Position numbers and translations under genes: made by a program
The notes under the pieces: generated by a model
Database searches by the model: none
The model's input: only the letters and a program-made list of their open reading frames with translations
Told to the model about the DNA's origin: nothing
Shown here: one piece after another, positions 1 through 64,000 of the stretch
Layout: each line of letters opens with the position of its first letter
Numbering within the stretch: the stretch's first letter is position 1
From: Bacteroides sp.
Lineage (GTDB): Bacteria > Bacteroidota > Bacteroidia > Bacteroidales > Bacteroidaceae
DNA: 64,000 nt
NCBI GenBank assembly: GCA_017466635.1
Contig: JAFTTU010000050.1
Location: 8,690-72,689, forward strand
Direction of reading: 5' to 3'

Positions 1-2
1 CC

Positions 3-914
3 ACTACCGCCAACTTGGGCGTGTTCTACGACGACACTTACCATGGCACGGGTCTCAAGATAAAGGAAATCATGGCAAAGAGTCCGTTCGCCAACAAGAA
101 GTGCGATGTCACCCCGGGATGCATCATCGAACGCATAGACGGACAAACCATCGAGGCGGGCATGGACTATTTCCCACTCTTGGAGGGAAAGGCAGGAAAG
201 AAAGTATTGCTATCCATCTACAATCCAGCGAACGGAAAGCGTTTCGATGTAAGCATCAAGGCCATCGGAGGTGGCGAACAGAATACCTTATTATATAAGC
301 GATGGGTAGACAGAAACCGAAAGATGGTGGACGAGCTCTCCGGTGGACGCATTGCGTATGTACACGTGAAGGGAATGGACAGCCCAAGCTTCCGTACCGT
401 ATACAGCGAACTTTTGAGCGACAAGAACCGAAACCGTGAAGCCGTCATCGTGGACACACGTCACAACGGAGGCGGATGGTTGCACGACGACTTGGCCACA
501 TTGCTCAGCGGCAAGGAATACCAACGTTTCGTGCCACAAGGACAATACATCGGTAGCGACCCGTTCAACAAATGGCTGAAACCATCCTGCGTACTGGTGT
601 GCGAGGACAACTACTCCAATGCACACGGATTCCCATGGGTATACAAGGAACTGGGCATCGGCAAGCTCATCGGTGCACCCGTACCGGGAACCATGACCGC
701 CGTTTGGTGGGAAACACAGATAGACCCGTCCATCGTCTTCGGCATCCCTCAAGTGGGATGTGTGGACATGCGAGGACAATATGCAGAAAACAACCAGCTA
801 CACCCCAACATCGAGGTATACAACAAGCCGGAACATTCCTTGAAGGGTATCGATACCCAATTGGAAGTGGCGGTGAAGGAAATGCTGAAAGCGGCGGATG
901 AGGTGAAGAAATAA
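3..914 (+). CDS. S41 family (tricorn-like) peptidase, C-terminal part; 5' end lies outside the window
   Basis: PDZ-like segment, IAYVHV, DTRHNGGG, catalytic region NYSNAH, GKLIG, PNIEV and QLE ending typical of S41B proteases; frame is open to the window edge. Confidence 0.85.
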   Translation, partial: TTANLGVFYDDTYHGTGLKIKEIMAKSPFANKKCDVTPGCIIERIDGQTIEAGMDYFPLLEGKAGKKVLLSIYNPANGKRFDVSIKAIGGGEQNTLLYKRWVDRNRKMVDELSGGRIAYVHVKGMDSPSFRTVYSELLSDKNRNREAVIVDTRHNGGGWLHDDLATLLSGKEYQRFVPQGQYIGSDPFNKWLKPSCVLVCEDNYSNAHGFPWVYKELGIGKLIGAPVPGTMTAVWWETQIDPSIVFGIPQVGCVDMRGQYAENNQLHPNIEVYNKPEHSLKGIDTQLEVAVKEMLKAADEVKK

Positions 915-937
915 ACTTTTTTACTACCTATAGAATG

Positions 938-968
938 AAAGCGAAGGATGTGGTGTCCTTCGCTTTTT
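938..968. terminator. Intrinsic terminator between convergent genes
   Basis: aaagcgaagga / tccttcgcttt inverted repeat followed by a T-run. Confidence 0.7.
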
Positions 969-1874
969 TTAGTCAGCAAACCGTTCAAACATGGTGGTGC
1001 TCAAGTATTTTTCCGCCCTATCGGGGAAGACTACCACGATGTTTCCTTTTTCTATTTTCTCGGCCGTACGCAAGGCAGCAATCAGTGCAGCCCCACTACT
1101 CATCCCTGCAAAGATTCCTTCGCGGGCAATGATTTGTCGAGCCATTTCTATCGCCTCCTCGCTTTCTATCATTTCTTGCACATCTATCAATGAAGGATTG
1201 TAGATTTCAGGAACGATGGCTTCTTCCATGTTCTTCAAGCCTTGGATGTAATGCCCTTTAATAGGATGGGCACATACCACCTTGATGTCCGGTTTCATGG
1301 TGCGCAAGAAACGTGAAAGCCCCATGAGGGTTCCCGATGTACCCACGGCACACACCAAGTAATCTATCTGTCCGTCGGTCTGTTGCCATATCTCAATGGC
1401 GGTCTTTTCGTAGTGTGCCAAATAGTTGGCTGCATTGGCAAACTGGTCGGGCATGAAGTACTTGTCCGGATTCTCTGCCACCATCTTTCTAGCCAATCGG
1501 ATGGCTCCGTCCGTACCTTCTTCGGATGGAGTCAGAATGACCTTCGCTCCATAGGAACGGATAATCTTCCGTCGTTCTACCGACACAGCAGAACTCATCA
1601 CAATCTCCACGGGATAGCCTTTCACAATTCCGGCAATGGCCAGTCCGATACCCGTATTACCGGAAGTCGGTTCGATGATGGTATGGCCTTTACGAAGACG
1701 GCCTTCGCGTTCGGCACTTTCCACCATACGGAGTGCTATGCGGTCCTTGATACTTCCGGTGGGATTGAAGCCCTCCAACTTAGCGTAAATATTTACATTT
1801 GGATTCGGGCACAAGCGGTTGATACGAACCATCGGTGTTGAGCCAATAGTTCCCAAAATATTATCTTTTACCAT
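969..1874 (-). CDS. PLP-dependent cysteine synthase (CysK/CysM family)
   Basis: IGSTPMV, KLEGFNPTGSIKDR (PLP lysine), PTSGNTG, GTSGT motifs. Confidence 0.9.
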   Translation of the reverse strand: MVKDNILGTIGSTPMVRINRLCPNPNVNIYAKLEGFNPTGSIKDRIALRMVESAEREGRLRKGHTIIEPTSGNTGIGLAIAGIVKGYPVEIVMSSAVSVERRKIIRSYGAKVILTPSEEGTDGAIRLARKMVAENPDKYFMPDQFANAANYLAHYEKTAIEIWQQTDGQIDYLVCAVGTSGTLMGLSRFLRTMKPDIKVVCAHPIKGHYIQGLKNMEEAIVPEIYNPSLIDVQEMIESEEAIEMARQIIAREGIFAGMSSGAALIAALRTAEKIEKGNIVVVFPDRAEKYLSTTMFERFAD

Positions 1875-1931
1875 TAAAAACTACTTACTTTTCTTTAAAA
1901 CCGAGATGTCTCTTCGAAGGTTCAACGAAAA

Positions 1932-2909
1932 TCACCATAGGATGTAGGCCAGCGAGCCGATGCTGATGACCAACCAAAGCAATACACCTTGCACGAGAGG
2001 CTTCACTCCTACCGCCTTCAGCACATCCGTAGAAAGGGAAGCACCGATGAAGAACATGGTAATGATAAGTCCCTTCCGTGCAAAGCCGGATATGGCCTTG
2101 CCTACTTCGGGCATCGTATCGAGCAAATATGTATTGACAAGGATAGCCACGATGAACCAAAGGATGAACCAAGGAATGCTGATTTTCTTTCCGCCATTCT
2201 TGAAAATGACCGAGGTGGCTAGTGCCAACGGGATAATCCAAAGGGCACGGGTGAGCTTGATGGTGGTGGCCACCTGAAGTGCCTCTTCACCGTATGCAGC
2301 ACCGGCACCTACTACGGAACTGGTATCGTGGATGGCGATGGCCGCCCATGTGCCGAACTCCTGTTGGGTAAGTCCCAACCATCCTCCCAACACGGGGAAG
2401 ATGAACAAGGCAATGGCATTGAGCACAAAGATAGTGGCCAATGCTACCGACATGTCGCTATCCTTTGCCTTAATGACCGGACCTACCGCAGCAATGGCAC
2501 TACCGCCACAGATAGCCGTACCAGAACTTATCAAATAGGAAGTATCCCGATTTACCTTCAGCAACTTCGTCCCGATGAACATACCTATAATCATGGTGCC
2601 AATCACCGAAATGATGGTGAACAACATCCCTTCCTTACCCGATGCCAGGGAAGCATGAAGGTTCATGCCGAAGCCCAATCCCACCACCGAGTATTGGAGA
2701 AGCTTCTTCGATACTTTCTTATTGAATTTAGGATAGGCTTGCCCGCAAAGCAAGGCAAAGGCCAACCCCAGGAACAAGGCTACCGGAGGAGTAACCCACG
2801 ATGAAAAAGACATCATACCCGGCACATAGCCCAACAACAAACAAACGGCAAGTATCAACAATATGCCGACATAAATCGTTTTATTATTCGCTTTCAAGAA
2901 ATCCATCAT
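1932..2909 (-). CDS. YeiH/UPF0324 family putative sulfate exporter membrane protein
   Basis: Multiple TM segments; GTAICGGSAIAA and IHDTSSVV motifs; KLTRAL. Confidence 0.85.
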   Translation of the reverse strand: MMDFLKANNKTIYVGILLILAVCLLLGYVPGMMSFSSWVTPPVALFLGLAFALLCGQAYPKFNKKVSKKLLQYSVVGLGFGMNLHASLASGKEGMLFTIISVIGTMIIGMFIGTKLLKVNRDTSYLISSGTAICGGSAIAAVGPVIKAKDSDMSVALATIFVLNAIALFIFPVLGGWLGLTQQEFGTWAAIAIHDTSSVVGAGAAYGEEALQVATTIKLTRALWIIPLALATSVIFKNGGKKISIPWFILWFIVAILVNTYLLDTMPEVGKAISGFARKGLIITMFFIGASLSTDVLKAVGVKPLVQGVLLWLVISIGSLAYILW

Positions 2910-3058
2910 GATAAATAACGTTTTTTATTAATGGATGCAAAGATACATATTAATTTTATTTATCTAACCATAGATTTTATCTGTTGGAGGAAAAAGGAAT
3001 ATTTTCTATCTTTGCATCAGAGAAAAAGAAAACAATAACCATTAAAACAAGATAGATT

Positions 3059-3223
3059 ATGAAAAAGTATGTTTGCACAGTATGTAATTGGATTTATGAC
3101 CCAGCAGTAGGTGACCCAGATGGCGGTATCGCTCCAGGTACTCCATTCGAAGCTATTCCAGATGATTGGGCTTGCCCTCTCTGCGGTGTTACCAAGGAAG
3201 ATTTCGAATTAGTAGAAGAATAA
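3059..3223 (+). CDS. Rubredoxin, 54 aa (not in the ORF track)
   Basis: Translated by hand: [54 protein letters not shown]; two CxxC motifs; TATCTTTG promoter element at 3007-3014. Confidence 0.95.
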
Positions 3224-3338
3224 GCCCCTAGTTATAAACCATTGAGGCGTGTCATTCCGAACCCCACAAAGGATGACACGCCTTTTGTTTTTCCAAAAGA
3301 AATATCTACCTTTGCACCTCATTCTAAAAGACAAAGCA

Positions 3339-3995
3339 ATGATGATGGCCATTCACTATACAAAAGGAGAAGAACGGACGAACTATATTTCTCATGCCGG
3401 TGGAATATTGTTGGGCATTGTAGTAGGTACCCTATTACTCATTTACTGTTATCAGCATGAAAACCTATGGATGCAATGGGGCGTGTGGCTCTACTTGTTC
3501 GGTATGCTGGGTTCGTATATCGCCTCTACGGTATATCATGCCTGCTCTCCTTTCAGCAAGTGGAAAGAAAGACTTCGCAAGTGGGACCATGCCGCCATCT
3601 ATTGGCACATTGCCGGCAGCTACTCTCCCATCACGTTGGTGGCCTTGCGTGAACAAGGCTATTGGGGATGGACCCTCTTCTGCTTCGTGTGGCTATGCGC
3701 CATTGTAGGCACCATCATGAGTTTCCGTAAGCTAAAGGAACACAATCACTTGGAAACCATCTGCTACGTACTGATGGGATTGGTGGTATTGGTTGCTTTC
3801 AAGCCACTGATGGATGCCGTTAGCCCACATGCCGTAGGTTGGATTATTGCCGAAGGAGCATGTTACATCACCGGAGCGCTGTTCTATTCTTTCAACAAGC
3901 GCCCCTACATGCACTCCGTCTTTCACTTCTTTGTTCTAGGAGGTTCGGTATGCCACATCCTGGCGGTATGGGACATCCTGAAAGACTTCATTTAA
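3339..3995 (+). CDS. Hemolysin III / PAQR family membrane protein
   Basis: EExxNxxSH, STVYH, DHAAIY..IAGSYSP and HSVFHFFV motifs; ATG at 3339 after TACCTTTG. Confidence 0.9.
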   Translation: MMMAIHYTKGEERTNYISHAGGILLGIVVGTLLLIYCYQHENLWMQWGVWLYLFGMLGSYIASTVYHACSPFSKWKERLRKWDHAAIYWHIAGSYSPITLVALREQGYWGWTLFCFVWLCAIVGTIMSFRKLKEHNHLETICYVLMGLVVLVAFKPLMDAVSPHAVGWIIAEGACYITGALFYSFNKRPYMHSVFHFFVLGGSVCHILAVWDILKDFI

Positions 3996-4582
3996 ATTTC
4001 GTCCGAACGAATGCCTAAGGCTTGCAAGACCGCATAGCCCAACATCTCCCACCGGAAATGCTTGGAGGGTGCCGGAGGATTCATACCCAATACGTGGATG
4101 GATTCCTTGCCGTCTACCTTCTCGAAGATTTCGGGAAGCTTGTCACCGTATTCCGTTTCGGATGGGATAACCACCAGATGCTTCACTTCCTTGGCATCGG
4201 CCACCAGCTTCACGGATTCCAGGAAGAAGGCTTCACGGTCCGCCATGTCCGAAGGTTCGAAGGTATTCAATTGGAATTCGCCCAACTGGCTCTTGAAAGC
4301 TACATCGTTCAGTTCCTTTTTCAAATCACTTGGATTGAAAGCATTCAGTTTCGTGTGGCTCTTGTCATACACCAGCAATACCTGCAATACATGTTCGCCC
4401 GGTTGGATAGCGGCATCCATCGCCACACATTCCAAGAAGATGGGCAAATCGGCTTTCGGAAGTTCACGACCGATGACTTGGCTAAAGTGTTGGCTCAAGT
4501 CGCTTGTTACCTTATCTATATAAGCAGCATCTATCAAGATGACTTTCTCTGCAAATTTCAGTTCGTTGTTGTTGATAATCAT
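3992..4582 (-). CDS. Conserved Bacteroidales hypothetical protein (DUF6621-like, NYN/PIN-like fold)
   Basis: VILIDA start motif, 196 aa with plausible composition; family assignment from recall. Confidence 0.6.
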   Translation of the reverse strand: MIINNNELKFAEKVILIDAAYIDKVTSDLSQHFSQVIGRELPKADLPIFLECVAMDAAIQPGEHVLQVLLVYDKSHTKLNAFNPSDLKKELNDVAFKSQLGEFQLNTFEPSDMADREAFFLESVKLVADAKEVKHLVVIPSETEYGDKLPEIFEKVDGKESIHVLGMNPPAPSKHFRWEMLGYAVLQALGIRSDEI

Positions 4583-4816
4583 GATTCATTGGTTTTATGC
4601 GTGCGAAGATAAGGAAAATAATCAACAATCTATGAAAAAAGTCAGCAAAACTGCCGTTTCGTCATTCAATAAATACATCCATCTGCCTTTTTGTCCACTT
4701 TTATTACTTGGCAAACTATTTGTAGTCATTAAGTGTTTCAAACAGGTATTAGTATTTAAGGTAGAAGATTGAAAAGGATAAAAAACAAGAAACTAAAATA
4801 GAAAGGAGAAATAAAT

Positions 4817-7405
4817 ATGAATTTCAACAACTTTACGATTAAATCACAAGAAGCGGTTCAACAAGCCATCCAATTGGTACAGAGCCGTGGTCAGCAAGCC
4901 ATCGAACCCGAACACTTGTTGGCTGGAGTCTTGAAGGTAGGTGAAAACGTAACCAATTTCATCTTCCAGAAGTTAGGAATGAACGGCCAACAAGTAGCCC
5001 TGGTACTCGACCGTCAAATCAGCTCTTTCCCGAAGGTTTCGGGTGGAGAGCCATATTTGAGCCGAGGTGCCAATGAGGTGCTTCAGAAAGCCGTAGAATA
5101 TAGCAAGGGTTTGGGCGACGAATATGTTTCGTTGGAAGCCATGCTCTTGGCCATCTTGAATGTAAAAGGAAATGCGAGCACAATCTTGAAAGATGCCGGC
5201 ATGAACGACAAAGAACTTCGTGCCGCTATCAATGAATTGCGCCAAGGTCAGAACGTGACTTCCCAATCGAGCGAAGACACTTACCAATCATTGAGCAAGT
5301 ATGCCATCAACTTGATTGAAGCAGCACGTACAGGCAAGCTTGACCCAGTCATCGGTCGTGATGAAGAAATCCGTCGGGTGCTCCAAATCCTGAGCCGACG
5401 CACCAAGAACAACCCTATCTTGATAGGTGAACCGGGTACGGGTAAGACAGCCATTGTAGAAGGTCTTGCCCAACGTATCCTCCGTGGTGACGTGCCGGAG
5501 AACTTGAAGAACAAGCAACTCTTCTCGCTCGACATGGGTGCCCTCGTGGCCGGTGCCAAGTACAAGGGTGAATTCGAAGAACGATTGAAGTCGGTCATCA
5601 ACGAAGTGACTAAGTCGGACGGTAACATCATCCTCTTCATCGACGAAATCCATACCCTCGTGGGTGCAGGAAAGGGTGAAGGCGCCATGGATGCCGCCAA
5701 TATCTTGAAGCCTGCCTTGGCTCGTGGTGAATTGAGAAGTATCGGTGCCACTACCCTCGACGAGTATCAGAAGTACTTCGAAAAAGACAAGGCTCTGGAA
5801 CGTCGTTTCCAAACCGTCATGGTAGACGAACCGGATACAGCCAGCTCCATCTCTATCCTCCGCGGATTGAAGGAACGTTACGAAAACCACCACCAGGTGC
5901 GCATCAAGGACGAAGCCATCATCGCTGCCGTAGAGTTGAGCAACCGCTACATCACCGAGCGTTTCCTCCCGGACAAGGCCATCGACCTCATGGACGAAGC
6001 AGCAGCCAAGCTCCGCATGGAAAGAGACTCGTTGCCGGAAGAACTGGATGAAATCGAACGTCGACTGAAGCAACTCGAAATCGAACGCGAAGCCATCAAG
6101 CGTGAAAAGGACGAAGCCAAGCTTGCTATATTAAATAAGGAGATAGAAGAACTCCGCGAGCAGGAAAAGTCGTACAAGGCGAAGTGGCAAAGCGAAAAGG
6201 AACTGGTGAACAAGATTCAGCAGAACAAGCAAGAAATCGAGCAACTAAAGTTTGAAGCCGACAAGGCCGAACGCGAAGGCGATTACGGCAAGGTGGCCGA
6301 AATCCGTTATGGTAAGCTGAAAGCGTTGGAAGATGAAATCAACCACATCCAAGAGGATTTGAAGCATCAGCAAGGTGACAGTGCCATGATTAAGGAAGAG
6401 GTAACTGCCGAAGACATTGCCGATGTGGTTTCCCGCTGGACAGGCATCCCGGTGAGCAAGATGATGCAAAGTGAACGTGAAAAGCTGCTCTTCCTGGAAG
6501 ACGAATTGCACAAGCGTGTCATCGGTCAAGACGAAGCCATCCAGGCTGTGGCAGATGCCGTACGTCGTAGTCGTGCCGGTCTTCAAGACCCAAAACGTCC
6601 GATTGGCTCGTTCATCTTCCTCGGCACTACAGGTGTGGGTAAGACGGAATTGGCGAAGGCCTTGGCTGAATACTTGTTCGACGATGAAACCTTGATGACC
6701 CGTATCGACATGAGTGAGTATCAGGAAAAGCATACCGTGAGCCGACTCATCGGTGCGCCTCCGGGATACGTGGGTTACGATGAAGGTGGACAATTGACCG
6801 AAGCCGTAAGACGCAAGCCGTACTCCGTGGTGTTGTTCGACGAAATCGAAAAGGCACATCCGGATGTATTCAATGTCTTGCTTCAAGTATTGGACGACGG
6901 ACGCTTGACCGACAACAAGGGACGCACGGTGAACTTCAAGAACACCATCATCATCATGACATCCAACTTGGGCAGTGCATACATCCAAAGCCAATTTGAA
7001 AAGTTGACGGACGATAACCATGAACTGTTGGTAGAAGAAACCAAGAACGAAGTGATGAATATGTTGAAGAAAACCATCCGTCCGGAGTTCTTGAACCGTA
7101 TTGACGAGACCATCATGTTCCTGCCGTTGAACAAGCCGCAAATCGAACAGATTGTCCGCCTGCAAATCAAGGGCATCCAGCGCATGTTGGAAGACAATGG
7201 CGTGAACTTGCATCTGAGCGATATGGCCATCGACTATCTGGCAACCGCAGGCTATGACCCTGAATTCGGTGCCCGTCCGGTAAAGCGTGCTATTCAACGA
7301 TATTTGTTGAACGACTTGTCGAAGAAACTGCTCTCCCTGCAAGTAGACAGAAGCAAGCCGATCATCGTGGAACGTGGTAGCGACGGATTGATATTCAGAA
7401 ACTAG
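4817..7405 (+). CDS. clpB: ATP-dependent chaperone ClpB
   Basis: Two AAA+ modules ([16 protein letters not shown]), [10 protein letters not shown], coiled-coil middle domain, RIDMSEY. Confidence 0.98.
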
Positions 7406-7421
7406 ACTTCTATATATGCGA

Positions 7422-7460
7422 AAAGCTCTCAAACGGATGATTCCGGATGAGAGCTTTCTT
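7422..7460. terminator. Terminator between clpB and the convergent gene
   Basis: aaagctctc / gagagcttt inverted repeat with T-run. Confidence 0.6.
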
Positions 7461-7473
7461 TATCAATTATCAA

Positions 7474-7896
7474 TTATTCTTCTGTTGCTTCTTCTTCCTC
7501 AGCAGCTACAAATTCAGTAATGCCATTGCTAACCAAAATGTTGTACCACTGGATGAGCTTCTTGATGTCGCTGTTGTGTACACGGTCGCGGTCGTAAGTC
7601 GGCAACACTTCAGCCATGAATGCCTGCAATTCTGCAGCTGATGCCTTCTTATAATCGATAGCAGTGACCGTACCGTTCGACTTAGCCTTTACAGATTCCA
7701 ACACTTCAGCCAAAGCCACTTCTTCATCATCCGTATACATCGCAATGTCACCCAATGAAATTACCTTATCATGACCGTATACTGGGAGTCTTTTCTTTGT
7801 TGCATCCAAAGTTTCAAGAATCAACATGTTCTTGCCTTGAGAAATCAACTTATACAATCCTGGCTTGCCAGAAATAGACAAAATTGTTCTTAACAT
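7474..7896 (-). CDS. Conserved Bacteroidetes protein (DUF5606-like)
   Basis: ILSISGKPGLYKL N-terminus and YDRDRV.SDIKKLIQWYNIL motif; family from recall. Confidence 0.75.
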   Translation of the reverse strand: MLRTILSISGKPGLYKLISQGKNMLILETLDATKKRLPVYGHDKVISLGDIAMYTDDEEVALAEVLESVKAKSNGTVTAIDYKKASAAELQAFMAEVLPTYDRDRVHNSDIKKLIQWYNILVSNGITEFVAAEEEEATEE

Positions 7897-7970
7897 AATA
7901 TGCTTTCTTTAGTTTAATTAATTGTTAGGGGAGCAAAAGTACAATTCATGCACGAAACTCCCAAATTTAT

Positions 7971-8561
7971 TCACTTATTTTCAAGTTTTAACTGGGTAAT
8001 CAAGGAGGAAAGCTGCATATTCAGGGGCATCCGGCCATCATTATAGACAATAAAATCGGCCCGTCGACACTTTTCCCCATCATCCATTTGGGCAGCTATT
8101 CTTGCCCGAATCTGGCCTTCGGTAGCCCCATCACGCTTCATGGCACGTTCTACCCGCAAGTCTTCCGGAGCATATACCATCACGGTTGCATCTACCGTAT
8201 CTTCAAAACCAGCCTCGAAGAGAATGGCGCATTCCAAACCGGCTATTTCCTTATCGGCATGCATCTGCAACCAACGACAGAAATCGGCTTTCACCCGGGG
8301 ATGCACAATACCATTGATGCGTGCAGCATTCTCCGAATTGGCAAACAGATAGGAAGCCAACATGGCTTTGTTCAGTTCTCCGTCCCGATAGACGTCTGCA
8401 CCTAAAAGAGCGACCAAGTCTTCACGGATACCTTCATCCGAAAGCATCAGCTTCTTCGCTTCATCATCGGCATTATAAATAGGTATGCCCTGTTCTTGCA
8501 ACAATGCAGAGACATACGACTTTCCACTACCGATTCCACCGGTTATCGCTATACTAATCAT
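7971..8561 (-). CDS. coaE: Dephospho-CoA kinase
   Basis: ITGGIGSGKS P-loop, IVHP.V, LFE, RxxAQ motifs. Confidence 0.95.
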   Translation of the reverse strand: MISIAITGGIGSGKSYVSALLQEQGIPIYNADDEAKKLMLSDEGIREDLVALLGADVYRDGELNKAMLASYLFANSENAARINGIVHPRVKADFCRWLQMHADKEIAGLECAILFEAGFEDTVDATVMVYAPEDLRVERAMKRDGATEGQIRARIAAQMDDGEKCRRADFIVYNDGRMPLNMQLSSLITQLKLENK

Positions 8562-9567
8562 TGAAGGTAATTTTTTGTTCGATGATGTATTCTATTTCCT
8601 GTGGACTCAATCTTGCATAATTCACGATGGAAGGAGCTTGCATCAAAATAGGCTTGCACTTGTCGTCTGTACCTTCATGCAGTTTCTCGTAATCCACCAC
8701 TACCACAAAATCTTCGGCAGTCACATTCTTGAATTGCGTCAAACCTATCTGGAAAGTTACCTGAACCTTAGCCGGGAAGGTACGTAGTATTTCGTCTTCC
8801 GGGAAATTGATGCCAATCACCGGAACATCTACCGTCTTTTCCGAATACATATCCACCAGGAAAGTCACATCATTATAAGAAGGTGTAAACTTCGCTCCTT
8901 TCACAGGCAACAGCTTTGCCCGATGACGGGTGGTATCCGAAATTTCTTCGATGTACAATTCTTCCGTATAAGCCGCAGTAATGGTATCCAGAATATCCTT
9001 CGGTGCATACACCATCACCGAATCCGGTGAATAGACAATTTCCGAGATATAGTGCTGTCTTTCCGCCTTGACTTCACCACGCACTTTGACTGGTACTTTC
9101 TTGCCTTGCCCCCTCGTATAAATCAATTCCAACGTATCCGGCTTGATGGTAGACAACTTGGTTGACTGATTCAGTTGGCTGGCAAGACGCTTGTTCAAAG
9201 AAGACGTCGGAATCCGAACATGACTTCCCTTGTCCGAGTATTCTGCAAAATCAAGCGTAACCGGATACAAGGTTTGTCCCAACAGATAATTGACCAATAC
9301 CGTACCCCTGTCCTTCACACCGACCTTGAGTACCGGAGGAAGATCGGATGTCAGCACCACATTTTCCGGAACATTCTTCATGCGTAAAGGAATGGAAAGC
9401 TCCGTCTCATAATCATCATTCAGCACCTGCAGCAACCAGAAGCAGAAAGAAACGAATACAAAGAACAGAAAAATCAGAAATTCCCGACTCTTCTTGGCGA
9501 GCAGGAAACTTCTGATTTTCTCCAAAGTCCTTAAATATCGTACACGCATGTTCTCCTTCTCGAACAT
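8554..9567 (-). CDS. YbbR/CdaR-like domain membrane protein
   Basis: N-terminal TM helix followed by repeated beta-rich modules; position between yajC and coaE. Confidence 0.75.
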   Translation of the reverse strand: MFEKENMRVRYLRTLEKIRSFLLAKKSREFLIFLFFVFVSFCFWLLQVLNDDYETELSIPLRMKNVPENVVLTSDLPPVLKVGVKDRGTVLVNYLLGQTLYPVTLDFAEYSDKGSHVRIPTSSLNKRLASQLNQSTKLSTIKPDTLELIYTRGQGKKVPVKVRGEVKAERQHYISEIVYSPDSVMVYAPKDILDTITAAYTEELYIEEISDTTRHRAKLLPVKGAKFTPSYNDVTFLVDMYSEKTVDVPVIGINFPEDEILRTFPAKVQVTFQIGLTQFKNVTAEDFVVVVDYEKLHEGTDDKCKPILMQAPSIVNYARLSPQEIEYIIEQKITFND

Positions 9568-9580
9568 AGCCCTAACTTAT

Positions 9581-9895
9581 TTACTTTGCTTGTTGTTGAG
9601 TAGCAGCAGCATCAGCATAGATGGAGTTCTTGTCGATACGAATCTTTACACCCGATGCGATTTCCAATACTACTACATTGCCTTCGATAGACTTCACCTT
9701 GCCATAGATACCACCTGCTGTGATAACATCCTGACCCATCTGCAAGTTGTTACGGAAATTCTGGATTTCCTTCTGCTTCTTGTTCTGCGGACGAATCATA
9801 AAGAAGTACATGATAGCGAAGATAGCTACCATCATAATCAAGAAAGAATAGTCACCACCGGCCTGTGCCTGCAAGTATACAAATGCTAAATTCAT
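9581..9895 (-). CDS. yajC: Preprotein translocase subunit YajC
   Basis: YFFMIRPQ and VITAGGIYG motifs. Confidence 0.95.
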   Translation of the reverse strand: MNLAFVYLQAQAGGDYSFLIMMVAIFAIMYFFMIRPQNKKQKEIQNFRNNLQMGQDVITAGGIYGKVKSIEGNVVVLEIASGVKIRIDKNSIYADAAATQQQAK

Positions 9896-9918
9896 AATTG
9901 TCTAAATTTAATCGTTTA

Positions 9919-10845
9919 TTAATCTTTCATCAATTTATTATCTTTCTTCAAAGCATTGACAATACCGTCCAATGTACCGTTGATGAAGCTTCCGCTCTTC
10001 GGGGTACTGTACAGCTTGGCAATTTCTACGTATTCATTCAACGATACACTCACCGGAATGTTCGGGAAACTGAGGATTTCCGCCAAAGCAATCTGCATGA
10101 TGACCACATCCATGAACGCTACACGGTCCAAATCCCAGTTACGGGTATTTTCGCTGATGAGATGACGATAATAGTCTTCGTTCAAAATAGTGCGACGGAA
10201 CAAACGGCGTGCAAAGTCCTGGTCTTCCTCATCCTTGAATTCCGGCAACAATTCCTGCTTGGCACCATTGCTTTCTTCGAAACGCTTGATGGTCTTCAAA
10301 ACAAAGGTATCGACTATTTCCTTATCATCATTCCAATACAAGCTTTGGTCTTCCAATACCTGATCCAATTCTGCATTGTTGAAAATAATACGCTTATAAA
10401 TCTTGCGCCACAATTCACGGTCTTCCTCATAAGAAGAAGTATCGCTTTCCATGTATTCCTTATAGATATCGCTGGCCATGATTTTTTCGCAAAGGCTCTT
10501 CACGAATTCGCTTTCATTTTCCCAAGTCTTCTTCTGGGTTTCCGAGAATTCACGCAATTGGGCATTTACCTCCAATTGGGCGATAAAACGATTGGACACA
10601 AACTTCATGTTAGGATACAACTCTTCTGCGGTTGGCAACAACTTGCTCTTGGCAGCATTCAGTTTTCTTTCGGCTTGTTTGGTAATTTCGACCATCAAAA
10701 GCAACAGATAGTTATACAAGTCGTATGCTTTGGAAAGACTGAAGAACAACTCTTTTTCTGCAGTATCCAAATTTTTACCTCCGTTCTGGTAGTATGCATA
10801 TACTATCTGAACAATCTTAAGACGAATAAGAACTCTATTAATCAT
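9919..10845 (-). CDS. nusB: Transcription antitermination factor NusB (long Bacteroidetes form)
   Basis: NWDLDRVA..D, VSLNEYVEIAKLYS, FINGTLD. Confidence 0.92.
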   Translation of the reverse strand: MINRVLIRLKIVQIVYAYYQNGGKNLDTAEKELFFSLSKAYDLYNYLLLLMVEITKQAERKLNAAKSKLLPTAEELYPNMKFVSNRFIAQLEVNAQLREFSETQKKTWENESEFVKSLCEKIMASDIYKEYMESDTSSYEEDRELWRKIYKRIIFNNAELDQVLEDQSLYWNDDKEIVDTFVLKTIKRFEESNGAKQELLPEFKDEEDQDFARRLFRRTILNEDYYRHLISENTRNWDLDRVAFMDVVIMQIALAEILSFPNIPVSVSLNEYVEIAKLYSTPKSGSFINGTLDGIVNALKKDNKLMKD

Positions 10846-11043
10846 AATTCACATAAATTATTTATGAGTTGCAAAAGTACATATTTCCATGAATTTAACC
10901 TAATATAAACACAAATTTTAAATGAAAATTTGCACTTTCCGTGTACTTACGAGCAATTCTGCAAAAGTTTGTCGGCAAATTCTTTGCACATTAGAAAAAA
11001 ATGTCCAATTTTGGGCCACATTTAAAACTATTACCTAAAAGAC

Positions 11044-11421
11044 ATGGAAGAATTCAAGAAGAAAAGTGCTGCTGAAGGTGACAAGGAAATCGTTTTCTCG
11101 AAAGCCATCAAGGCAGGAAAGCGTATTTATTATCTGGATGTAAAGAAGAACCGCAAGGACGAAATGTTCCTGGCCATCACCGAAAGCAAAAAGATTGTAA
11201 ACGGTGAAGGTGATGATTCACACGTAAGTTTTGAAAAACATAAGATATTCCTTTATAAGGAAGACTTCGAGAAATTCATGGGAGGATTGCAACAAGCCAT
11301 CCAGTTCATCGCCGACGAGCAGGGACTTCCTGAACCTCGCCAAGAAGAAAAAGAAGCTCCAACCGAGGAAACCAGCGAAAGCCTCAGCGAAAGCGAAATC
11401 AAGATTGATATTGACTTCTAA
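11044..11421 (+). CDS. PUR-repeat-like nucleic-acid-binding protein (DUF3276)
   Basis: FSKAIKAGKRIYYLDVK, LAITESKK, HKIFLYKEDF. Confidence 0.8.
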   Translation: MEEFKKKSAAEGDKEIVFSKAIKAGKRIYYLDVKKNRKDEMFLAITESKKIVNGEGDDSHVSFEKHKIFLYKEDFEKFMGGLQQAIQFIADEQGLPEPRQEEKEAPTEETSESLSESEIKIDIDF

Positions 11422-11433
11422 GTTATTCCCTTT

Positions 11434-11518
11434 TTAGGCACGGATTACACGGGTTAACACGGTTTTCTATGTATATAAACACTATTTTATCCGTAAAAAC
11501 CGCGAAATCCGTGCCTAA
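11434..11518. repeat. Palindromic intergenic repeat, copy 1
   Basis: ttaggcacggatt ... aatccgtgcctaa terminal inverted repeat with internal cacgg reiterations; second copy at 44051-44134. Confidence 0.8.
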
Positions 11519-11682
11519 CATCAAGCATTTCCCTCACGTTTTCTTTGTCAGTTCAAGAATAAAGCGTACCTTTGCACCGCTTTTTTAAGCTCATCGTGTG
11601 ATATACCACATCGTGTGATGGCGAATTAAGCAAAAATAGAGATTTAAAACTTAATTTAGAGTAACACAAAAAATTTTCTAAC

Positions 11683-12285
11683 ATGAAATCAATCGAAATT
11701 AAAGGTTCTTTGAGAACTGACCTTGGTAAGAAGGGTACTCGTGAATTGCGTAAGAACAACGGTGTTCCATGTGTATTGTACGGCGTAAAGAAGGACGAAA
11801 ACGGTCTTCCAGTAGCTACTCACTTCTCTGTAACAGTTGACGGTCTTCGCAACTTGGTATACACACCGAATATCTACTTGGTAAACTTGGATATCGATGG
11901 TACTGTAGTAACTGCTATCATGAAGGACATCCAGTTCCACCCAGTAAAGGACAACATCTTGCACGTTGACTTCTTGCAGGTAGAAGAAAACAAGCCTGTT
12001 CTTATGGAAGTTCCTGTACAGCTCGAAGGTCTGGCAGAAGGTGTACGTGCCGGTGGTAAGTTGGCATTGCAAATCCGTAAGCTCAAAGTTAAGGCTAACT
12101 ACAACGCTATCCCAGAACGTCTCGTTATCGACGTAACTCCATTGGGTCTTGGTAAGACTATCAAGGTTGGCGAATTGAGCTACGAAGGTCTTGAATTGAT
12201 GAACGCTAAGGACGCTGTAGTTTGTGCAGTTAAGTTGACTCGTGCTGCTCGTGGTGCTGCCGCAGCTGCTGCCGCTGGTAAGTAA
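11683..12285 (+). CDS. rplY: 50S ribosomal protein L25/Ctc
   Basis: VPCVLYG, IQFHPV, HVDF, GVRAGG; highly expressed codon usage. Confidence 0.95.
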   Translation: MKSIEIKGSLRTDLGKKGTRELRKNNGVPCVLYGVKKDENGLPVATHFSVTVDGLRNLVYTPNIYLVNLDIDGTVVTAIMKDIQFHPVKDNILHVDFLQVEENKPVLMEVPVQLEGLAEGVRAGGKLALQIRKLKVKANYNAIPERLVIDVTPLGLGKTIKVGELSYEGLELMNAKDAVVCAVKLTRAARGAAAAAAAGK

Positions 12286-12312
12286 TTAATCAGAAACAAT
12301 TAATCCTTGTCA

Positions 12313-12876
12313 ATGAAATATTTGATTGTAGGACTGGGCAATATCGGTGTAGAATACCGAAACACCCGTCACAACATAGGATTCATGGTATTGGACGCCC
12401 TTGCAAAGGCGTCCAATCTTGTTTTTGCCGATGGACGTTATGGTGCAACAGCCAATCTTTCCGTGAAAGGCCGTCAGTTGGTATTGCTGAAGCCTTCCAC
12501 CTACATGAACCTCAGCGGTAATGCTGTCCGTTATTGGATGCAGAAAGAAAACATCGCTTTGGAGAATGTGTTGATTGTGGTAGACGACCTTGCCCTGCCT
12601 TTTGGAACTCTCCGATTGAAGGGAAAAGGAAGCGATGCCGGACACAATGGGTTGAAGCACATCGCCGAAATCCTGAGCACCCAAAACTATGCCCGCTTGC
12701 GTTTCGGTATCGGCAACGATTTCCCTCGTGGACATCAGATAGACTATGTATTGGGAAACTTCACCGAAGAAGACATGAAAACCATGGACGAGCGATTGGA
12801 AACTGCCGGCAACATTATCAAGAGTTTCTGCTTGGCAGGCATCAACATCACCATGAACCAATATAACAAGAAATAA
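12313..12876 (+). CDS. pth: Peptidyl-tRNA hydrolase
   Basis: [30 protein letters not shown]. Confidence 0.97.
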
Positions 12877-12878
12877 AT

Positions 12879-13310
12879 ATGGCCGAAGCAAGAATAGACA
12901 AATGGTTGTGGGCAGTGCGTATCTTCAAGACACGTACCATAGCAGCCGAAGCCTGCAAGAAAGGCCGTATCTCCATCAATGGTGCGCAAGCCAAGCCTGC
13001 CCGCATGGTGAAGCCGGATGATGTGGTGAGTGTACGGAAACCGCCTGTCACCTACTCCTTCAAGGTACTTCAAGCCATCGAAAAGCGTGTAGGTGCCAAA
13101 CTTGTGCCGGAGATGATGGAAAACGTCACTCCAAAAGAACAATACGAATTGTTGGAAATGAACCGCATCAGTGGTTTTGTGGACAGAGCCAGAGGTACCG
13201 GCCGACCGACCAAGAAAGACCGTCGAAGCATGGAGGAATTCATCACCCCCGAATATTTCCCGGATGATGATGACTTCGATTTTGATTTCGATTTCGACGA
13301 TGAAGAATAA
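12879..13310 (+). CDS. hslR: S4-domain ribosome-associated heat shock protein Hsp15
   Basis: RIDKWLWAVRIFKTR and GRPTKKDRR. Confidence 0.92.
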   Translation: MAEARIDKWLWAVRIFKTRTIAAEACKKGRISINGAQAKPARMVKPDDVVSVRKPPVTYSFKVLQAIEKRVGAKLVPEMMENVTPKEQYELLEMNRISGFVDRARGTGRPTKKDRRSMEEFITPEYFPDDDDFDFDFDFDDEE

Positions 13311-13315
13311 ACGAA

Positions 13316-13347
13316 AAAGAGGGTGTATCGAAATGAACACCCTCTTT
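13316..13347. terminator. Bidirectional terminator at the left edge of the accessory region
   Basis: aaagagggtgt / acaccctcttt 11-bp stem with A- and T-runs on both sides. Confidence 0.75.
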
Positions 13348-13352
13348 ATTTT

Positions 13353-13655
13353 TTATTCAATGGTCAAAATGCGTGAGAAGCCAGTCAAATCGATAACCGA
13401 ACGTACTTCACGACTCAAATTGCGCAAAATGAACTTTCCGCCCTTGGCAGTCACTTGCTTGTGAGCACTTAAAATGATACGCAAGCCCGAGCTGCTGAGG
13501 TATTCCAATTTTTCACAATCGAATACCAATGTGATGGCTGGAGTTGACCAAATCTGACTTACCTTCATTTCCAAATCCGATGCAGTAACGGTATCTACTC
13601 GACCTTCAATTACCACTACCTTTTCACCATTCTGATCTAAAATCTTTACTTCCAT
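13353..13655 (-). CDS. STAS domain anti-anti-sigma factor (RsbV/SpoIIAA-like)
   Basis: GRVDT, FDCEKLEYLSSSGLR phosphoacceptor motif, LTGF; likely start ATG 13655. Confidence 0.9.
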   Translation of the reverse strand: MEVKILDQNGEKVVVIEGRVDTVTASDLEMKVSQIWSTPAITLVFDCEKLEYLSSSGLRIILSAHKQVTAKGGKFILRNLSREVRSVIDLTGFSRILTIE

Positions 13656-13677
13656 ACTTCTATTTTGTTTGTTTTTA

Positions 13678-14091
13678 TTATTCATCCAATTGCTTACCCA
13701 AGGTCAGCACATTCTTTCCATCAATGCGTTGATATTCTACCTTATCCATAATCTGGCGAATGAGGAAAATACCCAAACCACCAATTGGTCTCTCTTCCGC
13801 AGAAAGGGTAATATCGGCATCGGGCGCCTGAGTCGGGTCAAATTCCTTTCCCGAATCTGTCAGCACAAAGATAAGGTTTTTATCTGATTTTTTTGCTGTC
13901 AAATGAATTTCTTGATGTTCTTCTTTGGGATATGCGTAAAGTATTACATTCGAAACAGCTTCCTCCAGTACCAGATTCAGGTTGAAGACCAAATCCGGGG
14001 CTAAATTCAACTCTTCGCCCAATTCTTCGATAAACATAGCGAGTCTGTTGATTTCAGATATCTCATTTTTAAGAACCAATCTCTTTTCCAT
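13678..14091 (-). CDS. RsbW/SpoIIAB-like serine kinase / anti-sigma factor (HATPase_c)
   Basis: N-box EEAVSNV, G1 DSG.FDP, G2 GGLGI; likely start ATG 14091. Confidence 0.9.
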   Translation of the reverse strand: MEKRLVLKNEISEINRLAMFIEELGEELNLAPDLVFNLNLVLEEAVSNVILYAYPKEEHQEIHLTAKKSDKNLIFVLTDSGKEFDPTQAPDADITLSAEERPIGGLGIFLIRQIMDKVEYQRIDGKNVLTLGKQLDE

Positions 14092-14107
14092 ATTCTCTAT
14101 TTTAAAG

Positions 14108-16030
14108 TTATTTGTAATGTAAACACATGATAGTAATATCGTCACTTTGCTCAGCTTCGGCCACATGGCTTTCGATATCTACCAACACACCATCGACCAT
14201 CGCATTTGGAGTTTCCTTCTGCAACTTTTCCAATTGCTGCAACAAGCGTTCATCCGAATACAAGGCTTTTTCCACATTCTCGGCCTCGGTTACTCCATCG
14301 GTATAAAGGAATATGGATGTTCCTTTCTCGATGGTACATTCTTGACCTTGATAAGGGAATCCACCGAACAAGCCCAACGGCAAGTTGGCTTCCACTTCCA
14401 TGAACTTCACTTCACCTGAAGGAGAAAGGATGACCGGTGCATTGTGACCGGCATTACAATACTGCAGATACCCGCTTTCCAAATCGAGTATACCGATAAA
14501 GAAAGTACAGAACATGTTCGATTCATTCGACTCTGCCAATGCATCGTTCAATGCCGTTACAATCTCGGCCGGTGTCTGGAAATGCGCGGACACCGTACGG
14601 AAGAGACGACAAGTTACCGCCATTACCAAAGATGCAGGAACTCCCTTACCGGACACGTCACCTACGATGAAGTAGAACTTGCCTCCTTCGATGAAGAAGT
14701 CGTACAAGTCACCACCTACTTCCTTGGCAGGTATCAACTTGGCATACAAGTCCACATCATCCCGTTCGGGGAAAGGCGGGAAAATCTTCGGCACCATGCC
14801 CATTTGTATGTCACGGGCAATACGCAATTCACTCTCGATTCGTTCCTTACTGGCTGTCGTACGCTTCAGCTCGTCGATATAGTCCACCAACGACTTCTGC
14901 ATGTACCCGAAAGACTGATGCAACGTCTTCATCTCATCCTTACTATGAATGTCAGGCAAGGTAGCCATGAAGTTTCCTTGGGCAATTTCTGTAGCCGATT
15001 CGGCAAAACGGCTCAAAGGAGCTGTTAGCTTCCGGATGGTGAGATAGCAAACCCAAGCAAGCAAGAGAAGTCCTATCAGCGAAAGGGCTATCATCATGTT
15101 TCTCATACCATCGACAGCTGCAAAGACATCGCTGTACAAACAAGCCACACAGACACTCCATCCGGTAGACTTGACAGGAGCGAAGAACATATAATACTCT
15201 TCCCCGTCGCGTTCGAAGGTCGACATGCCATTCTCACCATTAATCATCCGATGTCCGGTTTCCAACATGCCTTCATCTCCTTCCAACAAAGGTCTGGCAA
15301 AGTAACTTTCATTCAGGATAGCTTCCTTCCGGTCGCTTACCAGGAAAGTTCCTCCCCGTCCAATCATATAGTTGAACGAATTGGGATAGAGCTTGATTTC
15401 ATTGACCTTATCGGCAAACCATTCCAAGGAAATGTCAGCCGTGAATACCGCGTACATTTCTCCATCCAAGTCATATAGCGGAAGAGAGAAGGTGGTCATA
15501 ATCATATCGGCACCTCCATCGTCGTAATAAGGCTCACTCCAATAAGGCTTACCCAACAACTTCGGTATCTGATACCAATCCATGTAGTGATACTCGTAAT
15601 CTTCCGTACCTAGCTGCTTGCTTCTGATACCCCCGTCTTCCGTACGGTAAGAATATGGAGAAAACAACACCCCTTTTTCCGGATAATAGGAAGGTTCGAA
15701 GGCAATGGCACTACCCACCACATGCGGGTTACTGCGGAGTACCTGCTGGGTAAGCGCATACATGTAATCCGGATAATCCAACTTATCCGCTACTAACCAT
15801 GACAAATTCTGAACGGCTGTTTCAACCGAGCCCAATACCTTGTCGATCTGCAGAATGGTATTGTCAAGCTTGACTTGTGCCTGCACCATGGCTTCTTCTC
15901 TAACAGACCTCCTTGCTTGCTGGAAATATCCCCAAAAAGCCAGGATAAACACAGAGGCAGCCATCATCAGAATGTACAAGCTCATTCTCAGGGAGAAGGA
16001 ACTTTCTATCATTTGTTTCAATTTCTTCAT
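14108..16030 (-). CDS. Membrane sensor phosphatase: Cache - HAMP - SpoIIE/PP2C
   Basis: Two TM helices flanking a dCache domain (WY..PK, WSEPYYD), HAMP (PL..F..A.IA.G, DE), PP2C motifs VGGDLYD, GDVSGKG, YTDGVTEA, DDIT. Confidence 0.92.
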   Translation of the reverse strand: MKKLKQMIESSFSLRMSLYILMMAASVFILAFWGYFQQARRSVREEAMVQAQVKLDNTILQIDKVLGSVETAVQNLSWLVADKLDYPDYMYALTQQVLRSNPHVVGSAIAFEPSYYPEKGVLFSPYSYRTEDGGIRSKQLGTEDYEYHYMDWYQIPKLLGKPYWSEPYYDDGGADMIMTTFSLPLYDLDGEMYAVFTADISLEWFADKVNEIKLYPNSFNYMIGRGGTFLVSDRKEAILNESYFARPLLEGDEGMLETGHRMINGENGMSTFERDGEEYYMFFAPVKSTGWSVCVACLYSDVFAAVDGMRNMMIALSLIGLLLLAWVCYLTIRKLTAPLSRFAESATEIAQGNFMATLPDIHSKDEMKTLHQSFGYMQKSLVDYIDELKRTTASKERIESELRIARDIQMGMVPKIFPPFPERDDVDLYAKLIPAKEVGGDLYDFFIEGGKFYFIVGDVSGKGVPASLVMAVTCRLFRTVSAHFQTPAEIVTALNDALAESNESNMFCTFFIGILDLESGYLQYCNAGHNAPVILSPSGEVKFMEVEANLPLGLFGGFPYQGQECTIEKGTSIFLYTDGVTEAENVEKALYSDERLLQQLEKLQKETPNAMVDGVLVDIESHVAEAEQSDDITIMCLHYK

Positions 16031-16971
16031 GGTCTACCTCCTTTCAGTTTTTCCATATCCAGAGGATAGTGGATACGATGATGCCTCAACAGCAATTCAT
16101 TAAGTCCTTCAAACTTGGCAGCATCCAATTGGAAAGAAGGCTTCTTTTCGCCATCCTTACATTGTATTTCCAATATTTGCTCCAGCATCCATTGCTGGTG
16201 GATACGGTTGGTATGCACGTTTTCCTTTTCTGCCCACTTCATCACGATATCCAATGTCTCTTCGGGATGTTCGTGCGCCCACTCCCATCCTTTTCGGGAT
16301 GCTTCGACAAAAGCCTTTACCTTATCGGGATGGCGCTGATAGAAATCGGTCGATACATAGAGTCCGTCTTCCGGATAGTTGTATTCCGTCTCAGAAAAAC
16401 GGATGACCGGTTTATCTTCATGGCCGGCAACCCTTATTTTCAAGTATTCGTTATAGCTCATCGCCAAAGTGGCATCGATGGCACCACTGAGGAAAAGATT
16501 CACACTTTCCAAGAAAGGAATCCATTGGATATCCAAATTCTTCTCGGTATCCATGATATACGCCAAATCACCAAAACCAGATTTCCATACACCTACTTTC
16601 TTTCCTCTCAAATCGTCAATCGTACGGATAGAATCCGATTTGCTTACCAATACCAGCGAATTACGTTGGGAAGTTTGCAATACATGAACCATTGGCATTC
16701 CTCGATCAATAGCAATCATGGCTTGCACCAACTGTTGGGTAATCATATCACTACTCCCCTCGAACAAGCGGTTAGCAGCCGAATAGGAAGCAGAAGGGTG
16801 TTGGAAATCCACTTCTACACCGGCTTCCTTATAAAAACCTTTCTCCTGGGCCACATAATAACCCGCAAACTGCGCTTGGGGGGTCCATTGCGGTGTGAAG
16901 ACAATGCGCTGTGCCTGCAATGCCCATGTACACAAAAGAAAAGCACTGATAAAACTGATAATTCTTCTCAT
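16027..16971 (-). CDS. NMT1/THI5-like periplasmic substrate-binding protein
   Basis: Signal peptide then W.PQAQFAGYYVA.EKGFY..G; stop overlaps the phosphatase start. Confidence 0.85.
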   Translation of the reverse strand: MRRIISFISAFLLCTWALQAQRIVFTPQWTPQAQFAGYYVAQEKGFYKEAGVEVDFQHPSASYSAANRLFEGSSDMITQQLVQAMIAIDRGMPMVHVLQTSQRNSLVLVSKSDSIRTIDDLRGKKVGVWKSGFGDLAYIMDTEKNLDIQWIPFLESVNLFLSGAIDATLAMSYNEYLKIRVAGHEDKPVIRFSETEYNYPEDGLYVSTDFYQRHPDKVKAFVEASRKGWEWAHEHPEETLDIVMKWAEKENVHTNRIHQQWMLEQILEIQCKDGEKKPSFQLDAAKFEGLNELLLRHHRIHYPLDMEKLKGGRP

Positions 16972-16981
16972 GTTATGATTA

Positions 16982-18094
16982 CTATTCCTCATCCATTTTC
17001 TTCATTTCAAAGCAAACACGAACTCGAGGACCTACCGGAGTATCATCCACCACTTCGTGCATGTTTTCACACAAGCCTCTCACAATCGTCATGCTTAGGT
17101 CATCCGGCGAGAAATTCTTGTCCTTCAAGATAGATACGATTCCTGCAGGCATCAACAATTCCAACGATACACCACCCGTCTTTTCCGAGTACTTCAAGGC
17201 CAAATCGATTTCACCCTTATCCAACGGGATGATTTGCAACACTTCTTCAGTGAGCAACTGTACATTGAATTGTACCAGTTGAGACAAGAAATACTTGGCA
17301 CAGAACTGCATCATGCCCGCCTGAAGTTCGTACAAGTCGTAACGGGGCGAACGGATGATATAGTGATAATCACGGATACGGTTGATGAATACACGGGTAC
17401 GTTCTTCCCTTGGATGTTCGAATATCTGTTCAGGTGTTCCTTCTTCGTACACGACACCTTGATCCATGTAGAAGATACGGGTGCTCACATCTCTGGCAAA
17501 ACGCATTTCATGAGTCACAATCACCATGGTCATGCCTTGCTTGGCCAACGTACGGATTACGCCCAATACTTCACTCACCATCGTAGGGTCGAGTGCAGAG
17601 GTAGGCTCATCGAACAAGATGATTTCGGGATTCATCGAAAGACATCGGGCTATGGCAATACGCTGCTTCTGTCCACCCGACAATTGGGAAGGCATGGCAT
17701 TCGCCTTTTCTGCCAAGCCAACCATAGACAAGAGTTCCATGGCACGTTCTTCGGCTTCCTTACGCGACTTGCCCAACAACTTTACGGGGCCAATGCAGAG
17801 ATTATCCATAATGGAAAGATGGTTGAACAAGTTGAACGATTGGAAAACCATCCCCATCTTCTGGCGAATCTTCGCCACATCAGTCTTCTTGGAAAGCAAG
17901 TCTTGTCCATCGACGATGATACTTCCACCCGAAGGACTTTCCAACAAATTAAGACACCGCAAGAAAGTACTCTTTCCCGTTCCTGAAGGACCGATGATGG
18001 AAATCACCTCCCCCCGACCAATGGTTGCATTGACATCACGAAGTACTTGCAAACCATTGCTATATGTTTTCTTTAAATGACTGACCTGTATCAT
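16982..18094 (-). CDS. Polar amino acid ABC ATPase (GlnQ-like) with ~125-aa C-terminal degenerate HATPase-like domain
   Basis: [41 protein letters not shown]; the tail aligns with the adjacent RsbW-like protein. Confidence 0.88.
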
Positions 18095-18112
18095 TGAGTT
18101 ATGAGTTATAAG

Positions 18113-19615
18113 TTATGAGTATTGAGTTCTTTTTCCGATAAAATCCAGGGCTGTTGCAAATATCCATGAAAGGACAAAATAGAGCACCGCCACCATAATC
18201 AACGGGAAGAAGGCATCAAAAGTACGGCTTCGGATAATGTCACCGACCTTGGTCAAATCCTGTACGGCAATGTAACCTACGATGGAAGTCATCTTCACCA
18301 TCGAAATCCATTCTCCTTTAAAGACAGGAAGAACTTGCTTGAAAGCTTGCGGCATCACGATGTAGCAGAATGTCTTGACTGGAGTGAAACCCAAAGCAAT
18401 ACCGGCTTCTGTCTGTCCTCTGTCCACACTCTCGATGGACGAACGGAACATTTCGCTTACATAAGCCCCAAAGTTCATCCCGAAAGTAATGATGGACACC
18501 ATCACCGCATCGATGGAAGTACCGGCAAACACCACATAAAACATCAACATCAACAACACCAACACCGGAGTGCCACGCATCAGGCTCACATATATAGCTG
18601 CCAACTGACGAAGAACCGCATACTTGCACATCCGCATCCAGCATACCAAAGCACCCAACAGCGTACCGAACAATCCTGCAAACAAGGATATAAGAGCCGT
18701 CAGCTTCAAACCGTCAAGAATCATGAGATAGCGGTCTTCTTCGATAATGTTGCGATGGAAACTCTTTTGTACGGACTCAACAAAGCTTTCGTCCGAAGTG
18801 GTTTCTTCCGCCACATAACCAGGGGCATTCTCACCACGAATGGCAACTATTGCACCACAATCAAAATACGGGTCACTGAAATCGACCGATTCCGCACGAG
18901 CCGAAGTAATCACTACCGAGCCGGCAATCATATCCTGCGTACCGCTGACCAGGGCGGGAATCATGGAAGCAAACGTCATATCACTCCAAACAATCCCTCT
19001 ACCGATGTGCTGTGCAAAACGAGTCACCAATTCAATGTCCAACCCAACCAACTTACCATTCTTGATAAAATCAATCGGAGGCGAAGTGGATGAAGTAGCT
19101 ACACGGATAGGATTTTTATCTTCGGGCAACTGAATATCCGGCATCTCAGCCTCATTGGCATGAAAAATCCATTTATCATAGATTTCTTGATACGTGCCAT
19201 CCGCCTTTATCTTCTTCAAGAATTCATTGAAGCTTTCGCGCAACTCCACGTTCTTTCCTTTAGCAAAGCAATAGCCCATCTGCGATACCGACAATGGTTC
19301 CTTCATTGCCGTCAACCCTTTGATGGTTTGACTATGATACCGAAACACATAATCATCAAATATGGCCGCTTCACATTGTTTGGCCAACAGTGCCTGTGCC
19401 AAATCAGCCGCATAATCTATTCTCATAGCCACCACTTCCGGAAACCTTTTCTCGATGATTCCTTCATGGAAGCTTCCGGTCATGACTGCAACTTTTTTGC
19501 CTTTCAAGTCGTCCAACGACTGATATAGGGGTAAGTCTGTTCCTTTTTCTTTTGCTCCACAAGCCGTAAGCAGGCCAACAAGAAGCAGCATCAGTAGTCT
19601 TTCTATGCTTTTCAT
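18113..19615 (-). CDS. Amino acid ABC transporter, fused SBP modules and permease, lipoprotein (copy A)
   Basis: Lipobox LLTAC, SBP_bac_3-like modules, RGTPVLV, AYVSEMFR, GQTEA..ALG. Confidence 0.88.
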   Translation of the reverse strand: MKSIERLLMLLLVGLLTACGAKEKGTDLPLYQSLDDLKGKKVAVMTGSFHEGIIEKRFPEVVAMRIDYAADLAQALLAKQCEAAIFDDYVFRYHSQTIKGLTAMKEPLSVSQMGYCFAKGKNVELRESFNEFLKKIKADGTYQEIYDKWIFHANEAEMPDIQLPEDKNPIRVATSSTSPPIDFIKNGKLVGLDIELVTRFAQHIGRGIVWSDMTFASMIPALVSGTQDMIAGSVVITSARAESVDFSDPYFDCGAIVAIRGENAPGYVAEETTSDESFVESVQKSFHRNIIEEDRYLMILDGLKLTALISLFAGLFGTLLGALVCWMRMCKYAVLRQLAAIYVSLMRGTPVLVLLMLMFYVVFAGTSIDAVMVSIITFGMNFGAYVSEMFRSSIESVDRGQTEAGIALGFTPVKTFCYIVMPQAFKQVLPVFKGEWISMVKMTSIVGYIAVQDLTKVGDIIRSRTFDAFFPLIMVAVLYFVLSWIFATALDFIGKRTQYS

Positions 19616-19760
19616 ATCTTTAGATTTTTCGATTTACAAATATAAACAATTCATTTCACTTCCACAAGAAATACATGAAAGAACTTACAACATAATGTGC
19701 TATTGCTTACAGAGTGCTGCGAGAGCGCTTAGAGCAGTGAGTCCTTGAGCTATGACAGAG

Positions 19761-20003
19761 CGTTTTCAGCGTTTTCAGTTTTCAGTAAGAAATCCCCCGA
19801 TAGTATGTAAGAGTAAAAAACATTTAAAAAAAAATATTCTTATATTATATATTATATAATATAATAATAAAAATTCTATACCTTCTTTTACCACTGTTTA
19901 TTGTGTTCAGATTAAGTTACTGAAAACTGAAAACGTTGAAAACGATGGAGAAAAAAAGAACATAGATTGTTTTCACCGTTTTCAGTGTTTTCAGTTTTCA
20001 GTA
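19761..20003. repeat. AT-rich element bounded by 28-bp inverted repeats, plus a third copy of the motif
   Basis: 19761-19788 cgttttcagcgttttcagttttcagtaa pairs with 19917-19944 (1 mismatch); related direct copy at 19969-20003. Confidence 0.8.
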
Positions 20004-20103
20004 TATCATTTATTGACTTACACAATAGCCTTCACCAGGATTAAAAGCTCCAACTTCATCCACCCAACGACAGCCTTTCTTTCGTTCACAATCCTTTTAA
20101 TTC

Positions 20104-20136
20104 CACTAGTGTCCACTAAAAAAGTGGACACTAGTG
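20104..20136. repeat. Perfect 14-bp hairpin (possible terminator or binding site)
   Basis: cactagtgtccact-aaaaa-agtggacactagtg; a further agtggacacta lies at the stop of the upstream gene. Confidence 0.7.
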
Positions 20137-20174
20137 ATTAAATATCAATCATTTCAAAGAACTATTTCGTTTTT

Positions 20175-21677
20175 TTAGTGGACACTAATGTTTTTACCTA
20201 TAAAATTAAGAATTTCAGCAAATATCCATGAAAGGATAAAATAGAGTATAGCGACCATTACCAATGGGAAAAACGCATCGAACGTACGCGAACGAATGAT
20301 ATCACCAACCTTGGTCAAATCTTGTACGGCAATGTAACCCACAATGGAAGTCATCTTTACCAATGAAATCAATTCTCCCTTGTACACAGGCAATACTTGC
20401 TTGAATGCTTGTGGCATCACGATGTAACAGAATGTCTTTACCGGAGAGAACCCCAAAGCAATCCCAGCTTCTGTTTGACCTCTGTCCACACTTTCGATGG
20501 ACGAACGGAACATCTCACTAACGTATGCAGCAAAGTTCATACCGAAAGTAATGACGGATACCATCACCGCATCGACAGAAGTTCCTGCAAATACCACATA
20601 GAACATCATCATCAACAACACCAATACGGGTGTCCCACGCATTAAACTGATATAAAGTCCCGCAAAACGACGAATGACAGCATAACTACTCATACGCATC
20701 CAGCACACCAATGCACCCAATAATGTACCAAACAGACCCGACAACAATGAAATCAAAGCAGATATTTTAAGGCCTTCTAATATCATTAGATATCTGTCTT
20801 CTTCAATAATATTACGTTGGATTCCCGTCTTGATACTTTCAAAAAATCCTGTTTTGGTAGTATCATTCATTCCTTCTACATATCCCACCGAATTTTCCTC
20901 ACGGATAGCTATTAAGGTATTACAACTAAAATAGGGGTCACTGAAATCAATGGACTCCATACGCTCCGGAGTTATGTTTACTCCAGACACAATCATATCA
21001 TAATTTCCACTGACCAAAGCTGGTATTAAAGCTGAAAAATTCATGTCACTCCATTCTATACGACGACCGATAGATGCTGCAAAACGGTTTGCTAATTCAA
21101 TATCGTGACCAACCAGTTCACCATCTTTTATAAACACCAATGGAGGCGCTGTAGAATTAGTCGCGACACGAATTGGTTCACCATCCTCCGGCATCTGGAT
21201 TTCCGGCATTTCTGCCTCATTAGCATGATACATCCAACGATTGTAAATTTCATCATATGTACCATCAGCCTTTATTTTCTTCAAGAATTCATTGAATTGT
21301 TGACGCAATTCTACATGCTGTCCCTTGCCAAAACAAACACCCATTTCAGCTGTAACAAGAGAACTATCCAACGTTTTAATTCCTTTCAGATTTTGTGTAT
21401 GATATAAAAAAATATGATTATCCATGACAAGGGCATCACACCTTTTGGCCAATAATGCCTGTAGCATATCCGTATCGAAATCAAATCTCAACACTTCCAC
21501 TTCTGGATATTCTTTTTCCAATAGTGCTTCTTGGAAAGCACCAGTTATGACTCCTATTTTTTTACCCTTTAAATCATCCATCGTCTGATAAACAGGCAAG
21601 TTTCCTATTTCTTTATCCCCACAAGCTGTCAAGAAGCTAAGAAGAAACAACATTACAAGATTCCTTAAATTTTCCAT
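20175..21677 (-). CDS. Amino acid ABC transporter, fused SBP modules and permease, lipoprotein (copy B)
   Basis: Lipobox FLTAC; same architecture and same 500-aa length as copy A from ATG 21677. Confidence 0.88.
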   Translation of the reverse strand: MENLRNLVMLFLLSFLTACGDKEIGNLPVYQTMDDLKGKKIGVITGAFQEALLEKEYPEVEVLRFDFDTDMLQALLAKRCDALVMDNHIFLYHTQNLKGIKTLDSSLVTAEMGVCFGKGQHVELRQQFNEFLKKIKADGTYDEIYNRWMYHANEAEMPEIQMPEDGEPIRVATNSTAPPLVFIKDGELVGHDIELANRFAASIGRRIEWSDMNFSALIPALVSGNYDMIVSGVNITPERMESIDFSDPYFSCNTLIAIREENSVGYVEGMNDTTKTGFFESIKTGIQRNIIEEDRYLMILEGLKISALISLLSGLFGTLLGALVCWMRMSSYAVIRRFAGLYISLMRGTPVLVLLMMMFYVVFAGTSVDAVMVSVITFGMNFAAYVSEMFRSSIESVDRGQTEAGIALGFSPVKTFCYIVMPQAFKQVLPVYKGELISLVKMTSIVGYIAVQDLTKVGDIIRSRTFDAFFPLVMVAILYFILSWIFAEILNFIGKNISVH

Positions 21678-21773
21678 CGTATGAATTAATTTTACAAATT
21701 GCAAAATTACAGTTTTTCCCTTAAATCCTATTTTTATTGAGAAATAATTCATTATTTCCCAAGCACATGCACT

Positions 21774-22646
21774 TTATGCAAAAAAATCATCTAAAATTTT
21801 TCGAGTACAGTCCGACTCCATCTCTCTTAATTCTTGATTATTTATTTCAATTCGGTTCATCAAGAATAATAAATTGTCGAATGTCAATTCAATCGACTTC
21901 TGATGATTGAGTAATGTCAGAATAATGACAAAACGATCAGTATTCAAAATATTTTCTGCTACATGAGGATGCTGATGAAGAAATTCTTGAATATAAGCAG
22001 ACAAGTCTTCCCCCTTGATGCGTAAACGCATCTTATTACGTATCATAGCCCGATAATTCTTATTTTGGAAATTAACACGCGCCATTTGATCGAATAAGGA
22101 TTTCATATTCCATTCTGCTGTTTCCAATGTGGCAATCACGCCATTCAATACACGAGAATAGGATTCACAGCCGTCCCAATCTTCCTTACACTTATAACGA
22201 AGGTCATGTTCCACTTCGTGCCATCCTTCAGAAAATATGGTACGGATTTGGATTTCATATGTATTGTCTATATAGTCAGAAAACTCTTCCGGAATAGCTT
22301 TGCGGAAATCTTCTATAAACTCAGCTGGCAAGTTGCAAGTCAAGTTCAGACGCTGGGGACGGAAAGTGGAAGAATCTAATTCGTCTACAGAACTCCTGAC
22401 CACATCTCCACAACTATAGAAAAAAGCTAAAGCATCCACATCATCCTGGAAATAAAGAACGATACGTAAACCTATCATATCTTGAATTTTAATTTTTCCA
22501 GCTCTATAACCCTCCCCCTTAATTTGCATTTTATGATGCAGGGAGCTTATAGTCTTGACACGTGAGAATAGACGGAACATCAATCCGCATTGATTCAAAT
22601 GTTGATATATCACAGATTCCAATCTGTTGGCAATAATTCGAAGCAT
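21774..22646 (-). CDS. RelA/SpoT synthetase-domain protein (small alarmone synthetase-like)
   Basis: RVKTISS, QDMIGLRIV, EIQIRT and W.EVEHDLRYK motifs. Confidence 0.8.
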   Translation of the reverse strand: MLRIIANRLESVIYQHLNQCGLMFRLFSRVKTISSLHHKMQIKGEGYRAGKIKIQDMIGLRIVLYFQDDVDALAFFYSCGDVVRSSVDELDSSTFRPQRLNLTCNLPAEFIEDFRKAIPEEFSDYIDNTYEIQIRTIFSEGWHEVEHDLRYKCKEDWDGCESYSRVLNGVIATLETAEWNMKSLFDQMARVNFQNKNYRAMIRNKMRLRIKGEDLSAYIQEFLHQHPHVAENILNTDRFVIILTLLNHQKSIELTFDNLLFLMNRIEINNQELREMESDCTRKILDDFFA

Positions 22647-22963
22647 TTTCTTTATCTTTTAACTATTAACACGTTTGTACTTTTCTACAAATGTCATATT
22701 TTTTGTTTATAAACATTCTTATTTCTAATTATTTGTTTTTTCTTCATCAATATAATAAAATAAAAACATTTAGATTTCCTGACGTAACTTTTCAAAATTC
22801 TTGAATGCAAGAATAGCAAGAATCATCCATATTTTCAAGGAATAGGAATCTACATTTCATCCTACAAAACATATAAATTTACTGAAATATGCATTTGTAA
22901 ACCAAAATATAAATACCAATATTTACGTTAGTAAAACAAAACCGTCCCATTAAAGAGAATTTA

Positions 22964-24736
22964 TCATAATGGAAAAAGCAACAAGGTTATAAACAAATTG
23001 GCTATCCAAATGATGAAATTCATCGGGATACCGATACGGGCAAAGTCGGTAAAACGATAACCGCCCGGACCATAGACAATCATGTGCGTAGGTGATCCAA
23101 TAGGTGTAGCAAAACTGGACGATACAGATATCATCAGCGCCACACAGAATGTCAATGGACTGACATCCATATTGACGGCTGTCTGATAGGCTATCGGAAA
23201 GAATATGGCCGCCGTAGCCGTATTGCTGGTAAACTCTGTGATGAAGGTTCCCACCAAACAAATGCCTGCCAATGCCACTATCGGACTACCGTCACAAAGC
23301 ACCAAAATGCCTTGTGAAATCCATTCGGCAATACCTGTATCCTGAATGGCCGTCCCCAGACTGATGCTTCCGGCAAAAATCATCAACAAACTCCAGTCAA
23401 TACTATCACGAGCTTGTTCAATGGTACAGAAACGACAAATAATCATGGCGAAGGCGGCAATGAAAGCAGCTTGCAATAAAGTTAGATAGCCTAACGAAGA
23501 CACTGCCACCATGGCAATCATGATTAGCGAAGAGTAAAGTGTACGTTTGTCAGGTTTGTACAGACTCTCGGAAGCCATCTCCATCAAATCGTATTTAGAC
23601 TGCCTATCCATGTGAAAACGCTGAGGGCATTCCATCAACAAGGTGTCACCTGCCTTTAGTTCCACCTCACGGGGACTGCCTTTCACCACATCTCCCTCGC
23701 GAGCAATGGCCACTAACACCAAGTTGTTATCTTCTTCAAAAGCAGTGTCACTCATTCTACGCCCAATGAAAGAACTCTTGAAACCGACAGTTGCCATACG
23801 CAATTTACGGTCCTTCTCCACTTCGTCCAGCGAGAACACATGGTGAGTGGCATTTACCAACTGATAAGTGTCACGTATTTCCAAAATCTTTTCCACATTG
23901 CCGGAAAATATCAAACGGTCACCTCCAAAAATGAATTCTTCATCGTCCACTGCCGTAATCACTTCCTTGTCCAAACGGATGATTTCAATCAAGTGACCTC
24001 CGTCCACTTGATGCAATCCGGCTTCCTTGATGGTCTGTCCTACCAAAGAAGACATGGTGGGTACCATTAGCTCAACCGTATAAGTGGATGTGCCTTGCAA
24101 GGCATCTTCAGGCGAAACACGTTCGGGAAGCAAACGGCTCAAAGCTAAAACCGACAATACACCGACCACCAAACAGAAAAGGCCCGCCAATGTAGGAGTA
24201 AAAATACTCAAGGCTATTCCTGTTTCCTTGGTATAGAAACCTGATATAAGCAGATTAGGAGGAGTACCAATCAAAGTACAGATGCCACCCATGCCCGAAG
24301 CATAACTCAAAGGTATCAATAATTTTGAAGGAGCGAGACCCAACTTCTTGGCCCATAGTCGAACCACTCCCGTAAACAAAGCTACCACTGCAGTATTGTT
24401 CAAGAAGGAACTAAGGGCAGCAACCGGAAGCATCAAACGGATGACGGCTTTATGATAGGTTTTGGGAGAACCCAGACAATAACGCACCACCCACTGCAGG
24501 AATCCAGTATGCACCAATCCTGAAATCACCACAAACAAGGCACCAATGAGTACAACGGTAGAAGATGAAAAACTACCCAATACTGCACCGGCAGGAATAA
24601 CACCGCTAACCAACAACAATCCCATACCTCCCAAAAAGACCAGATCAGAAGGTAACTTTGTGCAAACTTGTAGCACGAAAACCAATAAAACGACGAACAC
24701 GACAAACCATGCCGCCAGACTTAAGCCCAATAACAT
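22964..24736 (-). CDS. SLC13/DASS family permease with TrkA-C (RCK-C) domains
   Basis: SSFLNNT, GGICTLIGTPPNL, TEFTSNTA, FATPIGSPTH; two cytoplasmic RCK-C repeats. Confidence 0.88.
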   Translation of the reverse strand: MLLGLSLAAWFVVFVVLLVFVLQVCTKLPSDLVFLGGMGLLLVSGVIPAGAVLGSFSSSTVVLIGALFVVISGLVHTGFLQWVVRYCLGSPKTYHKAVIRLMLPVAALSSFLNNTAVVALFTGVVRLWAKKLGLAPSKLLIPLSYASGMGGICTLIGTPPNLLISGFYTKETGIALSIFTPTLAGLFCLVVGVLSVLALSRLLPERVSPEDALQGTSTYTVELMVPTMSSLVGQTIKEAGLHQVDGGHLIEIIRLDKEVITAVDDEEFIFGGDRLIFSGNVEKILEIRDTYQLVNATHHVFSLDEVEKDRKLRMATVGFKSSFIGRRMSDTAFEEDNNLVLVAIAREGDVVKGSPREVELKAGDTLLMECPQRFHMDRQSKYDLMEMASESLYKPDKRTLYSSLIMIAMVAVSSLGYLTLLQAAFIAAFAMIICRFCTIEQARDSIDWSLLMIFAGSISLGTAIQDTGIAEWISQGILVLCDGSPIVALAGICLVGTFITEFTSNTATAAIFFPIAYQTAVNMDVSPLTFCVALMISVSSSFATPIGSPTHMIVYGPGGYRFTDFARIGIPMNFIIWIANLFITLLLFPL

Positions 24737-24820
24737 ATTTTTATTCTTTAAGTTTCGCCAATATAAATGATATCCCGTCAGTTTAGCCCCAATCGGCTTG
24801 TCCCGATGGAAAAAATTTCC

Positions 24821-26995
24821 CTATATCTCTTGTCTCTTAATCATCTCCGCAAAAAGCCCGCCTTTTTCCTTCAACGCCTCGTAAGTCCCTTCTTCGGCAA
24901 TGCGTCCTTTGTCGAGCACAATGATGCGGTCGCAATGACGGATGGTGCTGAGACGATGGGCAATGACTACACGGGTACATCCCATCTTGTCCAGATTGTC
25001 GGACACCATCTTCTGACTGACATTGTCCAAGGCACTGGTAGCCTCATCGAAGAACAGGATGGAAGGCTTGTTGAGCAAGGCACGGGCGATGAGCAAACGT
25101 TGTTTCTGTCCACCACTGAAACCGCCTCCACCTTCGCTGACAAGGGTGTTCATTCCCATCGGAAGAGCTTCGATATCCTTGTCGATACCTGCCAAACGAG
25201 CGGCTTCCCATGCATCATCCCGTGAACTCCATGGTGCGGTAATGGTAATATTACTGAACACATCACCCGGGAAAAGGCTTCCACTCTGCAAACATGTACC
25301 TATTTTCTGGCGCAAGCTGCTCTTGTCTACCTCATTCAAATCATAGTCGTCGTAATAAACGGCTCCCATTTGCGGCGTCTCGAAGCCCAACATCAAGCGC
25401 ATCAAGGTACTTTTCCCACAACCGGATTTTCCTACGATTGCCACATATTCTCCCGGATGGAATTTCAGTGATACATCATCCAGAATCCAAGGCGTATCTT
25501 CCGAATAGCGGAAAGACAAATGGCTGATTTCGATGGCCCCACTCAAGAACTGCACCTGTTTGGATTTTTCATCCACTTCGGGCACAGCTTCCATGATAGG
25601 CTTGGCCTGTTTCAACAAAGGCTCCATGCGCGAGAGTTGGGGAGCAATCCCAATCAAGGCGGTAAATGCACCACTTACCATTCCGTATGCAGCCGTAAAA
25701 GCGATGAAGTCGGAAGGAGAAACCTGACTCTTTACGGCCGTAAAGTAAATGTATGCCATCCCACCCAAGTTAAGCAATACCATCAAGGCACCCGAAAGTT
25801 TCAGCAACAAAGGAGGATTGAATTCCAGGCGGGCATTCTCCCGATACGTCTGCAACCATCGGGTAAAGGCACGCTTTTCAGAGCCTGTCAGCTTGATTTT
25901 CTGCACACCGTTGATGAGGTCGAATATCAGGGAAGTCAACTTGGCAGAAACAGCGATAATCTGCTTGTCCTGCTTCCGTTGAAACCAAAGCATCGCCAGT
26001 GTCAACAAGAATTGCCCGAAGATGATGGTCATCCCCGGCATCATCAAGGATTGGGCATAACTCTTCATCTGAAAGACATATACGATGGAAAATACAGCTG
26101 TAATGGAAGTACTTACCAACATATCGTTCGCCAAGTCGCACAAACGGCCTACACTCATAATGCGCTCGTTCAGTTCACCCGATGCATACTTCATGAAAAA
26201 CTTTGCCTTGAGCAAGAATGTACGTGCCATGACGGCAGGTTCTATCCGCACACTGACCAATTCCTTCAGACGCTTCAACATCCAGTCACGTATCAAATTG
26301 AAGAGAATGTCACCGATGGTCGCCCCTATCAGCAATGCCGCCACCGGAAGGATATCGCTTTTCGTACCGCTCGGTATCACGGTATCGAACATCTGTTTGT
26401 TCACGTAAGGAACCAACATCCCCATGACCGCAATCAAGCCGGAAACAAGAAACAACCGGACAATGTCTTTTGCATTGAACGACTTGGCCATGAATGCGAG
26501 CAAATCGCCCATTCCTATTTTCCGCATGGGCAATGCCGGATAGAAACAGAGGGCTTCGGGTTTCAAGTCCTTTTTCATGCGTTTGGAAGTCACCTCCACT
26601 CGAAGACCTTCCTTATTAATATAGGTATAGGAGGCTTTCATACGCGTCGGTATCAAGGCTACCCATTTGCCTTCCCGGTCATAGCCCAACATCGGCCCTA
26701 CAGCCATCTTCCACCACTTGCCTTTCAGCTCCACCCGGCGGTACATGATTCCCCTCGGATTCAGAATCTGAGCCAACTGCTCTTCCATCGTGAGGAAAGG
26801 ATTCTCTTCGTCCAACTCGAAGTCATCCACGATGTCCAGTGCGGCAAGCACCTCCCTCACCGCATGACTTCCGGAAGCCGCTTTGCCCTTCAAGGCCGAC
26901 TGCAAGCCCACTTCCTCCACAAACTGCCCGACCGCCTCATGCAAGTGCTGCTGCTCTTGCTCCAGTCTTTTGTCTATTTGCTCCTTGAATAACAT
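24821..26995 (-). CDS. NHLP/NHLM bacteriocin-system ABC transporter, non-proteolytic subunit
   Basis: N-terminal domain with R.V.L...WW...GPML but no QxxxxCG; ABC membrane domain; GKSGCGKST, FSGGQKQR, DEATSALDN. Confidence 0.85.
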   Translation of the reverse strand: MLFKEQIDKRLEQEQQHLHEAVGQFVEEVGLQSALKGKAASGSHAVREVLAALDIVDDFELDEENPFLTMEEQLAQILNPRGIMYRRVELKGKWWKMAVGPMLGYDREGKWVALIPTRMKASYTYINKEGLRVEVTSKRMKKDLKPEALCFYPALPMRKIGMGDLLAFMAKSFNAKDIVRLFLVSGLIAVMGMLVPYVNKQMFDTVIPSGTKSDILPVAALLIGATIGDILFNLIRDWMLKRLKELVSVRIEPAVMARTFLLKAKFFMKYASGELNERIMSVGRLCDLANDMLVSTSITAVFSIVYVFQMKSYAQSLMMPGMTIIFGQFLLTLAMLWFQRKQDKQIIAVSAKLTSLIFDLINGVQKIKLTGSEKRAFTRWLQTYRENARLEFNPPLLLKLSGALMVLLNLGGMAYIYFTAVKSQVSPSDFIAFTAAYGMVSGAFTALIGIAPQLSRMEPLLKQAKPIMEAVPEVDEKSKQVQFLSGAIEISHLSFRYSEDTPWILDDVSLKFHPGEYVAIVGKSGCGKSTLMRLMLGFETPQMGAVYYDDYDLNEVDKSSLRQKIGTCLQSGSLFPGDVFSNITITAPWSSRDDAWEAARLAGIDKDIEALPMGMNTLVSEGGGGFSGGQKQRLLIARALLNKPSILFFDEATSALDNVSQKMVSDNLDKMGCTRVVIAHRLSTIRHCDRIIVLDKGRIAEEGTYEALKEKGGLFAEMIKRQEI

Positions 26996-26998
26996 AAC

Positions 26999-29134
26999 TT
27001 AATCACATGCCACCAATTGTTTATACACGCCATCCTTCTCCAACAACTCCTGATGAGTTCCTCTTTCTACCACTTCACCCTTTTCCAATACCACAATTTC
27101 ATCACAATCGCGGATGGTACTAAGTCGGTGGGCTATCACTATCAACGTCACCCCCATCATGCGGATGGAGTCCATGATACGTTTTTCGGTTTCTGCATCC
27201 AAGGCACTGGTTGCTTCATCCATGATGAGGATGACCGGCTCGCGTGCCAAGGCTGCAGCTATCTCAATACGCTGCAACTGACCTCCCGAAAAGTTCTTTC
27301 CGCCCTTCACCAAACGGGTATTGAAACCTTCCGGACGCGACACCACATCTTCCCGTATCTGGGCATCCCGACAAGCCAATACCATGGCAAAATCTTCGAT
27401 GGAGGAATCCCACATCTTGATGTTGGCCATGATGGTATCGTCAAACATCACCACATTCTGGTCAATCATGGCTATCGAATTCGTGAATTCATCGTCATTG
27501 ATTTCTTGGCGGTATCTTCCGTCGAACAGAATTTCACCTTCCCAAGGTTGATACAAACCCGTAATCAACTTGGCTAATGTACTTTTACCGCATCCCGATG
27601 TGCCCACAAATGCCACACTCTTGCCCGGTTCTACCGTCATGGAGAAATTCTTGATTTGCGGTTGGGAGAAGCTGTTGTAGCCAAAGGATACATTCTTCAA
27701 CTCGATACGTCCACGCAATTTTCCACTTCCGTCCTGTCTTGCTTCCGTACTCTGTTGTTGCACCGGATATTTCAGCACGTCTTCCACACGTTCCATCTGA
27801 GTACGCATCTCTATCATCATTTCCGTTGCCGAGAACAACTGTTGGGCAGGAGCCGTAAATCCCGTCATAAATCCTTGGAATGCCAACAGCATACCGATGG
27901 TAAACTGGCCGTCCATAATCATATAGGCTCCCAATAGCAGGATGGCATTACCCGTCAAGGCTTGCAACAACTCCGGCCAAATGCCATAAAGTTGGTCGCG
28001 ACGGTCGGCACGGGCTTCCGAATTGTGCATATTGGTAAAGTAACCCACCCAATGATTGAAGAAACCGTTTTCGGCACCGGCCGCCTTGATGGTTTCGATA
28101 TTGTCCAGGCATGACATCGTTACCCCATAGTACTTTCCCATGTCCCTTTCAAAGACACGGGTCACATCTACTCGCTTTGTTGATATATAACTGGCCAACC
28201 CAATATTCAGCAACATGGCACCCAAGCCTATCAATGTCAGCCAAACACTATAGCGGAGCATGAAAGTGAGATACAGCACCAACAACATCATTTGAATGGC
28301 CAATGGAGCCAACTGCTGCACCAATGTAGCTGCAATGTTCTGATTGGATTTCTGCCGGAGAATCAAATCACCCACATAGCGTTGGGAGAAGAAGTCCATC
28401 GGCAACCGCAGCAGATGCCAGAAGAAGTTGCTGTTGGCTTCAAGAGCCATGGCCGCATTGTACTTCCGGCTATAAATACCTTTCAACCATTCGGTCAATA
28501 CATTCACTCCTATCACCGCCACGAAAGCTGCCATGAAGGGCTTGAACCAATCCGGATTCTTGCCGCTCAAGATATCGTCCATGAATATTTGCGAGAACAA
28601 CGGAGTGGCTATCCCAACGATTGCCGCCAACAAGCCGGTCACAAAGATAAAGAAAGCAGCCGCCCGGGTATTCTTCAGTCTTCGCTTCACAAAGCCCAAA
28701 ATGGAAGCACGCGAACCTCCCGGCTGAAAAGATTTTGTAGGCTCAAACACCAAGGCAATGCCTGTAAAGGCCCTGTCGAATTCTTCTTGAGTAACTTTGA
28801 CCTTTCCTCGCCCCGGGTCATTCAAGTAATGGGTATTCCCCCTTTTCCCCTTGTATACTACAAAGTGGTTGAAGTTCCAATGGATGATGGCAGGAGTTTC
28901 TCCTTGCAGCTCGTCCTCATCCAGCTTATAGGCATTGGCTTCCATGCCGTAGCTTCGTCCAGCCAGAAGCAATTGCTTGGCAGAACAACCGTCACGCGAT
29001 ACGCCACAATCCTTTCGTAGCTGTTCCAACGGCAACCACTTCTTATGATAAGCCAGTACCATCCCCAGCGAAGCGGCTCCGCACTCCACCATCTCCATCT
29101 GCATGATGACCGGTACATTCTTGACTTTTCCCAT
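26999..29134 (-). CDS. NHLP/NHLM-type peptidase-containing ABC transporter (C39 + ABC)
   Basis: Intact C39 catalytic motifs QMEMVECGAASL, HWNFNHFVV, YLNDP; R..CGVSRDG signature; GTSGCGKST, FSGGQ.QR. Confidence 0.92.
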   Translation of the reverse strand: MGKVKNVPVIMQMEMVECGAASLGMVLAYHKKWLPLEQLRKDCGVSRDGCSAKQLLLAGRSYGMEANAYKLDEDELQGETPAIIHWNFNHFVVYKGKRGNTHYLNDPGRGKVKVTQEEFDRAFTGIALVFEPTKSFQPGGSRASILGFVKRRLKNTRAAAFFIFVTGLLAAIVGIATPLFSQIFMDDILSGKNPDWFKPFMAAFVAVIGVNVLTEWLKGIYSRKYNAAMALEANSNFFWHLLRLPMDFFSQRYVGDLILRQKSNQNIAATLVQQLAPLAIQMMLLVLYLTFMLRYSVWLTLIGLGAMLLNIGLASYISTKRVDVTRVFERDMGKYYGVTMSCLDNIETIKAAGAENGFFNHWVGYFTNMHNSEARADRRDQLYGIWPELLQALTGNAILLLGAYMIMDGQFTIGMLLAFQGFMTGFTAPAQQLFSATEMMIEMRTQMERVEDVLKYPVQQQSTEARQDGSGKLRGRIELKNVSFGYNSFSQPQIKNFSMTVEPGKSVAFVGTSGCGKSTLAKLITGLYQPWEGEILFDGRYRQEINDDEFTNSIAMIDQNVVMFDDTIMANIKMWDSSIEDFAMVLACRDAQIREDVVSRPEGFNTRLVKGGKNFSGGQLQRIEIAAALAREPVILIMDEATSALDAETEKRIMDSIRMMGVTLIVIAHRLSTIRDCDEIVVLEKGEVVERGTHQELLEKDGVYKQLVACD

Positions 29135-29142
29135 ACTTCGCT

Positions 29143-29967
29143 TTATTTGGATTGCCGGTTAAACAACAAGTCGAACACAGGACGATTGCGTGTCACAATC
29201 TGCAAGCTGCAAAACGTACCTATCTTCATATTGATGTTTTCTCCCGATTGATGCGACCAACGGATTTTGCTCTTGTCCGATGGATGATCTTCCAGCTTAA
29301 TTTGTACCATAAAGGCTGCTTCCGATGGAAATACCGCCGATGTAAATTCTTCCAATTTGAACAAGTTTTGCGCTTCCTTGGATGATGTAGGAAGTTCGTT
29401 GATGGCGGTAATGCGTCCATACATATAGCCCACTTCCTCCCGCTTCAAATCGCTTGGGGTGGCTTGTACTTCCATCCCCACTTTCAGTTTGCGCAAGTCG
29501 GCATAAGTCACAAAAGCAATCATTTCCTTCAATTGGTTCACTTGGTCGTGTGGAAGCAGATAAACACAAGGCTCCAATGCACTGAACGATTCCTGCTGCA
29601 CCTTGTGAGAAAGCACAACACCCGAATGAGTGCTTCTCAATTCGCGAACAGCATCTTCCGATGTATAACGGAACAAGATGTCTCCCTTCTTTACTTCATC
29701 GCCTTTCTGGACGAAGACTTCCGTAATCCGCCCGTCGAGCGAAGCAGATACATGCATGATTTCCTGATGAGGGAAGGCTATGCCATTGATTTTCACAAAA
29801 TCGCTGATGGTGCTATTGAATGCCCAGACACAGGCAGCAACGACACATAGCAGGATGCTTGTCAACCAAAGATAAAACGAAGGTCCTGTCACCCGGATAT
29901 AGTCACTGATTTTATCCGGAGACTCCAATGTATCCATCGCCTGTTGGCGGAAAAGTTTGTTTCCCAT
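29143..29967 (-). CDS. NHLP-system secretion accessory protein (short HlyD-like, no alpha-hairpin)
   Basis: LFRQQA...LESPD N-terminus, single TM, adjacent lipoyl half-motifs, YG.I and P..LLF C-terminal motifs. Confidence 0.8.
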   Translation of the reverse strand: MGNKLFRQQAMDTLESPDKISDYIRVTGPSFYLWLTSILLCVVAACVWAFNSTISDFVKINGIAFPHQEIMHVSASLDGRITEVFVQKGDEVKKGDILFRYTSEDAVRELRSTHSGVVLSHKVQQESFSALEPCVYLLPHDQVNQLKEMIAFVTYADLRKLKVGMEVQATPSDLKREEVGYMYGRITAINELPTSSKEAQNLFKLEEFTSAVFPSEAAFMVQIKLEDHPSDKSKIRWSHQSGENINMKIGTFCSLQIVTRNRPVFDLLFNRQSK

Positions 29968-29983
29968 GAGGTTGAGTTATAAG

Positions 29984-30826
29984 TTATGATTGGATTCTTA
30001 CAGTAACATTCATGCCTTCCATCAAGCCGACGTTTCCTTTCACCCGGGCACGAACCTGAATCAATCCCTTTTCATCTACCAAAGGGTTCATGCTACAGAT
30101 TTCCCCCTGTTGCACTCCTACCGTGGTAGCTTGCGGAACGATTTCTACCTTTTGTCCCATCTTGATGAGGTGAAGTTCGTTCTCCAACACCTGGAATTCC
30201 ACTTCCATGTTGCTTGTCTGGATGATACGGCAAAAAGGCTCACTGCTGCCTGCCATGTGATGAGGCTTGGCGGTGAGGTTGGCTATCACCCCATCGAAAG
30301 GAGCGACCAATGTAGCATTTTCTATTTCTCTCAAAGCATTTTCCTTCTGAAGAGCAGCTTGTTCGTAACCGCTCTTCACCTTGGCAAGTTTCATCATGTC
30401 GGCAGGTACCTTATCCAAATGGTCAGGGTCATATCCTTGCCCTATCAGAATATCCTGAAGTTCAAGTTTGGCTTGTTCAAGGCTGATTTCGGCTTGACGC
30501 AACTGGCTGTTCAAGGCAAACACTTCCAAATCCGCCAACTTCTGTCCCTTGCCTACTCTAGCCCCGTTCTTCACATAGACATGGGCTATCTGTTCTTGCG
30601 AACGGAAATACAGGTCGGTATAATTGGCTGCTTTTACTTTTCCGGTAGCGGTCAGGCTATTGCTTGGAAGTTCTTTCACTTCGGGCTTGACTTCAGACAC
30701 CACTTCTTCCTGCACATCAACCGGTGTAGTTACCGGCTCTTGCGAAGTGGTAGCTTGCTGACTATTGGTGCTGCATGATGTCATGACCAAGCACACAGTG
30801 GCTAATATAAGGTGTTTTCTTTTCAT
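29984..30826 (-). CDS. Efflux periplasmic adaptor (MFP) lipoprotein
   Basis: Lipobox VMTSC, V.NG..V.KGQ.LA lipoyl motif, alpha-hairpin, APFDGVI, beta-barrel. Confidence 0.85.
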   Translation of the reverse strand: MKRKHLILATVCLVMTSCSTNSQQATTSQEPVTTPVDVQEEVVSEVKPEVKELPSNSLTATGKVKAANYTDLYFRSQEQIAHVYVKNGARVGKGQKLADLEVFALNSQLRQAEISLEQAKLELQDILIGQGYDPDHLDKVPADMMKLAKVKSGYEQAALQKENALREIENATLVAPFDGVIANLTAKPHHMAGSSEPFCRIIQTSNMEVEFQVLENELHLIKMGQKVEIVPQATTVGVQQGEICSMNPLVDEKGLIQVRARVKGNVGLMEGMNVTVRIQS

Positions 30827-30843
30827 AGATTTATTTCTGATGA

Positions 30844-30880
30844 CAAAGGTAAACTTTTTTAGGAATAATCACTATCTTTG
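30844..30880. promoter_or_regulatory. Divergent Bacteroidetes -7 promoter elements (exporter operon and GNAT)
   Basis: TACCTTTG on the - strand at 30844-30851 and TATCTTTG on the + strand at 30873-30880, each ~20 nt from a start codon. Confidence 0.65.
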
Positions 30881-30900
30881 TGACAAAAAAAAACAAGAAC

Positions 30901-31800
30901 ATGGAAACAAATCGCTATACCATCCTTCCTCATACAGCCATCCACCGAGATACGGACGACCTGAATGTGGATTTCTACCTTGACTTGACAGGAGGAAAAC
31001 AAAGCATTGTCTTCGGTCATCCCGAGGATGGATACTTGTTCATTGCCCCGAAAGAGAAACGATGGGCAGTGCGCCATATCTATGTTCTTCCTCATCGTCG
31101 AAATCAAGGTCTTTCGCGTGCTTTGCTCGATGCTGCCGCCCTCTATTGCAAGGATCAGCGAGTGGATTTCATGGTATATCTCACGTACAACAATGATTAC
31201 ACCCACAGATTTCTCGACCGCTATGTACATGAGCGAGGAATGACACCGTGCGTCCCTACCCGACTCTTCATTTTCGAAGACCATAGCTTTTTCCAAAGCC
31301 CCGAATGGCAAAAGACGATGCAACGAATGCAACTCATGACCGAACGGTGGGAAGCCAAAGGAGCCGTAACTGCTCACTTCGATGAATGTCCTGACGAGGT
31401 ATTGGAAAACCTTAAGGCTCTATACTATGAGACAGATGAAGAAAACTATCAAGTGGCAAGCGACATCTGGCCGTTCATCCCCGACCGATACGAGCCGTTG
31501 AGCTTCATTACCTATAAAGAAAACGAACCGATGACTTTTGTCTTCAGTCAACGGTTCGGCAACAGTATTTTGTTTTCAGGCAACCTTGCCTTGAAAAAAT
31601 ATCAGCATAATGGCTGTTTCATCCTCCCTCTCTATCGCTTCATCCAAAGCATAGCAGAAGACACCAGCATAGAGCGCATGACTTGCAAGATAGTGGGTTC
31701 CAATCACGAGGCAGTTCAATTGGCAGAGAATCTATGGTCACAAGCCAAACCTCGCTTTGTGAAGATGCAGGTGTTCGCTCATTTCGTGGAAGAGGAGTAA
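30901..31800 (+). CDS. Tandem GNAT-fold acetyltransferase-like protein
   Basis: Motif A IYVLPHRRNQGLSRALL; second degenerate module LALKKYQHNG ... SNHEAVQL. Confidence 0.7.
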   Translation: METNRYTILPHTAIHRDTDDLNVDFYLDLTGGKQSIVFGHPEDGYLFIAPKEKRWAVRHIYVLPHRRNQGLSRALLDAAALYCKDQRVDFMVYLTYNNDYTHRFLDRYVHERGMTPCVPTRLFIFEDHSFFQSPEWQKTMQRMQLMTERWEAKGAVTAHFDECPDEVLENLKALYYETDEENYQVASDIWPFIPDRYEPLSFITYKENEPMTFVFSQRFGNSILFSGNLALKKYQHNGCFILPLYRFIQSIAEDTSIERMTCKIVGSNHEAVQLAENLWSQAKPRFVKMQVFAHFVEEE

Positions 31801-31854
31801 TCAATAGCCGACTCTTCCTTCCCCTTCACACTTACCGGTGGCTTCGTTCCATGT
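31801..31854 (-). pseudogene. Remnant of an eighth Cys-rich precursor (C-terminal fragment only)
   Basis: Hand translation TWNEATGKCEGEGRVGY* matches the W-x6-C tail of the precursor family; no leader upstream, in-frame stop at 31921-31923. Confidence 0.7.
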
Positions 31855-31910
31855 GAAATCACTAAAACATTTTGCTGCCCCTAAATTGACGCAGAACCAA
31901 CAAAGGCTGC

Positions 31911-31990
31911 AAAACAAGCTTCACAAGTTTCACCGGCATATAACTATCCGTGTCTCAATATCCCCGTGTAAAACTTGCGAAACCTGTTTT
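31911..31990 (-). repeat. 23-bp imperfect inverted repeat
   Basis: 31911-31933 vs 31968-31990; all 4 mismatches are G-U compatible on the minus strand. Confidence 0.65.
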
Positions 31991-32014
31991 TATACTTAAT
32001 TCGAAATTACGAAG

Positions 32015-32200
32015 CTATCTGTCTTTATAACAACGTCCAGCCGACCATACACATCCGTCCTCATGTTTTTTGCACTCGTCTTTCTCCTTAATGCCCGGAC
32101 ACGCACCATTATCCCCAGTAGCCGGCCTCATGCCTCCTGACACTTTCAGCAACTCGTCTTCGGTCAAGGCTTTCTTCTTTTTAATATCTTCCTTTTTCAT
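32015..32200 (-). CDS. Double-glycine-leader Cys-rich precursor P1
   Basis: Leader ...LTEDELLKVSGG; core C-x8-C-x6-CVW-x4-C. Confidence 0.88.
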   Translation of the reverse strand: MKKEDIKKKKALTEDELLKVSGGMRPATGDNGACPGIKEKDECKKHEDGCVWSAGRCYKDR

Positions 32201-32220
32201 CCTATACTTCATTTAAAGTT

Positions 32221-32433
32221 TTACGTAGAAATTTGTTTTCCGGCTGTAGCCGGTTTATCCTTACAAGTCGAGGTAGCCTCGTCCCACACACATGTGCCAT
32301 CCCATCCCTCGCAGTTCTTCTGCTTCTTGAATGTGCTACAGGGCAGGTCAGGTAACTGGCCATGACCTCCACTCACCTTCAGTAGTTCTTCATCGGAAAG
32401 AGATTTTTTCCTATTGTTTCGTTCATCTTTCAT
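32221..32433 (-). CDS. Double-glycine-leader Cys-rich precursor P2
   Basis: Leader ...LSDEELLKVSGG; core C-x8-C-x6-CVW-x6-C; TACATTTG upstream (32464-32471). Confidence 0.9.
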   Translation of the reverse strand: MKDERNNRKKSLSDEELLKVSGGHGQLPDLPCSTFKKQKNCEGWDGTCVWDEATSTCKDKPATAGKQIST

Positions 32434-32573
32434 AACCATACATTTTCAAGATTAACAATGAGACAAATGTAGGCAATAAATATAAACAAAACAACATTTA
32501 TTCAATTTTTTTCATATATTTGCAAAAGAACGTTTTTGATATTATTGTTGAAAAACTTATCATACGAATGCCT

Positions 32574-33866
32574 ATGTTAACCAAATTGTTCGGGTTCAAT
32601 CCCAAAGAAACGACCATCCGCACGGAAATCTTTGCGGGTATTACGACTTTCCTCACCATGTCGTACATCTTGGCGGTCAATCCAGCCATGTTCAGTGTGC
32701 TCGACGGTATGCCTGCCGGAGCTGCCTTTACTGCTACCGCCTTGGCTGCTGTCATCGGTACGCTCACCATGGCTTTTTGGGCCAAACTTCCTTTCGGTCT
32801 TGCTCCCGGTATGGGACTGAATGCCTTCTTTGTCTATACGGTTTGTCTGGGGATGGGTTATCCTTGGCAATTCGCACTTACCGCCGTACTGATTGAGGGC
32901 TTAATCTTCATCCTGCTTACGGTGACGAAAATGCGCGAAGCCATCGTCAATGCCATTCCGCTCAACCTGCGTTATGCCATCGGTGCAGGTATCGGTTTAT
33001 TCATTGCCTTCATCGGTTTACAGAATGCCGGAGTAGTGGTCAATAGTGATGCTACCCTGATTGTATTGGGTGATATCACAACCGGGCCTGCTTTGCTAGC
33101 CATGGTGGGACTTATCATCACGGGATTCCTCTATGCCAAGAACGTGCCAGGTGCCATGCTTATCGGCATCATGGCGACAACACTCATTGGCATCCCGATG
33201 GGGATCACTGAATTCAAGGGAGTATTCTCACAACCTCAATCCATTGCGGACATTTTCTGTCAATTCCAGTGGGATAATATCTTTACGATGGATATGCTGA
33301 TAGTGGTATTCACCATGTTGTTCATGGACTTGTTCGATACGGTAGGTTCGCTAGTCGGGGTATGTACCAAATCGGGGATGATTAACAAGGATGGTAGCAT
33401 CAGCCGTATCAACGAGGCATTTATGGCAGATGCCATTGCCACTACGGCAGGGGCTTGTCTAGGTACTTGTACCACGACGACTTACGTAGAAAGCGCTTCA
33501 GGAGTGGCTATCGGTGGACGTTCGGGACTCACCGCCTTTGTGGTGGTTTGTTGCTTCATCATTTCCTTGTTTCTGTCACCACTCTTCCTGTCCATCCCAT
33601 CGGCAGCTACAGCACCGGTACTGATTATTGTCGGTCTGTTCATGTTGGAGCCTGTGCGTCGGATTGACTTCAGCGACTATACGGAATCCATTCCTGCCTT
33701 TGTGTGTATCATTACCATTCCGTTGGCTTACTCCATCTCCGATGGTATTCTGCTCAGCGTCATCTGTTATGTGCTGATGAATGTGCTTTGCGGGAATTTC
33801 AAGAAACTCACTCCGGCCATGTATATTCTGGCGGTGCTGTTCATCCTGAAGTATTTGTTTATTTGA
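32574..33866 (+). CDS. NCS2/AzgA family nucleobase (purine) permease, accessory copy
   Basis: AGITTFLTMSYILAVNP, APGMGLNAFF, YVESASGV..GGRSGLTA; likely start 32574. Confidence 0.92.
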   Translation: MLTKLFGFNPKETTIRTEIFAGITTFLTMSYILAVNPAMFSVLDGMPAGAAFTATALAAVIGTLTMAFWAKLPFGLAPGMGLNAFFVYTVCLGMGYPWQFALTAVLIEGLIFILLTVTKMREAIVNAIPLNLRYAIGAGIGLFIAFIGLQNAGVVVNSDATLIVLGDITTGPALLAMVGLIITGFLYAKNVPGAMLIGIMATTLIGIPMGITEFKGVFSQPQSIADIFCQFQWDNIFTMDMLIVVFTMLFMDLFDTVGSLVGVCTKSGMINKDGSISRINEAFMADAIATTAGACLGTCTTTTYVESASGVAIGGRSGLTAFVVVCCFIISLFLSPLFLSIPSAATAPVLIIVGLFMLEPVRRIDFSDYTESIPAFVCIITIPLAYSISDGILLSVICYVLMNVLCGNFKKLTPAMYILAVLFILKYLFI

Positions 33867-33874
33867 TAGCAAAA

Positions 33875-33910
33875 TGTCCTGTCCTCCTTCCGAGGAAGGA
33901 GGACAGGACA
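33875..33910. terminator. Strong hairpin between convergent NCS2 permease and P3
   Basis: tgtcctgtcctccttcc / ggaaggaggacaggaca 17-bp perfect inverted repeat. Confidence 0.75.
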
Positions 33911-33924
33911 AACGTTAAAGAGAT

Positions 33925-34119
33925 TCAATAGGTTATCTTTTTATCACCTATACATTTTTCAGTTTCCTTGTTCCACTCGCATCCAAAATTCTCGCATGCT
34001 TCCTGATTCTTCTTATTCTTACATGTAATGGTTATACCAAAATCACCATTACCACCCGTTACTTCCAGCAATTCGTCTTCGGAAAGCACTTTTTTCTTGT
34101 TTGAATTTTCTTTTTTCAT
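33925..34119 (-). CDS. Double-glycine-leader Cys-rich precursor P3
   Basis: Leader ...LSEDELLEVTGG; core C-x8-C-x4-CEW-x6-C. Confidence 0.9.
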   Translation of the reverse strand: MKKENSNKKKVLSEDELLEVTGGNGDFGITITCKNKKNQEACENFGCEWNKETEKCIGDKKITY

Positions 34120-34152
34120 AATCGTACCTGATTAAAATTTTCACGCAGCCAT

Positions 34153-34353
34153 CTACTTGCTGACTGACATTTCTTTTGCCATACAGGTTGAAGTTACCGT
34201 ATCCCATTCACATTCATCACCTCTATTCTCACAATTCTTTTGCTTCTTGACATCCTTACATGGAGGCATCGGACACATGCCATGTCCACCACTTACCTTC
34301 AACAATTCGTCTTCTGAAAGGGCTTTCCTCTTGTTCATCTTATTGTCGTTCAT
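34153..34353 (-). CDS. Double-glycine-leader Cys-rich precursor P4
   Basis: Leader ...LSEDELLKVSGG; core has an extra fifth Cys, then C-x8-C-x6-CEW-x6-C. Confidence 0.9.
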   Translation of the reverse strand: MNDNKMNKRKALSEDELLKVSGGHGMCPMPPCKDVKKQKNCENRGDECEWDTVTSTCMAKEMSVSK

Positions 34354-34370
34354 AAATCTTATGGTTTAAA

Positions 34371-34580
34371 TTACTTTTCCACACACTTTCCGGAAGTACC
34401 ATCCCACTTACACTTATCAAAATCCATGAAAGTACATTGCTTTTTCTTCTTCCGTTCATGACAAGCCTGCACATCACTTTCCGTCAGCGGAGCTCCACTT
34501 CCCAAATCATCCCCTCCCGTCACTTTCAGCAATTCTTCTTCGGAAAGGAGTTTCTTCTTGTTGGACTGATTTTCTTCCAT
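34371..34580 (-). CDS. Double-glycine-leader Cys-rich precursor P5
   Basis: Leader ...LSEEELLKVTGG; core C-x8-C-x7-CKW-x6-C; TATATTTG upstream (34611-34618). Confidence 0.9.
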   Translation of the reverse strand: MEENQSNKKKLLSEEELLKVTGGDDLGSGAPLTESDVQACHERKKKKQCTFMDFDKCKWDGTSGKCVEK

Positions 34581-34737
34581 AATTCAGATTAGATTAAATC
34601 GTTGAATGCACAAATATAGTCTTTTTTTGAGAAAAAGACTATATTATTTGGTTAATTTTTCTCACACCAATCAATATATAATAGCTTGTCATAGAAACTC
34701 CCTATCCAGTATAAAAAAAACAAATCCTGCTTTCAGC

Positions 34738-34810
34738 CTTCAGACCTTTTGATTGTGAATGAGTTGTGCTGAAGGCAAGGTGGTTTCTGCCTTCAGTATG
34801 GCTTCATTAC
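34738..34810 (+). repeat. 73-bp repeat, copy 1 (inverted relative to 41121-41193)
   Basis: Ungapped hand alignment, 64/73 identical; internal ctgaaggca/tgccttcag hairpin. Confidence 0.85.
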
Positions 34811-34923
34811 ACATGTATAATTTTATGTCAAGCTCTTACTCAAGGAAAATAAACGGAATAATTGCTGTTTTCTAAAAAAAAGGCTACATTTGCGCATTCA
34901 TGTATTCAATATAATATATAGGT

Positions 34924-35151
34924 ATGAAAGAGAATCAATCGAGCAAAAAGAAAACCTTGTCCGAAGACGAATTGTTGAATGTAACGGGTGGTGATATGAT
35001 GGGTATGAGACTGCCTGATTTCGGTCCGGTGCCTTGTAGCAGATCCAAGAAAGAAAAAAGCTGTAAGAAGAATGAACATTGTGAATGGAATACAGCATCT
35101 TCGTCTTGTCAGGAAAAGCCCGAGGCTACCGGTAAGCAAATGGCAACGTAA
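34924..35151 (+). CDS. Double-glycine-leader Cys-rich precursor P6
   Basis: Leader ...LSEDELLNVTGG; core C-x8-C-x5-CEW-x6-C; TACATTTG at 34885-34892. Confidence 0.9.
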   Translation: MKENQSSKKKTLSEDELLNVTGGDMMGMRLPDFGPVPCSRSKKEKSCKKNEHCEWNTASSSCQEKPEATGKQMAT

Positions 35152-35186
35152 TATTTGTAGAAGCTAATGGCTATCTTCAAATAGTA

Positions 35187-36614
35187 ATGAAAAATTTCTT
35201 CTACATATTGAAAACCTTGGACGTGAAGTGCAGCTTCGACTATACCCGTGACCTGTTCTTAGCACAAGAAAAGAACCATTCGTTGTGGGGTATCAAGAAG
35301 CTGTTGGAGCACTATGGCGTAAAAGTAACTCCCATCCTGTCCGAAGCGAAATCCATAGATGCTTTGGATTATCCGTTTGTGTGTCAAACGAAGGAAGGAA
35401 TGACGGCATTCACTCGTCCTCCGAAAGACATACCTGCTTTTCTCGAACAATGGGACGGTTATGCCTTGCTTTGCGATGCCTCCCATGCCAAGGAACCTCA
35501 TTATGTCTGGCACAAGTTGAAGGAATGTTTTGTGTATGGCTTACCATGGGCTACATTGGCAGGTGTCGTGCTTACCTCGCTTTGCTTCTTATGGGAGCCG
35601 TTCAGCCTTTCCCGATTGTTGCTTGTCCTGTTCAATGCTATGGGCTTCTATTTCAGTTACCGCTCGGCTGTGGGCGAGTGTGCTGGTAGTTGTAGCGTGG
35701 TGACAGAATCACCGGCCGGCAAGCTTTTCGGTTATAGTTTGAGTGTGATAGGCGTGGCATATTTCGGTGTGTCGTTACTACCCACCTTGTTCATTCCTGC
35801 ATGGATGCACGTGTGGAATTGGATAGCCATCGTTGCATTGCTGATGCCTGTATGGAGCATTGCCCATCAGGCATTCGTACTTCATGCCTGGTGCAAGAAT
35901 TGCATGGTGGTACAGCTGATGGTCATTTTGTCAGCTATCGTAGTCATGACCGGGGACTTCTGCTCATGGGAAACCTTTTCGGTGCAATCTCTTGTTGCCT
36001 TGCCTTCATTCTATCTGTTGGCCGTTTATTTGTTGGACATGGCTTTCAATCATTATAAGATTGTCCAGCACCCCCCAATGGACGGTACAGTACTCCGGTT
36101 GATGCACAATCCCGTGCTTCGCGAAGAAATCCTCCGTTCGGGCAAAAAGGTCGATGCGTCCGAAGTGCCTGATGTGTGGGTGATGAATCCGGAAGGAAAA
36201 GAGGAATTGTTCCTCGCCATCAGCTTGCATTGTGTCCATTGCAAGGAACAGTTCTTCAAGCTTTATAAGGCGATGGAGAAAGGGGAACTGAAAATGTACC
36301 GCATTCGCATAGCCATCAGTCCTTCGCCTCAAGCTGCCAAGGTAATAGAGGCATTGGCAGCTACAGCCATACACGAAAGCATGGAAAAAGCCATCCGCCT
36401 ATTGGCCGAATGGTATGAAACGCAAAACCGCAAGCTGTTCCTTATGTCGGTCAAGAAGAACTTACCGATGGAGGGAGTGAAGGAAGTGTTGGACAGTATG
36501 AACAAGGCGGTAGAACGTTTGGACATAAACGGATTGCCAGCTATGTCGTTGGGCGGTTATGAAATAACCCCTACCATTTTCTGGGCAAAGGTAGAATGGG
36601 ATAGCTTGTCATAA
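35187..36614 (+). CDS. Fusion of inactive C39-like domain, VKOR domain and thioredoxin/DsbA-like domain
   Basis: SLWGIKKLLEHYGV and F.EQWDGYALL (C39-like scaffold without catalytic motif); VKOR ECAGSCSVVTES and WCKNC; Trx CVHC and INGLP. Confidence 0.82.
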   Translation: MKNFFYILKTLDVKCSFDYTRDLFLAQEKNHSLWGIKKLLEHYGVKVTPILSEAKSIDALDYPFVCQTKEGMTAFTRPPKDIPAFLEQWDGYALLCDASHAKEPHYVWHKLKECFVYGLPWATLAGVVLTSLCFLWEPFSLSRLLLVLFNAMGFYFSYRSAVGECAGSCSVVTESPAGKLFGYSLSVIGVAYFGVSLLPTLFIPAWMHVWNWIAIVALLMPVWSIAHQAFVLHAWCKNCMVVQLMVILSAIVVMTGDFCSWETFSVQSLVALPSFYLLAVYLLDMAFNHYKIVQHPPMDGTVLRLMHNPVLREEILRSGKKVDASEVPDVWVMNPEGKEELFLAISLHCVHCKEQFFKLYKAMEKGELKMYRIRIAISPSPQAAKVIEALAATAIHESMEKAIRLLAEWYETQNRKLFLMSVKKNLPMEGVKEVLDSMNKAVERLDINGLPAMSLGGYEITPTIFWAKVEWDSLS

Positions 36615-36621
36615 TCCCTTT

Positions 36622-37236
36622 TTACTCTTGAACAAGCCGATAGAATACATGTGGAACTCTTCCTTCGCGCTTGATTTTCTCCTCCATATACCATTGGCGG
36701 AGTTCAGCGGAAGCCTTGTTTTTCAGCAAGCCGGTTAGCTCGGCATATTTCTTGCAGGTAATGAAACCGTTTTCCTTCAAATGAGCAATCAATAGTTGGA
36801 AGCGCTCTTCCGGTGTGTATTCATCGGATGAAGTCTGGAATGCACGATGAGGCTCCACTCTTTCCAATTTCATTTGCATGCCTATCTTTTTCCGCAAGGT
36901 CTTGCTTGCCTTGAAGTTCACATTGTTGAAACGGATGGACTTGGAGCGTATTTCGTCCTTTTCTTTCACCTTTCGGCTGGTGAGGCTAGCCGAGAAAGTT
37001 CCGATTTCGCCCAACTTCACGTGATACCCTTCTGCAAGATACTCCGCTATGGTATCTTCCAGAAACATGACAACTCCCTGTACGATGGCAGGATTGAACC
37101 CCGTATGATGCGAAGCCCGCTCCATCAAATCCTTCATGGTCTTGGTACCCGAAATCACCAATTGAGGATAAAGTTCCTGCTCTCCCTCCTTGCCCTGCAA
37201 GTTGGGCAACACTCTGAGGTCATACTTTGCTTTCAT
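36622..37236 (-). CDS. Bacteroidetes HU-related DNA-binding protein with C-terminal winged-helix-like domain
   Basis: L.EGYHVKLGEIGTFS and VNFKAS HU-like motifs; GFIT...YAELTGL...A..EL helix-turn-helix tail. Confidence 0.8.
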   Translation of the reverse strand: MKAKYDLRVLPNLQGKEGEQELYPQLVISGTKTMKDLMERASHHTGFNPAIVQGVVMFLEDTIAEYLAEGYHVKLGEIGTFSASLTSRKVKEKDEIRSKSIRFNNVNFKASKTLRKKIGMQMKLERVEPHRAFQTSSDEYTPEERFQLLIAHLKENGFITCKKYAELTGLLKNKASAELRQWYMEEKIKREGRVPHVFYRLVQE

Positions 37237-37454
37237 TTTCTTCTTGTTGGTTAAGCTTGGAATTATACTTCCCTAAGGTTATGTTTATCGGATTATATCT
37301 ATTTCCCATACCTTGTGATATTCTTACTGTTGCTTGGTATTTATATATCATATTATGAAATGTAAATCCTAAATCTTGGGATATACTTATACATGCATAC
37401 AAAAATACTCATAATATGGGAAATACAAGCTTAATGAATGAAAATAGCAGAGGA

Positions 37455-37646
37455 TTACTTTGAGGAACAAGTCTGTCGCTCACTCCAAACACAAGCAACA
37501 TCCTGCTCACAATCCTTTTTCTTCTTATGGTTGTTGCAACTTTTAGGAGGTTCATTTATTTGTAGCGTTACATCAGCATAATCACTATTAATACCACCCG
37601 ATACATCCAACAATTCTTTTTCATTGAGTTCTCTCATATCATTCAT
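37455..37646 (-). CDS. Double-glycine-leader Cys-rich precursor P7
   Basis: Leader MNDMRELNEKELLDVSGG; core C-x8-C-x5-CVW-x5-C; TATCTTTG upstream (37679-37686). Confidence 0.88.
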   Translation of the reverse strand: MNDMRELNEKELLDVSGGINSDYADVTLQINEPPKSCNNHKKKKDCEQDVACVWSERQTCSSK

Positions 37647-37709
37647 AATTTATCATTTTTGTAGATACATGCTTGTCGCAAAGATAGGAAAAAGATTTGA
37701 ACAACGGCA

Positions 37710-38768
37710 CTATTTGTTGAACTTTGAACTTGTTTTCCTTATCTTCTGCAACATCTGCTGATTCCATTCTGCTGAGCCCGGCAACTGATAACGGCAATTT
37801 CCGGTGGTCGAAGAAGTAAAGATGGTTTCGGCTTGAGGAGTGATTTCCACATATCCCCATTCGGATAAAGCAAACAAGCCATCACCTTCCACGGCGTGTA
37901 TCACCGCCAAAGGATCCCACATCTTTTGCCCTGTATTGCAATTATAGTTCTCATAGACTTGCCGGATAGGGTGATATGCATCCCACGCAAAGTCTTCCAA
38001 CACCTGTGCTTCGGGATATTCGATGCCATCCCCTACCTCACCTGGCGAAAAAATCACATCAACGTTCTTTGGCCAAAGTTGAAAGAACGTTTGCGCAAAA
38101 TCGATGCCTTGTCCGAAATTATAATCAGGCTCTACTGCCTGCCCGAATACTCCTCCCATGACATACATTGCTTTCACCTTGCGTTGTACCAATTCCACGC
38201 CATTCAACGGAGAATACTCATCGGCTCCGGATTCCAACAGCTGAGCCAAGGCGGTAACAAAGCCGACTGAACAAATGGAGACTGAATAATCAGGTTGGGC
38301 AGCCAACAATCGGCGATAGAGTTTCCAACCTTCGGGCAAAGCGGAATAATCGCTATGAGTACGTCGAAACATCAGTTGTCCGTCCGAAGTCCGGTGAGTA
38401 GCTAATGGACTATAATCAATCCACACCGAAGGAGCTTCAATGCCTTGACGTACCAATCCGATTGGCAAATCCGAATAACCATAATAAGTATTCATGATAT
38501 CCACCACCTCGGCACCGGCTTGCCCTACACGGTCGACCACCACTCCCAACAACTTGCATTTTCCTTCATCCGCATAGCGATAAAGCATCTGCAAAGCAAA
38601 CAAGTCATCGGTAGACGAAGGTATATCGACATCCAATATGACCAACGGAATACCCGTATAGGTTTCTTTTCCATCGACATCATTATCCGAGCTGTATCCC
38701 ACAAATAATAGACACAGCAACAAACATCCTATCCAATTATTCATTTTCATCTTGTTATTCTTTTTCAT
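37710..38768 (-). CDS. Nucleoside hydrolase (IUNH family), exported
   Basis: ILDVDIPSSTDDLFAL (DxDxxxDD), VMGG, .YNF, WDPLAV; N-terminal signal peptide. Confidence 0.82.
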   Translation of the reverse strand: MKKNNKMKMNNWIGCLLLCLLFVGYSSDNDVDGKETYTGIPLVILDVDIPSSTDDLFALQMLYRYADEGKCKLLGVVVDRVGQAGAEVVDIMNTYYGYSDLPIGLVRQGIEAPSVWIDYSPLATHRTSDGQLMFRRTHSDYSALPEGWKLYRRLLAAQPDYSVSICSVGFVTALAQLLESGADEYSPLNGVELVQRKVKAMYVMGGVFGQAVEPDYNFGQGIDFAQTFFQLWPKNVDVIFSPGEVGDGIEYPEAQVLEDFAWDAYHPIRQVYENYNCNTGQKMWDPLAVIHAVEGDGLFALSEWGYVEITPQAETIFTSSTTGNCRYQLPGSAEWNQQMLQKIRKTSSKFNK

Positions 38769-38797
38769 GATATATATCTGCCACTTACGTCCAACTT

Positions 38798-39886
38798 TTA
38801 CTCCATCAACAAGCGCTCCTTATTCAATTCTAAATGAATGAGTTTGTTTCCATCCTCGTCCACCGTTTCCTGTATCTTTTCACAGAGACCTTCCACGATA
38901 CTCAGGCTAAGCTCATCTTTGACCTTACTGGAATCCAAATACATCACATCCGTAGGAGGCAAAACTACATCCAGCATCATTCGTACTTCAGTATCCGACT
39001 TGGAAAGCACCAATTGGATTCCCTTTTCCAATGGGAGCAAGTTCAATAATTCCTCTACAACCAACTGAACGAAATGGAAGGCTTGACTTCCCAACCCGAA
39101 ACGGTTGCAATAACACTCGATACGGGCATTCAACTCCGGACGGTCAAATTGAAGAGAATCGATATGATACATCATGTTCTTTTGATAGCTCAAGAAACTG
39201 CGAGTTTCAGCTTGCTTAGGGGCATTCAGCAATTCAGCCACTGTACCCTCTTCACAGATTCTTCCTTTATACATGAAAACAACACGGTCGGCTATCTCCT
39301 TAACAAGGCTCATCTTGTGGGTAATGATAACCAACGGGATTTCTTTCTTCAATTTCCGCATGACATCCATCACCTCGGCTGTAGCAATCGGATCGAGTGC
39401 CGAAGTAGGCTCATCAAACAACATCACACGGGGATTCATTACCAAACAACGGGCAATGGCCACACGTTGTCTCTGTCCAGCAGAGAGTTCATGTGGAAAA
39501 AGGGTAGCCCTGTTTCCCAAACCTACCTTATTTAATTGCTGAAAGGCCAACTCTTCGGCTTCCTTCTGAGAGATACCCAACACTTTGACAGGAGCCAACG
39601 TCAGATTGTGCAACACATTGAAATGAGGAAACAGATTGAAATTTTGGAACACCATCCCAATACGATTGTAACCTCCCTTACTCTTTCGATTTAAAGGATT
39701 TCCATCTATAGTCACCATTCCCTGCTCTGGATATTCCAATCCAGCTATGCAACGCAACAACGTACTTTTCCCACTACCCATGGAACCTATGATACACACA
39801 GTTTCATTGCTCCCGACACGCAAGGATACACTATCCAAAGCTTTCTTTCCCTTAAAGGATTTAGTAATATGCGTAACTTCAATCAT
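38798..39886 (-). CDS. Second GlnQ-like ABC ATPase with C-terminal degenerate HATPase-like domain
   Basis: [36 protein letters not shown]; tail homologous to that of 16982-18094; start ATG 39886. Confidence 0.85.
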   Translation of the reverse strand: MIEVTHITKSFKGKKALDSVSLRVGSNETVCIIGSMGSGKSTLLRCIAGLEYPEQGMVTIDGNPLNRKSKGGYNRIGMVFQNFNLFPHFNVLHNLTLAPVKVLGISQKEAEELAFQQLNKVGLGNRATLFPHELSAGQRQRVAIARCLVMNPRVMLFDEPTSALDPIATAEVMDVMRKLKKEIPLVIITHKMSLVKEIADRVVFMYKGRICEEGTVAELLNAPKQAETRSFLSYQKNMMYHIDSLQFDRPELNARIECYCNRFGLGSQAFHFVQLVVEELLNLLPLEKGIQLVLSKSDTEVRMMLDVVLPPTDVMYLDSSKVKDELSLSIVEGLCEKIQETVDEDGNKLIHLELNKERLLME

Positions 39887-40967
39887 AGTGAAAAAATTTA
39901 GAAGACAACATTTTGACTGAATGGACAATCATCCACGACAATGCCAGATAAAGCAAACTAATGAACAATAAAGGCACAAAAGCATCGAATGTCTGGGCAC
40001 GGATTGCATCTACTGCCTTTACCAAATCTTTCTGAGCAATGTAGCCTGCATAAGAAGTGGAACGGAGCAACAGCTTCAATTCACCAATCACCAATGGCAA
40101 CATACTTTTTATTGCCTGAGGAAGCACAATATATCGATAGATTTGAGGGGAAGTCAATCCCAACATCTTAGCCACCTCACGCTGTTCCTTCCCTACCTGT
40201 TCGATGTGAATGGTGAAAATCTTGGTCAATGACGCAGAAGAATAAACTCCCAACGCAATTATGGATACACAGACACCATTGACGAACGGAACAGATGCAA
40301 ACACGACATAATAAAAAAACATCATCAAGACCACCGAAGGTATATCGTGTATAGTAAACACAAACCAATGCAACGGATGATAAAACCACATCCAACAATG
40401 GTTGATATGCATATATGTCAACAATGCAGCCAACAGGAGCGCCAATATCGCTCCAAAAAAGAAAATAACGACTGTCGTATAAAGCCCTCCTACAATCAAT
40501 TTCCAAGCATTATCCGACAACAAATTCCGATGAATACGGTTTACCCATCCTTGCCACCAACCACTTTCAGTCACTTCATTCCAAGTTTCCTTGTCCATCA
40601 TGCTTTTAGGCACGAGAACGTACCAAAGTTTTTTGTCCGACGTTTCCCAAGTGTCCAAGCAAGCATAATCCGAATTGCGGGACATGACACGAATGGCCAT
40701 CTCTTCATCCAACAAAGCCACATCGCATCTTCCGGCTTCAATATCCATAAACAGTCCCATCGCCTTGTCATAAACATTAACGAATGCATTGGGATAGCTA
40801 GCCATCAATTGCTCTTCCTCTAAAGTGCCCTTCAAGATTCCCAACCGCTTGTCCACAATATCCGATAAATCTCGATAGGAAACATCAGTCAAGGAACAGG
40901 CGGAAAATCCAACAGACAAAAGGATAATTCCCAAAATCAATTTAACTACCGTTCTCATTTTATCCAT
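39879..40967 (-). CDS. Amino acid ABC transporter, partial SBP fused to permease, lipoprotein
   Basis: Lipobox FSAC, one SBP lobe, permease with IVLPQA and IRAQTFDAF, similar to copies A and B. Confidence 0.8.
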   Translation of the reverse strand: MDKMRTVVKLILGIILLSVGFSACSLTDVSYRDLSDIVDKRLGILKGTLEEEQLMASYPNAFVNVYDKAMGLFMDIEAGRCDVALLDEEMAIRVMSRNSDYACLDTWETSDKKLWYVLVPKSMMDKETWNEVTESGWWQGWVNRIHRNLLSDNAWKLIVGGLYTTVVIFFFGAILALLLAALLTYMHINHCWMWFYHPLHWFVFTIHDIPSVVLMMFFYYVVFASVPFVNGVCVSIIALGVYSSASLTKIFTIHIEQVGKEQREVAKMLGLTSPQIYRYIVLPQAIKSMLPLVIGELKLLLRSTSYAGYIAQKDLVKAVDAIRAQTFDAFVPLLFISLLYLALSWMIVHSVKMLSSKFFHYD

Positions 40968-41120
40968 TCAAAAGATTATTACCGAATACAAAATTACTTA
41001 AAAAGGTCAAATGTAATTTACTATTTCATTATATTTGTAGTTAAAATTCTCTTTTTTATGGAAAAAAAAGCACAATATCGGAGACTATTCATCCACATGG
41101 CGCTGATATTTAAACTGAAT

Positions 41121-41193
41121 GCAATGAAACCAAGCTGAAGGCAGAGACCACCCTGTCTTCAGCACAACTCATTCACAATCAATAAGTCTGAAG
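41121..41193 (-). repeat. 73-bp repeat, copy 2
   Basis: Reverse complement matches 34738-34810 at 64/73 positions. Confidence 0.85.
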
Positions 41194-41209
41194 TCAGAAT
41201 CACTATAAT

Positions 41210-42817
41210 TCACTTTCCAATCCGTATACGTCCTTCCACCTGATTATAAACCTCACCGATACATCCGTTCAACATTTGCCTGATGTAGATGGAAAGGAAG
41301 TCTACATCTTTACCCATGTTATTCTTTATCAGCTTGGAACGCCGAAGGATGCCTGCCTCTCCTCCTTGCTCGATGAGATAACCGAAACTGCTTATCGTAT
41401 AGATTCGCTGAGGAATGATGGGCAAATACTTGCCTTGCACCTTGTCCCACACCTCGACTTGCGACACCCGACGAGTACCATCCACATGAGTGAACTGGCC
41501 TTTGTCATCGAATTGCACCGAGGTTTCGATGGATGTATCTACCTGAAAACGGATGCCGCTGACTTGCAGGAATCCTCCATGCTCAGATGGAAGCGCACGG
41601 GCAGAAACCTCAAGGGCATCCATAATCTGCTTACCACTCATGGTGGCCATACAGATATCATTGTGATAAGGAGAAACGGCCAACAGTGTATTGAACGTAA
41701 TATCGCCCTTCGGGATACTGGCACGAATGCCTCCCCCATTGACCAATGCGATATCGGTACCCGACACATGGCGCAATGCATCGGCAAAAAAATTACCGAT
41801 AGGAGCTTCCTGATTACGTACTATCCGACGGCCTTCTGCATCCATGATGTCCAAAAGGATATCGGATTTCCCGATGACCTTGTCGCCTTGAGCCAAGACT
41901 TGTTCCTTCACCTGATGTACAAAAGCATCCACTTCCGTGTCTACTGTATCGGATGACTCAACGGGCAATAATTTCGAGGTAAACGTTCCATTGGCAGATA
42001 AAGTAAGTACCCCTATATTGCGGAACGAAGATCCTGTAGAAGAAAGAAGAACCGGACAATTTTCCCCATTGAAGATGGTCGTGTCAGGAATAACATGATG
42101 GTCATGTCCGTCAAGCACGACATCGATGCCCGTTGTGTGATGGATAAGTTCTACCGAGCTAACCCCACTCATGCCGCTATCGCCCAAATGCGAAAGTACA
42201 ACTACATAATCAGCTCCTTCGCGTCTAGCCTCATCAACAAATCGTTGGGCATTTTCATAGAAATCTTCTTGACAGAAGTCATAACATACATCTCCCGCTT
42301 CGTCAATAAATGTAGTATATGCCACCAAAGAAAGAGTGGCAGGTGTAGTGAGACCTAGATAGGCAATATCTATATCGCCATATTGCTTGATGGTGTAAGG
42401 TGAAAAAGGGAATCGGTCTTTCTTCAAGTCGCGGAAATTGGCATCTATCACCTCAGCCTCCAAACTATCCGTCAAGGCAAACAAATGTGTTACCCCGAAA
42501 TCGAATTCATGATTGCCCAAAGTCACGACATCATAACCTACCCGATTCATGATATCCACGATACTTGCTCCTCGGGATACCGAGCCTATGACATCGCCTT
42601 GCACGAAGTCGCCACAAGAAACCGTAGTGACGTAAGGTGTCTCCTTCTGACAAGCATTCCGAACGGCAGCCAACTCGGCATATCCGTCTACCGCACAATG
42701 CACATCGTTGTCATAAACAATCACTACATCAGGAGACTGACAGCCGACCATGACCAGAGCCATTACTAGCCCCAGCACAACCATCAACTTCTTCCTGATT
42801 CTCCCTTTTCGTTTCAT
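41210..42817 (-). CDS. 5'-nucleotidase / bifunctional metallophosphoesterase lipoprotein
   Basis: Lipobox VMVGC, NDVH, GDFVQG, GNHEFD, LSHLG, GHDH, NGGGIRA C-terminal domain. Confidence 0.92.
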   Translation of the reverse strand: MKRKGRIRKKLMVVLGLVMALVMVGCQSPDVVIVYDNDVHCAVDGYAELAAVRNACQKETPYVTTVSCGDFVQGDVIGSVSRGASIVDIMNRVGYDVVTLGNHEFDFGVTHLFALTDSLEAEVIDANFRDLKKDRFPFSPYTIKQYGDIDIAYLGLTTPATLSLVAYTTFIDEAGDVCYDFCQEDFYENAQRFVDEARREGADYVVVLSHLGDSGMSGVSSVELIHHTTGIDVVLDGHDHHVIPDTTIFNGENCPVLLSSTGSSFRNIGVLTLSANGTFTSKLLPVESSDTVDTEVDAFVHQVKEQVLAQGDKVIGKSDILLDIMDAEGRRIVRNQEAPIGNFFADALRHVSGTDIALVNGGGIRASIPKGDITFNTLLAVSPYHNDICMATMSGKQIMDALEVSARALPSEHGGFLQVSGIRFQVDTSIETSVQFDDKGQFTHVDGTRRVSQVEVWDKVQGKYLPIIPQRIYTISSFGYLIEQGGEAGILRRSKLIKNNMGKDVDFLSIYIRQMLNGCIGEVYNQVEGRIRIGK

Positions 42818-42845
42818 ACCATCAACATACGTTCTCTGTGAAGCA

Positions 42846-42885
42846 AAGAATCTGAATACATACACATGCTTGTATTCAGATTCTT
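42846..42885. terminator. Hairpin downstream of gcvT at the right edge of the accessory region
   Basis: aagaatctgaataca / tgtattcagattctt 15-bp stem. Confidence 0.7.
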
Positions 42886-42928
42886 CCTTCCATTAGTTGT
42901 CTTAATGACAACCTCTATAAATCAAAAC

Positions 42929-44014
42929 TTACTTGCGGAACGGAGCCTTCACAACTTTCGCTTTCAGCTTGCGTCCACGCACGTCGATATAAATTTCAGT
43001 ATCGAGGGCTGTATAAGCCTTTGCAACATAACCCAAACCGATACCTATCTTGCGAGTTGGAGACATGGTACCACTGGTTACTTCACCGATTTCTTCACCT
43101 TCGGCATTCACCAACTTGTAACCATGACGTGGAATACCACGGTCTACCATTTCGAAAGCTGTAAGCTTGCGGGTGATACCTTCTGCCTTCTGCTTTTCGA
43201 GGATAGCACGGGCAGTGAAGTTCTTGCCTTCAGCAAACTTGGTAATCCAACCGAGACCTGCTTCGAGTGGAGAAGTTGTATCACTCAGGTCATTGCCATA
43301 AAGGCAGAAGCCCATTTCCAAACGGAGAGTATCGCGAGCACCGAGACCAATCGGCTTGATACCTTCAGGAGCACCAGCTTCGAAGATAGCATCCCAAATC
43401 TTGCTAGCATCTTCCGGATAGAAATAAAGTTCGAAACCACCGGCACCAGTGTAACCAGTGTTAGAAAGAATCACATTCGGGCAACCTGCAAATTCACCTA
43501 CAGCAAATGCATAGTAAGGGATTTCTGACAAGTTCACCGGAGTAAGGCGTTGCAACACTTCAGTAGCCTTTGGACCCTGGATAGCCAACTGAGCCATACG
43601 GTCTGAAGAGTTTTCGAGTTCAGCACCTACGGTATTGTGACTAGTACACCATGCCCAGTCCTTATCGATATTACCTGCATTGACTACCAACAGATACTTT
43701 TCGTCTTCGTAGTGGTACACAATCAAGTCATCCACGATACCACCTTCTTCATTCGGGAAACAAGTATATTGCGCCTTGCCGACTGGAAGGATAGCCACGT
43801 TGTTGGAAGTTATTTGCTGCAAATATTCCAATGCGTTAGGACCCTTCACCCAGAATTCACCCATGTGGGAAACATCGAATACACCCACACCGTTGCAAAC
43901 GGTCATGTGTTCATCGATAATGCCTGAGTATTCAATCGGCATGTTAAAACCTGCAAATTCATGCATCTTTGCTCCAAGAGCAATGTGTGTTTCGGTAAAC
44001 GGAGTAGTTTTCAT
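42929..44014 (-). CDS. gcvT: Glycine cleavage system aminomethyltransferase T
   Basis: [29 protein letters not shown]. Confidence 0.97.
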
Positions 44015-44050
44015 TTGATATTTGATTTTAAAAGTTATTGTTATCTATTT

Positions 44051-44134
44051 TTAGGCACGGATTACACGGATTTCACGGTTTTCAGTGGATGTCTTAAGAA
44101 ATTCATCCGTGTTCATCCGTGTAATCCGTGCCTT
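44051..44134. repeat. Palindromic intergenic repeat, copy 2
   Basis: aggcacggattacacggat ... atccgtgtaatccgtgcct; same family as 11434-11518. Confidence 0.8.
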
Positions 44135-44141
44135 ATAAAAA

Positions 44142-45362
44142 TTATCTGGCTGTAAGTTCGGCAATCTTCACCACCACCATCATGGCCTTTTCCATCGACT
44201 GGATAGGCACAAATTCATAGCGTCCATGGAAGTTCAAGCCACCAGCAAAAATATTCGGACAAGGCAAGCCCTTGAACGAAAGCTGAGCACCGTCAGTACC
44301 TCCACGGATAGCCTTTACTTTAGGAGCAACACCAGCTTCTTCCATCGCTTTCTTGGCAATGTCGATGATATGCATCACAGGCTCAATCTGCATTCGCATA
44401 TTATAATACTGGTCTTTCAATTCCACCTTCACGATACCGGCACCATACTTGGCATTGATGGCTTCGCCCCAAGCCTGCATACATTCCTTGCGAGCCTCGA
44501 ACTTGGTACGGTCGTGGTCACGGATGATATAGCTGACAGTTGCTTCTTCCACCGAGCCTTCGATGCCTACCACGTGATAAAAACCTTCATAACCTTCGGT
44601 ACATTCCGGAGTTTCATTGCCTGGAAGCAAACTCATGAATTCGTTGGCTACCCGGATAGCATTCACCATCTTGTTCTTGGCATAACCCGGATGCACATTA
44701 CGACCTTTCACAATCACCTTGGCAGCAGCCGCATTGAAGTTTTCGAACTCCAACTCTCCCACTTCACCACCGTCCATGGTATAGGCCCACTCACAACCGA
44801 ACTTTTCCACATCGAACTTATGTGCACCCATACCGATTTCTTCATCAGGATTGAAACCGATGCGAATCTTTCCATGCTTGATTTCCGGATGCTGTTGCAA
44901 GTATACGATAGCCGTTACGATTTCGGCAATACCCGCCTTGTCATCCGCACCGAGCAACGTCTGTCCGTTGGTCACAATGAGATCTTCACCCTGATGGTCG
45001 AGCAATTCAGGGAACTGCGATGGAGCCAGGACGATGTTTTCTTCTTCACAAAGCACAATATCCGAACCATCATAACCATGAACGATGCGCGGAGTGACAC
45101 CGGCACCACTCATGTCTGGACTGGTATCCATGTGAGCAATGAAACCGATGGTAGGCACTTCCTTATCGGTATTGGCAGGAAGTGTGGCATACAGATAACC
45201 ATGCTCATCCAACTCGATTTCTTCCAAGCCCAGCGCTTCCAACTCGCTCTTCAAATACTGGGCAAACACCATCTGTTTCGCCGTACTTGGAGTTACGCCA
45301 CTGTTCTCGTTCGACTGTGTATCGAAACTTACATATCTTAAAAAACGTTCTACTAAGTTCAT
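44142..45362 (-). CDS. pepT: Peptidase T (M20B tripeptidase)
   Basis: [37 protein letters not shown]. Confidence 0.97.
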
Positions 45363-45400
45363 TTTATTTATCATTAAAATTCAACGAGTGTAAAAATAGG

Positions 45401-45440
45401 AAAAGAGCGTTGAATTGCCAAACAAATCAACGCTCTTTTT
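45401..45440. terminator. Terminator after the purF-like gene
   Basis: aaaagagcgttga / tcaacgctctttt. Confidence 0.7.
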
Positions 45441-45452
45441 ATTATTTTATCA

Positions 45453-46859
45453 TTAGAAATGGCTGGAACCATCAAAACAATGGGTACAAACCTTACATTT
45501 TGGCAACCCAATTGCATCTATCAGAATTTCCAATGTATTAAACTTCAGCGAAGTCAGACTGAAACGGCTTCGGATTTCCTCTACCATTCGCTTATACTGT
45601 GGAGAATCTGTAGTGGCATACTTTTCCAAGTCCTTGTTCTCATCGCCTTCCAAATCCTTAATGATTCGACGTGTCATCAATTCCAAGTCACTCTTCGAAG
45701 AACTGAATCCCAAGAACGGACAACCATAGATGAGCGGTGGACAAGCAATACGCATGTGCACTTCCTTTGCTCCATAATCATAAAGGATATTCACATTGTC
45801 GCGAAGCTGGGTACCACGCACAATGGAATCGTCGCAGAACAGCACACGCTGGCCTTCCAACATAGCACGGTTAGGAATCAACTTCATCTTCGCTACCAAC
45901 GAACGCATTTCCTGATTGGCTGGAGTAAAGCTTCTTGGCCAAGTCGGTGTATACTTGGAAATAGCCCGATGATAAGGAGCGCCCATACCTTCGGCATATC
46001 CCATCGCCATACCAATACCCGAATCCGGTATACCACATACACAATCCACTTTTGCCGTATCCTGTTTACCCATCTTGAAGCCTGTAGCAAAACGAACTGC
46101 TTCTACATTCTTCCCTTCATAACAAGAAACCGGGAAACCATAGTATACCCACAAGAACGAACAAATCTGCATCTTGTCATTCGGCTTACGCATCTGCTCC
46201 ATACCATCGGCACGCAAACGGACGATTTCACCCGGGCCAACATACTTCTCGATTTCATAATCCAAGTTAGGCAAACTGCTCGACTCACTGGTAACAGCAT
46301 AGGCTCCGTCCTTCTTGCCAATGACAATCGGTGTACGTCCCCAATGGTCACGTGCTACAATGATACCGTCTTCCGTCAAAATCAACATGGAGCATGAACC
46401 CTTGATTTTACGGAATACATTTTCAATGCCGTCCACAAAATCCTTACCCTGAATGACCAACAACGCAATCAATTCCGTCTGATTGGTCTTCGAGAGACTC
46501 ATTTCAGAGAAGTGCATATTGGATGCCAACAAATCCTTTTCCAATTCAGGAATGTTGTTCACCTTAGCCACCGTTACGATAGCAAACTTGCCCAAATGAG
46601 AATTGATAAGAATGGGTTGAGGATCGGTATCACTAATGACCCCTATACCGGAATTACCCTTGAACTTGGAGAGTTCTGCTTCAAACTTCGTGCGAAAATA
46701 GGAACTTTCCAGATTATGGATAGAACGCATGAAACCCATACCGGAGGCATAAGTTACCATACCCGCTCTTTTTGTTCCCATATGTGAATTATAATCCGTG
46801 CCGTAAAACAAATCGGTCACGCATTCAGCCTTAGAGACTGTTCCAAAAAAACCTCCCAT
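45453..46859 (-). CDS. purF: Amidophosphoribosyltransferase (PurF family, lacking the N-terminal Cys)
   Basis: IPDSG, RSF, DDSIVRGT PRPP loop, Fe-S Cys (CSF, CPF, CTHCFDG); N-terminus MGGFFG. Confidence 0.85.
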   Translation of the reverse strand: MGGFFGTVSKAECVTDLFYGTDYNSHMGTKRAGMVTYASGMGFMRSIHNLESSYFRTKFEAELSKFKGNSGIGVISDTDPQPILINSHLGKFAIVTVAKVNNIPELEKDLLASNMHFSEMSLSKTNQTELIALLVIQGKDFVDGIENVFRKIKGSCSMLILTEDGIIVARDHWGRTPIVIGKKDGAYAVTSESSSLPNLDYEIEKYVGPGEIVRLRADGMEQMRKPNDKMQICSFLWVYYGFPVSCYEGKNVEAVRFATGFKMGKQDTAKVDCVCGIPDSGIGMAMGYAEGMGAPYHRAISKYTPTWPRSFTPANQEMRSLVAKMKLIPNRAMLEGQRVLFCDDSIVRGTQLRDNVNILYDYGAKEVHMRIACPPLIYGCPFLGFSSSKSDLELMTRRIIKDLEGDENKDLEKYATTDSPQYKRMVEEIRSRFSLTSLKFNTLEILIDAIGLPKCKVCTHCFDGSSHF

Positions 46860-47013
46860 ACCTTAAAAACGATGAATGTACTTTTGTTTTTGCAGTGCAA
46901 AGATAGGAATAAATACCGAAATGAAGAGGCTGTCACTAAATTTTCTTTAATTAAAACCGCAAGAAGTTAAATTTTATATGTAGTTTTGCACTTTAATCAA
47001 TCTACATTTAAAA

Positions 47014-48300
47014 ATGCTTGAAAAACTTTTTGGTTTCAATCCGAAAGAAACCACCGTTCGAACAGAAGTCATGGCAGGTATTACTACTTTCCTGACTATG
47101 GCTTACATTTTGGCCGTCAATCCAAACATCCTGGGCGAAACAGGTATGGATAAAGGCGCCTTGTTTACCACTACAGTAATCATGTCGGCTATCCCGACCA
47201 TCTTCATGGGACTTTATGCAAAATTGCCGCTTGCCCTTGCACCGGGTATGGGTCTGAACGCATTCTTCGCCTACACCATCTGCTTGATTATGGGCTATTC
47301 CTGGCAATTCGCTTTAACAGCCGTCTTTCTGGAAGGTCTTGCGTTCATTCTTTTGACCGTAACCAATCTTCGCGAAAAGATTGTGGATGTGATTCCTGAA
47401 GGCTTGAAAACAGCCATCAGTGCCGGTATTGGTCTTTACATTGCCTTCATCGGTCTGAAGAATGCAGAAATCATTGTAGATAATCCAGCTACCCTTGTTA
47501 GCTTGGGAACACTGACCAGTGGCTCCGGTTTGTTGGGTGTTATCGGTATTGCCCTTACTTCCATCATGTTGGTAAGAAACGTCAAAGGTGCCTTGTTGTT
47601 GGGTATTCTTTTGACTACTATCATTGGTATTCCGTTGGGAATTACCCATTTGGATGGCGTATTCAGTGCTCCTCCATCCATCGAACCTATTTTCTTGAAA
47701 TTCGAATGGGACCACATCTTTACCCAAGAAATGGTAGTCATCGTCTTCACGTTATTGTTTGTTGACTTGTTCGACTGTATCGGTACCGTAATTGGTGTAA
47801 CTACCCGTGCAGGTATGGTGAAGGAAGATGGTAAGATTCCTCATTTGAAAGAAGTGTTCATGGTAGACTCACTCGCAACAACTGCCGGTGCGGCTATGGG
47901 TACAAGTACAGTAGCCGTATATGTGGAAAGTGCTGCAGGTGTAAACGAAGGCGGACGTAGTGGTTTGACAGCCTTTACAACGGGGGTATGCTTCCTCGTA
48001 GCATTGTTCTTCGCTCCTTTCTTCTTGGCCATCCCTGCCGCAGCAACAGCTCCAGTACTCGTATTGGTGGGCTTGATGATGATGAGCAACATCTGGAAGA
48101 TTGACTTCTTCGACTATAAGGAATCTATCCCAGCATTTATCTGTATGATTTTCATGCCGCTGGCATACAGTATCTCCGACGGTATCCTGTTGGGACACTT
48201 GTGCTACGTCATCATCAACGTATTGGGAGGTAACCGTAAGAACCTGACATTAGGTATGTATATATTGGCAGCTGTGTTCCTCTTGAAATTTATCCTATAA
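47014..48300 (+). CDS. NCS2/AzgA family purine permease (core copy)
   Basis: AGITTFLTMAYILAVNP, APGMGLNAFF, YVESAAGV; same orientation as porin and hpt. Confidence 0.92.
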   Translation: MLEKLFGFNPKETTVRTEVMAGITTFLTMAYILAVNPNILGETGMDKGALFTTTVIMSAIPTIFMGLYAKLPLALAPGMGLNAFFAYTICLIMGYSWQFALTAVFLEGLAFILLTVTNLREKIVDVIPEGLKTAISAGIGLYIAFIGLKNAEIIVDNPATLVSLGTLTSGSGLLGVIGIALTSIMLVRNVKGALLLGILLTTIIGIPLGITHLDGVFSAPPSIEPIFLKFEWDHIFTQEMVVIVFTLLFVDLFDCIGTVIGVTTRAGMVKEDGKIPHLKEVFMVDSLATTAGAAMGTSTVAVYVESAAGVNEGGRSGLTAFTTGVCFLVALFFAPFFLAIPAAATAPVLVLVGLMMMSNIWKIDFFDYKESIPAFICMIFMPLAYSISDGILLGHLCYVIINVLGGNRKNLTLGMYILAAVFLLKFIL

Positions 48301-48315
48301 TAAAAAGGTAATAGT

Positions 48316-49035
48316 ATGAAAAAACTGATTCTAACCGCTATACTCGTCATTGCATCTTTACCGATGTTTGCACAGTTGAATGTGCAATTGCATTACGATT
48401 TTGCTGATGCCCTTTATGGTAACGAACTTTCCAACCGCGCACACTGGACAGCTACGGTTGAGAACTTCAAGGCCGACAAATGGGGTAGCACCTATTTCTT
48501 TGTAGATGGTAACTTTGCTGACAACAGCATGGAAAGTGCATATGCTGAATTCGCTCGTGAGCTTCGCTTTTGGGAAGCACCGATAGCCATCCACGTGGAA
48601 TACAACGGTGGCCTTTCAGGTAACGGAAGCTATAACGACGCTTACTTGGCTGGAGCTGCCTGGAATTGGGCGAACAAGGATTTCAGCAAGACCTTCTCCT
48701 TGCAATTGCTGTATAAATACTTGGCCAAACAACAAATCGGTTCCAAGCATAGCTGGCAAGCAACCATCGTATGGGGCATCCATTTCGCCAAGGGAGTCTG
48801 CACCTTCAGCGGATATGCCGACCTTTGGCACGACGGCAGCGTGAAGGGCAATCTGGTATTGAGTAGCGAACCGCAGTTCTGGTTCAACTTGGCAGCGCTT
48901 GAAAGCGTGGACGATGACTTCAAGCTCAGCTTAGGTACCGAACTAGAACTCACCAAGAACTTGGTATGGCCTACCGATGGCTTGAACGACCGTTTCTATG
49001 CCATCCCGACATTGGCAGCCAAGTGGACTTTCTAA
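48316..49035 (+). CDS. Tsx-like outer-membrane nucleoside channel (DUF5020-like)
   Basis: Signal peptide, NVQLHYDF, D.WGSTYFFVD, beta-barrel pattern, terminal KWTF. Confidence 0.8.
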   Translation: MKKLILTAILVIASLPMFAQLNVQLHYDFADALYGNELSNRAHWTATVENFKADKWGSTYFFVDGNFADNSMESAYAEFARELRFWEAPIAIHVEYNGGLSGNGSYNDAYLAGAAWNWANKDFSKTFSLQLLYKYLAKQQIGSKHSWQATIVWGIHFAKGVCTFSGYADLWHDGSVKGNLVLSSEPQFWFNLAALESVDDDFKLSLGTELELTKNLVWPTDGLNDRFYAIPTLAAKWTF

Positions 49036-49070
49036 ACCTTAATAATCATCTACATAAAAGATTAAAAGAT

Positions 49071-50964
<1,894 letters not shown>

Positions 50965-50968
50965 AGAC

Positions 50969-50990
50969 AGGCTGCCAATTGGCAGCCTTT
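50969..50990. terminator. Bidirectional terminator between eno and xylE
   Basis: aggctgcc-aatt-ggcagcct followed by T-run. Confidence 0.7.
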
Positions 50991-51001
50991 CTTTATCTTA
51001 G

Positions 51002-52462
51002 TTATTTCTTCCAAAGCTTATTCATATCTTCCAATGTCTTGCCCTTGGTTTCGGGAACCATCTTCCATACGAAGATAGCGGCAATCACACAAATCACACC
51101 ATAGAGTGCATAAGCGAAGATATGTCCGAAGTTCTCCATACCCGGCAACTGCATGTTGTACATCGGTACGAAAGTAGACGATACGATGAAGTTGAAAATC
51201 CATTGGAAAGCAACCGCAATCGCTACCGCTGCACCACGAATGGTATTCGGGAAGATTTCGGAAATAAGTACCCAACAAATCGGTCCCCAAGAGAACATGA
51301 ACGATGCTGAATAAACCATGATGCTAACAACCGATACCAATGGAGGCAATGCCCATAAGTTACTCAACGCTACACCGGCTGCACCGATAGCCATACCGAT
51401 GGAACCATAGATGAGCAACGGCTTGCGTCCCCACTTTTCTACCGTAAAGATAGCTACCAATGTGAAGAGAATATTCACAATACCCATAATCACAGTCTGT
51501 ACCATCGGATTACCCATGTTCATGGATTCGAAAATACGAGGAGCAAAATAAAGCACGGCATTGATACCTACCGCTTGTTGGAACACAGAAAGCATGATAC
51601 CCACAAAGATGACCACCCATCCGTAAGTGAACAAGCGTTCGGTCTTTTCTTCGGCTGTAGCCTTGATTTCATGAAGAATGGACTTGGCACGTTCCAAACC
51701 ATTGATACGGGCCAAGACACTCAAAGCCTTGTCATCCTGACCACACATAGCCAAATAACGCGGAGTTTCAGGTACGAAACAGATAAGCAAAGCAAAGAGA
51801 CCTGCAGGAACGGCTTCACTACCGAACATGTAACGCCATCCGGTTTCTATGGTCCAAGGGTCAGAACCTGCTACTACATTGTAGATGCCCTGTGCAGTCT
51901 TTTCAATTATCGGGTTGGTATGTTCTCCCAGGATAAGGAAGTTCACGAAATACACCAACAACTGACCGAAGATGATGGCAAACTGATTCCAGGATACCAA
52001 AGTACCACGGATATTCGATGGAGCAACTTCAGCAATATACATTGGACAAATAGCCGATGCCAAACCGACACCAATACCACCCAACACACGATAGACATTG
52101 AATGCTACCAACAAACTATAAGAAGGTTTTCCATAATCGAACAACAAAAATTCCGGATAATAGGAACCCAATGCCGACAAGAAGAAACAGATACCGGCAA
52201 ATATCAATGATTTCTTACGGCCAAAATTAGATGCCATGTATCCAGAAATGGCACTACCGATAATACAACCTATCAAGGCACTGGACGAAGTGAATCCGTG
52301 CATGGCATCGGTATACACAAAATCAGTCGCTCCCAAGAAAAAAGCCTGAAGGCCTTTCTCTGCTCCGGAGATAACAGCAGTATCATATCCAAAGAGCAGA
52401 CCACCCAGAATAGCCACTACAACTATACTGATGAGATACATTTTACTTTGTTGATTTTCCAT
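51002..52462 (-). CDS. xylE: Sugar porter family MFS transporter, D-xylose:H+ symporter-like
   Basis: GGLLFGYDTAVISG, PMYIAEVAP, PETPR, QQAVGINAVLY, PETKG. Confidence 0.85.
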   Translation of the reverse strand: MENQQSKMYLISIVVVAILGGLLFGYDTAVISGAEKGLQAFFLGATDFVYTDAMHGFTSSSALIGCIIGSAISGYMASNFGRKKSLIFAGICFFLSALGSYYPEFLLFDYGKPSYSLLVAFNVYRVLGGIGVGLASAICPMYIAEVAPSNIRGTLVSWNQFAIIFGQLLVYFVNFLILGEHTNPIIEKTAQGIYNVVAGSDPWTIETGWRYMFGSEAVPAGLFALLICFVPETPRYLAMCGQDDKALSVLARINGLERAKSILHEIKATAEEKTERLFTYGWVVIFVGIMLSVFQQAVGINAVLYFAPRIFESMNMGNPMVQTVIMGIVNILFTLVAIFTVEKWGRKPLLIYGSIGMAIGAAGVALSNLWALPPLVSVVSIMVYSASFMFSWGPICWVLISEIFPNTIRGAAVAIAVAFQWIFNFIVSSTFVPMYNMQLPGMENFGHIFAYALYGVICVIAAIFVWKMVPETKGKTLEDMNKLWKK

Positions 52463-52480
52463 GATATGATTTTTAAGTTT

Positions 52481-54931
52481 TTATAATGATTTCGGAGAAT
52501 AAATTGCATTCCACCAAGTCGGGTCATCCTGCAACCACTTCGCAAACCATGCCCAGATGGTGTTCTGCCACTGGATACGCTTGCCATAATCCACAATGTG
52601 ATGGTCTTGACCTGTAACAAGTACCATAGCTGTTTCACGTCCGAGAAGCTTCAAGGCTGTATACATCTGGATACTTTCGCCCACCGGTACATTCATATCC
52701 TTATCACCATGTACAAAAAGCAATGGAGTATGAATTTTGTCGGCATTGAAAAGTGGACTTCTGTCGACATACAAGTCCTTGCGTGTCCATGGATAGCTGT
52801 TGGCCATGCTCACTTCGCTATACGAATAGCCCCAATAACCTTCGCCCCAATAGCTGGTATGGTCACTGATACCTGCATGAGAGATAGCAGCTGCAAAGAT
52901 GTCGGTCTTGGTCTGCAAGTATTGGGTCATGAATCCTCCATAAGAAGCACCGATGCAACCAATCTTCTTAGCATTAACAAATGTGTGTTCTTCGCAGAAC
53001 TTCTTCGTACCCTCAATGATGTCCTGAGCAGGACCTTCGCCAGCGGTATTCACATGACGGGAACCGAACTCCTGACCAAAGCCACTGGCTCCACTCGGAA
53101 GAACGACATACACCACATAACCGAGGGCAGCATAGGCATGATGCGGATAACGGCTTTCAAAGTTACGTTCCGTAGGGCTACATCCACCGTAATAGTTCAC
53201 AATCATCGGATATTTCTTCGAAGCATCGAAATGAGGAGGCAGATAATAGCGTCCGTAAATGGTGTCTCCACGAGAGCTGACAAAGTTCCAGGCATGACAT
53301 TCACCCAACTGTACATCTTTTAATATTTCCTTACTGAGGTCTTCCACCAAGGCGGTCTTTCCCTTCTTCGTGTCGAGGGTATAGAGACGGTCGGAGTTCA
53401 TCGCTCCCTGACCATAATAGGCCATCACCGGTGCATTGTCTGCCAAACTGATGCTCTTCACCAAATCTTCCTGAGCATCGAGTTGCTGAATCTTTCCATT
53501 GACCGGATTCATACGATAGAGGCTGATGTAATCACGGTTTTCGGCGGTGAAGTAAATCTGACCATCTGTCTTACTCCAAACAGTTTGTTGTACGCTTGGG
53601 TTGAAATCCTTGGTCATTGGCGTAATCTTCTTGTCCACCAAATTCATGATGTACATCTGATAATCGTATTGATTTGGAGTCAATCCTTCGGGCAAATTCA
53701 AGCCTATACCTCCCAAAGTTTCCGGAGAACCCGTCAAAAGGATTTGGGTATTATCCGGCGAGAAACTGGCACCGCCCAAGAAACCATCTTCGGCCACCAA
53801 GGTTTCTACTTGCAAGGTCTGTACATCCAATTTATATAAGGTGGAAAGCGTAGTCGGCCGTTGGGTTAATCGGCTACGGCTAGTCATCATCAACACATAG
53901 CGTCCATCCGATGAAATGTCCAGTCCCCATGCATTGTGATAGCCGAAAGTCAATGGTTGCATCAGGCCACTCTTCAAGTCATACTTCGCCAAGGAGGAAC
54001 GGTCACGCCAACCCGGTTGACGGTCGTCCGGCTCAATGACTTCATAGATTTCTTTACGTTCCTTCGGACCTTCCTGCGTCAACGAATAGAGTAACCAGTC
54101 TTCAGTAGGAGCTACTTGAAAGTAGCCATCAGGCAACTTGTCCACCCAAATACTTTCCTGTCCAGTCAACGGATCAACAGTTACCAACTGACGACCATCC
54201 ACCCCTGTACGAGTATAATAATAAAGGTTGCTCTTCGGCATCCATTGCAAACGTTCGGTGCGTTGTGTCAAGACTTTTCCCGTTGCCAATTCTTTGATAG
54301 TGGTATATCCCGACGAACGTCCACCTACCTGAGTGGTGCGATAAGAAGTCATCAGATACTTGCCATTCGGAGAAAGGCTCATTCCAGAGAAACGGGTTCC
54401 ATGCAATACATCACTCAAGGTATAGTTGCGTTTTCCGTCTTCGCGAAGAGTCACGATACCATCCTTTTCTGTTTTTACACTTACTTTGATATTGTCATCC
54501 TTACCTGCTTCGGACAGATACTTGATAACGATTGGATGAGTGGATGGTTCGAGTGTCAATTCTGTACCTCCTTGCTTTTTACCATTCACATATACTTGAT
54601 AATTCTTTACACCTTCTACTTTCAGGGTAGCCTTGGTGTACGCCTTGCTTTGAAGGGTAAATCCGAGCAAATGGAGTGCATAGCCATTGTTGGTATTCGG
54701 AAGCACTTCGCCAGAAAAGGAGGTACCTTGTTGAAGTTGCTCCAACGCCAACGGAGTGTCGAGCAGATTTTTCATGGCAAAAGCCTTGGAATTCACATCC
54801 ACACTATCTACCATATAGGGTTGTTGCACCATGTAAGGTCCCGCATAGCGAAAACTCTTCACATCGATATTTTCGGCCGATGCCAACATCCCCATACACA
54901 AGGCACCTGCCAGAATGATTTGTTTTTTCAT
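52481..54931 (-). CDS. S9 family peptidase (beta-propeller plus alpha/beta hydrolase)
   Basis: Signal peptide, GASYGG nucleophile elbow, HG.KD.NV, GQDH. Confidence 0.92.
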   Translation of the reverse strand: MKKQIILAGALCMGMLASAENIDVKSFRYAGPYMVQQPYMVDSVDVNSKAFAMKNLLDTPLALEQLQQGTSFSGEVLPNTNNGYALHLLGFTLQSKAYTKATLKVEGVKNYQVYVNGKKQGGTELTLEPSTHPIVIKYLSEAGKDDNIKVSVKTEKDGIVTLREDGKRNYTLSDVLHGTRFSGMSLSPNGKYLMTSYRTTQVGGRSSGYTTIKELATGKVLTQRTERLQWMPKSNLYYYTRTGVDGRQLVTVDPLTGQESIWVDKLPDGYFQVAPTEDWLLYSLTQEGPKERKEIYEVIEPDDRQPGWRDRSSLAKYDLKSGLMQPLTFGYHNAWGLDISSDGRYVLMMTSRSRLTQRPTTLSTLYKLDVQTLQVETLVAEDGFLGGASFSPDNTQILLTGSPETLGGIGLNLPEGLTPNQYDYQMYIMNLVDKKITPMTKDFNPSVQQTVWSKTDGQIYFTAENRDYISLYRMNPVNGKIQQLDAQEDLVKSISLADNAPVMAYYGQGAMNSDRLYTLDTKKGKTALVEDLSKEILKDVQLGECHAWNFVSSRGDTIYGRYYLPPHFDASKKYPMIVNYYGGCSPTERNFESRYPHHAYAALGYVVYVVLPSGASGFGQEFGSRHVNTAGEGPAQDIIEGTKKFCEEHTFVNAKKIGCIGASYGGFMTQYLQTKTDIFAAAISHAGISDHTSYWGEGYWGYSYSEVSMANSYPWTRKDLYVDRSPLFNADKIHTPLLFVHGDKDMNVPVGESIQMYTALKLLGRETAMVLVTGQDHHIVDYGKRIQWQNTIWAWFAKWLQDDPTWWNAIYSPKSL

Positions 54932-54968
54932 GAGTCTATAATGATTATGTTTTAACAAAGGTAATTAT

Positions 54969-57434
54969 TTATTCCGTAATCTGATAATCTCCTGCTTTTT
55001 CTGTTACTATTTGTTGCAATTCTTCTATCGACAACGGTTTATTTTCAAACTCTACGGTAGCAACCGGCGGTTCTAGGGTAACGGTTGCCTTGACACCTTC
55101 AATGCTGTTCAATGCACGTTCTACCCTACCGACACAATGTTTGCACATCATACCGTCTACCTTATATTGACAAGTAACAGCCTTTACTTCTTCGACGACT
55201 TCCTCTGGTTCACTCAGTACGACACGTTCTGTTGCAATGCGCTTTCTCCGCAAACGAAGGCTATTGGTTACTACGCTTACGCTACTGAATGCCATCGCTG
55301 CTCCCCCAATCATCGGATTGAGCAAGAATCCGTTGATAGGATAAAGCATACCGGCTGCTATAGGTACTCCTATCAGATTATAGAAGAAAGCCCAGAAAAG
55401 ATTCTGATGAATCGTTCGAACAGTCAGTTGGGATAGACGGATAGTTTCCGAAATCTTTACCAAATCCGATGAAAGGATGGTCACCATGGCTGTATCCATA
55501 GCAATGTCACTTCCTTGCCCCATAGCAATGCTAAGGTCTGCTTGAGCCAAAGCAGCACTATCGTTGATGCCATCGCCTACCATCGCCACCTTTTTTCCTT
55601 TCGATTGAAGTTCTTGGACAAAGGCCGCCTTTTCTTGAGGCAATACTCCAGCCTTGAAAAGCTTGATGCCTACTTGCTTTGCCACCTCACCGGCCGCTTC
55701 CGGTTGGTCACCCGTCAGCATCCATACTTCGATACTTTGCTTATGAAGTTCTTCGATAGCCTGTACGGAAGTCGGTTTCAACCGGTCAGTAATCGCCAAC
55801 ACACCCAACGTCTTCTGCTCCTCTGCCAGAGCAATGACCGTCTTGGCTTCGTTGGTCCATGCTTCCGCTTTCTTCTTCAAAGCCTCGTCCATCGCGATGC
55901 CTTTTTCTTGTAAAAGGACCAGATTACCGGCATAATACTTCTTGTCATCGATGTAGCCTTCTACACCTCTTCCTGACAATACACAGAAGTCTTTTACTTC
56001 CATGCCCGAAATGTTTTTTAGATACATCACCACCGCTTCTGCCAACGGATGTTCAGACATCTTTTCCAAACTATATAGAATACGCTTGGCATCCTCTTTT
56101 AGCCATACAGCATCCGTCACTTGTGGATGACCTTCGGTCAGCGTACCAGTCTTGTCCAATACCACGGTATCTACTTTTCGAGCTATTTCCAAACTCTCCG
56201 CATTCTTAATCAGAATACCATTTTCTGCCCCTTTACCGATACCCACCATGAGAGCCGTCGGTGTAGCCAATCCCAAAGCACACGGACATGCAATGATTAG
56301 TACCGTTACCATCGCCAACAAGCCATGGGTAAAACCATTCTCACCGGCACATACATTCCACACCACAAAAGAAACCAATGCAATGGTAATGATGGCCGGC
56401 ACAAACACAGCTGCAATCTTGTCAACCAACTTCTGAACGGGTGCCTTGCTCCCTTGAGCATCCTGCACCATGCGGATGATTTGAGCCAACAAGGTATCTT
56501 GTCCTATCTTGTCCGCCATAAATCGAAAAGCACCCTTTTGATTGATGGTTCCGGCATATACCTTTGCATCTTTCTGCTTGCGTACCGGAACCGGTTCTCC
56601 ACTCAGCATGCTCTCGTCCACATACGACTGCCCTTCGGTTACTACTCCATCCACGGCAATGCGTTCGCCTGGCTTTACCACTACCATATCTCCTTGACGT
56701 ATGGCGGTAATCGGGAGAATCCGTTCCCCTTCGGAAGTCCATACGGTTACAGTCTTGGGTTGAAGTCCCATCAACTTACGTATAGCAGCCGAAGTATTCC
56801 GCTTGGCTCTTTCTTCCAACAATCTTCCCAACAGGATGAAAGCAATGATGACACTCGATGCCTCGAAATACACATGGGGTTCGATACCTCTTGCCAACCA
56901 GAATTGAGGGAAAAACAGATTGAATACACTGAACCAATATGCAATTCCGGTACTGAGTGCAACGAGCGTGTCCATGTTGCAAGTGCCATGCTTGAGTTGT
57001 TTCCATGCACTGACGAAGAAACCTCTTCCTAGTACAAATACCACCGGAGTAGAAAGCAGCCATACCACATAGTTCACCCACCCCACATGCATGAACGCCA
57101 TGCTGAGCACCATGATAGGAACCGCCAGCACAATGGCCCATCGGGTACGTTTCTTCAACCTTTCATAACGGACAGCATGAGCCTTTTCGACCTCATCGGC
57201 CACATCACTTTCAGCTTCTATCAGGAGATCATAACCTGCATGCTGTACCGCCGTCTTCAACACAAGTGGTGAACACTCATCGGCATCATACATCACTTGT
57301 ACGGTAGCTGCCGCATAATTAACGGATGCTTCCTGTACGCCAGGCAGACCATTCAAAGTCTTATCCACCCGTGCCGCACAGGAAGCACAACTCATCCCCA
57401 ATACGGGGAAGGTTTCTTTCTTTATTTCGCTCAT
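54969..57434 (-). CDS. copA: Cu(I)-translocating P1B-type ATPase with N- and C-terminal HMA domains
   Basis: GMSCASC, CPC, DKTGT, SEHPLA, GDGIND, YN..P, GMMCKHC. Confidence 0.92.
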   Translation of the reverse strand: MSEIKKETFPVLGMSCASCAARVDKTLNGLPGVQEASVNYAAATVQVMYDADECSPLVLKTAVQHAGYDLLIEAESDVADEVEKAHAVRYERLKKRTRWAIVLAVPIMVLSMAFMHVGWVNYVVWLLSTPVVFVLGRGFFVSAWKQLKHGTCNMDTLVALSTGIAYWFSVFNLFFPQFWLARGIEPHVYFEASSVIIAFILLGRLLEERAKRNTSAAIRKLMGLQPKTVTVWTSEGERILPITAIRQGDMVVVKPGERIAVDGVVTEGQSYVDESMLSGEPVPVRKQKDAKVYAGTINQKGAFRFMADKIGQDTLLAQIIRMVQDAQGSKAPVQKLVDKIAAVFVPAIITIALVSFVVWNVCAGENGFTHGLLAMVTVLIIACPCALGLATPTALMVGIGKGAENGILIKNAESLEIARKVDTVVLDKTGTLTEGHPQVTDAVWLKEDAKRILYSLEKMSEHPLAEAVVMYLKNISGMEVKDFCVLSGRGVEGYIDDKKYYAGNLVLLQEKGIAMDEALKKKAEAWTNEAKTVIALAEEQKTLGVLAITDRLKPTSVQAIEELHKQSIEVWMLTGDQPEAAGEVAKQVGIKLFKAGVLPQEKAAFVQELQSKGKKVAMVGDGINDSAALAQADLSIAMGQGSDIAMDTAMVTILSSDLVKISETIRLSQLTVRTIHQNLFWAFFYNLIGVPIAAGMLYPINGFLLNPMIGGAAMAFSSVSVVTNSLRLRRKRIATERVVLSEPEEVVEEVKAVTCQYKVDGMMCKHCVGRVERALNSIEGVKATVTLEPPVATVEFENKPLSIEELQQIVTEKAGDYQITE

Positions 57435-58018
57435 TCTTTTATTTCATTTGGGATTTCCTCTATCGGAGTAACATCTTCTATAACGATTTCATGCTTCATC
57501 AACTTTTCTTCCTTCCGACGGAACTTGTAAATATTAATCAGTTCTGAAATGCCATATGCGGTACTACTGATACCCAAGATAATGAACGGAATGGTAGCTG
57601 CCGCAAACGGATTGACCAGCACCACCAGTCCGGCAAACAAAATCAAGATTGGCATGACATAATAGCCAAACGACACCGATGCATGACTACGGGCACCCAG
57701 CAATCCGGCTATCTGACTGATACCGGCAAAAACCAATACGACACCCAATACATACATCAGGATACCTACAAAGAAAGCCGGTGATACCATCAGCCACAAA
57801 CCGAACAACAAGCTTCCCAAACTGATTATCGGGAAATACATGCCAAGTTGACGGCCTTTTACAAAATAGCCTACAAGCGTGAACAAACTAGGCAAGAAGA
57901 ACATCGCCCCAATGGCAATGACCAAATAGACAATAGCTGTTTCCGGCCATACCATCAACAAGATACCTATCGCTATGGCACTCACGCAACGCATGATACT
58001 ATAATTCATCATTTTCAT
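57431..58018 (-). CDS. DUF308/HdeD-like membrane protein
   Basis: Six short TM helices with GI.L..WP and G..L...P repeats. Confidence 0.7.
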   Translation of the reverse strand: MKMMNYSIMRCVSAIAIGILLMVWPETAIVYLVIAIGAMFFLPSLFTLVGYFVKGRQLGMYFPIISLGSLLFGLWLMVSPAFFVGILMYVLGVVLVFAGISQIAGLLGARSHASVSFGYYVMPILILFAGLVVLVNPFAAATIPFIILGISSTAYGISELINIYKFRRKEEKLMKHEIVIEDVTPIEEIPNEIKE

Positions 58019-58110
58019 AAGTCTATCATTTTTTGGTTCGTTATGCGAATATAACGATTATTTCGGACATAATCCCTATATATCCCCATTCTTTTAGATA
58101 AATTTTTCAT

Positions 58111-58143
58111 AAAAGAAAGCTCCGACTTTCACAAGCCAGAGCT
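58111..58143 (-). terminator. Minus-strand hairpin with U-tail
   Basis: agctctggct-tgtgaa-agtcggagct followed by ttctttt on the minus strand; the two mismatches are G-U pairs. Confidence 0.6.
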
Positions 58144-58259
58144 AAGAGAGAGTTAACCTTAAAAATCACATACTATGGTTCATTTTTCCTGCTGATTATT
58201 CACACGAACTATATGGCAGTTTACTAGATAACATCAGCTATCGAAGTTTTGTTCACCGT

Positions 58260-58394
58260 TTATTCGATAATTTCTGTATTCGGCATTTCCAAGGCATTTT
58301 CATCCTCGTCTATCAAGATAGCCCAAAAGAGCCACCAAAGTAATAATGCAGCCAAAACGACCGCCGCTACTCTTGTCCATGTCTTTTGTTTCAT
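58260..58394 (-). CDS. Small single-TM protein, 44 aa (not in the ORF track)
   Basis: Hand translation MKQKTWTRVAAVVLAALLLWWLFWAILIDEDENALEMPNTEIIE. Confidence 0.55.
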   Translation of the reverse strand: MKQKTWTRVAAVVLAALLLWWLFWAILIDEDENALEMPNTEIIE

Positions 58395-58511
58395 ACGTTT
58401 TCTGTTTTAGGATTATATTACAAGAAACCATTTTTAACAAGGATTGTTCACCGGATGTTTGGTTTGCCCATAAATAACCTTTACTTTTGTCGCACTAAAA
58501 AGACTTGCTTT

Positions 58512-59594
58512 ATGAAAATGATGTTTATGTCCATGATAGCCGCCTATCTTTGCGGCAATGTCTATATCTTCGTTCGTGCCTTGCAAACGCTTTCCAACCT
58601 CTCATTGGGATGGAAACTCGTGTTCTCCCTTTGCTACTGGATAGCGGCACTTGCTTTGGTGTTCACCTTCTTTGTGCGGAATGTTGAATTGCCTGAATCC
58701 CTTTCGCAAGGGCTATTCTCGATTGGCTCCGTATGGCTGGTATTCACCCTCTACATGGTATTGACATTGCTGGTGACGGACATTGCCAAGCTTTTCATCC
58801 CTGCACTGAAGCCGTATGGATTCATGGCTTCCCTGGGATTCACCGTCTGCCTCCTGACCTACGGCTACTTCAACTACAAGCATCCGGACATCAACCGTAT
58901 CGACATCACTCTTGACAAACCTCTGCAAGGAAAGCCAATGAAGGTCGTAGCCATCAGCGATGTACATTTGGGCAACGGTACCCGTAAGCCTCAACTGAAG
59001 AAATTCGTGGAAATGATTAACGCCGAGAATCCGGACTTGATTGTGATTGGTGGCGATTTGATAGACAATAGCCTGCTTCCTCTCTATCAACAGAAGATGC
59101 AGGAAGAACTGAACCAACTGAAAGCGCCGATGGGTATTTACTTAGCACCCGGCAATCACGAATACATCAGTGGCATGGAAGAATGTGAACGATTCCTGAA
59201 GGACACTCCCATCCGTTTGCTACGTGATACCATCGTGACCTTGCCTAATGGACTTCAACTCATCGGAAGGGATGACCGTTCGAACCGTCGACGTACTCCC
59301 ATTGCCGATTTGATGAAAAAGACCGATGCCTCCAAACCCACTCTCCTTCTCGACCACCAGCCTTATGAAGTGGCAAAGAAGGATAGCCTCGGCATCGACA
59401 TCCAGTTCAGTGGACATACCCACCGAGGACAGGTATGGCCACTCAGCCTGTTGGTAGACAACATGTACGAGCAGAGCCACGGCTATCGCCAATGGTCACA
59501 CTCGCATGTCTATGTATCGAGCGGTCTCTCCTTGTGGGGACCTCCTTTCCGCATCGGTACGGACAGCGATATGTTGGTGATGACTATTCGTTGA
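58512..59594 (+). CDS. Membrane-anchored metallophosphoesterase (YkuE-like)
   Basis: Four N-terminal TMs; SDVHLG, GDLID, GNHE, HQP, SGHTH. Confidence 0.9.
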   Translation: MKMMFMSMIAAYLCGNVYIFVRALQTLSNLSLGWKLVFSLCYWIAALALVFTFFVRNVELPESLSQGLFSIGSVWLVFTLYMVLTLLVTDIAKLFIPALKPYGFMASLGFTVCLLTYGYFNYKHPDINRIDITLDKPLQGKPMKVVAISDVHLGNGTRKPQLKKFVEMINAENPDLIVIGGDLIDNSLLPLYQQKMQEELNQLKAPMGIYLAPGNHEYISGMEECERFLKDTPIRLLRDTIVTLPNGLQLIGRDDRSNRRRTPIADLMKKTDASKPTLLLDHQPYEVAKKDSLGIDIQFSGHTHRGQVWPLSLLVDNMYEQSHGYRQWSHSHVYVSSGLSLWGPPFRIGTDSDMLVMTIR

Positions 59595-62409
59595 TTAGAA
59601 TTTCCTGCAAGACAATTCCCGGATCCAAGAGATAAATCTTGAGTGTCTGTTTTCCTCGACAAGCAGACGGAATGGTCATGCTTCGTGAAGAATAGCCACG
59701 CAAGACATTCCATCTCCATTCGGCAGAAAAGTCATCGGTATGAATGGAAAAGATTTGAGGTGCTTCCTCTCCTAACTGAACCGCATAACGGGCTTCCCTA
59801 CCTTCGTACACATGAAGTGTGGGGAGTGTCCGAACCTCAATTGTCCGGTCACCTTCTTTCAAATCGATTTCGTATTCCACATACGGTGCCGAATCCGGTT
59901 CGAAGGAAGGCGTATCAAAAGGTTGCATCAACACACCGTCCGAATAACCCAATCCAGCTATTCGAGTCACATTTCCTTCCATGCCATCGAAAGCACTTCG
60001 ATAGCTATATGCCGGTATTCGTAAGCGAGGCTCTGCATCAAACGGTGGATAGACTCCCATGAATATCCTATCAATCCGTGCATCAGACTTCAAGTCAGAA
60101 ACCAACAACCGGTTCTTTCCTTTCTTCAGATGCAAGGTACCTACCTTACTCCACATCGGACCTACATACGGAGCATGCCATACATTATTAATAGGTGTAG
60201 CAGAAGCATCGAAACTATCTTTTCCCATCGTCACATGACAGAACACATTGTCAGCCGGAGCTTTGGAGAAATTACGGATGGGCGAAAGGGCTTCCATCCA
60301 CAAAGGGATTTCCGCTTCAACTTCACTTTCTATGATGACACCACCATCGGAAAGAGCCTCCTTGATTGAAAGGAAGCGAGCCTCAGGCATCTGCTTGATT
60401 TCTTCCAAAAGCGAAAGAGTACACATCGGAACTTCTATCTTCGTGGAACGATACCAATGATAAGGTTGCCAATTAAAGAACTCCGCCCATTTGCCTTGTA
60501 GGATTTCGTTGTTATAATGATGAGTCCATGCATTCAGTTCATCGAACATCCGCTTGACACATCCGGCATCCGCCAGCGCACCATCTTCATCACCTTGTGT
60601 GGCACGAGTCATGCTACGGCGAGCCAACAACTGATATTCATTCAACATAGCAGCCCCCCGAACCGGATAGCTCACCAATTCGAAATAAGCATCTTTCAAT
60701 GGAGCTGGTACTTGTCCGGCCAATGCCACTACCCGTTCCGCCAAATCACGCCATCGGGCTATACGTTCTGCAATCTGCTCTTCTGTATAGTTGATAAACC
60801 ATACATGCGAATCCTTTCCCGCTGCTTGAAGTTGATAATATGAAGTTTGGATATCGGCTATCTCCTGTGCCAACGAAGCACCGAAAGCCTTGGTCGCCCA
60901 ATAAGCAATGAAATCATGAGCCAGCTCAGGTTTCCATCGGTCAATGTCCCAAGCCAATTCCATAGCAAAGGAAAGTTCCTTCTCTGCCGGCTTGATATCA
61001 CCCACATTGAAGACCCAAATCTTCCTCGCACCAAAAGTATAGGCTTTGGTCAACTCGGTAGAAACGAAAGAAGGCGACAACGGGCTTAACCATATCCAAC
61101 TGGAAGGGTCACCATGATACGAAAGATGATAATAGATGCCTGCTCCCCCCTTTCGTTCACGTTCCTTCGGATTGGAGAGGTTGCGTGTATACCCATGCTT
61201 GTCGTCCGACCAAAGAAGTGTCACATCATCGGGTATCTGCAAACCATTGTGATAAGCGTCGAGTACTTCTTCGTAAGTACAGAGAATCTGAGGCACTTCC
61301 TCTACCGGCTTCCGGATATTCCGACGCAAGATGTCACGTTGGTCATCGATAGCTTTCTGCATCAGAGCCACCCGTTCTTCGGTCGTTCTTGCACCTTCCA
61401 TCGGATAATCGTGGATGCCACGAAGTCCCAAAGTATAGATATTTTCATACGCCCCATTCGTCTTGACACGTTCCTCCCAATAGTCTATCATCGTCTGTCG
61501 ATTGGTGATGTAGTTGAAATCGCCATACGTGCCGACATTCTTCCACTCATCCTCATTGTTACGCAACATCTGTTCACAATGAGAAGAACCCATCACAATG
61601 GCATAATCATCCGCCAAACGGGCATTCTCCGGATTGGAATTGAAAGCCTTGGTTCCATTGTGCATCGCAGGCCACAAATAGTTACCCTTCAAACGAAGCA
61701 AGAGTTCGAACACCTTCTGATATGTCTTCGGCCCTACCTTACCCGTCTCTTTTTCGAAAGTCTTTTCAGCCCACAGAGACCATCCACCGAACCGTTCGTC
61801 ATTGATAAAGATTCCTCGATATTGCACCGAAGGCTCGCCTTGATGAAAGCATCCCGGCTCTATATAAAGCGTATTCTTTCGGGATGGCGTGACATCTGCC
61901 CACCAATACCATGGGGATACACCGATAGCTTCGCTCAACGATGTCAATCCATAAGCCGTTCCCCTTCGGTCACTTCCCACAACAACCAACATCGGAGTAT
62001 GGTATTCCGGATGTTCACCCGTAGCAACCACGAACGATTCCCATTTCCCTTCAAGACCTTCAACAGGAATCAATAGTTCTTCTACCATCCTGTCGATAAG
62101 CCGATTCTTGCCCAACGTTCCGGCTACAAGTACTTCACCACGAGGGATTTCCTTCCAACTTCCAACCTTTACCAAAGATGGCTTTTGCCCCGTCACCCTT
62201 TCCACATCATCGGCCAACATCCCAGCCGAAATACTTACAACCGGATAGTCGTTACTATCTATACAAATGGTAGACACTCCTTCCGCTTTCACCAAAGGGA
62301 AATAACCATCCACAGGGTTTTCCGATACTTTCGGGAAGGAATCTTTTCTCTCTGCATACATGACCAAAGCAACGGCCAAGCACAACAAGCACACGAACAA
62401 TCTTTTCAT
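59584..62409 (-). CDS. Glycoside hydrolase family 115 protein
   Basis: GSDRRGTAYG, GVSPWYWWAD, PSVQYRGIFINDE, NYLWPAMH, GSSHCE, NVGDIKP, DPGIVL. Confidence 0.9.
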   Translation of the reverse strand: MKRLFVCLLCLAVALVMYAERKDSFPKVSENPVDGYFPLVKAEGVSTICIDSNDYPVVSISAGMLADDVERVTGQKPSLVKVGSWKEIPRGEVLVAGTLGKNRLIDRMVEELLIPVEGLEGKWESFVVATGEHPEYHTPMLVVVGSDRRGTAYGLTSLSEAIGVSPWYWWADVTPSRKNTLYIEPGCFHQGEPSVQYRGIFINDERFGGWSLWAEKTFEKETGKVGPKTYQKVFELLLRLKGNYLWPAMHNGTKAFNSNPENARLADDYAIVMGSSHCEQMLRNNEDEWKNVGTYGDFNYITNRQTMIDYWEERVKTNGAYENIYTLGLRGIHDYPMEGARTTEERVALMQKAIDDQRDILRRNIRKPVEEVPQILCTYEEVLDAYHNGLQIPDDVTLLWSDDKHGYTRNLSNPKERERKGGAGIYYHLSYHGDPSSWIWLSPLSPSFVSTELTKAYTFGARKIWVFNVGDIKPAEKELSFAMELAWDIDRWKPELAHDFIAYWATKAFGASLAQEIADIQTSYYQLQAAGKDSHVWFINYTEEQIAERIARWRDLAERVVALAGQVPAPLKDAYFELVSYPVRGAAMLNEYQLLARRSMTRATQGDEDGALADAGCVKRMFDELNAWTHHYNNEILQGKWAEFFNWQPYHWYRSTKIEVPMCTLSLLEEIKQMPEARFLSIKEALSDGGVIIESEVEAEIPLWMEALSPIRNFSKAPADNVFCHVTMGKDSFDASATPINNVWHAPYVGPMWSKVGTLHLKKGKNRLLVSDLKSDARIDRIFMGVYPPFDAEPRLRIPAYSYRSAFDGMEGNVTRIAGLGYSDGVLMQPFDTPSFEPDSAPYVEYEIDLKEGDRTIEVRTLPTLHVYEGREARYAVQLGEEAPQIFSIHTDDFSAEWRWNVLRGYSSRSMTIPSACRGKQTLKIYLLDPGIVLQEILINE

Positions 62410-62533
62410 ATTTATCAGCATTTAAGGGTATGTAAAGGTATGAAATAATTTTGGGAAAGACAATCTTCGGAAGATTATTATGCCATCCACCTTCATTATT
62501 CTTGATTTATTGTATCTTTGTCAAAGTATTCAC

Positions 62534-63085
62534 ATGAAAGAGCCATCATTACCCATGAGAAATATGAGAAGAACCACCCGCGAAATGGATGCCACCTTTG
62601 CACTGGAAGTGCTCGGCAAGGCACCCTATGTCACCATGAGCATGACACGTCCCAACGGAATGCCCTACGCCGTTCCTCTCTCGTTGGCACAAGCCGATGA
62701 ACAGACCTTCTATTTCCATTGTGCCAAAGAAGGAGAAAAGTTGGATTGCATAGCACTGAATCCCATCGTGTGCCTATCGGCCGTAAGTCGATGCAAACCT
62801 ACCATTGGTCCGAAAGACAATTCCTTCACGTTGGAGTTCCGCTCCGCCATCGCCATGGGACGTGCAGAAATCGTAGAAGATGAAACGGAAAAGGTTGAAG
62901 CTTTGCGGCTGATTTGTCAACGGTTCCTTCCTCATCACATGGAAGCTTTCGATGATGCTATCAAGCAAAGTCTTTCTCATACGGCCGTTGTCCGCATCAC
63001 CTTGACCGAACCACCGGTGGGAAAACGGAAAGAATATGATGAACATGGAGAAGAGAAATCCTCTTTAAATAAAAAAAGTCAGTAA
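62534..63085 (+). CDS. Pyridoxamine 5'-phosphate oxidase / NimA-like flavin-binding protein
   Basis: MRR, PYAVPLS, YFHCA.EG.KLD, S.IA.G. Confidence 0.85.
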   Translation: MKEPSLPMRNMRRTTREMDATFALEVLGKAPYVTMSMTRPNGMPYAVPLSLAQADEQTFYFHCAKEGEKLDCIALNPIVCLSAVSRCKPTIGPKDNSFTLEFRSAIAMGRAEIVEDETEKVEALRLICQRFLPHHMEAFDDAIKQSLSHTAVVRITLTEPPVGKRKEYDEHGEEKSSLNKKSQ

Positions 63086-63143
63086 TTCCTTTGTTCGTTG
63101 AAACAAAATAGATATATTTGCCGTTGAAACAAGAAAAAAGTCA

Positions 63144-63236
63144 ATGAAAGCAATGATGGTAAATACAAATTGGTGGCGCTCTTACTACTCCAACAGTCGT
63201 AAGGGAAGCAAGCCGTGTGTATTCATCCACCCATGA
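63144..63236 (+). CDS. trpL: Trp attenuator leader peptide
   Basis: MKAMMVNTNWWRSYYSNSRKGSKPCVFIHP, tandem Trp codons, after TATATTTG (63113-63120) and before the terminator and trpB. Confidence 0.75.
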   Translation: MKAMMVNTNWWRSYYSNSRKGSKPCVFIHP

Positions 63237-63271
63237 TATACCTTTAATATTATATAGAAAGGAAATGCAAG

Positions 63272-63303
63272 AAGGCCTGTCGTACTTACGACGGGCCTTT
63301 TTT
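63272..63303 (+). terminator. Attenuator terminator upstream of trpB
   Basis: aaggcctgtcgta / tacgacgggcctt stem plus T-run; gtcgtaag in the leader is complementary to cttacgac. Confidence 0.8.
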
Positions 63304-63341
63304 GTTTTACCCATTTATTAACCCTTTAATTATTATCAATC

Positions 63342-64000
63342 ATGAAAAAGTATCAAGTAAACCAGGAAGGTTATTACGGAGAATTTGGCGGTGCTTACAT
63401 CCCCGAAGTATTGAAACCGCGTATCGAAGAACTGCGGAACACTTATCTGCAAGTGCTGGAAGACGAAAGCTTCCAACGTAAGTTTCATCAGTTGCTCCGA
63501 GACTACGTAGGTCGTCCTTCACCTCTCTATCTGGCTCACCGATTGAGTGAAAAGTATGGTTGCAAGATTTATCTGAAACGTGAAGACTTGAATCATACCG
63601 GAGCACACAAAATCAACAATTCCATCGGACAAGCCTTACTGGCCAAACAGATGGGAAAGAAACACATCATTGCTGAGACAGGAGCCGGTCAGCACGGAGT
63701 GGCTACAGCTACCGTCTGTGCCCTGATGGATATGAAATGTACCATCTTCATGGGAAAAACGGACATGGAACGTCAACGGGTGAATGTGGAAAAGATGAAG
63801 ATGCTGGGAGCTGAAGTCGTTCCTGCCACATCAGGCACCATGACGTTGAACGATGCCGTAAACGAAGCCTTGCAATACTGGTGTTCTCATGCCGAAGAGG
63901 CTTACTATCTGATTGGTTCGGCGGTGGGGCCTCATCCTTATCCGGATATGGTAGCCCGACTCCAGTCCGTCATTAGCGAAGAAATCCGTAAACAGCTTAT
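63342..64000 (+). CDS. trpB: Tryptophan synthase beta chain; 3' end lies outside the window
   Basis: [49 protein letters not shown] (hand translated). Confidence 0.97.

Follow-up and report, generated by a model that had tools for sequence, protein, structure and literature searches.

What does a gene cluster make when seven small genes with double-glycine leaders lie beside a peptidase-containing exporter, an acetyltransferase and a predicted disulfide-forming enzyme? We addressed this question in a stretch of 64,000 nucleotides from Bacteroides sp. (assembly GCA_017466635.1, contig JAFTTU010000050.1), referred to as the window. Bacteroidales are dominant in animal guts, and few of their peptide weapons are known. 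We read the cluster, with moderate confidence, as a dedicated production line for secreted, disulfide-stapled mini-proteins, most likely a multi-peptide arsenal of narrow-spectrum antibacterial toxins. Its features are as follows.

24821..26995, minus strand: ABC2, permease/ATPase partner without a peptidase domain (Pfam ABC_membrane and ABC_tran; TIGR03797)
26999..29134, minus strand: ABC1, C39-peptidase ABC exporter of LahT/NHLP type (TIGR03796; Peptidase_C39 6.6e-36)
29143..29967, minus strand: HlyD-like inner-membrane adaptor (TIGR03794)
29984..30826, minus strand: second membrane-fusion protein, MFP (HlyD_D23 and HlyD_3)
30880..31800, plus strand: tandem GNAT acetyltransferase (Acetyltransf_1 4.3e-7; likely start 30901)
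31801..31866, minus strand: remnant of an eighth precursor, C-terminal end only (tail and stop like the tail of precursor P0051)
32015-32212, minus strand: precursor P1 (open reading frame, alignment, family profile match)
32221-32439, minus strand: precursor P2 (open reading frame, alignment, family profile match)
33925-34119, minus strand: precursor P3 (open reading frame, alignment)
34153-34353, minus strand: precursor P4, five Cys (open reading frame, alignment, AF2 model)
34371-34580, minus strand: precursor P5 (open reading frame, alignment)
34924-35151, plus strand: precursor P6 (open reading frame, alignment)
35187..36614, plus strand: C39-like/VKOR/DsbA-like fusion, predicted disulfide-forming enzyme (Pfam VKOR 4.5e-9)
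37455-37646, minus strand: precursor P7, 18-aa leader (open reading frame, alignment)

An initial annotation of this DNA had proposed seven small ORFs with a shared double-glycine leader and divergent cores of 38-52 aa. All seven are present at the positions listed above, the core lengths are correct, and mean identity is 60% among the leaders versus 29% among the cores. A six-frame scan of the whole window for the leader motif returned P1-P7 as its small-ORF matches, the remaining matches lying inside two long ORFs without leader context. When the seven were aligned, L, E-L-L, V and G-G proved invariant in the leader and C, K, C, C, W and C in the core, whose pattern is C-x8-C-x(4-7)-C-x-W-x(4-6)-C. 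Two details needed amending: the four cysteines ascribed to every core hold for six precursors, P4 having five, and the 23-aa leader ascribed to six precursors requires an internal Met as start in P1 and P2. Leaders overall span 18-27 aa, with P7 at 18 aa. The 76-nt leader-coding segments of P1-P5 are direct repeats of one family, 67-79% identical to the P3 copy taken as reference, and the P6 leader region matches them as inverted repeats (73-74%). P2 sits 8 nt upstream of P1, a gap that makes co-transcription of the two probable, and P6 lies 35 nt upstream of the fusion gene. The cluster is interspersed with housekeeping genes, one for a nucleobase permease and one HU-like.

Public data indicate that the precursors vary between strains. 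One related-strain contig joins 34910 to 35139 and so cleanly lacks P6 (run X17). Across 34120-34600 (P4, P5) no run from other studies matched at a likeness of at least 90% and no contig joined the two sides, which makes that stretch uninformative. The exact P3 and P4 proteins are present on 12 and 20 public contigs, respectively. Contigs from RNA libraries cover the exporter, the GNAT, P2-permease-P3 and the oxidase; because such contigs may contain DNA, this coverage is no proof of transcription.

A match to a characterised family was something the initial annotation had wanted looked for, and P1-P7 gave none above cut-off against Pfam and NCBIfam models; leader_Nif11 matched at the GG end alone (E 0.15). 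A profile of the precursors found nine matches in their own genome (assembly 55% complete) and, among 1.84 billion representatives, 153 matches at E ≤ 1e-3. The 150 matches listed include 116 small peptides, and in about 95 of these a GG leader is combined with the same core. By sequence, this is a family of about 95 public clusters without a name, none being given in any source looked up. Across an 83-sequence family, Cys1, Cys3, Cys4 and Trp never vary and conservation of Cys2 is 90% or more; the Lys that is invariant in the P1-P7 cores is not conserved in this wider set. When 200 genomes of the same taxonomic family were sampled, such precursors occurred in one (G093), which was also alone in having a close homologue of the VKOR fusion with ABC1 and ABC2 adjoining (15 others had distant ones only), and an order-level sample of 400 genomes gave no precursor match beyond the window's own genome. 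The family is rare among species representatives, and distribution statistics are therefore weak.

The export machinery is largely as first described. ABC1 passed the cut-off of TIGR03796 (905.7 bits; cut-off 853.3), and its residues 6-136 match LahT150 (PDB 6MPZ, E 3.5e-54) and preserve the regions of the catalytic Cys, His and Asp, in agreement with the claim of a C39 transporter with intact motifs. The non-proteolytic partner and the two MFPs were also correctly called: ABC2 combines ABC_membrane and ABC_tran without a peptidase domain, and scores just under the cut-off of its best match, TIGR03797 (693.5 bits; 709.4), as does the HlyD-like adaptor with TIGR03794 (134.1 bits; 156.2). The N-terminal 175 aa of ABC2 had no PDB sequence match. 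The second MFP may be a lipoprotein, as an earlier reading had it. C39 transporters cut after GG, and the leader here resembles CtA, a PCAT1 substrate (E 5e-3). NHLP-type exporter trios usually go with YcaO, LanM or radical-SAM enzymes, which had been reported missing; for two of these the report stands, as Radical_SAM and YcaO had no match on the window's contig, and for LanM the LanC search was empty together with its control.

The predicted oxidase had been described as a C39-like/VKOR/thioredoxin fusion, of which the first two parts hold. Residues 7-109 give a profile match to the ComA C39 domain (and a weak Pfam C39 match), residues 142-259 match Synechococcus VKOR, and the C-terminal domain is DsbA/BdbD-like rather than a plain thioredoxin. 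All of 75 homologues keep the six redox cysteines, namely the VKOR loop pair, the membrane CxxC and the Trx-fold CxxC, and the AF2 model of the fusion has six TM helices (pLDDT 84.5). Helix counting, as opposed to model geometry, would put the C39-like domain and all redox parts on one side of the membrane, and in all 75 homologues this side exceeds the other 2-5 times in K+R density. Together, helix count and charge bias suggest that the redox side is possibly cytoplasmic. The C39-like domain shares that side, so oxidation may precede export. To our knowledge, an inward-facing VKOR has been described only in an archaeon. A periplasmic enzyme would be bypassed by a type I-like export route. 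A predicted complex of the C39-like domain (residues 1-112) with P4 scored 0.30 against a mark of 0.32, which speaks neither for binding nor against it.

These observations suggest a more specific arrangement, plausible but tentative, in which a cytoplasm-facing fusion would grip the GG leader with its dead C39-like domain, disulfides would be set before export, and the LahT-like pump would secrete an already folded PSI/VSG-like mini-protein. If true, the peptides would form a new RiPP-like class, and their enzyme, a leader-guided disulfide maturase, would be the first VKOR in bacteria to face inward. Within a literature search of incomplete coverage, we found no paper tying VKOR to C39 or double-glycine peptides, and none joining VKOR, thioredoxin and peptidase in Bacteroidetes. 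The oxidase raises the question of where disulfides can form in an anaerobe without general Dsb machinery.

Co-occurrence of precursors with exporter and VKOR fusion, a check proposed at the outset, was found whether we searched from the fusion or from the precursors. Precursor, GNAT, VKOR fusion, ABC1 and ABC2 recur together in Parabacteroides distasonis and on a gut metagenome contig, with VKOR-fusion identity as low as 31%. P. distasonis An897 carries precursor-GNAT-VKOR-HlyD-ABC1-ABC2 on one strand, at 8776-16614 of locus L023, and the locus of precursor P0075 has ABC1 (48%), ABC2 (43%), two precursors, the VKOR fusion (31%) and a GNAT. VKOR-fusion homologues at 72%, 56% and 46% identity are in each case followed by HlyD-ABC1-ABC2, and three precursors adjoin the 56% homologue. 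Across related loci, ABC2 homologues (43-82% identity) come after ABC1, adaptor homologues show 61-82% identity, and the second MFP is found at 61-75% in L013 and L015 and is absent from the Parabacteroides loci. STAS, SpoIIE (partner-switching) or AraC genes lie beside the exporter in related loci. Some loci retain just parts of the gene set: L013 and L018-L022 have exporter and oxidase and no precursor nearby, and P0119 is a precursor standing without cluster partners. Precursors P0056 and P0095 lie on contigs of <1 kb, whose context is uninformative.

The tandem GNAT, correctly identified at the start (Acetyltransf_1), is part of this linkage. A homologue of about 300 aa lies between precursor and VKOR fusion in An897 (31% identity) and in the P0075 locus (25%, E 2.5e-32), and three divergent types of locus keep a GNAT of this size between precursor and oxidase; L015, with three precursors, has no GNAT homologue in 15 kb. 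An ESM Atlas look-up returned generic GNAT clusters only.

What do the cores look like? The idea of one scaffold with a variable surface fits a confident AF2 core (P4 modelled; pLDDT 87-92), a helix plus hairpin, but the scaffold is probably not new: the core appears to be a known small fold, a VSG C-terminal/PSI-like four-Cys module. The precursor profile matches the VSG C-terminal domain (E 2.6e-4), a four-Cys, two-disulfide module (PMC12226131), and all seven precursors have four Cys with an aromatic residue two positions past Cys3. The top structural matches were VSG C-terminal and PSI domains: Foldseek ranked PSI domains first at E above 1. VIA Z scores were 2.0-2.4, weak values that are expected for a module of about 30 residues. 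The precursors had no match to PF01437 and weak ones, below cut-off, to PSI_PlexinA-B and Paramecium_SA. Large secreted or surface proteins, a subtilase among them, also carry the module in tandem copies, and Pfam PSI matches these large repeat proteins.

From these parts we propose the following pathway. The seven precursors would be translated with their 18-27-aa leaders, as their sequences indicate, and the C39 domain of ABC1, a close homologue of LahT and PCAT1, would cleave after Gly-Gly. By the same homology, ABC1/ABC2 would export the cores by a route that the HlyD-like adaptor, the second MFP and an outer-membrane factor with its gene elsewhere complete. The fusion, with its invariant redox cysteines and conserved linkage, would make two disulfides per core and pass electrons to menaquinone; pairing is probably Cys1-Cys3 and Cys2-Cys4 (not taken from model geometry). 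Its catalytically dead C39-like domain probably holds the substrate, and oxidation may take place on the leader-bearing precursor. The tandem GNAT would serve either peptide acetylation or protection of the producer. Outside the cell, the folded cores would present variable surfaces on a single helix-plus-hairpin scaffold. Bacteroidetocin A targets BamA, and by analogy the cores would most plausibly bind surface proteins of competitors.

The toxin reading draws on strain-variable gene content of the kind usual in bacteriocin loci, P6 being missing in one strain and an eighth copy decayed. With a GRAVY near -1 and K+R ~ D+E, the cores are neutral and strongly hydrophilic, which sets them apart from membrane-active bacteriocins; bacteroidetocin B is likewise hydrophilic (-0.85). 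We counted against the toxin reading these core properties, the lack of an evident immunity gene in the cluster, the precursor-less related loci, the solitary P0119 and the interleaved housekeeping genes.

The same core properties and missing immunity gene would also suit non-toxic products of the same machinery. These would be secreted binding modules that act as signals, in adhesion or biofilms, or on surface receptors of hosts or microbes as ligands and decoys, and they would exploit a fold used in eukaryotic surface proteins (PSI and VSG C-terminal domains). Secreted GG-motif peptides without toxicity exist, among them cyanobacterial biofilm proteins (PMC4997328) and pneumococcal pheromones (PMC7595303), and both the tandem-repeat occurrence of the module and the regulatory genes beside related exporters are in keeping with such roles. 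We nevertheless consider them unlikely, while giving them real weight: the cluster encodes neither a receptor kinase nor a regulator, a set of seven divergent paralogues gained and lost between strains suits an arms race better than a signal, and the only GG-leader four-Cys peptides characterised experimentally in Bacteroidales are toxins (PMC6671954). In a less probable account the peptides are true RiPPs, modified chiefly through acetylation by the GNAT at Lys or at the new N-terminus, with that enzyme class-defining and the disulfides secondary. Conservation of the GNAT in three locus types and the Lys-rich cores, with one Lys invariant in the window, speak for it, but that Lys is not conserved in the wider family, L015 combines three precursors with no nearby GNAT, and GNATs in peptide loci are often immunity enzymes.

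Is the cluster, then, simply a bacteroidetocin locus? Bacteroidetocins (proposed class IIf) are GG-leader four-Cys Bacteroidales peptides served by a C39 ABC transporter and a thiol oxidoreductase of their own (PMC6671954), and they act as toxins in Bacteroidales (PMC6671954, PMC8546649). The initial annotation, which recognised no described class here, overlooked this system of the same kind built from different parts. Bacteroidetocins A-D (PMC6671954, PMC8546649) share with the present cluster a C39-cut GG leader, a four-Cys core of about 40 aa and a dedicated oxidoreductase, and neither has an obvious immunity gene. Despite these likenesses and the common phylum, family membership is very improbable on comparison with one bacteroidetocin B locus, found via a primer published in Coyne 2019 (PMC6671954). 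Its 15-aa leader, within the 15-16 aa typical of bacteroidetocins, and its 42-aa core are unrelated in sequence to those here, whose longer leaders follow another consensus; its precursor scored 9.8 bits against our family HMM and had no meaningful tblastn match in the window. Its oxidoreductase is a 173-aa Trx-like protein where the cluster has the VKOR fusion, and an extra 221-aa membrane protein has no counterpart here: neither gave a tblastn match in the window, and hhalign of these proteins against the VKOR fusion returned probabilities below 1%. Its single ABC transporter is 21% identical to ABC1, and bacteroidetocins have no GNAT and one peptide per locus. Because leader, core, oxidoreductase and membrane protein have no detectable likeness and the transporter is only 21% identical, the cluster is, judged from its sequence, an analogue of bacteroidetocins and not a member. 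That the small ORFs are chance or decayed genes beside an exporter for other cargo, as precursor-less exporter/oxidase loci might suggest, is hardly credible given that Cys and Trp are invariant across the seven paralogues, that many homologues with conservative changes occur in other samples, that synteny with the same enzymes is kept at 31% identity and that the core is confidently predicted to fold.

Collectively, five parts emerge as a conserved module (precursor, GNAT, VKOR fusion and two ABC subunits), and the precursors belong to an unnamed family, about a hundred sequence clusters in size, with variable surfaces on one small, stable scaffold that is predicted to be disulfide-locked. 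If the peptides are toxins, they would represent a second, independent route to disulfide-bonded bacteriocins in Bacteroidales and a library of compact binders supplied by nature. For experimental work, the cultured P. distasonis strain with its compact operon is a practical starting point.

Each part of the cluster has a known relative from which it departs. LahT/NHLP exporters (PMC6363468, 6MPZ) likewise combine a protease ABC subunit, a protease-less one and a HlyD-like adaptor with many precursors; in contrast to those systems, the cargo here has a short class II-type leader in place of an NHLP or Nif11 domain, the cluster includes a second MFP, and the contig has no YcaO or radical-SAM partner. 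The Synechococcus VKOR-thioredoxin (3KP9, 4NV2, 4NV5, 4NV6) shares the VKOR loop Cys pair, the CxxC and a thioredoxin-fold CxxC domain with the fusion, which adds an N-terminal inactive C39-like domain and one TM helix and has a DsbA-like C-domain. Its charge bias is reversed relative to the Synechococcus enzyme, suggesting the opposite orientation, and it is linked to a peptide-export operon, whereas the latter serves general protein folding. The core resembles both the VSG C-terminal region of Trypanosoma brucei (1XU6, 2JWG, 5M4T) and the N-terminal half of PSI domains (PF01437) in its four Cys, the aromatic after Cys3, and a short helix with a beta-hairpin; there the module is a domain of a large eukaryotic surface protein, whereas here it stands alone as a bacterial peptide carrying an export leader. 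The assembled system would thus work like the bacteroidetocins while being built from different parts.

A six-frame scan of the whole 64-kb window recovered the leader motif in seven small ORFs (P1-P7), all present as the initial annotation described them, and elsewhere only inside two long ORFs that lack leader context. Alignment of the seven (A1) gave a shared leader end, L-x3-E-L-L-x-V-x-G-G, followed by a neutral, very hydrophilic core of the form C-x3-K-x4-C-x(4-7)-C-x-W-x(4-6)-C, with mean identity of 60% among leaders and 29% among cores. The core lengths read earlier (38-52 aa) hold throughout, and four cysteines per core is the general pattern, except that P4 carries a fifth. In nucleotide sequence, the leader-coding segments of P1-P5 (76 nt) constitute a repeat family whose copies are 67-79% identical to P3, taken as reference; the leader region of P6 matches in inverted orientation. 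P2-P1 and P5-P4-P3 each resemble a small operon, and the gene for the C39-like/VKOR fusion (hereafter the oxidase) follows P6 after 35 nt. Three further features lie in this region:

31801-31866, minus strand: decayed eighth precursor copy, C-terminal end only (Trp after Cys3 through the stop), resembling the tail of the database precursor P0051
32520-33866, plus strand: nucleobase permease, interleaved among the precursor genes
36622-37236, minus strand: HU-like DNA-binding gene, interleaved among the precursor genes

The permease and the HU-like gene are both missing from the related loci examined. In run X17, from another study, position 34910 is joined directly to 35139 on a contig, and P6 is thus absent in a related strain; metatranscriptome contigs span much of the locus, which is not in itself proof of transcription. 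An 80-nt inverted repeat (34732-34811 versus 41120-41199, 86% complementary) flanks a 6.3-kb segment containing P6, the oxidase, the HU-like gene, P7, a nucleoside hydrolase and an ABC importer, and because gene order differs from that of related locus L013, inversion of this segment is plausible. The source genome, an animal-gut MAG (2.0 Mb, 55% complete), encodes two additional, more distant GG-leader peptides away from the cluster (L008 on contig C138, L009 on contig C68), one with a longer four-Cys core belonging to a sister subfamily and the other with three Cys and two His spaced rather like a zinc-binding motif.

In the export machinery, ABC1 passes the NCBIfam TIGR03796 cut-off, and its protease domain matches that of LahT150, for which a structure is available (E 3.5e-54), with conserved catalytic Cys, His and Asp regions, bearing out the intact C39 motifs read initially. 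ABC2 and the HlyD-like protein best match TIGR03797 and TIGR03794, respectively, both just under cut-off, and the block also holds a second MFP and a tandem GNAT. Neither a radical-SAM nor a YcaO gene was found on the window's contig, in agreement with the initial reading of the window; nor was an outer-membrane factor gene, many of which occur elsewhere in the same genome.

A profile built from P1-P7 retrieved 153 representatives at E <= 1e-3. Among the 150 matches listed, 116 are small peptides, about 95 of which combine this core with a GG leader, and 34 are larger proteins bearing a 25-aa module in tandem, which Pfam assigns to PSI in several cases. No Pfam or NCBIfam model reaches cut-off for the precursors, and no source examined names the matched precursors. 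The predicted core (AF2) is a confident fold of a short helix and a beta-hairpin, whose top Foldseek matches are, with few exceptions, PSI domains of plexins and semaphorins and whose top VIA-align matches are VSG C-terminal and PSI domains, with weak scores in both searches. A profile search of PDB sequences matched both four-Cys modules of VSG C-terminal domains (E 2.6e-4), as well as the PCAT1 substrate leader; in the VSG module four Cys, an aromatic residue and the fold are all conserved (PMC12226131). These PSI and VSG matches point to the precursor scaffold being an already known mini-domain, which occurs here in the form of a stand-alone peptide for export from a bacterium. Metagenomic proteins in the P0054-P0195 range repeat the 25-aa four-Cys module 3-23 times; among these large proteins are a subtilase (P0060), one of 5132 aa (P0078) and Lys-rich proteins that lack signal peptides.

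The proposed co-occurrence of precursors with exporter and VKOR fusion was recovered from both directions. With the oxidase as starting point, HlyD-ABC1-ABC2 was seen to follow each of three homologues (72%, 56% and 46% identity), the 56% locus also carrying three same-family precursors, an AraC gene and a TolC-like gene; in Parabacteroides distasonis An897, precursor-GNAT-VKOR-HlyD-ABC1-ABC2 are consecutive. Searching from the precursor, the P0075 locus on a gut metagenome contig encodes ABC1 (48% identity), ABC2 (43%), the VKOR fusion (31%), two precursors and a GNAT (25%, E 2.5e-32). The five-part module, the GNAT included, is thus conserved across deep divergence. Exceptions are loci L013 and L018-L022, from which precursor and GNAT have been lost, and one precursor without linked genes. 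Among 200 genomes of the same family, these precursors occur in G093 only, as does a close oxidase homologue, adjoining ABC1/ABC2, and 15 others carry distant oxidase homologues only; across 400 genomes sampled from the order, none has these precursors. In L018-L022, which come from Parabacteroides and from gut contigs, the operons read oxidase-HlyD-ABC1-ABC2 without the precursor and GNAT present in An897; upstream of both operon forms is a 380-aa protein that belongs to no known family. The P0075 locus (L128) has no full HlyD-like adaptor; a 64-aa gene upstream of ABC1 (5501-5695) resembles the membrane-anchor end of such an adaptor alone.

The oxidase (475 aa) is tripartite. Its residues 7-109 resemble the C39 domain of ComA (E 2e-4) and lack the QxxxxCG motif, residues 142-259 align with Synechococcus VKOR beginning at the first TM helix of the latter, and the C-terminal domain, previously called Trx, is DsbA/BdbD-like. 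Six redox cysteines are invariant in 75/75 homologues (14 close, 61 distant). VKOR-Trx fusions have one TM helix fewer than the six of the AF2 model (pLDDT 84.5), in which the extra helix precedes VKOR TM1; helix counting would put the C39-like domain, the two VKOR cysteine sites and the DsbA-like domain on one and the same side of the membrane. K+R density is 2-5 times higher on the redox-site side in all 75 homologues, the reverse of the Synechococcus enzyme, and by eye no hydrophobic stretch of the signal-peptide kind can be seen in the N-terminal domain. Together, these features suggest, without proving, that the oxidase faces inward, as has precedent in Aeropyrum pernix VKOR (Hibender 2017, as cited in PMC12453122).

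Distant homologues of the same three-domain build (20-25% identity) are common in Bacteroidota, often with a GG-leader peptide gene directly after, mostly encoding six Cys, and a single C39 ABC transporter alongside. Dozens of such oxidase-then-peptide loci (L028-L099) span many unrelated core types, and Hydrotalea flava has five such peptides with 15-aa leaders.

Finally, we compared the system with bacteroidetocin B, whose locus was retrieved with a primer from Coyne et al. (PMC6671954), the primer site being present in eleven human-gut contigs. On one of these, L105, the locus encodes four products:

221-aa membrane protein
precursor (leader of 15 aa, four-Cys core of 42 aa)
173-aa Trx-like oxidoreductase
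one C39 ABC transporter

The low-coverage human-gut contigs L105 and L107 carry frameshifted bacteroidetocin B gene copies, which may reflect either genuine decay or faulty assembly. For the membrane protein, the oxidoreductase, the leader and the core, the window contains no detectable counterpart, and the transporter shares only 21% identity with ABC1.

Collectively, the initial observation is confirmed and its interpretation partly supported: the module, predicted to make secreted, disulfide-locked mini-proteins, is real, conserved and apparently undescribed. It and the bacteroidetocins are alike in working and are separate families, and the module is best seen as a variation on the theme of GG-leader bacteriocins with a dedicated oxidase.

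Follow-up and report, generated by a model that had tools for sequence, protein, structure and literature searches.

Four-cysteine peptides with double-glycine leaders in Bacteroides sp. and their probable relation to the PSI domain

Introduction

Seven short open reading frames lie between positions 32,015 and 37,646 of a 64,000-nucleotide stretch of Bacteroides sp. DNA (GCA_017466635.1 JAFTTU010000050.1:8690-72689, hereafter the window, from whose first letter all positions are counted). Their products end in a small core of four cysteines and one tryptophan, and the locus raises the question of what fold such a core takes, how it would be oxidised and exported, and what it would do outside the cell. 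The best overall explanation, held with moderate confidence, is that the seven are double-glycine (GG) leader precursors of PSI-type (plexin-semaphorin-integrin) mini-proteins, which would be oxidised and exported.

Results and discussion

Seven precursors with one scaffold

The following precursor genes and remnant were used for the comparison, the spacings of loops 1, 2 and 3 (given as 8/6/4 and so on) being taken from the translations and from the alignment of the seven precursors (alignment A1).

32015..32212, minus strand: P1 precursor, 65 aa; 27-aa GG leader; core 32024-32107, loops 8/6/4
32221..32439, minus strand: P2 precursor, 72 aa; core 32257-32346, loops 8/6/6; first gene of the P2-P1 operon
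33925..34119, minus strand: P3 precursor, 64 aa; core 33946-34029, loops 8/4/6
34153..34353, minus strand: P4 precursor, 66 aa; core 34177-34266, loops 8/6/6; fifth Cys 4 residues past the GG site
34371..34580, minus strand: P5 precursor, 69 aa; core 34377-34469, loops 8/7/6; first gene of the P5-P4-P3 operon
34924..35151, plus strand: P6 precursor, 75 aa; core 35029-35115, loops 8/5/6; predicted to be cotranscribed with the oxidase gene
37455..37646, minus strand: P7 precursor, 63 aa; 18-aa leader; core 37461-37544, loops 8/5/5
31801..31860, minus strand: remnant of an eighth precursor, with only the tail from Trp through Cys4 to the stop, matching the tails of homologues P0046 and P0050

The pattern C-x8-C-x(4-7)-C-x-W-x(4-6)-C, which a sequence-only reading of this DNA had called invariant, was exact in 7/7 (translations and A1), and all seven open reading frames were present at the coordinates given. 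A1 shows no variation in the four Cys, in the Trp or in the Lys at Cys1+4; Trp is followed by S, D, N or E and in no case by Cys. The leaders are of the GG type with 18-27 residues, and the mature peptides have 38-52 residues with 4-5 Cys (n=7). The fifth Cys of P4, also noticed before, proved to be real and is kept in the P4 orthologue P0001. The description of the cores as charged and hydrophilic likewise held, the mature peptides having GRAVY values from -0.89 to -1.24, 26-39% charged residues and a net charge from 0 to +2.

An amphipathic or hydrophobic, membrane-active core of the class IIa/IIb kind was considered and set aside on these GRAVY values; the YGNGV box of the class IIa/IIb bacteriocins of Gram-positives was absent from the seven peptides. 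The NCBIfam and Pfam matches of the seven precursors covered the leader part only and were all below the cut-offs. Weak matches to the ComC family were also recorded, and these arise from the leader.

Occurrence and variability of the scaffold

Among short database homologues, which come from metagenomes, the scaffold was present in 157 of 172, and loop 1 was 8 residues long in 142 of these. The HMM of the seven also matched 40 long repeat proteins with 195 tandem module copies (loop 1 of 8 in 181), and the loop-length peaks coincide between the short peptides and the long-protein repeats. The scaffold is no chance feature of seven paralogues.

The view that the remaining positions vary freely stood for the comparison between paralogues and failed within the P1 orthologue group. 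Across its 29 variants, the Lys-rich block (Cys1+3 to Cys2) and the greater part of loop 2 do not change, and variation is limited to four sites, namely the N-terminal tail, Cys1+2, the x of CxW and the hairpin loop.

The family comprises at least 150 clusters at 50% identity. The profile of the seven members gave 0 matches in a sample of 400 other genomes of the order, and a 110-member profile gave 0 matches in a sample of 400 genomes of the phylum; matches were obtained in only 3 of 400 sampled genomes of the family, one of them convincing (G490). With so few matches in the sampled genomes, the peptide family is rare in reference genomes though diverse in metagenomes. The copy number of the peptide genes differs between close relatives, with seven here and five in the related locus L015. 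The peptides form a new and sizeable family of exported bacterial peptides, on which no Pfam or NCBIfam model reaches its cut-off and of which the literature searched holds no description.

Probable relation of the core to the PSI domain

The earlier reading had likened the core to a reduced PSI module, and profile comparison supports this for the N-terminal two-thirds of the PSI domain. Three of the long repeat proteins exceed the gathering threshold of Pfam PSI (23.1) with 36.9, 44.0 and 47.4 bits, over profile positions 1-36 of 52. When the peptide-core profile was aligned by hhalign with 13 repeats from these proteins, a probability of 96.8% and an E value of 2.6e-10 were obtained. Sub-threshold Pfam matches among 110 precursors were to PSI in 17 (counted at E <= 0.1; best E 2.3e-4), Paramecium_SA in 20 and Trypan_glycop_C in 17. 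No single peptide passes any Pfam threshold; for Pfam PSI (PF01437) the nearest related match among the seven was PSI_PlexinA-B, in P3, at E 0.044. Searched against PDB sequences, the core profile matched a single VSG chain, with a non-significant E of 4.6.

The AF2 models of P2 and P7, which were built on one shared alignment and thus are not independent, have the same short helix and beta-hairpin with a core pLDDT of 77-87 (in P2, helix 40-45 and hairpin 50-53/58-61). In Foldseek searches against the PDB the top ranks were taken by plexins and semaphorins, with nothing at E <= 0.001. The Atlas structure search lists a cluster of PTTG1IP, a protein with an N-terminal PSI domain. As part of the explanation given moderate confidence above, the core of about 28 residues is read from profiles and models as a single minimal PSI-type module, with a Lys-rich short helix between Cys1 and Cys2, followed by a beta-hairpin that would bear C-x-W and the last Cys.

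That likeness could also be convergent, a four-Cys/Trp pattern of about 28 residues arising repeatedly, so that the peptides would form a fold family of their own, unrelated to PSI, VSG C-terminal domains and ciliate antigens. The domain is very small and dominated by Cys, and the profile also drew two CCCH zinc-finger proteins (P0121 and P0153) with the same C-x8-C-x5-C, from which it follows that spacing alone can attract unrelated proteins. The hhalign E value, however, comes with likeness in non-Cys columns (basic residues of loop 1; D/N/S after Trp), the loop lengths of peptides and repeats peak at equal values, and among 48,161 chains, where PSI domains were the top structural matches, only two families were matched, the same two that the sequence profiles indicate. 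Convergence is on this evidence judged rather unlikely, and common descent with the PSI domain is preferred.

Searches of the literature for VKOR, C39 and bacteriocin, or for PSI and bacterial peptides, gave nothing relevant, and a PSI-like fold has not been reported before for bacteriocin-like exported peptides in the literature searched.

Probable oxidase and predicted disulfide bonds

A further gene in the midst of the precursors is of importance for the state of the cysteines.

35187..36614, plus strand: C39-like/VKOR/thioredoxin-like fusion protein, 475 aa, probable dedicated disulfide oxidase

It forms an operon with P6. Its Pfam scores were 37.0 bits for VKOR (cut-off 27.5) and 21.5 bits for Peptidase_C39 (cut-off 22), and six Cys of catalytic type (165, 169, 236, 239, 349 and 352) are invariant in its family (alignment A5). 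The oxidase adjoins CxW peptides in three other loci (L015, L028 and L036), with at most 56% identity in two of them; the genome contigs searched with the oxidase protein yielded no relative.

Judged from these sequences, the disulfides of the peptides are most likely made by the co-encoded oxidase, and its presence favours disulfides over free thiols or bound metal. It is considered very improbable that the four Cys stay reduced or bind metal in a zinc knuckle like that of a CCCH finger. The spacing C-x8-C-x5-C is that of CCCH zinc fingers, two of which were matched by the profile, and the first three Cys fit C-x7-8-C-x4-5-C-x3-H; the His ligand, however, is found at Cys3+4 in 0/7, where E, A, K, T, G, T or E stands in the seven. 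The export leader, the nearby exporter, the co-occurrence of the VKOR/thioredoxin oxidase across diverged loci and the disulfide bonds of homologous PSI modules (PMC12383024) also speak against metal binding.

As for the pairing of the disulfides, the peptides match only Cys1, 3, 4 and 6 of PSI and are without its Cys2, 5, 7 and 8 and its C-terminal third. By homology, the PSI disulfides 1-4 and 3-6 would be kept as Cys1-Cys3 and Cys2-Cys4, packed round the invariant Trp. The disulfides of the integrin beta3 PSI domain are C5-C23, C16-C38, C26-C49 and C13-C435 (PMC12383024), and mapping onto the first two predicts the same C1-C3/C2-C4 pairing that had been guessed earlier. Both the fold and the disulfide map are predictions open to experimental test. 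Should the fold be confirmed, a frame of about 28 residues, two disulfides and four sites of natural hypervariability would be attractive as a minimal scaffold in display or engineering work.

An active protease in the C39-like part of the oxidase was considered and rejected: Cys15 is aligned (MAFFT) under the catalytic Cys of the exporter C39 domain but is not conserved in the family. This catalytically dead domain, residues 1-113 of the oxidase, probably docks the leader. In the complex prediction, the leader and this domain scored 0.39 (best of 3 controls 0.01), with at least 85% of contacts agreeing between runs and a partner pLDDT of at least 63; the mark so reached is attained by 58 of 80 solved complexes and 2 of 110 mismatched pairs, and at scores of 0.60 or below by only 7 of the 80 and by both passing mismatches. 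The prediction lends weak support to leader docking, and the pass may reflect likeness to known complexes because C39-leader complexes have already been solved.

By its charge distribution the oxidase may face the cytoplasm, and oxidation may then precede export; this topology, taken from a hydropathy count and the positive-inside rule only, conflicts with the canonical orientation of VKOR. For studies of the mechanism and membrane orientation of the oxidase, the peptide family offers a clean set of substrates.

Exporter, neighbouring genes and promoter motifs

At lower coordinates in the window, the following genes were assigned.

24821..26995, minus strand: second ABC subunit without peptidase domain; TIGR03797 693.5 bits, just below the cut-off of 709.4
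26999..29134, minus strand: peptidase-C39 ABC exporter; TIGR03796 905.7 bits, cut-off 853.3; Pfam C39 and ABC
29143..29967, minus strand: HlyD-type membrane-fusion protein (Pfam); TIGR03794 134 bits, cut-off of 156 not reached
29984..30826, minus strand: second membrane-fusion protein, a predicted lipoprotein that opens the exporter operon; Pfam HlyD_D23/HlyD_3; TAnnTTTG at -25
30880..31800, plus strand: GNAT-like acetyltransferase, between the exporter and peptide genes

By analogy with its transporter family, the NHLP-type C39 ABC transporter with its fusion proteins would cut the leader after GG and export the folded mini-protein. The acetyltransferase gene is kept in the close relative L015 and missing from L028 and L029. 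Neither an immunity gene nor a 5-TM gene nor an outer-membrane factor was found within the window, and between 23 and 42 kb there is no stand-alone multi-TM open reading frame.

Copies of the Bacteroidetes -7 motif, for which the background is 0.48 per kb per strand, were found before four precursor genes.

32464..32471, minus strand: TAnnTTTG, 32 nt upstream of P2
34611-34618, minus strand: TAnnTTTG-like motif, P5
34885-34892, plus strand: TAnnTTTG-like motif, P6
37679-37686, minus strand: TAnnTTTG-like motif, P7

The motif is absent before P1, P3, P4 and the oxidase gene.

Possible function of the peptides

A role in binding or signalling rather than lysis had been proposed from hydrophilicity only. 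The PSI analogy predicts no ligand, since PSI domains are mostly structural wedges. The leading guess, given slightly less than an even chance and drawn by analogy, is that the peptides are antibacterials that bind a receptor, as do the bacteroidetocins, which have been proposed as class IIf bacteriocins of Bacteroidales (Coyne et al. 2019, PMC6671954; Matano et al. 2021, PMC8546649). Because the bacteroidetocins, the closest characterised system, kill by binding BamA, "binding" and "antibacterial" are not alternatives. In such an antibacterial the invariant scaffold would present a small hypervariable patch made up of the four sites that vary among P1 orthologues. Antibacterial action stays a guess: bacteroidetocins A and B are much less hydrophilic than these peptides.

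The peptides might instead be secreted signals (pheromones or pherotype markers), the scaffold serving as a stable display frame and the patch setting the specificity between strains. Such a role would agree with export by a GG leader, also used by Gram-positive pheromones, with the leader-derived ComC-family matches, with the hydrophilic and near-neutral character of the peptides, with the concentration of variability in the patch, with the lack of an immunity gene in the window and with the AraC-type regulator that adjoins the peptides in L028. However, the genes beside those of the peptides include no sensor kinase, response regulator or other receptor, seven paralogues per genome with a shifting copy number (five in L015) are more typical of toxin arrays, and peptide quorum sensing of this kind is not known in Bacteroidales, nor is it described in the literature searched. 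A signalling role is considered improbable, and the antibacterial guess keeps the lead.

A joint reading goes further and is quite improbable as a whole. The peptides would be the smallest free-standing PSI-type proteins known, a bacterial family sharing ancestry with VSG tails, ciliate antigens and animal PSI; a VKOR oxidase that faces inward and is guided by the leader would fold them in the cytoplasm, and export would follow in one step; and as effectors, hypervariable and receptor-binding, they would be directed at bacteria, or at protists or host surfaces bearing the same module.

Comparison with known systems

The PSI domain (PF01437) and the peptides have in common the C...C...C-x-W...C framework with its conserved core Trp. 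The PSI fold consists of a short helix and a small antiparallel sheet, knotted by disulfides, and for the peptides a short helix with a two-stranded hairpin is predicted. The PSI domain, however, has about 50 residues and eight Cys in four disulfides, including the CxxC and CxWC pairs, whereas the peptides here have a core of about 28 residues and only four Cys, or five in P4; PSI is a module within large eukaryotic surface receptors, and here it is predicted to be the entire mature, leader-exported bacterial peptide. The trypanosome VSG C-terminal domain (PF10659; PDB 5m4t, 2jwg) and the Paramecium surface antigen repeat (PF01508) share with the peptides the four-Cys module C-x8-C-x5-C-x-W, in which loop 1 is basic. 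Both are eukaryotic and membrane-anchored, in large surface coats or tandem arrays, and unlike the peptides here they are without leader peptide, ABC exporter or dedicated oxidase. The family connects a bacterial bacteriocin-like system with a cysteine module whose other known occurrences are in surface proteins of eukaryotes (PSI, VSG tails and ciliate antigens).

With regard to export, the NHLP/Nif11-type peptide systems (TIGR03796/03797/03794) were reportedly described by Haft and co-workers in 2010. The exporter here passes the TIGR03796 cut-off, and TIGR03797 and TIGR03794 fall just short. NHLP/Nif11 precursors carry long leader domains of nitrile-hydratase-like or Nif11-like type, whereas the precursors here have the short leaders given above; the Nif11 model TIGR03798 matched these at no better than E 0.15, at their GG end.

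The sublancin 168 operon of Bacillus subtilis (sunA-sunT-bdbA-sunS-bdbB) encodes a GG-leader two-disulfide peptide together with a C39-ABC exporter and a dedicated pair of thiol-disulfide oxidoreductases. That system is Gram-positive, with a DsbB-type oxidase, a separate thioredoxin-like protein and a glycosylated, helical peptide; by contrast, the oxidase here is a VKOR fusion with a C39-like domain, and the peptide is predicted to be PSI-like.

By definition, bacteroidetocins are made from GG-leader precursors, and the mature peptide has 35-50 aa and at least two Cys (PMC6671954). They carry four Cys, their loci encode a thiol oxidoreductase and a peptidase-ABC exporter and show no obvious immunity gene, and their target is BamA (PMC6671954; PMC8546649). 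Compared by descriptions, P1-P7 are like them in coming from Bacteroidales and in the GG leader, four Cys, thiol oxidoreductase and peptidase-ABC exporter; both are also without an obvious immunity gene and both have a patchy, strain-variable distribution. The mature sizes are close (35-50 aa and 38-52 aa), and the leaders are of 15-16 residues in bacteroidetocins (PMC6671954) against 18-27 here. Of the mature bacteroidetocins, which contain 12-13 hydrophobic residues, one dissolves poorly in water (PMC6671954), whereas the peptides here are strongly hydrophilic. The bacteroidetocin loci require a 5-TM protein for toxin production, of which there is none here between 23 and 42 kb, and the exporter here, a two-subunit NHLP type with two fusion proteins, is unlike theirs. 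Killing by bacteroidetocins has been shown experimentally, whereas for the present peptides it is a proposal. Should they prove antibacterial, the Bacteroidales would have, besides the bacteroidetocins, a second class of peptide toxins of very different chemistry.

The seven precursors and their cores

Seven short ORFs of 63-75 aa were found in the region, all on the minus strand except P6, and in a seven-way alignment each showed a conserved leader ending in GG (consensus ...L-S-E-D-E-L-L-x-V-(S/T)-G-G), a variable segment and a four-Cys core. The loop lengths of the cores (loop 1, Cys1 to Cys2; loop 2, Cys2 to Cys3; loop 3, the Trp of CxW to Cys4) were as follows.

32015-32212, minus strand: precursor P1, loops 8/6/4
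32221-32439, minus strand: precursor P2, loops 8/6/6
33925-34119, minus strand: precursor P3, loops 8/4/6
34153-34353, minus strand: precursor P4, loops 8/6/6
34371-34580, minus strand: precursor P5, loops 8/7/6
34924-35151, plus strand: precursor P6, loops 8/5/6
37455-37646, minus strand: precursor P7, loops 8/5/5

The scaffold proposed by the sequence-only reading, C-x8-C-x(4-7)-C-x-W-x(4-6)-C, was exact in the translations of all seven peptides, and besides the four Cys and the Trp only a Lys at Cys1+4 was invariant in the core. The fifth Cys noted for P4 was present near the new N-terminus and was kept by its metagenomic orthologue. The predicted mature peptides have 38-52 residues and a net charge of 0 to +2, and their supposed hydrophilic character was borne out by the GRAVY values (-0.89 to -1.24) and the share of charged residues (26-39%).

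Constraint on the scaffold in the wider family

The scaffold was tested on the wider family, because seven paralogues could share a pattern by descent alone. Of 74 unnamed proteins from a word-seeded search, 59 had the scaffold, and when 1.84 billion cluster representatives were searched exhaustively by HMM, 153 matched at E <= 0.001, almost all with a GG-type leader. When both searches were pooled, the motif was present in 157 of the 172 short matches (<100 aa), although the mutual identity of short members was only about 25-45%, which indicates that the scaffold is under strong constraint across the family. Loop 1 had exactly 8 residues in 142 of these 157; loop 2 was mostly 4-6 (7 in seven, 8 in one) and loop 3 mostly 4-6. 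Free variation at the other positions, as had been claimed, did not hold in 29 variants of the P1 orthologue set, which were grouped by leader and not by core. Variation was focused there: entropy was near zero from Cys1+3 to Cys2 and at four of loop-2 positions 1-5 (0 to 0.74 bit), against 0.8-3.2 bits for the hairpin loop, the x of CxW, Cys1+2 and the eight residues that precede Cys1. At locus L028 (5732-6303, minus strand), two six-Cys core variants, C-x7-C-x5-C-x-C-x-W-x6-C-x3-C, lie beside an oxidase gene of 56% identity; these variants probably form a third disulfide.

Relation to the PSI domain

About 40 matches of the peptide profile were long proteins (100-5132 aa) with 2-21 tandem copies of the module, including a subtilase with five C-terminal copies, predicted bacterial lipoproteins and Lys-rich proteins. 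Among 195 tandem modules, loop 1 was 8 in 181, loop 2 was 5 in 142 and loop 3 was 6 in 170. With 36.9, 44.0 and 47.4 bits, three of these repeat proteins passed the Pfam PSI gathering threshold (23.1), and the matched part spanned positions 1-36 of the 52 in the PSI profile. Profile-profile comparison of 105 peptide cores with 13 repeats taken from those three proteins gave a probability of 96.8% (E 2.6e-10), with likeness reaching beyond the Cys columns. When 110 precursors were scanned singly against Pfam, the recurring core-related families were all below threshold, namely Paramecium_SA (20/110), PSI (17/110), Trypan_glycop_C (17/110) and PSI_PlexinA-B (4/110); three of the seven window peptides matched Paramecium_SA at 18.4-20.2 bits against a cut-off of 21.2.

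Three matches (P0076, P0077 and P0116) are Lys-rich proteins of 360-504 aa with 4-6 modules of the form C-P-S-H-K-x-S-E-x-C...C-K-W-N...C-Y-K-K, spaced by acidic S-S-E-D-I-P-L-G repeats, and no Pfam family was above threshold in them. The profile also matched tandem CCCH zinc-finger proteins (P0121 and P0153) because C-x8-C-x5-C is common to both, which is a caution for searches by motif alone.

Predicted fold and disulfide pairing

The P2 and P7 precursors were modelled by AF2 with 110-sequence alignments, the two models not being mutually independent. The leader was of low confidence, and the core (pLDDT 77-87) was predicted as a short helix that runs up to Cys2, followed by a two-stranded hairpin whose strands carry C-x-W and Cys4, respectively. 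Foldseek ranks 1-10 were all semaphorins or plexins, with a VSG C-terminal domain at rank 20; absolute scores were weak and all E-values non-significant, as expected for about 30 residues. The weight of these weakly scored matches lies in the sole families matched being those named by the sequence profiles. The earlier suggestion of a reduced PSI-like CxW module agrees with the repeat profile match, the sub-threshold Pfam matches and the structural ranking, and we take the core to be a reduced PSI-type module with a predicted PSI-like fold. Membership in Pfam PSI as defined was rejected: the core has four Cys, not eight, lacks CxWC and the C-terminal third, and scores below threshold.

In integrin beta3, the PSI pairs are C5-C23, C16-C38, C26-C49 and C13-C435, and the motifs are C13-Q-Q-C16 and C23-A-W-C26 (PMC12383024). 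In the Pfam alignment of the repeats, peptide Cys1, Cys2, Cys3 and Cys4 correspond to PSI Cys1, Cys3 (the second Cys of the first CxxC), Cys4 (the Cys of CxW) and Cys6, respectively, so that by homology PSI pairs 1-4 and 3-6 would be kept in the core as Cys1-Cys3 and Cys2-Cys4.

Exporter and transcription units

A four-gene exporter operon lies upstream of the peptide genes, with a GNAT-like gene between them.

24821-30826, minus strand: NHLP-type exporter genes, encoding
a lipoprotein-type membrane-fusion protein
a HlyD-type fusion protein (TIGR03794, below cut-off)
a C39-peptidase ABC transporter (TIGR03796, 905.7 bits; cut-off 853.3)
a second ABC subunit without peptidase domain (TIGR03797, 693.5; cut-off 709.4)

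The Bacteroides promoter consensus has the -7 motif TAnnTTTG. It was found 32-40 nt upstream of P2, P5, P6 and P7 (background, 0.48 per kb per strand) and was absent before P1, P3, P4 and the oxidase gene, which indicates four putative transcription units, namely P5-P4-P3, P2-P1, P6-oxidase and P7. Since the source is a 55%-complete metagenome-assembled genome, partners missing here, such as an outer-membrane factor or an immunity gene, may lie elsewhere in the genome.

Probable oxidase

The gene of the probable oxidase, a 475-aa protein (35187-36614, plus strand), is directly downstream of P6. The protein comprises an N-terminal C39-like domain (Pfam, 21.5 bits; cut-off 22), a VKOR domain (37.0 bits; cut-off 27.5) and, at the C-terminus, a thioredoxin-like part that carries a CxxC motif. 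The six Cys of the VKOR-thioredoxin relay (165, 169, 236, 239, 349 and 352) were invariant in 38 homologues. A protease role of the C39-like domain was rejected because Cys15, placed by MAFFT under the protease nucleophile, was not conserved in them.

When 400 other genomes of the family were sampled, 38 had the fusion architecture. The syntenic locus of a close relative (L015, an NCBI assembly contig) carries the same cassette with a 475-aa oxidase gene and five peptide genes. At L028, three CxW peptides, two with six Cys, are adjacent to the oxidase gene, and the neighbours are an AraC-type regulator, two fusion proteins, an outer-membrane factor and two ABC genes; at L036 (oxidase match E 1.9e-123) one CxW peptide is adjacent. 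Much more distant oxidases at L030, L038 and L044 accompany other Cys-rich GG-leader peptides.

When the C39-like domain (residues 1-113) and the P2 precursor were predicted as a complex, the score was 0.39 against 0.01 for the best of three controls, in a range (0.60 or under) holding only 7 of 80 solved complexes and both passing mismatches; the docking mark was reached by 58 of these 80 complexes and 2 of 110 mismatched pairs. Contacts agreed between runs by at least 85%, with a partner pLDDT of at least 63. The result hints at docking of the P2 precursor on the domain, and it may reflect mere likeness to C39-leader complexes, because such complexes have been solved already.

Hydropathy predicted six membrane spans, where canonical VKOR-thioredoxin enzymes have one fewer, with the additional span placed ahead of the VKOR core; the predicted N- and C-terminal domains are therefore on the same membrane side. 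Mean K+R counts in the 38 homologues were 1.95 and 1.13 for the loops and 5.2 for the stretch after the last span on the catalytic-Cys side, against 0.26, 0.0 and 0.55 for the opposite loops, so that the positive-inside rule would tentatively place the relay towards the cytoplasm, contrary to the known orientation of VKOR enzymes. If true, an inward-facing oxidase would explain the usefulness of a leader-binding domain and the oxidation of peptides that leave in a single step by way of a fusion-protein/outer-membrane channel.

Further copies and turnover of the array

31801-31860, minus strand: remnant of an eighth precursor, only the tail from Trp through Cys4 to the stop
32520-33866, plus strand: xanthine/uracil-family permease gene, between the P2-P1 and P5-P4-P3 operons
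L026 1501-1740, plus strand: solitary ninth member of 79 aa, encoded on a different contig of this genome (G000 contig C138)

The remnant abuts the GNAT stop codon and is near-identical to the tail of metagenomic homologues P0046 and P0050. In these two, a P1-type leader is joined to a P3-like core, which suggests that leaders and cores have been shuffled through recombination at the GG boundary. The syntenic L015 is without the permease gene and the P3-P5 genes, which points to recent rearrangement of the peptide array. The solitary peptide has a last loop of 17 residues and a leader type unlike that of P1-P7, and its gene has a lipoprotein gene on either side, one of them cupin-like.

Distant family members form arrays at L033 and L034, with three or four genes in tandem. 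A short ORF after these arrays (L033 1185-1391; L034 959-1180) has a CarboxypepD_reg-like N-terminus, and its C-terminal part equals the last ~35 residues of an outer-membrane-protein-like ORF (L026 2-976) that precedes the solitary peptide gene; it may be a deletion scar at a common insertion site.

Proposed pathway and comparison with known systems

The precursors, the scaffold, the family and the genetic linkage to the exporter and oxidase were established at the sequence level. In the proposed pathway, the VKOR fusion would carry out leader-guided oxidation, possibly ahead of export, the C39 domain of the exporter would cut the leader after GG and export the peptide, as is established for the transporter family, and the core would adopt a PSI-like fold with Cys1-Cys3 and Cys2-Cys4 pairs. 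The product would be a secreted, protease-resistant mini-protein.

By analogy with bacteroidetocins, which bind BamA and have no obvious immunity gene (PMC6671954, PMC8546649), the peptides have nearly an even chance of being receptor-binding antibacterials. The peptide system resembles bacteroidetocin loci in its strain-variable distribution, copy-number turnover between relatives, tandem arrays, a fixed frame bearing a small hypervariable patch and the lack of a nearby sensor or receptor gene, none having been found near the peptide genes in the window. A role as signals is rather improbable, and the remaining likelihood falls to adhesion, decoy function, host or protist interaction and the like. 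Simple membership in the bacteroidetocin class is counted against by the strong hydrophilicity of the peptides and by the absence of the 5-TM gene from the window locus.

No Pfam or NCBIfam model reached its cut-off on the peptide family, and literature searches found no description of it. The combination of a GG-leader Cys-rich peptide, a C39-ABC exporter and a dedicated thiol oxidase is already known from bacteroidetocins of Bacteroidales; what is new is the assignment of the predicted core fold to a minimal PSI/VSG-tail-type module, which defines a peptide family of at least 150 clusters.

Follow-up and report, generated by a model that had tools for sequence, protein, structure and literature searches.

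Why should a gene that begins 35 nt after a double-glycine peptide precursor encode a membrane protein that joins a C39-like domain to a disulfide-forming relay, and on which side of the membrane would such a protein act? We addressed this question in a 64,000-nucleotide stretch of Bacteroides sp. DNA (GCA_017466635.1, contig JAFTTU010000050.1, positions 8,690 to 72,689 of the forward strand; referred to as the window, and used for all coordinates below). A sequence-only reading had described the gene at 35187-36614 (+) as a C39-like/VKOR/thioredoxin fusion, and had proposed that its inactive C39 domain recognises the double-glycine leader or the exporter and couples oxidation of the four core cysteines to export, making it the maturase of the cluster. 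We found that the observation itself holds. The open reading frame encodes 475 aa, and 35187 is the first start codon after an in-frame stop. The precursor gene P6 (34924-35151, +) ends 35 nt upstream, with no terminator-like site between the two. All the motifs described were present, namely ECAGSCSVVTES at residues 164-175, WCKNC at 235-239 and CVHC at 349-352. Across 150 relatives, C165, C169, S224, Q228, W235, C236, C349, C352, W409 and P451 are invariant, and C239 and S175 are conserved in at least 90%, which is not a chance pattern.

We next examined the fold of the protein. An AlphaFold model from the single sequence was of no use (pLDDT 41.5), and was replaced by an alignment-based AlphaFold2 model with a pLDDT of 94.3 and a pTM of 0.80. 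Similarly, a phmmer search of the PDB with the single protein found nothing useful, and a profile of the family was needed. NCBIfam has no dedicated model for this protein, the only hit being a weak one to a VKOR equivalog (24 bits against a cut-off of 120). Residues 1-105 (35187..35501, +) form the C39-like domain. Pfam Peptidase_C39 (PF03412) matched residues 7-70 at E 2.3e-4 (21.5 bits, just under the 22-bit cut-off), whereas the relative at locus L003, in Parabacteroides distasonis An897, scored 29.1 bits. The family profile hit residues 28-182 of the exporter PCAT1 at E 8.6e-10, the ComA peptidase domain at 5.5e-9 and LahT150 at 1.4e-5, and homology to the C39 domain is therefore supported. 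However, the Pfam match covered only profile positions 21-83, so the N-terminal helix with the catalytic Cys (Q-x(4-5)-C-G) is missing, and the protein begins after it. The position that aligns with the catalytic His of PCAT1 and of the window's own PCAT falls in a non-His or gapped stretch, and no Cys or His is conserved in the domain across the 150 sequences. The domain is thus catalytically dead, as the sequence-only reading had stated. An hhalign comparison of alignment A1 with the N-terminus of the window's own PCAT gave only a weak match (probability 25%).

Residues 141-290 (35607..36056, +) comprise the VKOR core, TM1-TM4, together with a linker helix, TM5. Pfam VKOR (PF07884) matched residues 164-253 at E 4.5e-9 (37 bits, cut-off 27.5). 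The core carries the loop pair C165/C169 followed by S175, and C236-x-x-C239 at the start of TM4. The four-helix bundle (model range 137-263) superposed on human VKOR and the Takifugu VKOR-like protein with Z 12.4-12.9 and rmsd 2.5-3.0 A over 121-125 residues; since a Z of about 13 is near the level that helical bundles can reach by chance, this assignment rests on the sequence match as well. The C-terminal domain, residues 295-475 (36069..36611, +), required one refinement of the earlier description, since it is DsbA-like, a Trx fold with an inserted helical domain, and not a plain thioredoxin. It matched ScsC, BdbD and BcfH with Z 15-16 and rmsd 3.0-3.5 A over 149-156 residues, and Foldseek returned DsbA, BdbD and MdbA (probability 1.00). 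It carries C349-V-H-C352 and the cis-Pro loop residue P451, and a His at the second position of the dipeptide, as in DsbA/PDI, recurs in most close relatives. No Trx-family Pfam hit was obtained for this protein at E <= 0.1, although distant relatives carry PF13462 (Thioredoxin_4) and the family profile hit DsbA and DsbC chains.

We then asked whether the surroundings of the gene indicate a substrate. Seven precursors of one family are encoded around it: P1 (32015..32212, -), P2 (32221..32439, -), P3 (33925..34119, -), P4 (34153..34353, -), P5 (34371..34580, -), P6 and P7 (37455..37646, -), with invariant C-x8-C-x(4-7)-C-x-W-x(4-6)-C. The P6 leader ends in VTGG and is followed by a four-Cys core. 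A TACATTTG motif (Bacteroides -7 type) lies at 34885-34892, and P6 is probably co-transcribed with the fusion gene. The cluster also encodes an NHLP-type export system. The peptidase-ABC exporter (PCAT; 26999..29134, -) scored 905.7 bits to TIGR03796, over the 853.3 cut-off, matched Pfam C39 at 6.6e-36 and has an intact QxxxxxCG. The ABC partner subunit that lacks the peptidase (24821..26995, -) scored 693.5 bits to TIGR03797, just under its 709.4 cut-off. A 274-aa HlyD-type adaptor (29143..29967, -), also identified by Pfam and syntenic in L003 and locus L076, gave a partial match to TIGR03794 (134, below 156), and a second membrane-fusion adaptor, a 280-aa lipoprotein (29984..30826, -), matched Pfam HlyD_D23 and TIGR01730. 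A 306-aa GNAT-like protein (30880..31800, +; Pfam Acetyltransf_1) is 31% identical to the 306-aa gene product encoded between the peptide and the oxidase in L003, with equivalents in loci L006 and L008. This conserved partner may have a role in tailoring or immunity, and its presence shows that other maturation or immunity steps exist, so that the fusion protein may not be the only maturase.

Close homologues of the gene lie in the same cluster of peptide, GNAT-like gene, oxidase, HlyD and PCAT, with the same peptide family, in L003 and in loci L004, L005, L006 and L075. Distant homologues (about 20% identity, 510-560 aa) also lie beside peptides with 6-10 Cys and double-glycine leaders. A lack of enrichment near such peptides had been named beforehand as grounds for rejecting the proposal, and in a matched control across the phylum the result was in its favour: 6 of 10 loci with C39-like-type VKOR genes have a Cys-rich double-glycine peptide within 1.5 kb, against 0 of 19 loci with other VKOR types. 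The alternative that the protein is a general redox enzyme, for quinone-linked thiol oxidation or stress response, which only happens to lie near peptide genes, draws some support from close homologues (L076, L077, L002 and L008) with no family peptide in the DNA examined, and from two-domain relatives (C39-like plus VKOR) that sit with a thioredoxin in varied housekeeping contexts. In view of the specific enrichment of the three-domain type, its synteny with exporter genes in several genera and its position 35 nt after a precursor gene, we consider this very unlikely. Still less likely is a role in immunity, in which the protein would inactivate or sequester the peptides in the producer. No obvious immunity gene was identified in the cluster, but a complete, invariant oxidising relay is not needed for sequestration, and in the analogous bacteroidetocin system the oxidoreductase gave no protection when expressed in a sensitive strain (PMC6671954), although that is a different protein family.

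The bacteroidetocin (proposed class IIf) loci of Bacteroidales (Coyne et al. 2019, PMC6671954) share the same logic, with a double-glycine peptide with four Cys, a PCAT and a cluster-encoded thiol oxidoreductase whose deletion attenuates toxin activity. We tested whether the present protein belongs to that oxidoreductase family (EH214_03826/EH213_01843), and rejected the idea, since the gene next to bacteroidetocin A encodes a 171-aa AhpC-TSA/Thioredoxin_2 protein with no VKOR and no C39-like domain. By inspection, the Lys-rich cores found here share no motif with the hydrophobic 42-mers bacteroidetocin A and B, taken from the supplement of that paper. No five-TM protein is seen in the present cluster, and a GNAT-like partner is present instead. 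The bacteroidetocin oxidoreductase is therefore only a functional analogue.

The arrangement of helices bears on the side of the membrane at which the relay would act. An extra transmembrane helix, TM0 (residues 117-136; 35535..35594, +), precedes the VKOR core, giving six helices rather than the five of canonical fusions. DSSP assigned a helix at 106-136 followed by one at 141-161, and the mean hydropathy of TM0 across the family is 1.84. The added helix flips helix parity, and is predicted to place the C39-like domain, the VKOR active site and the DsbA-like domain on the same side of the membrane, a placement that rests on helix parity and not on measured geometry. The number of K+R residues on the active-site side versus the opposite side is 9.4 versus 1.2 on average, is larger on the active-site side in 150 of 150 relatives, and is 5 versus 0 in this protein. 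Nine canonical VKOR fusions of the same phylum show the opposite bias, with 4.3 K+R in the 20 residues before TM1 against 0.36 here, and 2.9 in loop 2-3 against 0.27. There is no signal peptide and no possible N-terminal extension, and the C39 domain, linker and TM0 align with the cytoplasmic C39 domain and the start of TM1 of PCAT1. In the two-domain sister clade, 5 of 5 loci examined have a 97-100 aa PF00085 thioredoxin with a WCPHC site upstream, 11-14 nt away in the four with exact coordinates; in the four loci checked (L021, L078-L080) an in-frame stop lies just upstream, so that a signal peptide is impossible. Taken together, these observations predict a relay that faces the cytoplasm. 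This is the only arrangement in which a leader-binding domain could meet an uncleaved leader.

The orientation nevertheless rests on prediction only, and human, rat and some viral VKORs break the positive-inside rule (bioRxiv 10.64898/2026.03.26.714578). Every bacterial VKOR tested so far is reported in the same source to face outward, and the fold and catalytic residues of our protein are those of the Synechococcus VKOR-Trx. It could therefore be a periplasmic oxidase, like all characterised bacterial VKOR-Trx/DsbA fusions, with the C39-like domain also in the periplasm or with TM0 not spanning the membrane, and with peptides or envelope proteins oxidised after they cross the inner membrane. 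This would require a 115-residue, K/R-rich N-terminal domain with no signal peptide to be moved across the membrane, and does not fit the reversed charge bias or the pairing of split relatives with a thioredoxin that cannot be exported. By then the PCAT would have removed the leader, leaving a periplasmic C39-like domain with nothing obvious to bind. We regard this alternative as unlikely, though it is the strongest of those considered. The earlier statement that VKOR-Trx fusions replace DsbB/DsbA needs correction in this context, since it describes outward-facing enzymes and this one is predicted to face inward.

What the C39-like domain binds is inferred. In exporters this fold binds double-glycine leaders, and the inactive C39-like domain of HlyB binds substrate without cutting it. 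A complex prediction of the whole enzyme with the P6 precursor, run without controls, scored 0.19-0.20 against a mark of 0.32, and cannot be taken as evidence either way. The two-domain sister clade keeps the C39-like domain without any double-glycine peptide within 3-10 kb, which may indicate that the domain does something other than bind a leader. One possibility is that it docks on the PCAT/ABC exporter in place of a peptidase domain, so that an inward-facing enzyme would oxidise peptides at the mouth of the transporter. The N-terminal module is homologous to the C39 domain, linker and TM1 of PCATs, and the exporter here is a heterodimer in which one subunit lacks the peptidase domain. However, the two-domain clade also has no local PCAT, and our data do not tell leader binding apart from exporter docking. 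As the sole role of the domain, docking remains doubtful.

We therefore favour, with a probability of roughly 0.55, the interpretation that the protein is a dedicated, self-contained disulfide oxidase for the four-Cys, double-glycine-leader peptides of this cluster. Sequence and fold show a complete electron relay, from the DsbA-like C349/C352 pair to the VKOR loop pair C165/C169, to the membrane pair C236/C239 and finally to membrane quinone, menaquinone in Bacteroidales being inferred. The placement of all three functional parts on the cytoplasmic side, as an inverted VKOR, is predicted. It is inferred that the dead C39-like domain, which in this view derives from the N-terminus of a PCAT exporter, holds the uncleaved leader or docks at the exporter, and that the core would be oxidised to two disulfides before the NHLP-type PCAT cuts the leader and exports the peptide. 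The rationale is also inferred: export through a PCAT, adaptor and outer-membrane channel would bypass the periplasm, leaving the cytoplasmic face of the membrane as the only place where an enzyme could oxidise these peptides. In line with such export, the relative L075 carries an OEP outer-membrane factor in the exporter operon. A reducing cytoplasm would work against disulfides unless hand-over to the exporter is fast, and the model assumes that a PCAT can pass a peptide with two disulfides. The interpretation offered by the sequence-only reading is thus partly supported, in that the three-domain architecture, the dead C39-like domain and the enrichment near peptides held, while leader or exporter binding and the coupling of oxidation to export remain inference.

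Individual elements of this protein have precedents. The Synechococcus VKOR-thioredoxin fusion (PDB 3KP9, 4NV2, 4NV5, 4NV6) and other bacterial VKOR-Trx/DsbA fusions have the same four-helix core with a loop Cys pair and membrane CxxC, a linker helix TM5 and a fused Trx-fold domain with CxxC, as a one-polypeptide replacement for DsbB plus DsbA. The present protein differs in its C39-like domain, TM0, reversed charge bias, DsbA-like partner domain with a helical insert, and genomic link to double-glycine peptides, which canonical VKOR loci lack. The inward-facing archaeal VKORs (ApVKORi of Aeropyrum pernix and Pyrobaculum VKORi; Hibender et al. 2017, PMC5845738, as cited in PMC13486548 / bioRxiv 10.64898/2026.03.26.714578 and PMC12453122) have catalytic cysteines that face the cytoplasm, the orientation predicted here. 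The archaeal enzyme, however, is a stand-alone VKOR of hyperthermophiles with general cytoplasmic disulfides, is not fused to a DsbA-like or C39-like domain, and is inverted without an added helix. The C39 domains of PCAT1 (4RY2/6V9Z), ComA (3K8U) and LahT150 (6MPZ) are homologous to the N-terminal domain, which lacks the catalytic Cys helix and His and is fused to an oxidoreductase instead of an ABC transporter. BdbA/BdbB for sublancin and PedC for pediocin are dedicated thiol-disulfide oxidoreductases encoded next to a Gram-positive bacteriocin and its exporter, but act outside the cytoplasmic membrane, are separate proteins and have no leader-recognition domain. Literature searches on VKOR together with C39 peptidases or bacteriocins, limited to open-access papers and preprints, found no paper on this fusion, and the Bacteroidales RiPP mining paper does not mention VKOR, thioredoxin or disulfides.

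Disulfide formation in bacteria is taught as an envelope process. It is about as likely as not that a large Bacteroidota family of natural inward-facing VKOR-DsbA relays, inverted by an added helix and tethered to a dead C39 leader-binding domain, makes disulfide bonds in leader-tagged peptides on the cytoplasmic face of the membrane before PCAT export. Such a leader-guided cytoplasmic disulfide maturase driven by membrane quinone would add a new way of maturing ribosomal peptides, would be the first bacterial VKOR shown to face inward, and would offer a compact natural tool for making disulfide-bonded peptides in a bacterial cytoplasm. The family, found in Bacteroidota, is large (2094 representative clusters at E < 1e-30) and is annotated only as 'C39 domain-containing' or 'VKOR family' protein, and its link to Cys-rich double-glycine peptides is therefore also a practical handle for mining new peptide toxins or signals in gut and soil Bacteroidota. 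For anaerobic Bacteroidales, which are predicted to lack the general disulfide machinery (PMC6671954), it would explain how disulfide-rich secreted peptides that never pass through the periplasm are made.

The ORF at 35187-36614 (+) encodes a protein of 475 aa, and its ATG is the first start codon after an in-frame stop. It begins 35 nt after the stop codon of P6 (34924-35151, +), which encodes a 75-aa precursor with a leader ending in VTGG. No terminator-like hairpin lies between the two genes, and a Bacteroides-type -7 motif (TACATTTG, 34885-34892) precedes P6, so that co-transcription is likely, although this is an inference from sequence. A Pfam search identified VKOR at residues 164-253 (E 4.5e-9, above the cut-off), along with a marginal match to Peptidase_C39 at residues 7-70 (21.5 bits against a cut-off of 22). 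The latter aligned to profile positions 21-83, a part of the profile that lies after the catalytic Cys helix. The sequence-only reading had described a C39-like domain without its catalytic motif, a VKOR loop Cys pair with a Ser, a membrane CxxC and a C-terminal CVHC, and all of these motifs are present. Its observation is confirmed.

A word-indexed search found about 45 close clusters (38-95% identity, mostly 470-480 aa), and a few at about 20% identity and about 540 aa that also carry PF13462. An exhaustive profile search returned 5415 representatives at E < 1e-3 and 2094 at E < 1e-30, and nearly all of the best 150 were full-length matches of 510-560 aa. These proteins come from Bacteroidota and are named in the sources only as 'cysteine peptidase family C39 domain-containing protein' or 'VKOR family protein'. 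In an alignment of 150 members, C165, C169, S224, Q228, W235, C236, C349, C352, W409 and P451 are invariant. The whole relay is therefore under selection, whereas no Cys or His is conserved in the N-terminal domain.

Using this alignment, we obtained an AlphaFold2 model with pLDDT 94.3 and pTM 0.80. Residues 317-475 of the model match DsbA-like proteins (ScsC, BdbD and BcfH) at Z 15-16, residues 137-263 match human and fish VKOR at Z about 12.9 and rmsd 2.5-2.9 A, and residues 138-475 match Synechococcus VKOR-Trx. The family profile hit residues 28-182 of PCAT1 (E 8.6e-10), as well as the peptidase domains of ComA and LahT, and the alignment to PCAT1 runs through the linker into the first transmembrane helix. 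The N-terminal module therefore looks like the front end of a PCAT (C39 domain, linker and TM1) that has lost its catalytic Cys and His.

The window holds seven precursors with double-glycine leaders and an invariant C-x8-C-x(4-7)-C-x-W-x(4-6)-C core, together with an NHLP-type PCAT (TIGR03796, above cut-off), its non-peptidase ABC partner, two adaptors and a GNAT-like gene of 306 aa (30880-31800). The peptide array is interrupted between P2 and P3 by a 448-aa permease gene, putatively for an NCS2/AzgA nucleobase permease, on the opposite strand (32520-33866, +), and an HU-HIG family DNA-binding protein (E 1.2e-34) is encoded convergently, right after the oxidase gene (36622-37236, -). A pair of 80-nt inverted repeats (34732-34811 and 41120-41199), 86% complementary, encloses 6.3 kb that holds P6, the oxidase gene, the HU-HIG gene, P7, a nucleoside hydrolase and an ABC importer. 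This may explain why P6 and the oxidase gene lie on the opposite strand to P1-P5.

In Parabacteroides distasonis An897 (locus L003) the same genes form one co-directional block of peptide, GNAT-like gene, oxidase, HlyD, PCAT and a second ABC. The GNAT-like protein there is 31% identical to that of the window, and a GNAT-like protein of about 300 aa lies between the exporter or peptide genes and the oxidase in several genera (L003:6980-7900, and the loci of further homologues at L006:6802-7728 and L008:4973-5869). Its role could be peptide acylation or immunity. Peptides of the family also lie beside the homologue in loci L004, L005, L006 and L075. In L075, which encodes a 55%-identical relative, the cluster also carries an AraC-type regulator and an OEP (TolC-like) outer-membrane factor, the latter in the exporter operon, between the peptides and the PCAT (L075:6390-10094), while no outer-membrane factor was seen in the part of the window that was read (about 16000-44000). 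Distant members lie next to unrelated double-glycine peptides with 6-10 Cys. In a Hanamia-like contig (L009:1684-17665), the three-domain gene sits beside three double-glycine peptides with 6-7 Cys, three TlpA/DsbH-like thioredoxin lipoproteins and a LanC-like gene, and this block is directly downstream of relaxase, NikA-like and primase genes, which suggests a mobilisable island.

As a matched control, we scanned all VKOR loci from a sample of 150 genomes of the phylum with a single script. A Cys-rich double-glycine ORF was present within 1.5 kb at 6 of 10 loci of the C39-like type, against 0 of 19 loci with other VKOR types. The chance of all six falling in the first group is about 4e-4, but three of the six come from one genus, so that this value overstates the independence of the observations. 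In the 2-Mb genome from which the window derives, the same loose pattern gave about 26 spurious hits. It also recovered the seven peptides of the cluster, an eighth member of the C-x8-C...C-x-W...C family on another contig (C138:4170-4409), and one unrelated double-glycine peptide, with a CxxC...C core, on a third contig (C68:15126-15371).

We then asked how the protein is placed in the membrane. DSSP and hydropathy indicated six membrane helices, namely TM0 (117-136) followed by the five helices of a VKOR-Trx fusion. Because TM0 precedes VKOR TM1, helix parity puts the C39-like domain on the same side as the Cys loop, the CxxC and the DsbA-like domain. Canonical VKOR fusions from the same phylum have an active-site side poor in K/R, and have a K/R-rich N-terminal tail (4.3 K+R in the last 20 residues) and K/R in loop 2-3 (2.9) and loop 4-5 (1.1). 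The C39-like family is the reverse, with 0.36, 0.27 and 0.09 on the side opposite the active site, and 3.9, 1.6 and 3.6 on the active-site side. When sequences were considered individually, the active-site side carried more K+R in 150 of 150 members (mean 9.4 against 1.2), and in the protein studied here the values are 5 against 0. In addition, the N-terminus is not a signal peptide and cannot be extended.

A further indication came from a very abundant sister clade (over 1000 clusters) of about 335-350 aa that has only the C39-like and VKOR parts. In 5 of 5 loci examined (L021, L074, L078, L079 and L080), the gene is preceded by one for a thioredoxin of 97-100 aa (PF00085 covering residues 3-94, active site WCPHC), which lies 11-14 nt upstream in the four loci with exact coordinates. 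In the four loci checked an in-frame stop lies just upstream, and this partner cannot be exported. In L078 and L079 the two-domain gene is followed by an overlapping, conserved small ORF of 46-56 aa. The clade sits in varied housekeeping contexts with no double-glycine peptide nearby. Together, the charge bias, the N-terminus and the split relatives predict that the relay faces the cytoplasm. Natural inward-facing VKORs are reported only for Crenarchaea, and the same source states that bacterial, plant and mammalian VKORs face outward.

We propose a mechanism in which the leader of the precursor would be held by the dead C39-like domain, or in which this domain would instead dock at the exporter. 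The DsbA-like CVHC would oxidise the four core Cys, and electrons would then pass to C165/C169, to C236/C239 and to menaquinone. The oxidised precursor would go to the NHLP-type PCAT, which would remove the leader and export the peptide. Of these elements, our analysis establishes only the presence and conservation of the relay and its genomic link to the peptides. The orientation is a prediction, while leader binding and coupling to export are inferred, and a complex prediction gave no verdict. The proposal of the sequence-only reading, that the inactive C39 domain recognises the leader or the exporter and couples oxidation of the core Cys to export, is supported in part.

The loci for bacteroidetocins share the logic of a four-Cys double-glycine peptide, a PCAT and an oxidoreductase whose deletion attenuates activity (PMC6671954). 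We retrieved a bacteroidetocin A locus and found that its oxidoreductase is a 171-aa AhpC-TSA/Trx_2 protein. It is therefore an analogue of the present enzyme, and not a relative. We found no paper describing a C39-VKOR fusion. The protein is a member of a large, essentially undescribed Bacteroidota family, in which elements that are individually known, a VKOR-DsbA relay, a pseudo-C39 domain and a (here predicted) inverted topology, are brought together. What is specific to this locus is a shortened C39-like domain, a distinct Lys-rich four-Cys peptide family, a conserved GNAT-like partner and an NHLP-type exporter.
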